Origin: a virus
Taxonomy: Duplodnaviria; Caudoviricetes
Virus record (IMG/VR): IMGVR_UViG_3300032237_000716
Location: 1 to 42,564 of that record
Length of the DNA: 42,564 bases
Direction: 5' to 3' (one strand)
The notes under the pieces were generated by a model. The model saw only the letters and a list, made by a program, of their open reading frames with translations. It had not been told where the DNA came from and ran no database searches. Shown one piece after another: positions 1 to 42,564 of this stretch (its first letter is position 1; each line of letters begins with the position of its first letter). A program made the position numbers and the translations under genes.

Positions 1-123
1 ACCAGTCGCCGCGGGCCGTGATCGTGTTGCCACTGCTGGCAGCCCCAAGCAGCACCCCGCCTTGGTAGCCCGACTGGTAGGCGGACCATGCCTGGGTCGT
101 GGCCCTGATTGTGAACGGCAGCG
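1..123. repeat. 123-bp terminal direct repeat identical to 42442-42564; circular-assembly overlap
   Basis: accagtcgcc...gaacggcagcg occurs at both ends, and removing one copy restores a continuous reading frame for tail tubular protein B. Confidence 0.95.
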
Positions 124-2044
124 TCCAGGTCGTTGCCTGCGTCACAGAGTTGTAGACGCCAGCGGGCACTCGCATGGCAGCTGGGCTGGCGGTGGTGGTG
201 CTGACCCAGCGATCGAGCAGCAGCGGGTACGGCGCCGCGGCGACCGACTGCCGATCGAGCACCGGCATTTTTTCAAGGAACACCTCCCCGCCGCGCTGGA
301 CCAGGAGGTACAGCGTTTCCTGGATCGCCACGATCGACAGGATGCTGTCCGCCCCGGGGAGGTCCCAGTAGCTCCAGCTGGATTGGGCCCGCTGCACCCC
401 GTTGCCGCTGTTTCGATAGAAGTATTTGTACGTGTAGATCCTGTTTGTGTAGCCGGTTTTGCTGCTGATGCAATACAACGAATTACCCGTATCGTTTGCC
501 GCAAGCTGGAAAACCCCGGATGGGATATAGCTGCTTACATGGTCGGTAATGCTTTCGGCATCGCCGACCAGCGCAGTGCCGGCGCCGCGCACAGAGAACT
601 GCCGCAGCTGGCTCCAGTCCCCATTCGACTGGCAGAACACGACCCCACCACCCATCTGGATTGGCCGTACCCCTGTGTCGATTTCGTATCCCGTTAAGAT
701 CGTGATTGCATCCGTTGTTGGCGTGAGTGAGGTATCAGTTGCATAGGATCTGAACTGATAATCATCACTGAACAACAGCATTTCGCCCTGGAACGGCACT
801 GCATACCGCAGCACGCTGACCCTGGAGCTGGTGGCGGTCTTGTCGATCGGGTCCGAATCGAGCACCGTCGTCACGGTCTCCGGGAAGAACGCGAAAAAAT
901 CCCTGGCCCGGCTAAAAATGCGCTTCTCGTCCGCCAGGATCCCCAGCCGGCCCCGGTGCACGAAGATGTCGCTCACGCTTTGGCCCACGAAGCTCGGGTC
1001 CGGCGCTGATTCGAGGTCGCCGGCTGTCCTCTGCCCCCACGTCGGCAGGGTGAGGCCCGTCAGCGCGGCACCGTTGAGCGGCCCGAAATACCACGTCCCG
1101 GCGGGCAGCCGGACCAGCACCTGCGGCATGGTGGTGGGATCGAGCTTGTACTGCACCCCCGGCGCCACGGTCTCTTCCCATGCGCCCTCGCCGAAGGTGC
1201 TGGCGCCAGTGCGCGGCAAGAACTTCACGTAGTAGCCATCGAAGTTGCTCGATGGGTCGCCCGTCACCTCAACCTGATACCCCGTCGGCGCAATCGTCGG
1301 CAGGCTTGTGAATGACTGCACCGAACTGGTAATCGCGGTGATGTCCGCGTTGGCCCTGGCATCGGTGGCGCTGATCGTGATCGTGCTCGAACTGGTGAAA
1401 TGCAACACCGAACCGGCCTGAGCGATCGAGACGCCGGAGACTCCTGCCAGGGCCGTTTTGATCTGGGTGGCGATGTCCGCCGTGCTGATTGCCGTCCCGG
1501 CTGTGGTCGTGGTCGTCACCGTGGCCAGGGTGCCGTTCAGGTTCACCTTGTAGGACTGGCCGTAATTGGCGGCCCGGACCCACACCAGGGCCTCGTTGGT
1601 CGCCGGCCTGGCCACAGCGGGGGCCAGCGCCGAGTCCATCGCCACCACCTTCAGCGCGCTGGCCACGAAGGTAAAGTCCGCCACGGTGCCGCATCGGATC
1701 TGCCGCTTCGCATCCGTCACGCCAGAGAGATAGCCGTATCCACTGGGGGCGCTGACGGTTTGCGCCACCCCATCCAGATCGAACACCTTCACGGCGCTGT
1801 TGCTGATCACCGCCAGGTATCGCTCGGTGCGATCGCGCAAGATCGCATGAACGAACACATCTCCCAGGCTGGTGGCGCTCACCTTGGCCAGGGTCTGGGT
1901 CGGATCCCGTTTGCGCAGACCCTCCGCGCTGCTGCTGACTCCGTTGACCTGAAGCTCCGCCTGGGTGGGATCCCGCTGGGCGTCCGGCTGCTGGCTGACC
2001 CCCTGGATCAGGTTCGGGATCATGGACGTGAAAAGCTCAGCCAT
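1..2044 (-). CDS. Tail tubular protein B (T7 gp12-like), 5' part; continues across the circular join into 42441-42044 (813 aa total)
   Basis: ATG at 2044 overlaps the gp11-like stop. The N-terminus MAELFTSMIPNLIQGVSQQPD is typical of gp12. 2044+398 nt = 814 codons, in frame with the 42044 ORF. Confidence 0.93.
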   Translation of the reverse strand, partial: MAELFTSMIPNLIQGVSQQPDAQRDPTQAELQVNGVSSSAEGLRKRDPTQTLAKVSATSLGDVFVHAILRDRTERYLAVISNSAVKVFDLDGVAQTVSAPSGYGYLSGVTDAKRQIRCGTVADFTFVASALKVVAMDSALAPAVARPATNEALVWVRAANYGQSYKVNLNGTLATVTTTTTAGTAISTADIATQIKTALAGVSGVSIAQAGSVLHFTSSSTITISATDARANADITAITSSVQSFTSLPTIAPTGYQVEVTGDPSSNFDGYYVKFLPRTGASTFGEGAWEETVAPGVQYKLDPTTMPQVLVRLPAGTWYFGPLNGAALTGLTLPTWGQRTAGDLESAPDPSFVGQSVSDIFVHRGRLGILADEKRIFSRARDFFAFFPETVTTVLDSDPIDKTATSSRVSVLRYAVPFQGEMLLFSDDYQFRSYATDTSLTPTTDAITILTGYEIDTGVRPIQMGGGVVFCQSNGDWSQLRQFSVRGAGTALVGDAESITDHVSSYIPSGVFQLAANDTGNSLYCISSKTGYTNRIYTYKYFYRNSGNGVQRAQSSWSYWDLPGADSILSIVAIQETLYLLVQRGGEVFLEKMPVLDRQSVAAAPYPLLLDRWVSTTTASPAAMRVPAGVYNSVTQATTWTLPFTIRATTQAWSAYQSGYQGGVLLGAASSGNTITARGDW

Positions 2045-2703
2045 CAGTCGAATGCGCTCCGGCTGTTGCGGCCCGCCAGCCCAGCAGCGGGGTTGAAGGT
2101 GCCAAACGGCAGCACCCCGCGTTGGCCGCTCAGGCTGTTGGGTTGGAGCTGCTGCAGCTCGTTCCGGTCCAGCTCGGCCCTGGCCATCATCAGATCCTGC
2201 TGGGTGTAGCGCTCGATCGAATCCGACCCCAGGAACCGGTTGGCAAAGGCCCGGGCGCCCAGGATGCTGATGTAACGGTTGTAGGCCTCTGGGCAGTCGT
2301 CCCAGGGCAGCATCCACACCACATCGGCGGTGAGCTGCGTGACGGCTGCACCCGTCAAGACGTAGGTGCGGTTCGTCCGGTCGTAGACCCGCTGCCCCCG
2401 GAGGATGAATCGCCCATCCCACTGGAATGGATCGGGGGCAAAGCGGGTGAGGTTCGGCGGCACGGTGATGGTCCCGTCCGTGGCCACGGGGAAGGGATAG
2501 TCCTGCTCCGAGTTCCAGCTCCAGCCCCTGGTCTGCTCCTGCTTGTGAAACTCCAGCAGGGTCCTCTCGGCGATGCTGGATTCGGTCATCACCGGATCAT
2601 CGAGGCCGTTGACCGGGGCCTCGCCAATCACTCCCAGCAGGATGTTGACGGCATCCAAGAGCGTGGTGCGGCCTGGCGTTGCCGACTGGTTGGCCAGGCC
2701 CAT
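2044..2703 (-). CDS. Tail tubular protein A (T7 gp11-like)
   Basis: TLLDAVNILLGVIGEAPV and RGWSWNSE motifs; lies after the capsid gene; probable start MGLANQ at 2703. Confidence 0.92.
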   Translation of the reverse strand: MGLANQSATPGRTTLLDAVNILLGVIGEAPVNGLDDPVMTESSIAERTLLEFHKQEQTRGWSWNSEQDYPFPVATDGTITVPPNLTRFAPDPFQWDGRFILRGQRVYDRTNRTYVLTGAAVTQLTADVVWMLPWDDCPEAYNRYISILGARAFANRFLGSDSIERYTQQDLMMARAELDRNELQQLQPNSLSGQRGVLPFGTFNPAAGLAGRNSRSAFD

Positions 2704-2745
2704 GAGCGATCCAGCGCTGTAGAGCACATGCTATCGGCTGCCATG

Positions 2746-2772
2746 AAAAAGACCCCCGGGGGGCCGGGGGCC
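2746..2772 (-). terminator. Rho-independent terminator after the capsid gene (T-phi equivalent)
   Basis: Minus strand reads GGCCCCCGG-cccc-CCGGGGGTC followed by TTTTT. Confidence 0.85.
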
Positions 2773-2793
2773 AAGTGATCCGCTAGGCAAGGC

Positions 2794-3819
2794 TTAGGGG
2801 ATCACGATCGCCGCAGCGCATTCATCCCGCAGCCGGCCGATGCCGATCGACTGCGTGGCCACAGCCAGGGTGGCCTGATACTGGATGTTGAAGTCGCCGT
2901 CGGGACTGGTCAGCTGGAGCTTTGGGGCTCGCAGTGTGAGCATGCCGACAGCCTCCTTGCTGAAAATCAGGCCCTTGCACTTGGATAGGTCCTGGGCATA
3001 GTCGCTGTTCTTGTCGTAGGTGTTCAAGGTGTAGGAGGGCTGCACCACATGGTTGGACCACGAGATAGGCACCCCCTTCACACGGAACACCAAGCCGTTG
3101 GCCACGGTGCCGTTGGTCGGGCCGCTTGCGCTGTTGTTGTAGTCCGCGTTGATCGTGCGGCTTCCCTCGTTCAGGTAGTCATACTCCTCGGGCGGGAGGA
3201 CACAGACCAGAGTGCTGGGGTCCACATCCTTCTTCCTGAACTGGGTCACGATGTCGCCAATGGCGCTCACCAATTCATCACCCTTGCTCTGCTTCGATGC
3301 CGCCGCATAGCCGGCAGTCAGCGTTTTCTTGTAGCCAGTTCGGCCAGTGTTGATGGAGCGGGTGAGGGGTTCAGTGCTGTTGCTGGCTCCGGCGTAGATG
3401 ATGCGGGCGATGCGCTTGTCGGTCTCCCAGGCCAGGGCGATGCCCAGCTGCTCGAAGAACTCGGAAGCCACATCGGCATAGCTCATCAGCTGATCAAGGT
3501 CGAAGATTGCCTGGTCGGCAGCCATGAGGCCATCGACGGCGATGTTCTTGACGTTGATGTCACTAGGGGAGTTGCTGGACAAACCGCCAAGCAACGGCAC
3601 ACCGGGCGTCACGTAGGAGGCAGCGGCGCGACCGGTCACCTGGAAGTCGAAGGACTTCCCGCCCTTGATATTCCTGGACTTCACCAGGTTCTTGAAGACC
3701 GTGTTGCGCTTCAGCGCGTTCAGGATCTCGGATTGTCCCAGCTTCTGGAACACGGTATCGACCGCGCCCGCCCCCTGGATCTGGCCAAGTCTGGCCAGCA
3801 AGGCATCATTAACCGCCAT
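2794..3819 (-). CDS. Major capsid protein (T7 gp10-like)
   Basis: 341 aa; RNIKGGKSFDFQVTGR, IAVDGL and GIGRLRDECA motifs; lies between scaffold and tail tube genes. Confidence 0.95.
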   Translation of the reverse strand: MAVNDALLARLGQIQGAGAVDTVFQKLGQSEILNALKRNTVFKNLVKSRNIKGGKSFDFQVTGRAAASYVTPGVPLLGGLSSNSPSDINVKNIAVDGLMAADQAIFDLDQLMSYADVASEFFEQLGIALAWETDKRIARIIYAGASNSTEPLTRSINTGRTGYKKTLTAGYAAASKQSKGDELVSAIGDIVTQFRKKDVDPSTLVCVLPPEEYDYLNEGSRTINADYNNSASGPTNGTVANGLVFRVKGVPISWSNHVVQPSYTLNTYDKNSDYAQDLSKCKGLIFSKEAVGMLTLRAPKLQLTSPDGDFNIQYQATLAVATQSIGIGRLRDECAAAIVIP

Positions 3820-3974
3820 GGCTGCAAAAAGCGTTTGGGTTGTTTGCCCGTGGCTTCTTGCAACCTGTGTTCAGCGATTCCCCCGTAGAGGGCCAAACGA
3901 TGCAGAGACGCTGTAGCTGTAGCGGCTGACTTGACCGGTGCGATGCGCGCTAACCCCTCCCGCAGGGAGGCTAG

Positions 3975-3992
3975 TGCTACACAGGTGTAGCA
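3975..3992. promoter_or_regulatory. Palindromic operator-like box TGCTACAC-AG-GTGTAGCA, the best copy of the genome-wide TVCA-N4-TGBA motif
   Basis: Perfect 8-bp inverted arms in the capsid gene leader; related boxes occur at about 11 other gene starts. Confidence 0.6.
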
Positions 3993-4015
3993 GACGCTGC
4001 GCTGACTTTACATCT

Positions 4016-5041
4016 TCAGGACCAATCCGGCGAGTTGGCGATTGCGAGCCTCACTCGTTTGGCGTAAGCGGGGTCCACGTGCATCAGCCGCTCACCGTTG
4101 GCGTTGCGTCGATCGACGGCCGCGTTCTGCTGTTCGATCGAGGCGAACCGCATCGGGGGCTGGCCTCGTCCGCCGCTGGCCAGTCGTGGCTCGCTGCGCG
4201 TCCGTGGTGCGCTTTCGGCGGCTGCCGCTCTTGCCTGGATTGCCTTCACCGCGAAGGCGGCCAGCCCCCTGTTGCCGGAGTCGATCGCCGCGTTGTATCC
4301 GGCCAGCTCACCTTCGCTCAGGTTGGCAAGGGCCCAGCCGCTCAACGCACGAAACTTGTCGTCGCCGCCGACCAATTGCCGAATCGCCGCGCCATCCTCC
4401 GGGCTCAGCTGGGGAGCTGCGGCCGGGATCGAGGCCCTGATCCCATCGAGGTAGGTCTGCACCACGGTCTTGGGCAGGCCAGCCTTGGTGGCCAGCGCAT
4501 CCACCTGCTTGCTCACGTCGCCCCCTGCCCGCAGGGTGGCATCGAACTGCAGGGGGTTCACCTCAGCGGCGGTGAACAGGCCGGCCAGGGCATCGCCGTA
4601 CAGCGCCTTACCCAGCTCGGGGGTGTAGGCCTCCGGGGGGAGCGTGTTCCCGGCGGTGGGCGCCTTGGCCTTGGCCTCTGCCAGTGCGATCACCTCCTTC
4701 AGCGACTTGCCCCGGTACTCCTCCGGGATCTCGTCGTCGGCGGCCTGGTTGTCGTCGGTGGCGTCGGCGCTGTCATCCGCTGGGCTCAGCAGATCGGCTA
4801 GCGGGTCGTCGGCGTCCTCGCCCTCGGCCGGCGCTGGGGTGGTGGGTCGCCGGGGAGGGGTGGCCTGCTTCTGCTCCGCTCGCTCCTCGGCCGCCAGCAT
4901 GCGATCGAGGGGGTGAGACATATCCCAGGCCTCGCGGGTCGGCTGGCTGCCTTCCGCCTCGATTTCATCCAGCACGGCGGTGAGGCGATCCTCCTCGCCT
5001 GGGCGGACCAGGTTGAGAAGCTGTTCTTGGGTGGTGCTCAT
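4016..5041 (-). CDS. Capsid scaffolding protein (T7 gp9-like)
   Basis: Acidic N-terminus; GGDDKFRALSGWALANLS and DPAYAKRV motifs; lies between portal and capsid genes. Confidence 0.9.
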   Translation of the reverse strand: MSTTQEQLLNLVRPGEEDRLTAVLDEIEAEGSQPTREAWDMSHPLDRMLAAEERAEQKQATPPRRPTTPAPAEGEDADDPLADLLSPADDSADATDDNQAADDEIPEEYRGKSLKEVIALAEAKAKAPTAGNTLPPEAYTPELGKALYGDALAGLFTAAEVNPLQFDATLRAGGDVSKQVDALATKAGLPKTVVQTYLDGIRASIPAAAPQLSPEDGAAIRQLVGGDDKFRALSGWALANLSEGELAGYNAAIDSGNRGLAAFAVKAIQARAAAAESAPRTRSEPRLASGGRGQPPMRFASIEQQNAAVDRRNANGERLMHVDPAYAKRVRLAIANSPDWS

Positions 5042-5052
5042 GGCTCAGTGGG

Positions 5053-6735
5053 TTATTGAGGGGGCGGGGATTCGCCCGGGTTCTGTTGCATCTGCTGGGC
5101 CGTAGCCGCGGCGGTGGCCAGCTTTGCCGGGTCCGCCATGGGAGATCGCATCAGCTGCTCCCCTTGCGCCGCCTGTTGCTGCTGGGCCTTGATCTCGCTG
5201 ACCTTCCGCTCGGGCAGCACCAGGTCGATCGCCTCGATCCCCAGGCCGTTGCTCAGCCTGGTGATGGCATCGCTCACATCGACTCGGGCCGCCACCTCCT
5301 GGGGGCCCACGATCTTGGCCAAAGTGTCCAGGCCCTGGAAGAATCGCAGCATCTTGTCCAGGTCGTTGCCCCGGCCAACCGCTGCCAGGCCGACACTCAC
5401 CACCGGCTTCACCAGATCCTTGGGGAGCTTGATCTCCCCCTGGTGGGTCAGGACATGCAGTTTGCGGGTGATGTAGGGGTTCTGGAACTCGGTCGCAAGG
5501 ATGCTGTAGATGCCGACCTGCCCCTCATCCATCTGCAACGCCACCATCCGAATCTCCTCGGCAGTGGTCCGCTCCGAATCCCGGACGTTTGACATCATGA
5601 ATGCCCGCTTCAGGGAGGCCTCTACCTTGGCCAGGCGGGCTTCTGCTACGACGAGGCCCTGCCCCCTGCGGCCATCAGATCCCAGCTCCCTCACATCGTC
5701 TGGGTGGCCAACCACATAGCCGCCGTTGCGGCAGGCCACCAGATCCTTGATGCTGGTGGCCCCGCCAGGGCGGACCACATTCTTGCTTTCGGCCGCGATC
5801 ATTGCCCCCTCGGTCACGGCCTGGCTGAGGGATTCGGCGGTCTGCAGCGCGGCCAGGCAGCGGGCCTCGATGTAGCCAGGCCCGTAGTCACAGTTATCGA
5901 TCCTTGTGGCCCGCAGCGGCATCCACGGGGATATTCCCAGATCGACTTCGTGCTCCTGCCCATCGATCTCCTCTCCCCTGCATTCCTGGCACCAGTGGAC
6001 CTTCCCTTTGGCGTAATCCCACTTCACCCTGGTGTAAACCCTGATTACCTCCTCCTCGTCCATCACCTTGGCGGCGGCCAGCGGATCGGGGCTGTCGTCT
6101 TCGCTCTCTTCGTCATCGAGCAAGCCCAGGTGCTCGGCCACCACCTTCGGCAGGCTGTCCTCGGTGAAGCTCTCGCAGATCACTGCCTCCAGCGGCCGGC
6201 CCATCGGGTCTCGCTTCAGCACGTAGCGGTTCAGGTGGAAACACTGGAGCCCGTCCTCCTCGTCGTCGTAGAGGAGGACGTTGCCGGGGCCCACCAGATG
6301 AACCATGGCCTCCAGTACCACCGCTCGATCGGCCGTGCTGTTGATCTCGCGCAGCACCGATTGCTCCAGGGCCAGCAGGCTGCGGTCGAACTCCACCAGG
6401 GTCTTGGCGATGTCCTCCTCCGCCGTTCCGGCCTGTCGGGCATCATTGATCAGGGTGGCCCGCTGCCGCTCGTCAATCGTGTACTTGAAGAAGGTTTCGG
6501 AGGCCGGCATGATCGCCAGCAACCAGCAGCTCGCCAGGTGCTGGTGACCTTCGGCGCCAATGTCGTTGTACGGCAGGGGATAGGTTTCGGGCTGGCCCTG
6601 GTCCGGGTCGTTGACGGCCGGCACCAGCCAGGGCAGCGTCAGCCGGCAGGCCCTTCGAGCCCGCGCCAGCCAGCGGTCACGATGGGACCGGAGCTTCTCG
6701 TAGCGCTGTTCGGCCGGGCCTTGCGTCGTGTCCAT
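5053..6735 (-). CDS. Head-tail connector/portal (T7 gp8-like)
   Basis: 560 aa; RLTLPWL, YVLKRDPMG, RDSERTTAEEIR and GLAAVGRGND motifs. Confidence 0.95.
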   Translation of the reverse strand: MDTTQGPAEQRYEKLRSHRDRWLARARRACRLTLPWLVPAVNDPDQGQPETYPLPYNDIGAEGHQHLASCWLLAIMPASETFFKYTIDERQRATLINDARQAGTAEEDIAKTLVEFDRSLLALEQSVLREINSTADRAVVLEAMVHLVGPGNVLLYDDEEDGLQCFHLNRYVLKRDPMGRPLEAVICESFTEDSLPKVVAEHLGLLDDEESEDDSPDPLAAAKVMDEEEVIRVYTRVKWDYAKGKVHWCQECRGEEIDGQEHEVDLGISPWMPLRATRIDNCDYGPGYIEARCLAALQTAESLSQAVTEGAMIAAESKNVVRPGGATSIKDLVACRNGGYVVGHPDDVRELGSDGRRGQGLVVAEARLAKVEASLKRAFMMSNVRDSERTTAEEIRMVALQMDEGQVGIYSILATEFQNPYITRKLHVLTHQGEIKLPKDLVKPVVSVGLAAVGRGNDLDKMLRFFQGLDTLAKIVGPQEVAARVDVSDAITRLSNGLGIEAIDLVLPERKVSEIKAQQQQAAQGEQLMRSPMADPAKLATAAATAQQMQQNPGESPPPQ

Positions 6736-6736
6736 T

Positions 6737-7141
6737 TCAGGTTCCGATGTTGAGCCCAGCCCCGGCTGCCGTCACGGCACCAACTGGAGCGATGGCCAGG
6801 CCGGCGGCCTGTTTCTTCTTTGGCTTGATCGGCTCGGTCGTCAGGGCCAACCCCGGGGGAGGCGCGGCTTGGCTGGTGGCAGTGGCGTAGGGCCCGGCCT
6901 GTGCCGAAATGGCATCGGCCGCCAAGGCTGCCGTCTGCTCTGCCAGTGATGCCCTTGCTCGATCGGCATCCGCATTGGCCGCGGCGATCTGCTGGTCCAG
7001 CTGGGACTGCATCCGCTGGTTGGCCTCCTCGGATTGCCGCCTGGCCATCTCCATCTGCTGGTTCTGTGCGTCGATCTGGGCCTGGCTGGGGCCCTGGTAG
7101 ACGACTTGCGGTGCACGCGATCTACTTCCACCTGTGCACAT
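6737..7141 (-). CDS. Small virion/tail assembly protein (gp6.7/gp7.3-like)
   Basis: MC.GG start, Q/A-rich, GAGLNI end; lies directly upstream of portal. Confidence 0.7.
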   Translation of the reverse strand: MCTGGSRSRAPQVVYQGPSQAQIDAQNQQMEMARRQSEEANQRMQSQLDQQIAAANADADRARASLAEQTAALAADAISAQAGPYATATSQAAPPPGLALTTEPIKPKKKQAAGLAIAPVGAVTAAGAGLNIGT

Positions 7142-7143
7142 GA

Positions 7144-7551
7144 TCAGTTCCCCATGGTGATGTTGAGGCCGGCGCCGAGGGCGGCGGCAGTTGTTCCGGC
7201 TGCTTGATCAATTCGCAGGGCCTGCTTCCCGGTCGGCCGCTTCTCGCCGGTGCGATCGGAGCCGATCACCGGGGCCGCAGCCGGCTTCTCGGGCGGCGGT
7301 GCGCCAACCAGTGCCGCCAGCCGGGCCGCCTGCGCGGTCGTGTTGTTGGCGCGAGCCGTGGCAACCGCTTGCTCCTGGGTCTGCAGCGCAGTCCGCTCGC
7401 GCACCAGGGCATCCAGCTGGCTCTGCTTTGTCAGCACATCGGGTCTCTGCATCTGCTGCATCAGTGCCAGCTGCTGACTGGCGAGCGCGTCGTAGGCCCT
7501 GGTGTCGGGCGCGTAGATGGTGGCCCTGGATCCCCCGCCGCCCACACACAT
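7144..7551 (-). CDS. Small virion/tail assembly protein (gp6.7/gp7.3-like), probable paralogue of 6737-7141
   Basis: MCVGGGG start; GKQALRID...GAGLNI end. Confidence 0.7.
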   Translation of the reverse strand: MCVGGGGSRATIYAPDTRAYDALASQQLALMQQMQRPDVLTKQSQLDALVRERTALQTQEQAVATARANNTTAQAARLAALVGAPPPEKPAAAPVIGSDRTGEKRPTGKQALRIDQAAGTTAAALGAGLNITMGN

Positions 7552-7554
7552 GGA

Positions 7555-7764
7555 TCAGCCCCTCCCGGTGTCGAAGGAGGGCGGGTAGACCGTGGGGTCG
7601 TCCGAATTGTTGGTCAGCAGCTCAGATCGGAGCCAACGCACCACCTGAACCGCACCGATTTGCTGCTGGATCTCTTTGTCCGTGGCCTCCGGGTGCGGGG
7701 CGATGTCGGGCCATAGCGCCATCGCCTTTTCGACCAGCTCCTCTGCGTTGACGGGCTTCAGCAT
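7555..7764 (-). CDS. Small hypothetical protein (gp6.5-like position)
   Basis: 69 aa with IGAVQVVRWLR; tightly packed between neighbours. Confidence 0.65.
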   Translation of the reverse strand: MLKPVNAEELVEKAMALWPDIAPHPEATDKEIQQQIGAVQVVRWLRSELLTNNSDDPTVYPPSFDTGRG

Positions 7765-7790
7765 TACAGGGCTGTAGAACTTGCCCCATG

Positions 7791-8549
7791 CTACGGGGTG
7801 CCGTCAGGTGGAGACCACAGGATTGGCAGTTCTCGATCCTCGTCATATTCGCCAGATCGAAGAATGCGGGCCAGCCGCACTTGGGTGATGGCATCCTTGC
7901 GAGTCAGGCCGGCCTTATCGAAAGCCTTCAGCACGGCCGCCCACATCGCTGCGGCATCGGGCTGTCCGGCCAGGATGCCCTCCGCCTTGACCTTGCCGAT
8001 GCCAGGGCAGCCGGGGTAGTTGTCCGTGGTGTCCCCGATCAGCGCCTGCGAGAACACATTCAGATCGGCCTGATGCTCGGAAACCTCCATTAACTCCGTG
8101 CCTCGAAGGTGCCGGCCGGGAATCCCCAACAGGTCTTTGTCCTCGCTCACGATCACATCACCAGGGCGGCAGAGGATGCCCATCACATCGTCGGCCTCGA
8201 CCTCGGCCAGCATGGCGATGTTCCATCCCCGCACCTCTCCGGCGGCGATCACCCACTGGATCAGCTGGCTGTAGCCGGCCGGCTTGCGGCTGGCCTTGCG
8301 GTTCGCCTTGTAGGCGCCGAAAAGGCCGTAGCGGAAGCTGGCGGCAGTGCCGAGGCACAAATGCAGCTGGTGGTCGGGCAGCGCATCACGGACGGATGCA
8401 AGGAAGTCCTGGAAACGGGCCTTGGCTTCGCCGTGGCGGCACGCATAGGTCCAGTCATCCGGTGCCCACTCGATCTCGTATTCGGACACGGCGGTGCAGC
8501 GGCGGAGATAGAGCTCCGCATCCACCAAAGCCCTGGGTTGGTCGGTCAC
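7791..8549 (-). CDS. 5'-3' exonuclease (T7 gp6-like)
   Basis: ALVDAE, FRY..FGAYKANR, EADDVMG, SEDKDL and GDTTDNYPGCPGIG motifs; GTG start at 8549 preceded by GGAGGT. Confidence 0.93.
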   Translation of the reverse strand: MTDQPRALVDAELYLRRCTAVSEYEIEWAPDDWTYACRHGEAKARFQDFLASVRDALPDHQLHLCLGTAASFRYGLFGAYKANRKASRKPAGYSQLIQWVIAAGEVRGWNIAMLAEVEADDVMGILCRPGDVIVSEDKDLLGIPGRHLRGTELMEVSEHQADLNVFSQALIGDTTDNYPGCPGIGKVKAEGILAGQPDAAAMWAAVLKAFDKAGLTRKDAITQVRLARILRSGEYDEDRELPILWSPPDGTP

Positions 8550-8830
8550 GACGCCACCTCCGCCGGCACCGGGCGACCCCGCAGCCAGTCCTGAACACGC
8601 TGCAGCGCGTCGGGCGGGACGAATTGGGAGCGGAACGGAAGCCAGCGCGATCCGTCCCATTCGCCATCGGGCATCCATGCGGCGCATTGGTCCAGAAACT
8701 TCCGCCTGCTGTTGTGACGCTCAAACGTCACAAGCCACTGCCCCCTGCAGGGCCCAAGCCCAGGCCGGGCAGTCACGAGGATGCGGCCCATGCCGATCTT
8801 TTCATTCAGGATTGTGTAGGTATCAGGCAT
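8546..8830 (-). CDS. Hypothetical protein
   Basis: ATG at 8830 (MPDTYTIL), overlapping neighbouring start and stop codons. Confidence 0.6.
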   Translation of the reverse strand: MPDTYTILNEKIGMGRILVTARPGLGPCRGQWLVTFERHNSRRKFLDQCAAWMPDGEWDGSRWLPFRSQFVPPDALQRVQDWLRGRPVPAEVAS

Positions 8831-9051
8831 CAGAGGACGGGGGTGTCGTTGTTGTGGCGGTTCCGGTATGCCTCCAGGTCGCGGAAGAACATATCGGCGA
8901 AGCGTGGATGAGCGTCCAGAAAATCCCACGTGGGCAGAGTGAACTCGGCGTGCGGTGGCAGGTCGTGGTTGAACTGTTCGACCGACCAATACCCAGCGAG
9001 CAATCCGCGCTGCAGGATGTTTCGGATCTGGTCTTTAGGCAGCAGAGGCAT
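8830..9051 (-). CDS. Hypothetical protein
   Basis: ATG at 9051 (MPLLPKDQIRNILQRGL), coupled to neighbours. Confidence 0.6.
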   Translation of the reverse strand: MPLLPKDQIRNILQRGLLAGYWSVEQFNHDLPPHAEFTLPTWDFLDAHPRFADMFFRDLEAYRNRHNNDTPVL

Positions 9052-9562
9052 TGGACCCCTGCCGCTGCTGTCCCTCCTGCAGATACTCGACCCAGTCCTG
9101 CCGTGAAAGGCTCTGGGAATCCGAAGCGGCAGCCGGCAGCAGGCGCTGCCCGTCGCCGCCGGCTGCCACCAGGCTGTAGGCGGCGGGATTCTCGGCGCCA
9201 TCCGGCGGGGGCGAGGCCAGCCCCGACGGCAGCATGGCCAGCTGCTGCCGCGTTGGCTGGAGCGATCGAGGCAGGTCTTCTTTAAATCCCCACGCTCGAT
9301 TCGGCACTCCCGAATGGCACCGATAGAGCGGCACCATCAGCTGCCGCCATGTCGGGAACCGCAGGAACTCACCGGTGGCTCCTTGGATCCAGCGCTCGCA
9401 AGCCCAGAGGAACTGCGGTGTGCTGACCTCCGGGAAGTCAGTGCTGAATGACACAAACTTCAGCTTGAAATCCTCGGTGCTCCAAGTTGCGTCTGCCCTG
9501 GTCCTGATGTGGCGCTCGATCATGCGGCAGCCACGGGTGAAGGCCTCCGGGTCAAGCAGCAT
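9035..9562 (-). CDS. Putative helicase loader (lambda P / SPP1 G39P-like)
   Basis: Helical N-domain ending FLWACERWI...RFPTWRQL; immediately downstream of an initiator-like gene. Confidence 0.45.
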   Translation of the reverse strand: MLLDPEAFTRGCRMIERHIRTRADATWSTEDFKLKFVSFSTDFPEVSTPQFLWACERWIQGATGEFLRFPTWRQLMVPLYRCHSGVPNRAWGFKEDLPRSLQPTRQQLAMLPSGLASPPPDGAENPAAYSLVAAGGDGQRLLPAAASDSQSLSRQDWVEYLQEGQQRQGSNASAA

Positions 9563-10160
9563 CTGTCTTCTCCAGCATGTCCCGGATCGCCGCGGCGGCC
9601 GGATCGCCCGCAGGGGCGGTGGCCGGCGGGGGCGCTGAGGCGATGCCGCGCAGGTACTCAGGCTTCAGGGCCTGCCAGCCGTGCTCGATGCCGGCATCCA
9701 CCAGGGCGCGGGCGTTCCAGTGCATGCCCTGTTGGCACAGGGTGCCAACCCGATTGGCGGACAGGGTGAAGGCAGCCTGGGTCCAAGTGGCCGCGCGGCG
9801 GTGCTTGCCCCAGCGGCTTTCATTCCACCACTTGAGCAGGCCAGCCATCAGCTCTGGAGGCAGGCCCAACCTCTCCAGCCAGGGCTCGTCACCAGCGATC
9901 GGATGCAACCGATCCGGGGCGGGGCCGGCGGCCCGCCTCCGGGGTGCGGCCGGTGCTGGCAGGGCCGGCTTCGGATCGGGCACGGCGGCCAGGGGGACCG
10001 GCTGCCAGGCGCCATCCTGGAAAGCCTCGATCCGCTGGATGGTGGTGAACGCTTTGCCGCACCCGCGGCAGGCATGGCGGCGGCGGATGGCGTTCTCTCC
10101 CTGGGAATCGCGGGTTTCGAGCACCCGATTGTGAGGATGGCCGCAGTGGGGGCAGTTCAT
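9552..10160 (-). CDS. NrdR-type Zn-ribbon protein fused to a phage replication-initiator-like C-terminal domain
   Basis: MNCPHCGH..RVLETRDS...IRRRHACRGCGKAFTT is an NrdR N-terminus; then a Pro/Ala linker; then WW..R....WT..A...LVDAGIEHGWQAL. Confidence 0.6.
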   Translation of the reverse strand: MNCPHCGHPHNRVLETRDSQGENAIRRRHACRGCGKAFTTIQRIEAFQDGAWQPVPLAAVPDPKPALPAPAAPRRRAAGPAPDRLHPIAGDEPWLERLGLPPELMAGLLKWWNESRWGKHRRAATWTQAAFTLSANRVGTLCQQGMHWNARALVDAGIEHGWQALKPEYLRGIASAPPPATAPAGDPAAAAIRDMLEKTDAA

Positions 10161-11221
10161 CAGACCTTGCTCCAGTCGATCGTGATGGCCGGGTGGAGGG
10201 TGCCGGTTATCAAGGCATCGACGACATCGCTGCGGTTCAAGCATCCGATTACCACACTCAGCCACCGACGCATCCGGCGCTTGGCTTCGTAGCCGCTTTC
10301 CGCGGTCGATGTATCGATCGCAGCGACTTGGGCGAGCGGCGCTGGCATGGTCGCGGGCGGTTGCGGCGCCTCCGCCGGAGTGATCGCCAGCAGGGCCTCC
10401 CCCTCCAGCAGGGCGACCACCGCCTCGGAGTCGGCGGCCCTGGCCTCCGCCGCTGCGGCCCTGGCCTTGGCTTCAGCCACCTTCTGCTCGGCCTCCTGGA
10501 TCGACAGCAGCGCGACAGCATCGGCCTCCTCCTGCGCCTTGCGAGCCGCTTCGGCGATGGCTTCCTGCTGTGCCTTGATGCGTGCGTCCTCGGCTTCCTT
10601 CCCCTGCTGGATCCGCTGCTGCTCGCGCAGCTGAGCCAACTCGGCGGCAGCGGCATCGTTGGCCAGGGCCTTGGCGTGGGCGGCTTCAAGGGTGCGGATC
10701 GTCTCCAGCAGGGCAGCGGCAGCCTCGTCCTTGAACTCCTCCAGTCCGTCGATGTTGACGGCATTGGCGTATCTGAGCTGAATGGCCAGGGACTCGGCGC
10801 TGGCGCCAAACGGCACCCGGCCATTTTTCGTGATGGTCTGGATCACTTCCCGATGCCCCGCCACCCGATCGGCCTCGGCATTGGTGATGGCATCGAGCGC
10901 ATCCTGGTGCGGCTTGATCAGCGCCTCTACCTGGTCCTTGAGCTCACTGGCCTGCTCATCGACCTTGCGGCCGTAGGCCAATGCGTAGGACTTGGCATCG
11001 GTGCGAGCCAATTCAATCCGGCTCTTGAGCTTGCGCTGGGCAAACACATAGGACCGGGCTTCCTTGTTGCCGGCCTTGGTGCTGTAGTCAAAGACTGCCT
11101 CGGCAGCCTTCTCCTTGGCCTCCTTGATGTCGCTCAGCAGCACATCAAGCTGGCTGATGACGATGGCCTTGGGCGCCGTGGCCAAGGCCTCGGCTTCGGG
11201 GGGTTGTGCGGTGGTGGTCAT
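10160..11221 (-). CDS. Coiled-coil phage protein of unknown function
   Basis: ATG at 11221; A/E/K-rich helices; FDYSTKAGNKEARS resembles a protein family of temperate phages. Confidence 0.7.
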   Translation of the reverse strand: MTTTAQPPEAEALATAPKAIVISQLDVLLSDIKEAKEKAAEAVFDYSTKAGNKEARSYVFAQRKLKSRIELARTDAKSYALAYGRKVDEQASELKDQVEALIKPHQDALDAITNAEADRVAGHREVIQTITKNGRVPFGASAESLAIQLRYANAVNIDGLEEFKDEAAAALLETIRTLEAAHAKALANDAAAAELAQLREQQRIQQGKEAEDARIKAQQEAIAEAARKAQEEADAVALLSIQEAEQKVAEAKARAAAAEARAADSEAVVALLEGEALLAITPAEAPQPPATMPAPLAQVAAIDTSTAESGYEAKRRMRRWLSVVIGCLNRSDVVDALITGTLHPAITIDWSKV

Positions 11222-11685
11222 TTCGGTTGGTTGAGAACGTGATGGGCGTAGACGGCAACGGCAAGCGCTGCCCACATATCCTTTTTGATTCCGTAAGTCG
11301 GGCCGGGATTCTTCTTGACACCGGCGGGGCCCAGCAGATCAATCAATGCCTGGCGAACATTGGAATCCCTGGCCCGGTTACTGCCGCATAGATGCAGCTT
11401 GATGTCCTTGCGGAAGTAGCGGGCCATCAGGTCCGCGTGGACATAGGCCTCCTCGAAGCGACCGATCCAAGTGCAGGTCTCGAAAACGTCGGCTCCCACG
11501 GGCATCCCGTAGGAGGCAATCATTTCGATTGCTACATGGGGGAAAGGGTAATCCGTGTTGCCACGTCTTAGGGTGCGGACTATCTCCTTGTTGTCCTGAA
11601 TTTCGGCAGCAATGATCCTGCGCTCAGGACTCAGCCATACGACCCCGGACATCTCGGGACCGGGGTCGATGGCCATGATGTTCAT
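11218..11685 (-). CDS. RuvC-like Holliday junction resolvase
   Basis: IMAIDPG, VAIEM, IGRF, IKLHLCG and DMWAALAVA motifs (RNase H fold). Confidence 0.8.
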   Translation of the reverse strand: MNIMAIDPGPEMSGVVWLSPERRIIAAEIQDNKEIVRTLRRGNTDYPFPHVAIEMIASYGMPVGADVFETCTWIGRFEEAYVHADLMARYFRKDIKLHLCGSNRARDSNVRQALIDLLGPAGVKKNPGPTYGIKKDMWAALAVAVYAHHVLNQPK

Positions 11686-12011
11686 GCGCCGTCCTCCAGG
11701 TTGTCGAAGAAGGTGCCTTGATGGTGCTGGGCAAAGCCCTCCAGCTCCTCGGTGAACTTGCGGGAATAGGCCACCTTTGCCTTGATGGATGTCCGGCTGG
11801 CCTGCCGGTCGAAGGTCAGCGACAAGCCCATGGTGAAGCGGCCCGCAATGCTGGTTTTCCCAGCCTCAACCAGGTGCTCCTTGAGCAGGTAGTTCGCCAG
11901 CTCCTGCGCCTTGGTCAGCTCCTTCTGTTCGAGGGCCAGCTGATCAAAGGCTGCCGTGCAATCAACACCGTTGATTTCGACGGTTGTTCCGCCCACGGAT
12001 TGCTTAGGCAT
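11682..12011 (-). CDS. Hypothetical protein
   Basis: ATG at 12011 (MPKQSVGG) with GAGGGGG upstream; stop overlaps the next start. Confidence 0.65.
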   Translation of the reverse strand: MPKQSVGGTTVEINGVDCTAAFDQLALEQKELTKAQELANYLLKEHLVEAGKTSIAGRFTMGLSLTFDRQASRTSIKAKVAYSRKFTEELEGFAQHHQGTFFDNLEDGA

Positions 12012-12213
12012 TGGCTCCCCCCTCGCGACGCTTGATTGCATCGACCTCCTTCCGCACTTGGCCGCGGCAGAAGCTGTAGAGCTCATCGCTGGTCGAATGT
12101 GTCTGCTCGGCGGGCACCACCGCTTGCGCCGAACATGAGATATCCACGTTTTCGTAGTTGCCTAGGTTCACCTTGGCGGAGAATGAACGCGTGATCTTGA
12201 TTTCTTGGCTCAC
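12004..12213 (-). CDS. Small conserved-type phage hypothetical protein
   Basis: KVNLGNYENVDIS motif; GTG start overlaps the ssb stop. Confidence 0.65.
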   Translation of the reverse strand: MSQEIKITRSFSAKVNLGNYENVDISCSAQAVVPAEQTHSTSDELYSFCRGQVRKEVDAIKRREGGANA

Positions 12214-12860
12214 CAGGGCACCTCTTCAGTGCTGGCGGGGCCTTGAGCAGCATCGAATCCGAACGGATCCGCAGCAGCAGCAGGGGCCAGGGCGGTGGCG
12301 TCCACTCCCTCCTCGGGCGGGCCAAAAATGTTCGGATCGCAGGCCTGCATGGTGTAGGGAACGTGCTGAAGCACGCGAACCATTTGCAGCTGCGCCGTCA
12401 GTCCTTTGCCGCCATCGGGGTTGTCCCAGAGGTAAAGGGAATAAGCAATCCTGCAGACAGAACCGTTGCCGATTGCTACATCAACTGGCCACGGGTTTCC
12501 TTTGGAGTCCGTAACCAAGGGTGCGGGGAGCTCGGTGCCACGGGCGGTTTTCGTATCACGGCTGAAAGTGATCCTGACCAGACCGGTAGGGGTTTCAATG
12601 CCTTCACTGTTGACGGTTGTTTCGCGCTTCCACGGCTTTCCGTTTTGGCCGTACTTGGCGTTGCCGCCGAAGTGGTCCATGAACGCTTTGTGCAGGGAGC
12701 CAATAAACAGCTTTGATCCAGGGTCCTGTTCGGGGTCAGCTTGAAGCAGCACAATTCCGTACTGCATTTTTTCGCCCTTCTTGTTCTTGACAAGTTTGGG
12801 CTTGAGAACGTTTGCAAACAAGACCTCGCCGGCCGGGGCGACCAGCGTTTCGGATGCCAT
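12210..12860 (-). CDS. ssb: Single-stranded DNA-binding protein (T7 gp2.5-like)
   Basis: PAGEVLFANV, IGNGSVCRI, KGLTAQLQMVRVL motifs; acidic tail ending in an aromatic residue (EEVPW). Confidence 0.88.
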   Translation of the reverse strand: MASETLVAPAGEVLFANVLKPKLVKNKKGEKMQYGIVLLQADPEQDPGSKLFIGSLHKAFMDHFGGNAKYGQNGKPWKRETTVNSEGIETPTGLVRITFSRDTKTARGTELPAPLVTDSKGNPWPVDVAIGNGSVCRIAYSLYLWDNPDGGKGLTAQLQMVRVLQHVPYTMQACDPNIFGPPEEGVDATALAPAAAADPFGFDAAQGPASTEEVPW

Positions 12861-12920
12861 GCTCTGCAGGGGTGTAGGACTCCCGGATACTAGGGCATCC
12901 ACTAGCGCTGCCGCTAGTGC

Positions 12921-15329
12921 CTAGCTGAACAGATACAGGTTGCCGCCGATCTCTTCGATCTCCAGCGCCCCACGCGGTGGAGGCGGCGGCAGCGCCTTAA
13001 GACCTGCGCTGCAGCGGATCTCCTCGGCGATTGCCTCCAGCCAGTCGGTGGCATAGAGGGCCCGGAACTCGTCGAGCAAAGTCTTCTGCAGCCAGCTGGC
13101 ATTGGCCGGATCGGTGGCGAAACAGTCGTGGTTGGTCAGCAGCGGCGCCCTCTGCGCTCCAGCCCTGTAGGCCACGGCGTGCACCATGGCCGCATCGAAG
13201 CTATGCACCAGGTTGGCGGTGATGCTGGCGTTGGTCTTCCTGGCTGAGAGCTCCCCGTCCGGCGGGTCTTCCTCGAAGGTCACGGCTGCGAGCTTGCCGA
13301 GGAGGTGAGTGCGGATCACGCTTTTGCTGGGCGTCGGCCGCCCCACCTGCATTGGCCACCCCATTGGCGTGGTCCACCGGATCTGCTGCTGGTGGCGGCC
13401 GACCACCTGGCGGCCCACATCGCAGAGCCAGCGGCGGAGCTGCATCAGGGAAGATGTTTCGGCGGCGAGCACCATCCGCAGCCTCGATTCCAGATAGCTG
13501 CTGGGCCGGTAGATCCGGCCCGCCCAATCATCGACGGGGCCCAGCCGCTGCTGCAGCTGATCCCTGATGCCATCGGCCACGGTCCGGGAGGTGGAGCCGA
13601 ACGGCGTGTGCATCACGGCGGCCTTCACCCAGCTGCGATCGATGCCGAGATTCAGCCAGCTGGCGGCCAGCTGGTGGGTCTCGGCATCCCCGCAATTCAG
13701 ATCGATCTCCAGCCGTTGCCGCAGGCGCTCCACCACGGCGGAATAGAGATCGTTCGGCCCGGTGCCGCAGACATTGCAGAGCTCGGCCATCGCTCGATCC
13801 CGGAGCAGGGTGGCAATGATCCCGGCGCCGGAGCAGGTCTGGTCCAACCGGATGGGCACCCGGAGCCCTTCCTCTGGATTCGACCAGGCCCGTGCCAGCT
13901 GCAGGAACTGCCACGGCTGCTTGGCCCTGCGCCACAGGTCGGCCTTGCCGATGGGGTCCGCGGCAATGGCCTCGAGCCGCCCCAATTCCTCCATGCCCCA
14001 GCTCCATCGAGCTCCCCAGCTGCTGCGCGTCAGGCCCCAGTGCCCCGCCGCTGCCGTCAAGATCCAGTGCTCTTCGCGCAAGCCACATCCCCCAGCGCCA
14101 AACCGCAGCAGCGCCTTCTGGTGATCGGGGCCCTGGTGCGTGAGTCCACGGTTTGCGGTGAACGCCCGGCCCCGGAAGTCGAGGAAATGGGCCTGATAGA
14201 TCGGCCGGCCCACCAGCGCCTCGGCTGTCTGCAGAGCCCGCTCGATCGCCAGCCGCCTGCAGCTGTTTTCTCGCAAGTCCTGGTGGTGCCGGGCCTGGTT
14301 GCGCCGCCAGGCATCCTGCACATCCGGAGGCTCGCTGGTGGGGAACTGCCCCGCATCGGGAACGGGGTCCCTCTCAACCGGGAACAGGCCGGGGATCCCC
14401 CGGTCCCAGGCCTCCCGCTGCACCCGCAGCATCCACGGGTCCAGTTCCAGCTGCTGCCGCTGGAGGATGTTGACGGCGGCCAGCTGCGGACCGATCCGGC
14501 CCGACAGGTAGCCGATAGCCGCGTGGTCCCGCGCCGCCCGGATCTGCACCACCGGGGAGGTGTTGGCCAGGTGGCCCCCTCCCACCAGCCCTTCCCAGGG
14601 GATCGGCTCGATCACCATCGGCCCCCGGTTCGGCCGAAGACTGCGGGGAGGATGGCGCCGGATGAAGTCCAGGGCCTTGGGTGAGGGCAGCACCCGCCAC
14701 TGGGCGCGCCGGTTGGGCTGGTCGCTCTTGTCGAGGAGCACCAGCCCGGTCTTGCCGCGCACCACCTCGAGCAGCAGCAGTCCCACGGTCGCCCGCTCCT
14801 GCCGCGTCCAGATTGGGTTGGATCCCTCGATGGGCCGGGCGGCCGCCTTCATCACCGCCTTGCGCTTCTCCGCCGTGGTGCCCTGAAGCAATCGCTCCAG
14901 GCTGGCGGGGGCTCGCTTCTCGATCTCGCCGGCCTTCACTTCGGCATCCACGGCCAGGCCGATGGCCAGGGCCAGCCCCTGGAAGCTGACGGCATGGGAA
15001 AGGCGATCCAGGATCGTGACCAGGGCCACCGCCGCGATGCGCTGCGGACTGCCCAGGGCGGCCACCAGCGGCAGGGCCCCATACCCAGGGCCGCCCAGCT
15101 GGGGGTTATCGCCCCAGCGGTAGAGGATCGCCTCGATCTCCCGGGCCACGGGATCGGCGAACTGCTGAAACAGGGCGGTTCCGTATTCGGTACAGGACTC
15201 CCGGCGATACCGGCGGAGCACCTGCCGCATCACTTGGGCCCGCTGCTGCGCGTTGGTGGCCTCCTGCCATTCCAGTCCCTGCTGGAGGTCCCTGTCCACC
15301 TTGGTGGATTTGCTGCTTGCCGGATTCAT
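12921..15329 (-). CDS. Single-subunit T7-type DNA-directed RNA polymerase, with Phe at the motif B Tyr position
   Basis: 802 aa; DFRGR, motif A DQTCSG, motif B RSWVKAAVMHTPFGS, ANLVHSFD, motif C HDCF. Confidence 0.96.
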   Translation of the reverse strand: MNPASSKSTKVDRDLQQGLEWQEATNAQQRAQVMRQVLRRYRRESCTEYGTALFQQFADPVAREIEAILYRWGDNPQLGGPGYGALPLVAALGSPQRIAAVALVTILDRLSHAVSFQGLALAIGLAVDAEVKAGEIEKRAPASLERLLQGTTAEKRKAVMKAAARPIEGSNPIWTRQERATVGLLLLEVVRGKTGLVLLDKSDQPNRRAQWRVLPSPKALDFIRRHPPRSLRPNRGPMVIEPIPWEGLVGGGHLANTSPVVQIRAARDHAAIGYLSGRIGPQLAAVNILQRQQLELDPWMLRVQREAWDRGIPGLFPVERDPVPDAGQFPTSEPPDVQDAWRRNQARHHQDLRENSCRRLAIERALQTAEALVGRPIYQAHFLDFRGRAFTANRGLTHQGPDHQKALLRFGAGGCGLREEHWILTAAAGHWGLTRSSWGARWSWGMEELGRLEAIAADPIGKADLWRRAKQPWQFLQLARAWSNPEEGLRVPIRLDQTCSGAGIIATLLRDRAMAELCNVCGTGPNDLYSAVVERLRQRLEIDLNCGDAETHQLAASWLNLGIDRSWVKAAVMHTPFGSTSRTVADGIRDQLQQRLGPVDDWAGRIYRPSSYLESRLRMVLAAETSSLMQLRRWLCDVGRQVVGRHQQQIRWTTPMGWPMQVGRPTPSKSVIRTHLLGKLAAVTFEEDPPDGELSARKTNASITANLVHSFDAAMVHAVAYRAGAQRAPLLTNHDCFATDPANASWLQKTLLDEFRALYATDWLEAIAEEIRCSAGLKALPPPPPRGALEIEEIGGNLYLFS

Positions 15330-15439
15330 GCTGCGGCAACAGGGCCGATCGGCAGAAAATCCACCGGGACCCTGTAGAGGTGAGTCCCCCTATCCTCGCC
15401 CCAGTCGTGGCAACTGTTCTGCAGGGTCGTAAAGGTGGG

Positions 15440-15484
15440 CAGCGGTTTTTAAGTCCGCTGCGTATACCATTCCGCCATGCCCCC
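15440..15484 (-). mobile_element. attP core: 5' half of tRNA-Leu(UAA)
   Basis: GGGGGCATGGCGGAATGGTATACGCAGCGGACTTAAAA gives the 5' acceptor strand, D arm and TAA anticodon loop; no T arm follows; about 300 bp downstream of int. Confidence 0.85.
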
Positions 15485-15513
15485 GGTCAGTCCTAGCCTG
15501 GGTTCTCGGGCTT

Positions 15514-15573
15514 TTGCTTGCTGCTTCTGCTGCTTGGGAAGGCAGCAATTCGGCAGCAAAAAACGGCAGCCAG
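15514..15573. repeat. Putative integrase arm-type sites (GGCAGCAA direct repeats and inverted TGCTGC copies)
   Basis: GGCAGCAA at 15541 and 15552, GGCAGCCA at 15565; TGCTGCTT copies just before them and at about 15312. Confidence 0.45.
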
Positions 15574-15790
15574 AGAACGGGTGGACGCATCCACACTACG
15601 GCCTCAGCCCAGCAGCGACAGCTGACCTGGGGCCTCCTGTGGCACAGCCGGCCTCCAGCTCGGCGGGCGGCGGAAGCGATACAAGCCATGCGTCCGGCCT
15701 CGTTTGGAATGTCGAAGGGGTCGAGTTCGTATGCGCTTTGGGTAAGCGCTACCAGCACTGCCTGCGCGGCGGGGGAGAGGGGAGGCTTCA

Positions 15791-16798
15791 TCACCCTGCC
15801 TCCAGCGCTTCCACGCATGCCGAGAGGGCATCGGTGGAGAGGTGTAGGTAGCGCTTCACGGCAGCCAGGGAGCTCCAGCCCCCGAAGGTCATTAGCTGCA
15901 CCAGGCTGATCCCCTTGCTGGCCAGCTTCGAAGCACAGGTGTGTCGGGTGGTATGGATCGTGAGGGTTTGGTCGTGCGCGAGGCCGATGTGCTCCTTGGC
16001 TCGATCGAACAGGCGCCGATAGCGGTCGTAGCTGTAGGGGAACACTCGGGCGTTCGGCACCGGCACGCCGCAGGCCATCACCGCATCGAGGGCCCGGGCG
16101 GTCAGCGGCACCGTGCGGGCCTGGCCGTTCTTGGTCTTCCAGAAGGTGGCGCGGCCTCGATCCAGGTCCAGGTCCCCCCAGCGCAGCCGCTCCACCTCTC
16201 CCCAGCGGGTGCAGGTTTCCAGCAGAAACACCAGCACCAGGGCCGCGGCGGGCTCCTCGATCGCCTGGAAGTATTCACACAGCCCGTCCCGCTCGGAATC
16301 GGACATCACGCGGTCCTTCTCGCCGCCGGGCTTCAGCTGCTTGGGCATGGCCGGCCGGGTGGTGATGCGGCCGTGCAGCTGGGCATCGCTGAACATCGCC
16401 TTGAGGGCGGAGAGCTTCCGGTTGATGGTGGCCGGCCGGTTGCCCTGGCTTCGCAGCTTGGCGCGCCACTGCTCCACCGCCGGGGCGTTGATCGATTCGA
16501 GCGGTGTTGAGGGCCCGAAGAACTCCACCGCCGCAGCGCTGTAGATGGCAGCCGTTCGCTCGTAGGCCATGCCAGCCCAGCGCACCTGTAGCGATAGCTG
16601 CCGGGCTTGGGCAATGGTGAAACCCCGGGCGTTCACCACTGGCTCGGCCATCAGATGGTCCCTCAACTCGCGGCGCTTCTTCTCGGCCTCAGCCTTGGTG
16701 CGGCCGCTGGCTTGCCGGCGCTTGCCGTCGATCGTGACGTCAGCAATCCAGCGGGTCTGGCCGCTGGCATCAATTCGTTTTCGGACTGCTCCGGTCAT
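15791..16798 (-). CDS. int: Tyrosine integrase
   Basis: N-terminal arm-binding-like domain; catalytic R (TCTRWGE), K (KTKNG), HTTRH, GW and Y (KRYLH) are all present. Confidence 0.95.
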   Translation of the reverse strand: MTGAVRKRIDASGQTRWIADVTIDGKRRQASGRTKAEAEKKRRELRDHLMAEPVVNARGFTIAQARQLSLQVRWAGMAYERTAAIYSAAAVEFFGPSTPLESINAPAVEQWRAKLRSQGNRPATINRKLSALKAMFSDAQLHGRITTRPAMPKQLKPGGEKDRVMSDSERDGLCEYFQAIEEPAAALVLVFLLETCTRWGEVERLRWGDLDLDRGRATFWKTKNGQARTVPLTARALDAVMACGVPVPNARVFPYSYDRYRRLFDRAKEHIGLAHDQTLTIHTTRHTCASKLASKGISLVQLMTFGGWSSLAAVKRYLHLSTDALSACVEALEAG

Positions 16799-16819
16799 GG
16801 CGTGGTGTGGGAAGGTGGT

Positions 16820-17137
16820 TCAAAGGCTTTTGATCTGGCGGAGGAGGGCCCGTCCCCGGGTTGACAGGGAAACCAGGAAGCGCCGCCGCTCCTCGGGGTC
16901 CTTTTCGACCTTGAGCAGGCGAAGCCCTTCTCGCCCGGTCCTGTGGACATCAGATAGCGCATTTACCGTCCGAGATACAGAGGCATTCGATAGTCCTAGT
17001 TGCCGCTCAATTTCGTCGTAAAGACATGGCTCTGACTGCGCAGCTACTAAAAAGACCTGTACGTGGTGGAGGGGGAGCGCGGTGGGCTCCAGAACTGAGA
17101 AAGCGGCCAGAGCGGCAGCAAGTCGATCCAAATCCAT
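16820..17137 (-). CDS. MarR-family winged-helix regulator (candidate repressor)
   Basis: LGLSNASVSRTVNAL helix-turn-helix and KDPEERRRFLVSLSTRG wing. Confidence 0.88.
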   Translation of the reverse strand: MDLDRLAAALAAFSVLEPTALPLHHVQVFLVAAQSEPCLYDEIERQLGLSNASVSRTVNALSDVHRTGREGLRLLKVEKDPEERRRFLVSLSTRGRALLRQIKSL

Positions 17138-17316
17138 GGGCTAGTGGGGACACTAGAGTGAACACTAGTGCACCCCTGTAGCCCGATCCTGGAACCGTTA
17201 CGGGAACGCAGCAGCCACGCTGCAAAGTGAAAAGGGCCCTTACGGGTGGGGGCTTCGATTGAAAGAATCAGGATCCTGGTTTCCATGTTTATGCCTGTTT
17301 TGCATGGGTGCATTTA

Positions 17317-17673
17317 TTATTCCCCCCCCCCCCTTAGGAGATCTTCAGCTTCCGGGGTCAGGGTCAGGAGGTAGCCGCGCCGGTGCGGGTGGCGCCTTGT
17401 TTTGATCAGCTGGAACGGCGCCGGCACCCATCTGCCTGCCGCCATCCGATCCCGGCCCCGCAGGGCCGAAAGGATCCGGTTGGTGCTGGCCACGGCCTGG
17501 GGGCGCCCCGGCTGGCCCATGGCCACCCCCAGGTCCGTGGTGTTGTCCACTCCGGCGGCGACCCATAGCAACGCCTCCACGGTGGCGATCGTGACGCGAC
17601 CGCACCCGGCGGTCTCAATGGCGGACATCCTCAGCCGATGCAGGATTTCGGCCTGTTGCTGGTGGTGATTCAT
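17317..17673 (-). CDS. Second, divergent MarR-like winged-helix protein
   Basis: VEALLWVA...ASTNRILSAL...RRHPHRRGYLLTLTPEA; ATG at 17673. Confidence 0.65.
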   Translation of the reverse strand: MNHHQQQAEILHRLRMSAIETAGCGRVTIATVEALLWVAAGVDNTTDLGVAMGQPGRPQAVASTNRILSALRGRDRMAAGRWVPAPFQLIKTRRHPHRRGYLLTLTPEAEDLLRGGGE

Positions 17674-17858
17674 GCCCCCGGGTTCCGTTCGTTGCGGAAG
17701 ACCACGACGTGATACCGGACGGGCGGCCGGCGACTGGGCCGTAACCGGCCTCGAATCTTCCGGCGTTTCTGTCGCTGCTGGTGCTGGAAGGCCAGCAGCA
17801 GCACGGGGACCAGGGTGAAGGCCGCGGCGATGGCCACGGCTGCAGCGGTGGAGTTCAT
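17670..17858 (-). CDS. Small membrane-anchored protein
   Basis: Hydrophobic N-terminus and basic C-terminus; coupled to neighbours. Confidence 0.55.
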   Translation of the reverse strand: MNSTAAAVAIAAAFTLVPVLLLAFQHQQRQKRRKIRGRLRPSRRPPVRYHVVVFRNERNPGA

Positions 17859-18061
17859 CGGTCGACCTCGATGCCGTAAACGATGCTGTAAAGGGCAACA
17901 AGGGCCCCCTGCTCCAGATCCAGCCGCTCCTGGGTGCGGAACCAATCATCGTTACCAGGGGGCAGCAACCGCACCTGCTTGGCTAATAGTTCCTTGAGGG
18001 CCTGGACCTGTGGCGCGAGTGCCGCGGCGGCCACTCGTGCCTGCGCTCGATTGAGGCTCAT
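17855..18061 (-). CDS. Hypothetical protein
   Basis: ATG at 18061 (MSLNRAQARV) with 4-nt overlaps on both sides. Confidence 0.6.
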   Translation of the reverse strand: MSLNRAQARVAAAALAPQVQALKELLAKQVRLLPPGNDDWFRTQERLDLEQGALVALYSIVYGIEVDR

Positions 18062-18222
18062 TTTGTTTCTGGGGTGAGGTTGAACAGGGGACCCAGCTGG
18101 CTGCCATTGGAGAACGGCAGCCAGCCTTGGGCGGGCTTCTCGGTGCGCTGCACCGTTGGAGACCACTCTCGTGGTTCTGCTCCGTCGATCGGCATTGAGT
18201 TTTGCCTGTATCGGTGTTTCAT
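18058..18222 (-). CDS. Hypothetical protein
   Basis: ATG at 18222 (MKHRYRQ); stop overlaps the next ATG. Confidence 0.5.
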   Translation of the reverse strand: MKHRYRQNSMPIDGAEPREWSPTVQRTEKPAQGWLPFSNGSQLGPLFNLTPETK

Positions 18223-18283
18223 CGGTCGAATTGGCAGGCGGTGGGATGGGTTGCCGGGTTTTGCGACGCCCGGCGGGAGGCGA

Positions 18284-18412
18284 TCAGGGGCCAGGCCACG
18301 CACCAGGGGGCCGCGTGGCAGTGCTTGGCATTGGTGGCGACTGGGGCCCCCACAAGCCGATCAGCAGAGCCAGCAGCGCAACCACAAGGCGTGTCGTGGG
18401 AAGGCGTCGCAT
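18284..18412 (-). CDS. Possible 42-aa membrane or secreted peptide, not in the ORF track
   Basis: MRRLPTTRLVVALLALLIGLWGPQ... starts 3 nt after the ardC stop. Confidence 0.4.
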   Translation of the reverse strand: MRRLPTTRLVVALLALLIGLWGPQSPPMPSTATRPPGAWPGP

Positions 18413-18415
18413 GGT

Positions 18416-19384
18416 TCAGGCCTCCCCTGCATCAGCGGCCGGGGCTTCCGGTGCGATCAGATCGGCCGCCTGCCTGGCCTGGCTCAGCACCTGAAACAGG
18501 GTGCGCGGCCCCTCCTGCAACACCTCGACCCAGTTCGCCAGATAGGCGGCATGGTTCTCAAACTCGCTGCCGATCTCCAGCCGCCGGCACAGCAGCACGG
18601 CGCCAAGCTCGGCCACCAGCTCCTCTCGGGCGTAAGCCTTGCTGCCGAAGGTGCCGCCCATCGGCCGCGCCAGCCGGTCAGCGTGGCCGGTGCTGTGGAT
18701 CTGCTCGTGGGCCCACGTTGCAGCGAACGCCTCGCGGGACTCGAAGGCCTCGGGGTTGGGCATGCTGATGCGATCCAAACCGGGCAGGTAGCAGTGCTGC
18801 GCCCCGCCGTAGGCGGTCTGCACCTCCCAGGCCTCGAGGACGGCTTCGGCAGCCTCCAGCCGGGCCGCGGGCTCCTTGGGTTTGGTCTGGCCGATGGCCG
18901 CGGCGATCCGCTCGGCCAGTGCCGCGGCGGTCTCGCCGGTGGCGCCCACCAGGTCGGCGGCATTGAACACCGGGACCACCTTGTAGGAGGTCCAGGCCTT
19001 CAGCACGGTTTCAGCGTTGCCGGTGTCGGGGTTGATGCCCTCCTCCTCGCGCTTGTTGAGCTGTGGCCGCAGGATCCGGGCGGCGGTGCAGCCCTTGCCG
19101 GGATACCAGCCCTCAGCCTTGGCCTGCGCACCACCCAGCCATAGGGGCAGGCTGTGGCCACGCATCAGGCCTCCCAGCTCCAGCAGCAGGGGATTCCCCC
19201 CGCGGTATTCGGCGCCGGTCATAAGGTTGCGATGGTGGCCGGCCTCTCCCTGGAACGGGCGGCGCCATGGTGCGGTTCCCTGCTCCAGCAGGGCCACCAG
19301 ATCAGCGCACAGCTTCTCCTCTGGCTTGGGCCCGTCGTAGGCCTTTCTGCCCTTGGTGCGGGGCTTTGTTGGTGTCGTTGTCAT
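18416..19384 (-). CDS. ardC: ArdC-like antirestriction ssDNA-binding protein with a zincin-like metallopeptidase domain
   Basis: GTAPWRRPF, YRGGNPLLL, VFNAAD, HEQIHSTG (HExxH), YAREELVAELGA and HAAYLANW motifs. Confidence 0.92.
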   Translation of the reverse strand: MTTTPTKPRTKGRKAYDGPKPEEKLCADLVALLEQGTAPWRRPFQGEAGHHRNLMTGAEYRGGNPLLLELGGLMRGHSLPLWLGGAQAKAEGWYPGKGCTAARILRPQLNKREEEGINPDTGNAETVLKAWTSYKVVPVFNAADLVGATGETAAALAERIAAAIGQTKPKEPAARLEAAEAVLEAWEVQTAYGGAQHCYLPGLDRISMPNPEAFESREAFAATWAHEQIHSTGHADRLARPMGGTFGSKAYAREELVAELGAVLLCRRLEIGSEFENHAAYLANWVEVLQEGPRTLFQVLSQARQAADLIAPEAPAADAGEA

Positions 19385-19465
19385 TGGTGGTAGGTGGTAG
19401 GTGGTAGGTGTGCTGCCAGAGGGCAGCAGGGAAGCCCCGCGGGGCCTCCGTGCTGTTTTCGGGGG

Positions 19466-20056
19466 TCAAGCCCCCAGCGCGTAGCGAATGGCATCGACAG
19501 CGCGGCCCCGGCGCCGGCTTGCCGTCATGGGCGAGGTGCCGAGGATGGCCGCGGCCTCGCGGATGCTCCGCCCCTCCAGAACCAGCAGGCGCAGCGCTGC
19601 AGCATCGGCAGCCGGCAAGCGCTCCACCATCTGCGCCACTTCAGCGGCCAGAGCGTCGCGGGGAGCGTCCTCCTCCGGCTTCGGGGCCTCCAGCAGGTCA
19701 AGGAAGGAAGGCCCTCCCTCCACCGTTGGGGCGTCTAGGGAGGCGTGGCCCAGGGGCCAGCCGCCGGCCTCATGGGCACGGCGGGACACGCGAACCAGCC
19801 GGACGCGATCCCGGACGTAATGGCGGAGCGCTCCGGCGATGGAGCACCGAAGGAAGTGGGGCGGATCGGTTTCAGGGGCAACGCGGGCGGCGGCTTGCAC
19901 CAGGGCAAAGCGCGCCTCCTGCTGCAGGTCCTCGAGCTCGGCCAGGCCTCGCAGCCGGCGGGCGGCGGAGCGGGCCAGGGCATCGGCCTCGGGCAGGTAA
20001 CGGCGCACGAGGCGGTCACGGGTCGCCATGGCGGCGGCCTGGGTAGTGGTGTCCAC
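19466..20056 (-). CDS. Sigma-70 family sigma factor (SigF/SigB-like, region 3 largely missing)
   Basis: RDRLVRRYL, EDLQQEARFALVQAA, IAGALRHYVRD..RLVRV and SLD motifs; region 4 SIREAAAILGTSPMTASRR. Confidence 0.88.
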   Translation of the reverse strand: MDTTTQAAAMATRDRLVRRYLPEADALARSAARRLRGLAELEDLQQEARFALVQAAARVAPETDPPHFLRCSIAGALRHYVRDRVRLVRVSRRAHEAGGWPLGHASLDAPTVEGGPSFLDLLEAPKPEEDAPRDALAAEVAQMVERLPAADAAALRLLVLEGRSIREAAAILGTSPMTASRRRGRAVDAIRYALGA

Positions 20057-20086
20057 GGTGGTAGGTGGGTAGGTGGTGGGCAGGCC

Positions 20087-20410
20087 TCAGGCCAGGGTTA
20101 GGGCGGTCAGCAGATCGGCGCGGCGGCCGCTGCGAGCCAGCGCACGGAAACCAGCGGCCCGGGCCAGTTGACGCAGCTGCACCACGGTCAGCGCGGCCGC
20201 AGGCGTCGCCACTGCAACGGGCGGGCCGGCGACATGAATCCGGTCCGAGACCATGGGCGCCACTGATGCCACGGCTGCCGGTGCTGCCGGTGCTGGCCTG
20301 TAGCCGGCCACGGTCAGGACCAGGGCGACGCATGGCACGGCAACGGCGCGAACCAGGCGGACGACGGCAACGACGGCGACAGCGCCGGCCTCGATGGGGT
20401 GAGTCTTCAT
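20087..20410 (-). CDS. Small protein with hydrophobic N-terminus and C-terminal Rho_N/HeH-like domain
   Basis: LTVVQLRQLARAAGFRALARSGRRADLLTAL. Confidence 0.65.
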   Translation of the reverse strand: MKTHPIEAGAVAVVAVVRLVRAVAVPCVALVLTVAGYRPAPAAPAAVASVAPMVSDRIHVAGPPVAVATPAAALTVVQLRQLARAAGFRALARSGRRADLLTALTLA

Positions 20411-20823
20411 TGGGTGGTAGTGCGGTGGGTGGTGCCAGGCTCCGCAGTCCTCAGCGGTTCCCCCTGGCTTCCGAAGGATACACAGATGGAATGGTCGGCG
20501 GGAGGGGCATTGTCTCTTCTGCCGAAAGTCTTAACATTTCGGGTGTTGACGGCTGGGCCCTGCCGGGTGGCGGTGCTGACCTGCCGCCGGCAGCGGATGC
20601 TCAATCCGCCGAGGCCCCCTGCGGCGCGGTCAGCCTGCCCGGCCTGCTGCCGATGGCCCAGCGGCGGCAGCCTGCTGGGATGGATCGGCACCCCCCGCAG
20701 GGGGGGGATTGGGGCGCCCAGCGCTGGGGGCCCCCCCGACCAAATGCGCCATATTTTTCGGGCTGTCCTGGGTGCGTTGGTCCACAGGGCTGCAGCGGTT
20801 GCAGTGGATCCGGTTGTCGGTGG

Positions 20824-20940
20824 GATGGTGTCTCGTACGGCTTCGCCCCACAGCGCCCCTGAGATGGTGTCTCGTACGGCTTCGCCCCACAGCGCCCCTG
20901 AGATGGTGTCTCGTACGGCTTCGCCCCACAGCGCCCCTGA
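20824..20940. repeat. Three perfect tandem 39-bp repeats
   Basis: GATGGTGTCTCGTACGGCTTCGCCCCACAGCGCCCCTGA at 20824, 20863 and 20902. Confidence 0.97.
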
Positions 20941-21248
20941 ACAGCCCGCCTCGCCGGCGGGGCATCCCAGCTGCGCTTCGCTCCGCCGGGATTCACACGA
21001 TGGAAGGAGGGATGAGTGCGTTCGAGGGGGGGGAGGGGAGCCGTGGGACCCGGGAGCAATGGCTGCTATGGGGTCACTAGAGAGATCATCAGATCAATTA
21101 CCAAACGGGCCTGTTGTGGGCGGGTGTTTCGGGGGTAGCTTTATAGGCGCCGCTATAGGCACAAAACGACAACCCTCTCCACGACTGGGCTGCGAAACCA
21201 GAAGTGGATGCAAACGGGCTGTCTGACCGCCCCAAACGCGATCAACGA

Positions 21249-21653
21249 ATGGACTCTAGGCATTTCATCAAGATGTACCTGCCGGACACCAGCGCCATGG
21301 AGGACCGGCTGCTGCTGCTGGTGCGGCAGAAGAAGCTGCAGCCCCGCGACCTGGTGGTGGTGCGAGCTCTGCAGATGTGCATGTGCAGGGCCGCCGGGCG
21401 GGACCAGGGCCGGATCAAGGCCAGCGTCGAGCACCTGGCGGAGTTGACGGGCACCAAGCCCCCGAACGTCCACACGTCGATGACCCGGTTGCGGAAGGGG
21501 TACCTGCTGGTGCGCTGCCGGAACCGCCGCAGCGGCGAGGTGTTCTACTTGCTGGATCCGCACCTATGGGCGATCGGGAGGGCTCAGAAAGAGGGGCACC
21601 TGTGGGCCCAGTTCAAGGAAGCCTTCGAACGTGGCGGCGATGTGGAGGACTGA
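21249..21653 (+). CDS. Winged-helix DNA-binding protein resembling plasmid RepL-type replication proteins
   Basis: FIKMY...RIKASVEHLAELTGTKPPNVHTSMTRL...YLLDPHLWAIG. Confidence 0.6.
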   Translation: MDSRHFIKMYLPDTSAMEDRLLLLVRQKKLQPRDLVVVRALQMCMCRAAGRDQGRIKASVEHLAELTGTKPPNVHTSMTRLRKGYLLVRCRNRRSGEVFYLLDPHLWAIGRAQKEGHLWAQFKEAFERGGDVED

Positions 21654-21694
21654 GGACGACGGCGTTAGATTTCGCTCGACGCTGCGATCCACCC

Positions 21695-22309
21695 GTGTAC
21701 CTGAGCAATGTTGAGAAGGAGGTCCTGCAACTGACCGGCTACGGCGATGTCCCGCCGTGGGCCGTGCAGCAAGGGCTGGAGCAGGCGCTGGCGCGTGGCA
21801 CCTATGTGCCCGGGGAGGAGGCGTTGCGGATGCGGCTGGAGGAGCAGCTGGACCTGGAAGAGCGGCTAGCGACGGCCGGGGGGAAGACCACGGAGCAGCA
21901 GGCCGAGGAGGCCGACGACGAGGATTCCGCCAGCGACCTCCAGCAAGGGCTCCTTGAAGGCCTCAACACAACCGATGACAATGCGGAAGACATGGAAGCC
22001 CAGGAAGTCACCAGCGACGACCAGGAGGCGCCAGGAGGCCCCTCGGCCGACGGATGGCGATCTCCGCTGGAGATCGTGCAAGAAGGCGCCTTGGAGCAGG
22101 AGCTGGGCCACCCTGACGAAGAAGCTGCCGAGCCGGCCCCCGCGGATCCGCAGATCGAACACCGCGATTTCTCCAGCTTCACCAAGAGCCAGCTGGTCAG
22201 CTTCGCCGCGGATCAGTTCGGGGTGAAGCTGAAGCGAACGGTTTCCAGGGACGAGCTGATCGCCACGGTGCAGGGGCTTGTGGATGAAGCCAACGAGGAG
22301 GTCGTATGA
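21695..22309 (+). CDS. Acidic protein with C-terminal Rho_N/HeH-like domain
   Basis: GTG start (VYLSNVEKE); D/E-rich middle; FTKSQLVSFAADQFGVKLKRTVSRDELIATV. Confidence 0.7.
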   Translation: MYLSNVEKEVLQLTGYGDVPPWAVQQGLEQALARGTYVPGEEALRMRLEEQLDLEERLATAGGKTTEQQAEEADDEDSASDLQQGLLEGLNTTDDNAEDMEAQEVTSDDQEAPGGPSADGWRSPLEIVQEGALEQELGHPDEEAAEPAPADPQIEHRDFSSFTKSQLVSFAADQFGVKLKRTVSRDELIATVQGLVDEANEEVV

Positions 22310-22346
22310 TGCCCCTGTCGGCCGGGTGTGGTAGCCCTTCCGGTAG

Positions 22347-24245
22347 GTGCAGGAAATCCCCGTCCGGGCTTGCCTTGGCGGGGGTTTCCCCTTGATCCCT
22401 GACTGGGAACCACTGCCAGAGGAGCTGTGGCCGGTCGAGCTGTTTGCTGCCTACATCCTGCAGGAGCTGGGCCTGGCCGACGAGCCGACCAAGCAGCAGC
22501 TGGGCATCCTCGAATGGGGAAACGCAGGCCCCCAGCATCAGATCACCGTGGGTTTTCGGGGGGTGGCAAAGTCCACGATGGCTGCCATCGATGCGATGCA
22601 TCGGTTGCGGATCGATCCCTTCAACGAGCGGGTGCTGATCGTCTCCAACACCGACGAGAAGGGGGCAGAGATCACCGGGCAGATGTTGGCCTGGACTCAG
22701 ACCATCGACATCCTGAGGTGCCTGCAGCCGCGGCCCGATGGCCTCAAGGCCGCCGGTGCGTTCAACGTGGCGCCCGCCCGGATCGGGGCGGAGCAGGCGC
22801 CTTCTGTGCGGGCCTCGGGGATCCTGGCGTCGGCTTTGACCGGGAAGCGGGCCACCTTCATCGTGCCCGACGACATCGAGACCCTGAACAACTCGATCAC
22901 GCCGCTGAAGGTCGAGCGGTTGTTCCACGCGATCAGCGAGCTCGAAAGCATCATCAAGCCGGCGGACCGTGACTGGGATCCCAGCAACCCCCCCAGCTTC
23001 GGCATGGCCGACCAGGTGCGGCAGGTGTTCCCGCGGAGGATCAGCTACAAGGGCACCCCCCACCTTGAAACCTCGCTGTACTGGCGGCTTGTGCGCGAGC
23101 GGGGCTATGCGATCCGGTTCTGGCCGGCGCGGTATCCAGATCCCAGCAAGCCGGAGGAGTGGGAGGCCTACGAAGGACACCTTGATCCACTGATTGCCTC
23201 GGAGGTGCAGGCCCACCCGGAGCTTGCGGGGGCGCCCACCGATCCAGAGCGCTTCGACCACGAGGAGCTGCTGGGTCGCCAGAGCCGGCTGAGCCGCCAG
23301 AACTGGCAGCTGCAGTGGATGCTGAACACCAGGATCAGCACGGCCGACCGTTACCCGATCCGCCTCGGCGACCTGGTGGTGCTGGCGCTGGATGGGAAGG
23401 CCCTGCCGGAGCTGGTGGTGTGGTCCGACGACACCGAACTGCGCCACAGCGATCTGGTGTGCGTTGGGATGGGCGCCGATCGGCACTACCACAAGCCGAA
23501 GGTGCTCGGCAGCTGGCTACCGCGAGCGGAGAAGTGGAACGCCGGCCTGTTCATCGACCCTTCCGGCCGCGGCAAAGACGAACTGGCCTGGACCGTGCTG
23601 GCGGAGTTGAACGGCAACGTCTTCCAGCTCGAAGAGGGCGGCACCAGTGGCGGCTATGGGGAGGATGTGCTGATGCTGCTGGCCCAGCGCGCCAAGCACT
23701 GGCAGGTCGTCACCGTGAAGGCCGAGTCGAACTTCGGCGACGGCATGTTTGCGGCCTTGCTGCAGCCGGTGATGACCAGGATCCACCGGATCGCGGTTGA
23801 AGAGGAGCGGGTCAGCCAGCAGAAGGAGCGGCGGATCGTGGACATCTTGGCGCCGTTGATCCAGCAGCACCGGCTGATCGTGGCCAAGCAGGTGCTGCAG
23901 CGCAGCTATGCCGAGGCTGAGCAGGACGCGGAGCACGGCCACCTGAGATCGCTTCCTTACCAGCTGTCACGCATCACGACGGAGAAAGGCAGCCTGGAGT
24001 GGGACGACCGCGTGGACGTGCTTTCGTTTGGCGTGAAGCACTTTCTGGACCTGCTGGCGAAGGACCAGGAAAAGGAGCAGCAGCGACGGGTGGAGGAAGA
24101 GGAGGACGCCCTGCTGGAGCTGTTCTTGAGCGATGACGCGAGCGCCATCGACACCCTGGTGCTGGGTGGCCGGCGGCCGGCGCAGCGGGGGCCCCAGGGC
24201 GGCGTCACCCGGGAGCCGCGGCCGGTGGCAGCGACAAGGCACTAA
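22347..24245 (+). CDS. terL: Terminase large subunit (T7 gp19-like)
   Basis: GFRGVAKS Walker A, TGKRA, PDDIE Walker B, IDPSGRGKDE and DDRVD nuclease motifs; start codon uncertain. Confidence 0.96.
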   Translation: MQEIPVRACLGGGFPLIPDWEPLPEELWPVELFAAYILQELGLADEPTKQQLGILEWGNAGPQHQITVGFRGVAKSTMAAIDAMHRLRIDPFNERVLIVSNTDEKGAEITGQMLAWTQTIDILRCLQPRPDGLKAAGAFNVAPARIGAEQAPSVRASGILASALTGKRATFIVPDDIETLNNSITPLKVERLFHAISELESIIKPADRDWDPSNPPSFGMADQVRQVFPRRISYKGTPHLETSLYWRLVRERGYAIRFWPARYPDPSKPEEWEAYEGHLDPLIASEVQAHPELAGAPTDPERFDHEELLGRQSRLSRQNWQLQWMLNTRISTADRYPIRLGDLVVLALDGKALPELVVWSDDTELRHSDLVCVGMGADRHYHKPKVLGSWLPRAEKWNAGLFIDPSGRGKDELAWTVLAELNGNVFQLEEGGTSGGYGEDVLMLLAQRAKHWQVVTVKAESNFGDGMFAALLQPVMTRIHRIAVEEERVSQQKERRIVDILAPLIQQHRLIVAKQVLQRSYAEAEQDAEHGHLRSLPYQLSRITTEKGSLEWDDRVDVLSFGVKHFLDLLAKDQEKEQQRRVEEEEDALLELFLSDDASAIDTLVLGGRRPAQRGPQGGVTREPRPVAATRH

Positions 24246-24532
24246 GCCGCCCCCTCCACCGGAGGGGTGGGCAGCGCCACCAGGCGGCGCTTTTCCTTGA
24301 TGCGGCTGCTGTCGATGTTGCTGCTGATCTTTGCCTTGAGCTTTTCCCTCTGCGAATCACCGATTGAGGAGGTGATTCCGTTGTGCTTGAGCACCGCCAG
24401 GGCCAGGCGCTTGTCCTCGTCGGTCGGCACTCTCACACTGCCGTCTTTGAGAACACGGACATCAAGGGCCTCGTCGATCTCTTTCAGCAGCTTGGCCTGG
24501 ATCGACTCCAGTTGTTCTTGGTGGTCGGCCAC
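24242..24532 (-). CDS. Probable terminase small subunit (T7 gp18-like)
   Basis: EQLESIQ...DKRLALAVLKHNGIT resembles the gp18 A..FLK.N.I motif; GTG start at 24532. Confidence 0.6.
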   Translation of the reverse strand: MADHQEQLESIQAKLLKEIDEALDVRVLKDGSVRVPTDEDKRLALAVLKHNGITSSIGDSQREKLKAKISSNIDSSRIKEKRRLVALPTPPVEGAA

Positions 24533-24563
24533 GTTTGCATGGATGCAGACTTCTTGCCCAATC

Positions 24564-25091
24564 ATGCCTTCCCTCGTCGGACCAACCAAGACGCCGCACC
24601 AGTTCGGTTTCAAGCCGGGTGACTTCCACCTGGTGATCAATGACGATGCGGAGACGCTGAAGGCCTTCGATTTCTACGGCAAAAAGCTGTTCACCATCCC
24701 CTGTCTGGCGCGGGGGCAGGGCAACGATGACGAGTGGCAGTCGCCCAACACCGACACCCCGCCAGGCCTCTACAAGGTGGGCAGCGTCTGGCGCGATTAC
24801 GAGCGGCTGGGCGATTTACCGAAGGCCGTCCCTCCCGATCTGCTGCCCTACGGCTGGTTCACGCTCGATCTTGAGGAGCTGGAAGCCCAGGAGCGCCGTT
24901 ACGGGCGTGCTGGCATCGCCATTCACGGCGGCGGTTCGGCGTTGGGACAGTGGGGCTGCTGGCAACCGCGGCAGCCCTTGCTGGCAACCCATGGCTGCGT
25001 TCGGGTTCACAACGCCGACCTGCGGGACCTCATCGCGCCCCTGCTGGCCAAGGGCACGGTGTTTGCGTCGGTCTACCAGGAAGGCGCTTAG
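24564..25091 (+). CDS. L,D-transpeptidase (YkuD-fold) protein, probable endolysin
   Basis: DTPPGLY, GIAIHGG and THGCVRVHN catalytic motifs. Confidence 0.85.
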   Translation: MPSLVGPTKTPHQFGFKPGDFHLVINDDAETLKAFDFYGKKLFTIPCLARGQGNDDEWQSPNTDTPPGLYKVGSVWRDYERLGDLPKAVPPDLLPYGWFTLDLEELEAQERRYGRAGIAIHGGGSALGQWGCWQPRQPLLATHGCVRVHNADLRDLIAPLLAKGTVFASVYQEGA

Positions 25092-27241
25092 CTCATTGCC
25101 TCCTGCGCCACCACATCCACACCAACGTCGGCAGATGTTGCGGCGGGTGTTGTAACGGCAATGGTGATGATGTCGGGCTGATTGCCTTTGATGTTCGTGT
25201 AAAGCGCAAACTGGTTGCTGAGGTCAAGACCAAGCAATCCAGATCCACCCGCTGGGGCGGTGAAGCGGTTGACGACTTCACCGCCACTCATGGCGGTGGC
25301 AGAAACGTCACGCTCAGCAAGTGAATTGGGTGACCCAAGGCCAGCCAATGCGGCAAAGCCGCTTCCAGTCAGAACAATTGGATTGGTGGTCTGAGATTGG
25401 ATGACCTCGATCTGGCACAAGGCCGAAGCGTTCAGCAGCAAGCCACGCGGCAGGATCTGGCCACGGTTGATTAGTCCAATCGTGTAATTCTGGCCAGCCA
25501 CCGGCGCCGCTGTCATCGCTCCGCCAGTAACAATGTCAGCAATCGTCAGCGTACTTGTGGTGTTGCTGGTGATTCTTGCCGTGTAAGTGACTCCACCATT
25601 CACGTAGGCCACGTATCGGCCCGCCCACTGGTTGGCGGTCCAAGGAGTTCCCGTGGCGGTCAAGCTGGTGGTGGTTCCGGCCGTGATGGCAGAGGAGGCC
25701 TGGGTGTACTCAAGGGTTCCCATTACTCTGTTGCGGAAACTCATCAATGGGTAGCGCACTGAGTTGGCAGGAACCGTGCGACGTGGCGTCTGGGGCGCCA
25801 TGCCATAGCCGTAGGTGAATCCTCGCTGGTCATCTTGGCCGCCCTCAGTAATAACTGAAACGCCCCAATGAACCATATCTGTAATAGAGCCAACTGCAGT
25901 GACGTTTCGGACCTCATAACGCACCGGCAAGTTGCCTGTGCGGCACCATGGGGTTACGTTTGACGGCAGACTGCCTGGGCTGTGTTCGTGCACAATCAAG
26001 TCAATGCCGTTGATTGTAATGCCAAACCTTACCGAACCACCGCCATACCAAGCATATTCGACAAAAAACATCAAAAGGTTGTTCCAGTTGATCCCCGCAA
26101 TTCGCGCAGCATCGCCGCTCCATGACGTTAGAGGGATCCTTGTTTCATTGATAGAACCATTAACATCTGAGCGAATCACTGCTGCCATGCCGTAAGGATT
26201 TGTGCCTACAGCGTTTGCAGAAGTCATCACTCTATTGGCAGTTCCGGTAATGCTTACTGCTGCCAGCTGTCGGATTTCGTTAGACCAGCAGACGCTGGCC
26301 CAGCTGTTATCGGCCGCTGACAGCCTTGCTTGCCAGTTAATTCCATCAGGGCTTGTCATCGCCCGATTGCCGACGCCAGTGGCAGAAACGGAAACGAACA
26401 GGCCAAGGGCTTGGGCCCAGCAAGCTGAAGCCCAATCGTTGTCGGCTGCAGAGGTGCGGATCGTCCAGCTGATGCCGTCGGGACTGGTTTGGACCCGGTT
26501 GCCGGTGCCGCTGTTGGCCACGGCGACGAAAAGGCCAAGAGGGTAGCCCCAGGTCACGGCGGTACAGTTGTTGTCGGCCGCAGAAGTGCGGACCGTCCAG
26601 CCGATGCCGTTGGCGCTGGTCATCACCCTGTTGCCGGTGCCGGAACTCGCCACGGCAACAAGCAGACGCAGCTCAGGGGACCAGGCGATCGACTGCCAGT
26701 TGTTGTCGGCCGCAGAGGTTCGAGCCGTCCAGCCGATGCCGTCGGCGCTGGTTTGGACCCGGTTGCCGGTGCCGCTGTCTGCGACGGCTACAAACAAGTG
26801 AAGCTCGGTCGCATAGCAAATGCTTCACCACTGGTTATCGACTGCCGATACCCTTGCCGACCATGCGTTCGTTATGGACCCGTTCTGTTCGATAAATGCC
26901 CCGTTGGCATCGTCAAAAAAGCCAAATCGCTGAATCTGCCCAGGGAGCGCAGCGCCAAAAGCGACCGCACCAGTGCATCGCTGGTCCTTGCCAGGCTGAT
27001 AGCGGTGGTAGGGGCGTGACTGCCGAATGGCAATGTCACCAGCTGCCAATCCTGCCCGCATTCTCACCCCACCCAGCTGCGGCTGGTGAGTGATGGTGGC
27101 GCCGCCGACCGCCAGGCTTTCCCACCTGGCTGGCTGTGGGCCGTACTCAAAGTCTGCGTCGTATGAGCTCTGGTGCCAAGTTGTTTTCAGCCGCCCAAAG
27201 ACATCAAGGTGATGGGGGTCGAAAGTGACAGGGGAGCCCAT
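25088..27241 (-). pseudogene. Virion fibre/receptor-binding-like gene (718 codons) interrupted by one in-frame TGA at 26825-26827; pseudogene, readthrough or sequence error
   Basis: ORFs 26825-27241 and 25088-26797 share a frame. The sequence reads DNQW*SICYATELHLFVAV and aligns with the downstream repeats (DNNWQSIAWSPELRLLVAV). Confidence 0.75.
26204..26863 (-). repeat. Five 132-nt (44-aa) Asp-box/BNR-type coding repeats
   Basis: W..R.SAADN.W.S..W...L.LFVAV..SGTGNRV.TS.DGI, five copies. Confidence 0.9.
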
Positions 27242-27296
27242 GTGTGCGCGACAAACTGCCCCTATGCTACGGGAGTGGAGAGCAATCGGCCAAGAG

Positions 27297-27491
27297 TCAG
27301 CTTTTGGCCAGCTTGGTGATGATGCCAGCCAATATCTCCAGCGCACGGTAGCCCTTCACCAGTGCTCGATCAAAAGTGTCGAGGGCCGCGTCGTCCTTGG
27401 GCGTGGGGGTGAGGTTCACGATCACCACGGCAACGGCATGCGCTGCAGCGCCTGCCATCACCCAATGCTCAAGGCTGTGGTCGGAAATCAT
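27297..27491 (-). CDS. Holin-like small membrane protein
   Basis: Hydrophobic helix followed by LTPTPKDD. Confidence 0.55.
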   Translation of the reverse strand: MISDHSLEHWVMAGAAAHAVAVVIVNLTPTPKDDAALDTFDRALVKGYRALEILAGIITKLAKS

Positions 27492-27742
27492 GATTCTTGC
27501 CTCCCTTCCAATGCTGAAATGCGAGTTTCGTGGTTGTTGCAGCGATCCCACAGGCGATCGATGGAGGCGTCAAGGCGCCCCATGGTTTTGTCCAGGTGAT
27601 TGATGCTCTGCGTCAACAGGGCCAGCGCCGTGGCCTGCTGCGTGTCTGCGCTTGATCGAGCATGCACCCATCGGTCCAGCTTGCCGAGCATCCAGCCGGC
27701 CCCAAGGACCGCCATGCCGCTGATGGGCTCGGGGAGTGGCAT
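27488..27742 (-). CDS. Small membrane-anchored coiled-coil protein, possibly lysis-related
   Basis: Hydrophobic N-terminus; NNHETRISALEG C-terminus. Confidence 0.6.
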   Translation of the reverse strand: MPLPEPISGMAVLGAGWMLGKLDRWVHARSSADTQQATALALLTQSINHLDKTMGRLDASIDRLWDRCNNHETRISALEGRQES

Positions 27743-27815
27743 GGTGGCCTGATGTGCGATGCGGCAATTCTACAGGGGTGGAACATGGCCGCAAGTTGTC
27801 AGGGGCCAGCCGCGA

Positions 27816-28253
27816 TCAGGGAATGGCAAACGTAGAGTCAAGGTTGGCGGATTTAATGTAGCCGCGCAAAAGGGCTTTTTGGCTTTCGCTGATAACAGAA
27901 GGCTGTAAAATGTTAAAAATACAAGCCTGAAGGGCTGGCACGTTTGGCCTTCCGGCTTTTGCGTCGCCGATGGCTGCAATGAACTCGACACACGCAAGTG
28001 TTAGAGGCAGTGAGTTTACTGCTGCCGCCCTGATCAGTTGATAGACGCTGCTACCAAGGATGCTGTCGTATAGGAGCTGGTAGTCAGGCTGCGGGGGGGG
28101 TGTGGGGTCCGCAGGTCGCGGCGTGTTGCCAGCATTAAGCCAGGCTTGATACTTTTGCCATTCGGGGGTACCGTTATTTCTGTCAGGAAGAAACATAACA
28201 CTGCCGTTTTCAAGAGGCAGCCTGATTGTATTGCTGGTGGTGAGTTGATACAT
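27816..28253 (-). CDS. Tail fibre-associated/assembly protein
   Basis: MYQLT...WQKYQAWLNAGNTPRPAD; directly downstream of the tail fibre gene. Confidence 0.65.
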   Translation of the reverse strand: MYQLTTSNTIRLPLENGSVMFLPDRNNGTPEWQKYQAWLNAGNTPRPADPTPPPQPDYQLLYDSILGSSVYQLIRAAAVNSLPLTLACVEFIAAIGDAKAGRPNVPALQACIFNILQPSVISESQKALLRGYIKSANLDSTFAIP

Positions 28254-28259
28254 GGTTGG

Positions 28260-29825
28260 TTAAAAGCGGGCTGAGGCGGTCCAGGCTGAAGTATAAAAAC
28301 CATTACCCGGAGCTGTCAATGTTCCTTCCATAATCATTGCATCTGAGTTTACTCCGCTGATGCTTGCCGTGGCAACGTTGTATGGACTACTGTTGGCCTG
28401 CGTCATTGTGGGGGTGGTTCGCATGGAAACCTTTAGGGGTACATGCAGCGAATAGGCCCAGCCAGTTGTCCCATATACATTAAAACTGGAAGTGCCTCGC
28501 TGATAGTACCTCTGACACCGCATCAACGTAAACTCAAGAGGCGGCCGCTCAAACGGAGTCGCGGCAGCCCCGATCTCGATTTGTACCTGGGCAATATCAA
28601 AGGTGCCGGATTGCTGTCCGAGGCTGCCATTGCGGGCGTTATAGGTGGAACCACCGTCAAACCAAATGTTCAAGACAATATAATCATCGTTATTGGTGCC
28701 CAATACTTTGCCACTAATCGAAGGCACTGTTGCAGTGACAACCACCTTTTGCCAGCTAGTGCCAATGGATACTTTGGTGGTGCCAATGCCACTTACTTCT
28801 GCGCTAAATGATCCACCTGTGCCGAAAAACTGTGCCAGCTCCACGGCAATGCTGCGGGCAGCATCGGCCTTAGCCCAAAAGCTGACCGTTACCTGTTGAC
28901 CTGCGAAGGTGCGGACATCTTCAATGCGCTGCGCCATTACCGAATAATTGCCTGCCCCGACAACCGAGCTGACGACCGTGCGGCAGAAGAACTCCGGCTC
29001 GCCCGGCACATCAGCCTGTCCCAGTGTGAATGCCTGACGCGTAACAGTGTGGGTACTGCCGGCACGGTTGGCACACCACTGGTCCGCTGCATAGCCGTTA
29101 CCTGTAAAGGTGGTCCCGTCCTGCCAGACGTCGAAGTTGCCGTTAATGATGCGGTTGCGGAGGCCAGTATTAGTGAGGTAGCGGCCATCGGGATCCACCG
29201 GGAAATAGTCCACCCAGTTCCAGGATGCGGCGGTAGGGGTGCCATAGATGAGCCTGGCCTTCACATCCGTGCCACCGACAAAGCCGGCGGGCTTGCCTGA
29301 CAGCGGGCTAAACGATCCCAGACCGGCGGTGTTGATGATCTCGATCCGCTGGCTTGCTGTCGGCGATGCCGGGATATTCGCCACAGCAGCGATGGGCTGA
29401 TACGGCAGCGCTGCTGCCACGGCGGCAAGAGCAGCATTTGCCGCCGCTGCCGCCGTCGTTGCCGTGGTCACCGCAGATGCCGTGATGTCAGCCTGCTCCT
29501 GGATCACGTAGAGCGATTGCAGGTCGGCCGTGTTGAGGTCGGCCTGCGTGGGAGGGGAGCCTGGAGCCCAGACCACCAGCTGCGAGCCGTTTGGCGTCTT
29601 GCGGATGACTGTGAGCGTTGCCCCTACGGCCGGCGCAACGGTGGTTTGGATCTGGGTGTTGGAGAGCCAAGAGAATCCGGCGCCTTCCGCCAGTTCTGTC
29701 CCTGTCCCCGCGGCAGCGTCGTAGCCCAAATAAACCTTGACGTGGGCTCGCAGGATGAAAGGGAAGCCGACCGAAAACAGGCGATTCGTGCCGTTGCCCG
29801 GGGTCTGGGTGTAGGCGTAGGCCAA
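28260..29825 (-). CDS. Tail fibre protein (T7 gp17-like N-terminal adaptor)
   Basis: GNGTNRLFSVGFPFI...VKVY...IRKTP...DLN..Q.LYVIQE adaptor; C-terminal RNRIINGNFDVWQ domain. Confidence 0.9.
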   Translation of the reverse strand: MAYAYTQTPGNGTNRLFSVGFPFILRAHVKVYLGYDAAAGTGTELAEGAGFSWLSNTQIQTTVAPAVGATLTVIRKTPNGSQLVVWAPGSPPTQADLNTADLQSLYVIQEQADITASAVTTATTAAAAANAALAAVAAALPYQPIAAVANIPASPTASQRIEIINTAGLGSFSPLSGKPAGFVGGTDVKARLIYGTPTAASWNWVDYFPVDPDGRYLTNTGLRNRIINGNFDVWQDGTTFTGNGYAADQWCANRAGSTHTVTRQAFTLGQADVPGEPEFFCRTVVSSVVGAGNYSVMAQRIEDVRTFAGQQVTVSFWAKADAARSIAVELAQFFGTGGSFSAEVSGIGTTKVSIGTSWQKVVVTATVPSISGKVLGTNNDDYIVLNIWFDGGSTYNARNGSLGQQSGTFDIAQVQIEIGAAATPFERPPLEFTLMRCQRYYQRGTSSFNVYGTTGWAYSLHVPLKVSMRTTPTMTQANSSPYNVATASISGVNSDAMIMEGTLTAPGNGFYTSAWTASARF

Positions 29826-29883
29826 GGCAAACTCTGCAGCCGTGTATCACCCCATTGTGGGGCCGCCGCCGCCGGCTACAAGG

Positions 29884-32800
29884 TCACTGGGAGCCGGGCA
29901 CCAGGGCCCTGGTGACGGCGCGAAACTCGTTGTTGGCCTCTGGGATGTTGTTGGCGTATTGCTGCGCGGCCAGGCCCTGCCACTCCTTCGCCCAGGGGGT
30001 GTCGCTGGCCTGCAGCTGCCCGGTGGCGCGAAGGTCGTAGTAGGTGCTGATCTCCCGGATCACCCATGGCCCCGGCATCTGCTGGCGTGCTGCCGGCGGC
30101 CGGTCCTTCACCTCGCGGTTCGAGGAGGTGGCCGGATCGGCCTGCAGCGCCCGGTACTCGGGCGAGCGGAAGAGCCAGTTGTAGGCCTCGTAGATGGTGC
30201 GGCCCTTGATCGCCTGCGCCACCAGGTTGTGCAGCGGCGTTTCGAGCATGCCCTGATCCTTCGCCGCGACCTTCTCGCCGTTGTCCCGCTTCAGTACTTG
30301 GGCGCGGATCGTCATGATGCTGAACTCTCCCGATCGGCCATGGAGGTCGTTGAGCAGGTCGTAGTCGCTGCCGCCCTTGGTGCTGTAGCGGTAGCGGTTC
30401 CACTCCTTTTGGGCTTCTGGAGCCAAGGGGACGCCGTTGAGGCGGCCGGTCAGCAGCGGCGGCGGGGGGTCAAGGAGGTCTTGCCTTGCCAGCTCCTGAT
30501 GCACCGGGCTGGTGTAGTAACCGGGCATCCCGATCGGGTGGTCCTCCTGTCGCATCCCATCGGACAGGTGAATGTCGCAGCCCAGGTGGTCCTTGTCCCG
30601 ATAGGCCACGCCAGCCACGCGGCCCAGGGCCGGCTGCAGGGTGACCAGCAGGTTGCGCAGTCCGTCCTCGGTGTAGCGGATTCCCTCGGGCAGGTTGCGC
30701 ATCAGGTCGCGGTCGGCCGCGGTGATCTCGGGGTAGCGGTAGAAGTCCTTGCCGCCACTTTCGCCAATGCGCTCAGCGGTGCGGACCAGTCCCCCGACGG
30801 GGTTCCCCTGGCTTGATGCCACCCAGCCGAGGAACCGCTTCCATTTCGATTCGTCGTTGCTCTGCAGCACCTGCAGGAACTGCTGCAGGAACTGCAGGGG
30901 GGTGGCCCTCACGATGGCGCCGGTCATCACCTGACCAATCCCAGAAGCGATCGTCGCCTTGTCGTAATGGCTGGCGCCGGCCGCATCCGCCGCATCGTGC
31001 AAGTCCTTCCACAGCATCAGCGTGTTCAGCAGCGGCACCTGGCCCAACGGGATCGGGAGGCCGAAGACAGTGTTGGGGACGTTCCCTTGAGCCAGCCATT
31101 CCCGCCGCTGCTTGGGGTCCTGCGGGCCGTTGCCGGTGAGCTTCGCCCACGGGTTATCGAGCGCCAGGAAACCGGCTCCCAGGAAGGCTTGCAGCACCCA
31201 GGCGCTTTCCACTTGGGCGATCTGCGCCGCAGTGGGGCTGGCGCCGTGCAGGTGCTGAGTCAACAGCTTGGCCGTCTTGAGCCCCGCTCCCAACGGGCCC
31301 ATGGCCGTGTCCAGCAAGAAGGCAATGCTGTTGGTGGGGACTCGGGGAAACGGGAACGCGGTGGAGTCCATGATCCAGCTGGCCTTCTGTGCTCGTTTCT
31401 GGATGTCGTAGAGAGCGCCGGCCACGCCCTCCGGGTCGTTTTGCATCCGCATCGCCTGGGCATAGTCCCAGGCCCCCTGCTGCATGTCGTTGGCTATAAC
31501 GGGGGTGCCGGGAATCCACCTCTGCGCCATGTAGGCCCGCAGGTCTTCGTCGCTGGCCAGGTCCTTGGTGATGCTGTGCTTGCGGCGGAAGTCGATCAGG
31601 TTCTGCTCGCTCGGGATCTCCTGATAGATCGCGTCCTCGAGCCGCTTGTCCACGTAGGCCTTCAGCCTGGCCTGATCGGTCACGCCGGTCTGCGCATCCA
31701 CCAGGCCCAGCTGGATGCCGTTGCGCTTGGCATCCAGCAGCAGATCGTTGTGGAGCTTGAACCGGTACATCCGGGCCCCCACCACGTTGTCATCCACCGA
31801 CAGCATCCTGAAACCAGGTGTCACCGGGAAGTTGGTGACGCCGGGGAGCTTCTCGGCCAGTGATTTCTGGGTCAGCTTCCAGGCCACATGGAGCTTGTCG
31901 CGGATGTCGCGGATGAGCCCTTCGTCCCCGAACGGGTTCTTGTCGGCACTGGCCCACAGCCGGGGATCCCAGTTGATCGGCTTTTGCAGCACCTCCCGCG
32001 CCTGCTGCAGCTCGTGCTCTGGCGAGAGCGGCCGGCCGTGCATGTCCACGTCGTTGGCAAACGGCGTATTCCCATCCAGGAACCGCTCCCAGTAGAGCTC
32101 CCTGAAGCCCAGCCGCATGGCCTTCTGTGTGGTCCAGAACGTCTCCCATGCGATCTGGTAGCCCTCCAGTCGATCGTGCCAGGCAGTGCGGAACACCTTG
32201 GTGCCGAATGGGGCCATCAGCGGCCCGTTCTCCGCTGCCACCTTGGCCAGGCCATGGATCTCCATCACCCGGTTGGGAATGGCGCTGCTGAAGATCGGCG
32301 TGAAACCGTTGAACAGCCAGGTGTCCTTCACGTAGCCCAGATCACGGCGGGCAGCCGGCGATGTCCACTTCTCGTCAAGCATGCCGAGGGGGTCCATCCC
32401 GGCAATCTGGATGTCGAGCTCCAGCTGCTTCAGTCCTTCCACGCCATCGGGGCCTCGATCCACCAGGCTGACCACTTTCCCGAAGATCGAGTCGTCGCTG
32501 TAGTCGGCGATCTCCTGTTTGGTGGGGATCGGGTTCTCCTCGGTGCCAGGGCGGACGATCAGGTCTTGCTCAGGGATCCGCAGCTGATCGGCGAAGTCCC
32601 CCGGGACCTTCTTGATGCTTTGCAGTGCCTGGCCCAGTCGGCGGCGGTTCAGGGCCCAGTTGCGCTGGCCCAGCAGCGCCTTCTCGTAGCTGGTGGCGAA
32701 CTTGCGGCCCAGCTCCACCGGTGCCGGCACCCCGGCCTCTTCCATGAAGGCCCGGATCGAGCGGATGTCGGCCAGCATGTTCTGCATGGTGAGGTCCGCG

Positions 32801-33315
32801 ATCACCCGGTTGCGGGTGGTGGCCTCCAGGATGTTCTGCACTGACAGCATGTTCTGGGCGGCGAACTGCACCAGCTCGTCGTAATCGAGGCCAGCAGCAG
32901 GGAAGGCCGCCGAGGCCATGTCCGCGAACTGCTCGGGGCTCACAGCCGATGTGACAAAGACGTGGTCGCCGGGGGCCTTGGTGGCCCAGTCGCCCAGCAG
33001 CACCTCAGCCGCGGCGCCCATCTCTTCGGCGGGCAACTGATCAAACCAGTCCGCCAGCTGCGCGAAGTTCTGAAAGCGCCCATCGGCCCCCATCGGCGTC
33101 TCGCGCTCCCCCAGCGATCGGCGCACCAGCTGCCGAATCGAGTCGGAATCCATCGCCCCCAGGAAGCGCCGCAGCACCTGCGTGGCCGGGTCGCCGGTTT
33201 GCTCGTTCGACAGGGCCCTGGACACCCGCTCGGTGTGATCCAGATCGGCCCGTTGCTTGGCCAGCCGTTGCTTCAGCTCGGCAATCTGCCGGAGCAGGTC
33301 GTCGCAGTTGCTCAT
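29884..33315 (-). CDS. Large internal virion (ejection) protein, gp16-position
   Basis: 1143 aa; FPFPRVPTN and LTGNGP..PKQRREW...G motifs; precedes the tail fibre gene. Confidence 0.75.
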   Translation of the reverse strand: MSNCDDLLRQIAELKQRLAKQRADLDHTERVSRALSNEQTGDPATQVLRRFLGAMDSDSIRQLVRRSLGERETPMGADGRFQNFAQLADWFDQLPAEEMGAAAEVLLGDWATKAPGDHVFVTSAVSPEQFADMASAAFPAAGLDYDELVQFAAQNMLSVQNILEATTRNRVIADLTMQNMLADIRSIRAFMEEAGVPAPVELGRKFATSYEKALLGQRNWALNRRRLGQALQSIKKVPGDFADQLRIPEQDLIVRPGTEENPIPTKQEIADYSDDSIFGKVVSLVDRGPDGVEGLKQLELDIQIAGMDPLGMLDEKWTSPAARRDLGYVKDTWLFNGFTPIFSSAIPNRVMEIHGLAKVAAENGPLMAPFGTKVFRTAWHDRLEGYQIAWETFWTTQKAMRLGFRELYWERFLDGNTPFANDVDMHGRPLSPEHELQQAREVLQKPINWDPRLWASADKNPFGDEGLIRDIRDKLHVAWKLTQKSLAEKLPGVTNFPVTPGFRMLSVDDNVVGARMYRFKLHNDLLLDAKRNGIQLGLVDAQTGVTDQARLKAYVDKRLEDAIYQEIPSEQNLIDFRRKHSITKDLASDEDLRAYMAQRWIPGTPVIANDMQQGAWDYAQAMRMQNDPEGVAGALYDIQKRAQKASWIMDSTAFPFPRVPTNSIAFLLDTAMGPLGAGLKTAKLLTQHLHGASPTAAQIAQVESAWVLQAFLGAGFLALDNPWAKLTGNGPQDPKQRREWLAQGNVPNTVFGLPIPLGQVPLLNTLMLWKDLHDAADAAGASHYDKATIASGIGQVMTGAIVRATPLQFLQQFLQVLQSNDESKWKRFLGWVASSQGNPVGGLVRTAERIGESGGKDFYRYPEITAADRDLMRNLPEGIRYTEDGLRNLLVTLQPALGRVAGVAYRDKDHLGCDIHLSDGMRQEDHPIGMPGYYTSPVHQELARQDLLDPPPPLLTGRLNGVPLAPEAQKEWNRYRYSTKGGSDYDLLNDLHGRSGEFSIMTIRAQVLKRDNGEKVAAKDQGMLETPLHNLVAQAIKGRTIYEAYNWLFRSPEYRALQADPATSSNREVKDRPPAARQQMPGPWVIREISTYYDLRATGQLQASDTPWAKEWQGLAAQQYANNIPEANNEFRAVTRALVPGSQ

Positions 33316-36300
33316 GTGCCGCAGCCTCCTTCGTTGAGTTTCTGTTGCAGGCCATCGATCTGGGTCTTGGTGCCCTCGATCTGGCGCTGCTGTTCTGGCA
33401 GCGGCAACCGGGGGCTTCCTGCGGCGAAGTCCTGCACCGGCACCACCACGGTTTCACCCGAAGTATCCCGCGTAACAGCCTTCACCGCCGCCTTCACGGT
33501 TTTGCCGTGGGCAGCCACCTGGCCGGGGTCGAACCCGGCGGCAACCAGGGCATCGCGGAACTTGGCGGCCGTTTTAGATTCTCCCTTGGTCTTCTCGTTC
33601 GCCAGCACGTAGGCGGCGCGGTCCAAATCGGACTCAAACCGCAGGGTGTTCCGGCCGTACCGGGGGGAGGCCCTGGCCAGATCGGGGGGCAGGCTGAACA
33701 CTGGGGCCCCGGAAGCCTCGGCCAGAGTTTTAAGGCCCTGGCGCATGTTGCCGATGGTCTCACCGGCGCGACGGTAGAGCCGAGCGTCGGACTCGGCCAT
33801 CTTGCGCGCCTGCTGCTCGAAGATGTCGGCGATCGAGCCAGTCGGCTCAGGGGGTAGGACCTCGGGGGTGACGGAGCCCGCAACGCGAGGCCCCGGCACG
33901 ACCTTATTGGGCCCTTGCAGCATGTCCTGATCTACCAGGCCGGCAGCCTCGTTCAGGGCTTTCTGGCCTTCCCTGGCCAGCCTGCGGCCCCGGTCTCCCA
34001 TGTCGGCCAGGATTCCATCGATCTTTGCAAAAATCTCATCTGCGCTTTCGGTTTCCACCCAGTCGGCCCCCAGCCCCTGCTCCTTCTTCTCCTGCAGCGA
34101 GAGGAGGTCGTAGCCCTCGGCTTCCCGCGCTGCCTTTTCCGCCGCCCAGGCAATCTCGGCATCCTGCCGGGCGTGCTCCGCTGCCAGTCGCAGTTCGTCC
34201 GCGGCGGCCTGCCGGGTGGCGGGCATGTTCGGCAGCTGCTCCTCCAGCGGCAGCGTCGGGTCCATGGCGGCCAGCTCCCGCTGCACCGCGCCAATGTCTG
34301 CCGATGGGGCCGCGGGAAGCTCCAGCGGCTGCATTTCGGTGGGCCGCACCTCGCCATTGGCGATCGCCCGCTGGATGGCGTGGGCCTCCAGCGCTGCCCG
34401 ATCGGGTTCGGGGATCGGCGCCGGCGGCGGAGGGGGTGGCGCCAGCTCCTGCTGGGTGGCCTTCATGCCGCTGTTGACCAGCTCCCGCTCGATGCTGTCG
34501 CCAATCTCCCGCTGGATCTGCTTGGCCACGATCGAAGCGTTCTCGCCCTGCGCGATCCGCTCGGCCCCCTTGCTCAGCAGCTCCCCTACGGGGCCGGCCT
34601 GGTTTTTGAGGGTGTCGAACAGGCCCAGGGCCTGCTGGGCATCGGCCACCCGTTGGCCGGCGGCGGCCGTGTCGATCGTGGTGGTGCCGGCCTCGCTGAG
34701 GGTGTCGGCATTCCGGGTCATAAATCCAAACAGGCGCCGGTCCTTGGCCAGGCCTGCTCGAACATCGGCGACCAGCTCGGCCCGCTGCAGCATCGGCTTC
34801 AGGGTTTCTTCCCCAAAAAGAACCGTTTGGTCGCTATCAGCAGCCTTCACGGTTGGCATGCTGTCCGCCAAATCCAGCACCTCGCGGAAGGTGCTCAGGT
34901 GCATCTTCGGCCGCTGCTTCAGCACCTGGTAGGCGCCGCGCATTCCCGGCTCGTCCAGGCCCGATTCACCCAGGGCCACGTACCAGCTAAACAGCGGCTC
35001 GTTGTTAACCGCCTCCTGGAAGATGTCCGGCGGCAACTTGCTCAAGGCCAGGCCCTGCCGCCCGAAGCCTCGATCAAGGGCAATCCCAGCTGCCTGCAGC
35101 TGCGCCTTGTCGGTCATGCCGGTGCCCTTGATGAACTTGGCCGCATCGAAGGGTGTGCCGTTGCCCTGGGAGATGTTGGAGATGGCCCCGGCAGACCGGG
35201 CCCCTGGGACGGTGGTGGCATTCACCTCCTTCACGGGCACCGTTGGGATGTCAAGCCGGGCGGCCAGCGCTCGCCGGCCATGCCCCTCGACCACCTTTGT
35301 GATCCCATCGCGAGGGTCCGGGAACACTTCCAGCACCCCCTCGGCGTTGGGATCCCACTTCCGCACGTCCCGCAGGTGGCTGGCGATCTGGACGCCTTTC
35401 GCGTCGGTGCCTTCCTTGTACTGAAACTCATGCGGCGCTGCGATCAGATCCGCAACACGCATCACGCGAACGTCGCCGCTGAGTCGATTCGGCAGGATCG
35501 TGGTCCCTTCCGCCGACAAGGCCTTGATCCCGTTGATCACGTCCTCGCGGTCAAAGGGCCATGCCTTGCCGGTGGCGTCACTGATCAGCTGCGACAGCCT
35601 CGGGCTTGCCTCCGGGTGCGACAGCTCCGTGAGGGTGGTGTGGTTGATCTTGTCGAGCAGTTCGGACCACGGCTGAAGATCGCCGACGCCGTTCAGGTAA
35701 ATCTCGCTGAGTGAGTTGGTGGGTACGCCGGCCCAGGCCTCACTGATCTCCGGCCGTGGTTGCGGCGCCGGCCGGGAGGCGATCACCTCCTCGATGTGCT
35801 GGAGCACCGGGCCACCATCGGCGCCGACGACGGCCACCGCCTGGAGCTCGGCAGGATCCAGCTGGCTGACCAGCTTCTGCACGTCCGCCACCTCTGGCAG
35901 GGCCGGGTCGTAGGCCGACGGATCGAGTGGTGCGGCTGCTTCGGTAATCGCCGGGGCTGGCGCGGGAGGCTCTGCTTGTGCGGCGGCTTTGGCGGCCAGC
36001 TGCTGCTGCACCGGGCTGTTGGGGTCAGGGCCCATGCCCCATGGGTCAGCAAGGCCTTCGCCGCGCAACTCGTCCAGTGGCGGCAAGGGTTGCCGGGGCG
36101 GCATGTCGGGGCCGCCGCCTGATGGGGTGGTCGGCACCAGTGCGTTGGAGGCATTGCGCCGCAGCCATTCCTGATAGGACGCCTCATCAGTGCGCGGCCT
36201 TTCTCTCCATGGCTGACTGGGCCCGGTGGAGCTGATGGTCGGTGACTGGCTGCCGTCACCGGTGAACGAATCTCTCCATGGCTGACTGGGCCCGGTGGAC

Positions 36301-37487
36301 CTGATGGTCGTTGGGGCAAAGCCTTGGTCGGCCGTTGACGGTGGCGCCGTTGCCGCTGGGGCCTCTGCGGGGGTGACACTTGGTTGCTGCTGCGCACCAC
36401 GGCCCCAGCGGGCCAGCACCGCATCGCGGGCTTGATTGGGAGTCTGCGGGATCTGGACCGGCGCCGGCTTCTGCAATGCCTGCTCGGTGAAGCGCTGCGG
36501 CCCCTCGATGTCCTCCACCAGGCCCCGGGCCTTCAGCTTTTCCCCGGCTGAGACGTGAGCGGTGTTGGCTCCGGCCGCCCGCTGGAATCGGCGGATATTG
36601 CCGAAGCCTTTGCCCACGGCCCTGGCGCCAGCCGATCCAGCCAGGCCCATCAGCTCGCCGCCGATGATGTTGGGCAGAAGGCTCTTGACGGCCGCCGTCA
36701 CCCGGTCATCCTTCGCCGGGTCCACCGCCAGCGGCACGCCGTCGATGCCGGTGAGGGCCCCCACCATGTTGCTCATGTTGCCCTGGGTGGAGTCCTGCAG
36801 CAGGGCCCCCAGGCCATGCGTCACGCCCAGCGCAGTGCCCCACCGCAGCCCCCTGGCGGCCCAGCTCGCGCCCTTGACGCCAGCGGCGAGGCCGTGGCCG
36901 ACAGCTCCACCGATTGGCAGGGTGCCGAGCTCGATGCCAGCCATGCGGCCCTGGTTGTCGATCACTCCGCGCTGCCCTTCGGTCAGGTCCTCCGGCTGCT
37001 TGGCCCCCAGTGCCTTGTAGCCGGCCCTGGTGAAGGCATTCAGCGCCTGCCCGGGGGGGGAGCGGCGAGCATCCGCGTACTTGCCAGGTGCCAGGATCTT
37101 CTGGCCCAGGGAGATCACACCCTCCCCTGCCGTCTGGATGGCGCCGTAAGTGCCTGCCGCCTGCAGTTGACGCACCACGGGCGAGACCGCGCCGGCTGCG
37201 GTTATCAGGCGGGCAATGGGGTTTGCATTTCCGATTCCAGCCAGCCACGGGTTCCGCTGGACCGTCCCCGGCTTTTGCGTCCCCTGGAGACTGAGCACCT
37301 GTTTCCCCGCCCACCGCAGCTCGTTGGCCACCGCATGCGCCGGGTTCCCCCACCATGGCGTTGGAGCCTTCTTGGCCGGGGCCTTCGGCTTGGGGCCGGG
37401 GGTAGGTGGCGGCGGGGCGTGATCTTGCGAGTGGTCGTCGCCGACCAGTTGCCAGCGGCCATTCTTCTGGACGAGTGTTTGTGGCAT
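33312..37487 (-). CDS. Large internal virion protein with a ParB/Srx-like domain
   Basis: 1391 aa; Gly/Ala-rich N-part; FQYK...WDP....VVEGHGR..LA.RL at about 35115-35475. Confidence 0.75.
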   Translation of the reverse strand: MPQTLVQKNGRWQLVGDDHSQDHAPPPPTPGPKPKAPAKKAPTPWWGNPAHAVANELRWAGKQVLSLQGTQKPGTVQRNPWLAGIGNANPIARLITAAGAVSPVVRQLQAAGTYGAIQTAGEGVISLGQKILAPGKYADARRSPPGQALNAFTRAGYKALGAKQPEDLTEGQRGVIDNQGRMAGIELGTLPIGGAVGHGLAAGVKGASWAARGLRWGTALGVTHGLGALLQDSTQGNMSNMVGALTGIDGVPLAVDPAKDDRVTAAVKSLLPNIIGGELMGLAGSAGARAVGKGFGNIRRFQRAAGANTAHVSAGEKLKARGLVEDIEGPQRFTEQALQKPAPVQIPQTPNQARDAVLARWGRGAQQQPSVTPAEAPAATAPPSTADQGFAPTTIRSTGPSQPWRDSFTGDGSQSPTISSTGPSQPWRERPRTDEASYQEWLRRNASNALVPTTPSGGGPDMPPRQPLPPLDELRGEGLADPWGMGPDPNSPVQQQLAAKAAAQAEPPAPAPAITEAAAPLDPSAYDPALPEVADVQKLVSQLDPAELQAVAVVGADGGPVLQHIEEVIASRPAPQPRPEISEAWAGVPTNSLSEIYLNGVGDLQPWSELLDKINHTTLTELSHPEASPRLSQLISDATGKAWPFDREDVINGIKALSAEGTTILPNRLSGDVRVMRVADLIAAPHEFQYKEGTDAKGVQIASHLRDVRKWDPNAEGVLEVFPDPRDGITKVVEGHGRRALAARLDIPTVPVKEVNATTVPGARSAGAISNISQGNGTPFDAAKFIKGTGMTDKAQLQAAGIALDRGFGRQGLALSKLPPDIFQEAVNNEPLFSWYVALGESGLDEPGMRGAYQVLKQRPKMHLSTFREVLDLADSMPTVKAADSDQTVLFGEETLKPMLQRAELVADVRAGLAKDRRLFGFMTRNADTLSEAGTTTIDTAAAGQRVADAQQALGLFDTLKNQAGPVGELLSKGAERIAQGENASIVAKQIQREIGDSIERELVNSGMKATQQELAPPPPPPAPIPEPDRAALEAHAIQRAIANGEVRPTEMQPLELPAAPSADIGAVQRELAAMDPTLPLEEQLPNMPATRQAAADELRLAAEHARQDAEIAWAAEKAAREAEGYDLLSLQEKKEQGLGADWVETESADEIFAKIDGILADMGDRGRRLAREGQKALNEAAGLVDQDMLQGPNKVVPGPRVAGSVTPEVLPPEPTGSIADIFEQQARKMAESDARLYRRAGETIGNMRQGLKTLAEASGAPVFSLPPDLARASPRYGRNTLRFESDLDRAAYVLANEKTKGESKTAAKFRDALVAAGFDPGQVAAHGKTVKAAVKAVTRDTSGETVVVPVQDFAAGSPRLPLPEQQRQIEGTKTQIDGLQQKLNEGGCGT

Positions 37488-40400
37488 CAGGGCCTTCCGT
37501 TTTGGTTGGGATCAATGCGGATTCGGACGTCGCCAACGCCGCGGGCGGTGGAGCCATAGAGGCGGCTGAACGCCACGGGGGACAGGTCGATCACGCGATC
37601 CGCCGGCCGGGTCTTCGAGCCGCCCATTTGCCCGGTGTCGTTAGCCCACACCCGGATCTTTTTGCCGGTGGCTGCGTCTTCGACGATCAGCCACTTGTTC
37701 ATGTGGGAGCCCTTAAGGCTCCACTGGACCGCTGCCGTCATCTGATTGCCCGTGAACACCTCGCCGTTGGCGGTTCTGCCCCCCAGCGATCCGTCGCTGC
37801 CGCCGCTGCCGGTGTAGAAAGTCGCCCTGCCGGCGAGGGGCGGCCCCTTCCCGTCACCGCCGCCGCCACCACCACGGAACTCGACGTGGCCGCCGTGGGA
37901 GCCGGGGTAGTCGTTGACCACCCAGCCGTAGCGGGCCCCGTTCTTGCGGATCCAGGCGATCGAGCTGCCGTGAATGTCCATCGCGTTGCCCCCCAGGTGC
38001 TGGCTGCCTTCAACGCCGCCCACGGCAGCGTTCTTGGCGCGACTGCGCTGGGAGCTGGCGATATCGCTCGCCTTCACCTGGCCACCCGAATCCCGCACCA
38101 TTGCGGCAAACGCATTAGCCCCCTGCCGACTGAACACAGCAGGGCGGCCAGCCGAGTCCCTCATCCCAGGGATGGTGTAGCCCTGCCCCGTGTCGCCTGA
38201 GCTGCCAAGAACTGCGGGACCGCTGTCCCAGCGACTGGGAGACGGGTCACCCATAAAAGGGGCTCCGCGATCCCAGCCGCCTCCGCCACCACGGGCACGC
38301 ATCGAGATCGTGAATTGGCCAGGCGCCGCGCTGCGGGCACCGAACCTTGGCCACTCGGCGGCCGATGCCGGCATTGCCCCCGTGGCGGCATCCAGGGCCC
38401 AGCGGCCGAAGCTGCCCAGCGCTGACTGTCCCTGCGATGCCATCGACACCAGGTAGCGCTGTGGCGTCGTGACGGCGCTGCTCTGATCGTTCAGGCGCTT
38501 CATCGCTTCCGCCGGCACGTTGATCCCGTAGCGGGCCCCCTGGACCCGCAGGAACTCGGCCGGCGATGGCGCCAGCGCATCCATGGCGGCGCGCCTCAGC
38601 TGAGGGGAGAACCCGCCACCATTCGCGGCGTTCACCAGCTCTTTTCCGACTGCCTCCTTGCTCAGAATCGACTCGTTCTGGTAGTTGCGGAGCCGCTGCT
38701 GCCGGTTGGGCATCGCATCGAGCTGTTTGGTGTCGAAGGTCGGAGGCGCGGGAGGCCCCGCCGGTTTGCCGCTGGGCTTGGGGGCATTCGGATCCGGCGC
38801 CATGGCATTGAGCCCCGGCAGCGAGGGGGCGCCGGAGACGCGCCCGCCGGGGAACAGCAGATTGAACGCCGCCTGGTTCTTGGCCGCAAAGTCTGCGGCG
38901 GCACGGCTCGCCACTTCGTAGGTCTCCCCACGGTCCAATGGTGCCCCCTTCTTTGCGGCGGCAGCGGCGACAGCGCTGTTCACCGCTGGGTACATGGCCG
39001 CGTTGAACCGCCTGACCGACTCGGCCAGGTTGGCGGCCCGCTCGGTCTTGGCGTTCATGCTGCCGGCCCGCTGGAGCTCCTTGTAGTCGGCGCCGTAGTT
39101 GGCGGCCAGCGCTGCGTGCTTGGCGGCTTCCACCGCCCGGTTCACCTCGGCAGGTTCAAGGGTGGCGGACTTGCCATCCTTGGAGCGGATGATTGATTCG
39201 AGCTTGGAAGCCACCTCTCCAAACTTCGCCGGATTGATCTGCCCACGCAACGCCGCCAGATCCCGCCGCAGCGCCGCCGGATCAAAGTTATCCCCCCAGG
39301 CATCGCGGGCCCTGGCCAGCACCTCTTCGCCGGCATCCGGGGCATAGCTCTTGCCCTTGATCTCGATCTGAAGGCCCAGCTGATCGTTGATCGCCTTCAG
39401 CAGTGGCGCCACGGGAGCGTTGGGGTTCTGCTGCCGGAACCGCGCCAGGAGCTGATTGGAACGCTCGACCATCGCGGCCTGATCGAGGGGGCCCTCATTC
39501 CCGGGCTGATAGATGCCTGCCACCGCCGGCAGTTTCCCGGCAGCCGGGGCGCCATTGATCAGCATGTCCGAGAAGTTTGCGACCCCCTGCTCCTCGTCGC
39601 GCTTCTGCACCGCCCAGCCGTATTTCATCTCGGTGTCGGCGGCCGTCTCCGGGAACATCTGCGCCAGCGTTTGCTGCACCGGCCGCTTGGCCACCGGATC
39701 CCAATAGGTGGGGCCCGCCTTGATGCGATCGACAATGTTCTTGAACACCGGATCCTGCCCGTAGGCCGCCTCGGTGCGCAGTGCCTTGTAAACCGTTTCG
39801 GCCAGCTTCAGTGGCTGCCCGCCGTTCCCCATCAGGCCAGAGTGGTAAGCCAGGATTTTGCTGGCCTGGGTCATCACTTCGGCCTGCGCGTCCTGGTTGA
39901 AGGTGGGGCTCTTCCGATCGAGCATCACCCCAGAGCTGCCGATCGTGACCTGGGCGGCCCCGCTCAGCGCCTGCCGCTGCACATCCATGATCAGGCTGCG
40001 GATCTGCCCCCCGGCCACCCCCGGCAAGGTGGCATCCAGATACTTCACCCGGTCCTCGCGGGCCCTGTTGCTGATCTTCTCCTCGGCCGCAGTGATCTTC
40101 GGCAGGGCGTAATTCAGGAAGCCCGGCGATGCGGTGTCGAGCCCGTACTTCTCGGTCAGCTGCTTGATGTAGCCCGCCTTCAGCTGCGCCAGTGCCGCCT
40201 GCCCCTTGTCCGGCGAGAGGAACATGGTCGGCCCCATCTCCTCGTAGGCGCCCAGCATCCCGGCATCAGCCTCGGCGCCGGCCAGCTTTGCGAGGCCCCG
40301 CTGCACCCCCTGCTCCCGATAGGGATTCAGCAGGTTCATCAGGATCCCCCCGCTCGGATCGCGCTTGCTCAGCTCGCGGTTGGCCTTGGCGTAATCGAAG

Positions 40401-40753
40401 CTGCCGGCCTCGTTGGTCGCATCTGCCTGGCTAAGGGCCTTCAGGGCCATGTTCTTTGCGAAGACCTGCGCCTCCCCCTGCTGCGAGGCCCAGCCGGCGG
40501 CCCGCTCGCCCGCGCCCTGGAGCGCGTTGGTGATGTTGGCGTTGAATGGCGCGAGCGCTTGCGCCAGCTCCTGGAACCGGTTGACGCCGCCGTAGCTGGC
40601 CTGGTCTGGGCCTCGAAGCGTGGCGACCCCCTGCAGCTGGGGCATGGACGGCGGGCCCGCAATGGCGCCCGGCTGGACCTGCGCCGGCTGAATGAAGGCC
40701 GCGACCGGCTTGGCTTCCGGGTTGACCTGGCCGAGAGGGAGATTCGTTTCCAT
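37487..40753 (-). CDS. Internal virion protein (gp15-position) with C-terminal M15 peptidase and RlpA/DPBB domains
   Basis: SSQRS...SQHLGGNAMDIH...GARYGW...HVEF, followed by ATFY...TANGE...TAA...NDTG...IDLS. Confidence 0.82.
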   Translation of the reverse strand: METNLPLGQVNPEAKPVAAFIQPAQVQPGAIAGPPSMPQLQGVATLRGPDQASYGGVNRFQELAQALAPFNANITNALQGAGERAAGWASQQGEAQVFAKNMALKALSQADATNEAGSFDYAKANRELSKRDPSGGILMNLLNPYREQGVQRGLAKLAGAEADAGMLGAYEEMGPTMFLSPDKGQAALAQLKAGYIKQLTEKYGLDTASPGFLNYALPKITAAEEKISNRAREDRVKYLDATLPGVAGGQIRSLIMDVQRQALSGAAQVTIGSSGVMLDRKSPTFNQDAQAEVMTQASKILAYHSGLMGNGGQPLKLAETVYKALRTEAAYGQDPVFKNIVDRIKAGPTYWDPVAKRPVQQTLAQMFPETAADTEMKYGWAVQKRDEEQGVANFSDMLINGAPAAGKLPAVAGIYQPGNEGPLDQAAMVERSNQLLARFRQQNPNAPVAPLLKAINDQLGLQIEIKGKSYAPDAGEEVLARARDAWGDNFDPAALRRDLAALRGQINPAKFGEVASKLESIIRSKDGKSATLEPAEVNRAVEAAKHAALAANYGADYKELQRAGSMNAKTERAANLAESVRRFNAAMYPAVNSAVAAAAAKKGAPLDRGETYEVASRAAADFAAKNQAAFNLLFPGGRVSGAPSLPGLNAMAPDPNAPKPSGKPAGPPAPPTFDTKQLDAMPNRQQRLRNYQNESILSKEAVGKELVNAANGGGFSPQLRRAAMDALAPSPAEFLRVQGARYGINVPAEAMKRLNDQSSAVTTPQRYLVSMASQGQSALGSFGRWALDAATGAMPASAAEWPRFGARSAAPGQFTISMRARGGGGGWDRGAPFMGDPSPSRWDSGPAVLGSSGDTGQGYTIPGMRDSAGRPAVFSRQGANAFAAMVRDSGGQVKASDIASSQRSRAKNAAVGGVEGSQHLGGNAMDIHGSSIAWIRKNGARYGWVVNDYPGSHGGHVEFRGGGGGGDGKGPPLAGRATFYTGSGGSDGSLGGRTANGEVFTGNQMTAAVQWSLKGSHMNKWLIVEDAATGKKIRVWANDTGQMGGSKTRPADRVIDLSPVAFSRLYGSTARGVGDVRIRIDPNQNGRP

Positions 40754-41595
40754 CAGCCGATCCCAACGGTGGGGATGGTGCCGCCCTTGGGCTCAGCGGC
40801 CTTCTTGAGCCCTGACGCGCTGGCCATGTAGGTGTTGACCCCGCCCAGCAGGCTTGAGCCGATTCGCAGCGCGGCAGCGCCGCCGCTGGGGCCAGTGCCG
40901 GTCATCGACGGAGCCGCCGGCTGCATCAGTGCAGGCATCGGCGCGAACGGTTCGATCGGCTCGATGTAGGTCGTCGGCGTGTAGAACTGCTGGCTGTTCC
41001 ACTCGCTCAGGTATCGCCCCACCAAAGCGGTCTGCTCCCGGCTGAACTGATTGCGCTGCAGCCGGTCGTTGATCTGCGCGATCGTGTTGTAGTCGCCGGC
41101 TTGCCGGGCGTAGTTGTTGATCAGCCGATCGACGGAAAGGCCCTCGGCGTCCATGGCCTGCACCGAGGCCCTGGCCTGCAGTGTCCGCCAGCCATACTGC
41201 TGCTGCGCGACCGCGGACTGCATGGCCACCTCCTGCAGGCGGTCCGAAGCGGCCTGCGAGTTGCCGAGGAACTCCGCGCCAGCGGCAGCCCGGCTGTCGC
41301 GCACCACGTTGGCCTGGTTGATCTGTTTCGCCAGCTCGAAGCTCTGCAGCTGGTGGACATAGCCCAGCTGCTGCTGGTACTGCACCTGCTGGCCCCAGAA
41401 CTGATACTGAGCATTGGCATCGCTGAAGCGTTGATTTTGATCCGCCTGCCACTGCGCGAACTGATTGGTCGCTTTCTGAAAAACGCTCTGATTCAGGTAG
41501 TCCTGTTTTTCGGCCGCGGCTTTCTGTGACTCCTGGAACAGGTTCAGCGCGGTGCTGACACCAGCAATCCCAAGGCTGAGTGGATAGAGCGGCAT
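40753..41595 (-). CDS. Internal virion protein (T7 gp14-like)
   Basis: 280 aa, Q/A-rich; EGLSVDRL motif; gene position. Confidence 0.75.
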   Translation of the reverse strand: MPLYPLSLGIAGVSTALNLFQESQKAAAEKQDYLNQSVFQKATNQFAQWQADQNQRFSDANAQYQFWGQQVQYQQQLGYVHQLQSFELAKQINQANVVRDSRAAAGAEFLGNSQAASDRLQEVAMQSAVAQQQYGWRTLQARASVQAMDAEGLSVDRLINNYARQAGDYNTIAQINDRLQRNQFSREQTALVGRYLSEWNSQQFYTPTTYIEPIEPFAPMPALMQPAAPSMTGTGPSGGAAALRIGSSLLGGVNTYMASASGLKKAAEPKGGTIPTVGIG

Positions 41596-42047
41596 CAGGG
41601 CACCCTTGCAAACATGCAGAACAGGGCGCAGCTAGGGCCAAACGGAGCCGGAGGGTAGACCGTGAAGCCAAGTGATTTCAGCCACCGAATCGAGCCCATG
41701 TTCTTGGCAAAGACCCAGTTGCTGAGCGAACCATAGCGCCAGAGGCAGCGATTCACCCAGAGCTTTCCCTCCCGGATGAACTGCCGGCGGTTGGCAGCAG
41801 TTGCGAGCAATCCATCCGTGCAAAGCATCCAGATCACGCCGCCCTCGGCGATACCGCACAGCGCCACTGGCACGTCGCCGTCGTCAATCACGGCATGGCA
41901 TTCGCGGTCGAGGCTGGCTTGCCAGCTCTGCCGCGCGGCATCAAGCGGGCCCAGGCGGTCGCTCAGCCACACCTCGCGGCGGTCCGCCTCCCGCAGATTG
42001 TGGCCGATGAACTCCACCACATCGCTGGTCGCGTGGGCCCATCTCAT
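41595..42047 (-). CDS. Internal virion protein A / GNAT-like (T7 gp13-like)
   Basis: NLREADRREV, IWMLCT and NWVFAKNMGSIRWLKSLGF motifs; ATG at 42047. Confidence 0.85.
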   Translation of the reverse strand: MRWAHATSDVVEFIGHNLREADRREVWLSDRLGPLDAARQSWQASLDRECHAVIDDGDVPVALCGIAEGGVIWMLCTDGLLATAANRRQFIREGKLWVNRCLWRYGSLSNWVFAKNMGSIRWLKSLGFTVYPPAPFGPSCALFCMFARVP

Positions 42048-42564
42048 TGCTGCACCGCCCGACCCTTGCCGGTGACCAGCCCGGTCCACTCCAGGGAGGC
42101 GAACTTGCACGGGTGGGCCGTGTCGTTCTCGATCGTGACCGCGTTGTTCTCCCCCCGGCCGAAGATCGGGATGGAGAACACCCCCGCCTGGCCCTGGTCC
42201 ACGCCCTGCAGCAGGCCGATCGTGCTGCCAGGGAAGGGATACACGGCCTCGGTGCGGCTGCCGCTGGGCGTGACTCGCACCTGAAACCAGCCGGTCTCGT
42301 GATACCGCAGCCGCGCCTGCCGGATCTGGGCCCGCAGCGTGTTGCTGGCCACCTGCCCGCCGCCCTGGCTCCGCATCGCCTTGAACCGCGATGGTCGATA
42401 GCGGAAGGTGTAGACCTCGCCGAAGTAGACCTGCGCAGCAGACCAGTCGCCGCGGGCCGTGATCGTGTTGCCACTGCTGGCAGCCCCAAGCAGCACCCCG
42501 CCTTGGTAGCCCGACTGGTAGGCGGACCATGCCTGGGTCGTGGCCCTGATTGTGAACGGCAGCG
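42044..42564 (-). CDS. Tail tubular protein B, 3' part (continuation of 1-2044)
   Basis: In frame across the terminal overlap; ends PCKFASLEWTG. Confidence 0.92.
   Translation of the reverse strand, partial: LPFTIRATTQAWSAYQSGYQGGVLLGAASSGNTITARGDWSAAQVYFGEVYTFRYRPSRFKAMRSQGGGQVASNTLRAQIRQARLRYHETGWFQVRVTPSGSRTEAVYPFPGSTIGLLQGVDQGQAGVFSIPIFGRGENNAVTIENDTAHPCKFASLEWTGLVTGKGRAVQQ

Follow-up and report, generated by a model that had tools for sequence, protein, structure and literature searches.

Natural phenylalanine at the ribose-sensing position of a T7-type RNA polymerase from an S-SRP02-like phage genome without a detected DNA polymerase or primase gene

In the textbook account, T7-type RNA polymerases (RNAPs) sense ribose through Tyr639. 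In T7 RNAP the incoming ribose is sensed by Arg632 and a Mg-bridged Tyr639 (PMC9836923; also PMC4223216, PMC6535458), and with the Y639F substitution rATP/dATP selectivity drops from 120-140-fold to 5-7-fold (PMC9836923). The equivalent substitution loosens 2' selectivity in the RNAPs of SP6 (Y631F; PMC13286181), KP34 (Y603F; PMC6834552), Syn5 (Y564F; PMC4538805), and VSW-3 (Y578F; PMC9624206), in the last two with a lower RNA yield. Across DNA and RNA polymerases, the position is described as Tyr or Phe (PMC4223216). Within the T7-type family, Phe at 639 is known mainly as an engineered change. A natural Tyr-to-Phe substitution in motif B, Y678F, is given for N4-like virion RNAPs (LUZ7, LIT1, PEV2) in a 2010 supplementary legend that leaves the carrier phages unspecified (PMC3715699). 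The searched passages of two RNAP-mining papers mention no natural Phe (PMC11475235, PMC13029058), and no report of a natural Phe639 in T7-like, non-N4 RNAPs was found in a literature search that left most subscription papers, supplements, and patents outside its reach.

The described phages closest to the genome studied here are the T7-like, S-SRP02-like cyanophages of clade S, which lack a DNA polymerase; S-SRP02 is also reported to lack a primase-helicase (PMC12695635). The named members of this clade, S-SRP02 (MW822601) and the MedDCM phages S37-C6, S31-C1, and S38-C3 (PMC8790148, PMC12695635), have the nearest named RNAPs (39% for S-SRP02, 34-38% for the three MedDCM phages), and RNAP-only trees place the phage with them.

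A probably temperate S-SRP02-like genome and its RNA polymerase

The window, the whole stretch of DNA that was analysed, is a complete, circular phage genome of 42.4 kb (42,564 bases including a 123-nt end repeat), classed as having direct terminal repeats and as 100% complete. Like S-SRP02, it has the order MarR-integrase-RNAP-SSB-resolvase-zinc ribbon-exonuclease and no DNA polymerase. A complete virion gene set lies downstream of the RNAP gene in the same orientation. Features bearing on integration and regulation are as follows.

16820..17137, minus strand: MarR-like regulator (phrog_9665; weak MarR_2)
15791..16798, minus strand: tyrosine integrase
15447..15482, minus strand: attP-like 5' part of tRNA-Leu(UAA), between the integrase and RNAP genes
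12864..12877, no strand assigned: 14-bp palindrome just upstream of the SSB gene, recurring before other genes; candidate operator or promoter

The attP-like stretch differs at one position from the tRNA-Leu(taa) carried by two genome bins with the title Cyanobium and was matched in three of the five genomes searched, other taxa lying outside that search. An 86% relative with Phe belongs to a Cyanobium bin, where its contig is 44.8 kb long. Because of this relative and the tRNA match, the phage, one of a lineage of freshwater T7-like phages, is likely a temperate phage of a picocyanobacterial host. A search of the window with ARAGORN returned no whole tRNA. The palindrome pattern was defined by eye on the window sequence and relaxed once some relatives had been viewed, and its shuffle count is circular because the pattern came from the window itself. 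A sigma-70 promoter scan gave counts at chance level, and no phage promoter was identified in the genome.

The RNAP gene and its motifs are listed below.

12921..15329, minus strand: single-subunit T7-type RNAP, 802 aa (PHROG 414, E 1.6e-122; Pfam RNA_pol and RPOL_N; T7 RNAP fold)
14166..14180, minus strand: DFRGR, R388 (T7 R425)
13827..13844, minus strand: motif A, DQTCSG, with catalytic D496 (T7 D537); G501 keeps T7 G542
13593..13637, minus strand: motif B or O helix, R565 to S579 (T7 R627-S641), from sequence alignment
13620..13622, minus strand: Ala570 at T7 Arg632, the second ribose contact (from alignment; Arg632 role from PMC9836923)
13608..13610, minus strand: His574 at T7 Thr636; within the close clade it co-occurs only with Phe
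13599..13601, minus strand: Phe577 codon TTC, the T7 Tyr639 equivalent (from alignment; TTC or TTT in relatives)
13194..13208, minus strand: VHSFD, H709 (T7 H784)
13119..13130, minus strand: motif C, HDCF, with catalytic D735 (T7 D812)

The initial annotation held that this RNAP has Phe at the Tyr639-equivalent site and Ala at that of Arg632, with the catalytic Asp motifs, DFRGR, and VHSFD intact, and alignment confirms each point. The plus-strand GAA at 13599-13601 reads TTC, Phe577, on the minus strand, within RSWVKAAVMHTPFGS, and motif B aligns without gaps to T7 residues 627-641 (PDB 1aro), setting Phe577 opposite Tyr639. In a multiple alignment one column holds T7 Tyr639, Syn5 Tyr564, and Phe577, and Arg632 and Thr636 correspond to Ala570 and His574. 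The motif B pattern R-x3-K-x7-Y-G is represented by R565, K569, and G578, with Tyr exchanged for Phe577; the missing Tyr is the variant itself, and the assignment to the T7-type family stands. Identical counterparts are present for T7 D537, D812, R425, G542, Y571, R627, K631, M635, and H784, and an AlphaFold model (pLDDT 89.5) best matches T7 RNAP elongation complexes, with a TM of about 0.8. Family A DNA polymerases have a Glu steric gate where T7 RNAP has G542. An assignment of the ORF to that family was rejected, as PF00476 was unmatched and G501 is retained.

It is extremely unlikely that the gene is decaying or non-catalytic, so that Tyr would no longer matter, or that Phe is a sequencing error. 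Motif B does differ from T7 at 632, 633, 636, and 639, as decay might predict, but both catalytic Asp residues, K631, and R627 are invariant across a 42-sequence alignment, stops are absent, and dN/dS against 11 related genes is about 0.2 (0.16-0.24). The codon recurs as TTC in contigs of three other runs (X2, X4, X5) and as TTT in a fourth (X3), evidence at the level of contigs rather than raw reads; the sequence of X1, the run that may be the source, is identical. Run X4 holds both alleles as contigs, Phe at depth 14.5 and Tyr at depth 4.2. The independent contigs, together with 17 homologs that share Phe, rule out both a sequencing error and a private change.

Distribution and history of the phenylalanine

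Phe is carried by 22 of 101 RNAP homologs, the others having Tyr (78) or Met (one). It predominates near the window: of the 24 homologs closest to it, 17 have Phe, as do the next two outgroups, P0025 (59% identity) and P0026 (53% identity). The initial annotation had allowed for a private or neutral mutation; these homologs and the use of both TTC and TTT speak against a private one, while a tolerated, near-neutral state stays viable. It had also named uniform Tyr among close relatives as the pattern that would count against it, and only seven of the 24 closest have Tyr. In this lineage Phe is an old, lineage-wide state under purifying selection; its fixation over about 47% divergence could mean that it was selected rather than tolerated.

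In the wider T7-type family, Phe is rare. The best 150 family representatives comprise 141 with Tyr, five with Phe, one with Met, and three partial sequences. The occurrence of Phe goes beyond chance: the canonical motif-B pattern finds 21 Phe stretches in IMG/VR, all of one lineage, against an estimated 2200 or so Tyr stretches, a figure extrapolated from 4 of 64 IMG/VR parts with the matches unchecked. On an RNAP tree, Phe occurs in at least six separate groups, with residues read from the alignment and one sequence (L292) dropped as no ORF was recovered. A metagenome scan returned no loci with P0026 as query and 13 with A5, three of them in the close clade.

The Tyr sisters of the Phe lineage are 83-88% identical to it and depart from it over one block (VGPYGG or FTPYGG), where nucleotide identity is 67% versus about 88% nearby. 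His574 (T7 636) is present in 17 of 17 close Phe homologs and in no close Tyr homolog. Both patterns would suit a fully compensated enzyme, in which His574, H709, R388, and a reshaped Pro576-Phe577 helix end would check the 2'-OH, ribose selectivity would equal that of T7, and Phe would be silent. The Pro at 638 in every Phe group points the same way, and the natural Y678F of cultured N4-like phages shows that such a variant is viable (PMC3715699). However, the His is missing from P0025, P0026, and five further Phe groups, and all five engineered enzymes, among them that of cyanophage Syn5, which also has Pro638, became less selective with the swap. Pro638 was dropped as an obligatory partner of Phe: 112 of the 141 Tyr representatives share it, so the pairing is not significant. 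Full compensation is considered unlikely, though it is a serious alternative. A more limited role for His574, as a compensating polar group that may restore discrimination within the close clade, is possible.

The direction of change is harder to read. Trees of the N- and C-terminal parts place the Tyr relatives in one clade, which includes the Phe sequence P0015, nested within the Phe group. One RNAP tree also nests Tyr in Phe, but another tree and the middle part of the gene, which is mosaic among close relatives, do not, and an AU test does not reject a sister-group placement of Tyr (p 0.11). Reversion of the close-clade Tyr alleles from Phe is favoured by these trees, not proven.

Replication genes and the primase slot

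The initial annotation described the genome as lacking DNA polymerase and primase. Six-frame domain searches of the whole genome bore this out, finding no DNA_pol_A, Toprim_2, DnaB_C, or Prim-Pol; a helicase was likewise undetected. T7 RNAP primes at the T7 origin. With this precedent and these absences in mind, selection might have favoured an RNAP whose primers or mixed RNA/DNA chains replace the missing enzymes, and Phe would then be expected to track polymerase-less clades, as the initial annotation proposed.

A survey of related loci runs counter to this expectation. From 140 loci, 37 without the RNAP-to-exonuclease block and 20 duplicates were removed, leaving 83 distinct loci, all without PolA. 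Primase is missing from 67 of these, of which 58 have Tyr and nine, the window included, have Phe; the remaining 16 bear a primase and all have Tyr. Within the clade, every one of the nine Phe loci for which the block was covered is primase-less, in line with a primer role, but so are the 58 with Tyr. Tyr is found in the polymerase-less S-SRP02, MedDCM S37-C6 and S38-C3, and in P-SCSP1b of clade C; MedDCM S31-C1, covered here by its RNAP, has Tyr as well, so that the four named members of clade S differ in this from the window lineage. Two complete genomes of Tyr sisters (85-88% identity), nested in the Phe lineage in the N- and C-terminal trees, have regained neither gene and lack PolA and Toprim just as the Phe genomes do. 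Conversely, in an unrelated Phe lineage all 21 loci have a primase/helicase beside the RNAP, and four of five records have PolA, the fifth being only 62% complete. Tracking fails in both directions. From the locus counts and the unrelated lineage, Phe is neither required for nor limited to life without replication genes, and a link between Phe and the loss of primase or polymerase was rejected. Phe is uncoupled from primase and DNA polymerase content, and the other active-site residues are kept. As RNA primers would not need the use of dNTPs and a loader-like protein takes the primase slot (see below), selection for a primer or mixed-chain role is highly improbable.

The replication block contains the following genes.

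12210..12902, minus strand: gp2.5-like ssDNA-binding protein (phrog_112)
11218..11685, minus strand: Holliday junction resolvase (phrog_1770)
9552..10160, minus strand: NrdR-type zinc ribbon with a conserved C-terminal domain (Pfam Zn_ribbon_NrdR)
9035..9562, minus strand: 175-aa protein, candidate G39P-like helicase loader (from structure comparison)
7791..8687, minus strand: 5'-3' exonuclease, whose counterpart in S-SRP02 is annotated 'DNA polymerase I'

The zinc-ribbon gene and the 175-aa ORF occur as a pair in 67 of 67 primase-less loci and in none of the 16 primase-bearing ones, and the pair and the primase are mutually exclusive. Both genes of the pair are also present in S-SRP02, which has Tyr and is in culture. 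Among 48,161 chains, the top match to the model of the 175-aa protein is SPP1 G39P (1no1_A; Z 5.7, rmsd 2.5, 67 of 67 residues), effectively tied with AAA lids, unrelated helical structures, less than one Z unit lower at 5.3. The Atlas lead is G39P_N at 0.91, a family found on 34% of that cluster, and weak matches in the BFVD viral library also point to G39P. No notable Pfam or PHROG family match was obtained, and Foldseek against the PDB returned none. As judged from the models, the protein is likely a G39P-like helicase loader. Its first 77 residues superpose on G39P (PDB 1no1), and its gene comes after a DNA-binding ORF, as in the SPP1 G39P and lambda O/P-type modules. Unlike SPP1 G39P, it stands at 10% identity with a Z of just 5.7, in a phage without a helicase of its own. 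No clade S phage with a G39P-like gene is reported in the literature searched, subscription papers, patents, and supplements being mostly outside it.

One of 39 zinc-ribbon proteins matches phrog_678 (O-like) at E 0.005, a weak indication that this protein is likely the replication initiator. The 371-aa ORF at 10160-11275 was considered as a hidden primase and rejected, having no Pfam family and leading in the Atlas to unnamed coiled-coil phage proteins. We infer that the initiator-loader pair would load host DnaB, the expected target because the phage encodes no helicase, and thereby recruit host primase and Pol III to copy the phage DNA.

Sugar discrimination and comparison with known systems

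The O helix is generally remodelled in clade-S-like RNAPs. Of 35 such representatives, 33 have lost Arg632 and 19 Met635, against 11 and one, respectively, of 112 others. A residue other than Tyr at 639 is found in five of 35 versus one of 112 (Fisher p 0.003). All of these comparisons are uncorrected for kinship. The G542 equivalent is kept in all 147 scored representatives. As the O helix had already lost Arg632 and often Met635, the Tyr hydroxyl may be less constrained in this clade and the site may flip between Tyr and Phe.

Since the swap works in five engineered enzymes, the 2'-OH check of the window RNAP is, by analogy, likely relaxed in vitro; this is a fair prediction because the equivalence to Y639F holds true throughout the lineage, with purifying selection acting on it. 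Without any engineering, the wild-type enzyme would probably use dNTPs and 2'-F-NTPs as substrates in vitro. A natural carrier of Phe must also offset a yield cost like that of the Syn5 and VSW-3 mutants.

The explanation judged somewhat better than even is an intact S-SRP02-like RNAP with an old Phe state that still transcribes, with a looser sugar check, in a phage whose replication would be run by the host through the initiator and loader. The RNAP would transcribe the phage replication and virion genes, and, without the Tyr hydroxyl, the 2'-OH would lose its Mg/water bridge at pre-insertion. Cellular rNTP pools exceed dNTP pools about tenfold or more. Combined with the residual 5-7-fold rATP preference of T7 Y639F, this ratio predicts roughly 1-2% deoxy residues, which might be bearable for short-lived phage mRNA. 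A stronger version, in which the loosened sugar gate was itself selected in a natural 'R&DNA' polymerase, either to pass mixed ribo/deoxy origin primers to the host replisome through the G39P-like loader or to make RNase-resistant, partly deoxy transcripts, with the Tyr alleles as reversions, is very unlikely.

Natural Phe is recurrent, has a precedent, and is uncoupled from missing replication genes. The Phe enzymes and their 83-88% identical Tyr sisters form a matched pair for studying how sugar fidelity is kept or given up. Natural Phe lineages are candidate tool enzymes or evolved scaffolds for the synthesis of 2'-modified RNA and, as evolved scaffolds, may escape the yield loss of the engineered Syn5 and VSW-3 mutants. 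The loader-like module, which swaps one-for-one with primase/helicase, is a possible answer to how clade S phages replicate without polymerase or primase. Among the clade C cyanopodoviruses, P-SCSP1 likewise lacks a DNA polymerase, and use of the host polymerase has been proposed there (PMC9860041); P-SCSP1b, unlike the window phage, retains a primase/helicase and has Tyr.

Compared with engineered T7 Y639F, SP6 Y631F, Syn5 Y564F, KP34 Y603F, and VSW-3 Y578F, the window RNAP has the same fold and carries Phe in the same column, with the equivalents of R425, G542, K631, M635, and H784 kept. It differs from them in that its Phe is natural and fixed in a lineage, Arg632 is gone, and His and Pro occupy 636 and 638; it is about 20% identical to T7 RNAP. 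The N4-like virion RNAPs, also single-subunit enzymes, share with it a natural Tyr-to-Phe exchange in motif B, but are giant virion enzymes of a different family.

Replication slot and neighbouring genes

The window carries the following features in the region of its replication genes, and two relatives carry an exonuclease:

9035-10160 (-), zinc-ribbon ORF and G39P-like ORF, same slot as T7-type primase/helicase
10160-11275 (-), coiled-coil protein of 371 aa (phrog_1376), flanked by resolvase and zinc-ribbon ORF
S-SRP02 (L012) 22389-23129, 5'-3' exonuclease annotated "DNA polymerase I"
S37-C6 (L013) 20647-21378, 5'-3' exonuclease annotated "DNA polymerase I"

At 83 loci drawn from the window and the related L001-L139, the zinc-ribbon plus G39P-like pair and the primase/helicase never occur together in this slot: 67 have the pair and 16 the primase/helicase. 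In clade S cyanophages, the pair is likely a module recruiting the host replisome. The adjacent coiled-coil ORF is patchily distributed across the clade and matches an Atlas cluster in which 68% of members carry Phage_T7_Gp5_9. The "DNA polymerase I" of S-SRP02 and S37-C6 was rejected as a true polymerase, as the gene is a 5'-3' exonuclease alone; a PolA search of S-SRP02 gave no match.

Candidate recombination, integration and regulatory sites

RNAP residues about 400-480 of the window form a mosaic stretch, only 57-82% identical to relatives that are ~90% identical elsewhere (loci L002-L008 and L126), pointing to recombination inside the RNAP gene. A 14-bp palindrome, CTACAS-NN-STGYAG, lies at six sites, listed here with other window features:

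2710-2722, palindrome, after capsid terminator
3977-3990, palindrome, before capsid
7764-7777, palindrome, before 69-aa gene
12864-12877, palindrome, before SSB
17168-17181, palindrome, before MarR
29834-29847, palindrome, before tail fibre
15447-15482 (-), attP-like 5' part of tRNA-Leu(UAA), between integrase and RNAP
18416-19384 (-), ArdC-like anti-restriction protein, early region
19466-20056 (-), phage-encoded sigma-70-type factor, early region
24267-25091 (+), L,D-transpeptidase (YkuD) domain protein, adjoining plus-strand terminase
37487-40753 (-), internal virion protein carrying peptidase M15 and DPBB domains

In a form loosened after some relatives had been viewed, the palindrome occurs in 27/102 RNAP-SSB spacers versus 35/1583 windows within RNAP. 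It may be either a MarR operator or a phage promoter. Integration at the attP-like stretch would separate RNAP from the early region upstream. The sigma-70-type factor and ArdC-like protein are unusual alongside a T7-type RNAP.

Other non-Tyr RNA polymerases

Position 639 is also non-Tyr in the RNAP homologs P0032, P0037, P0069, P0153, P0150 and P0151 (Phe) and P0073 (Met). P0150 has Gln at the H784 position, and the outgroups P0025 and P0026 read FGA, with Ala at T7 S641. A second T7-like lineage, L140-L160 (L143 and L159 near complete), has Phe within KRIVMTKPFG and encodes both primase/helicase and PolA. Because it retains R632 and M635, this lineage resembles T7 Y639F more closely than any other natural one.
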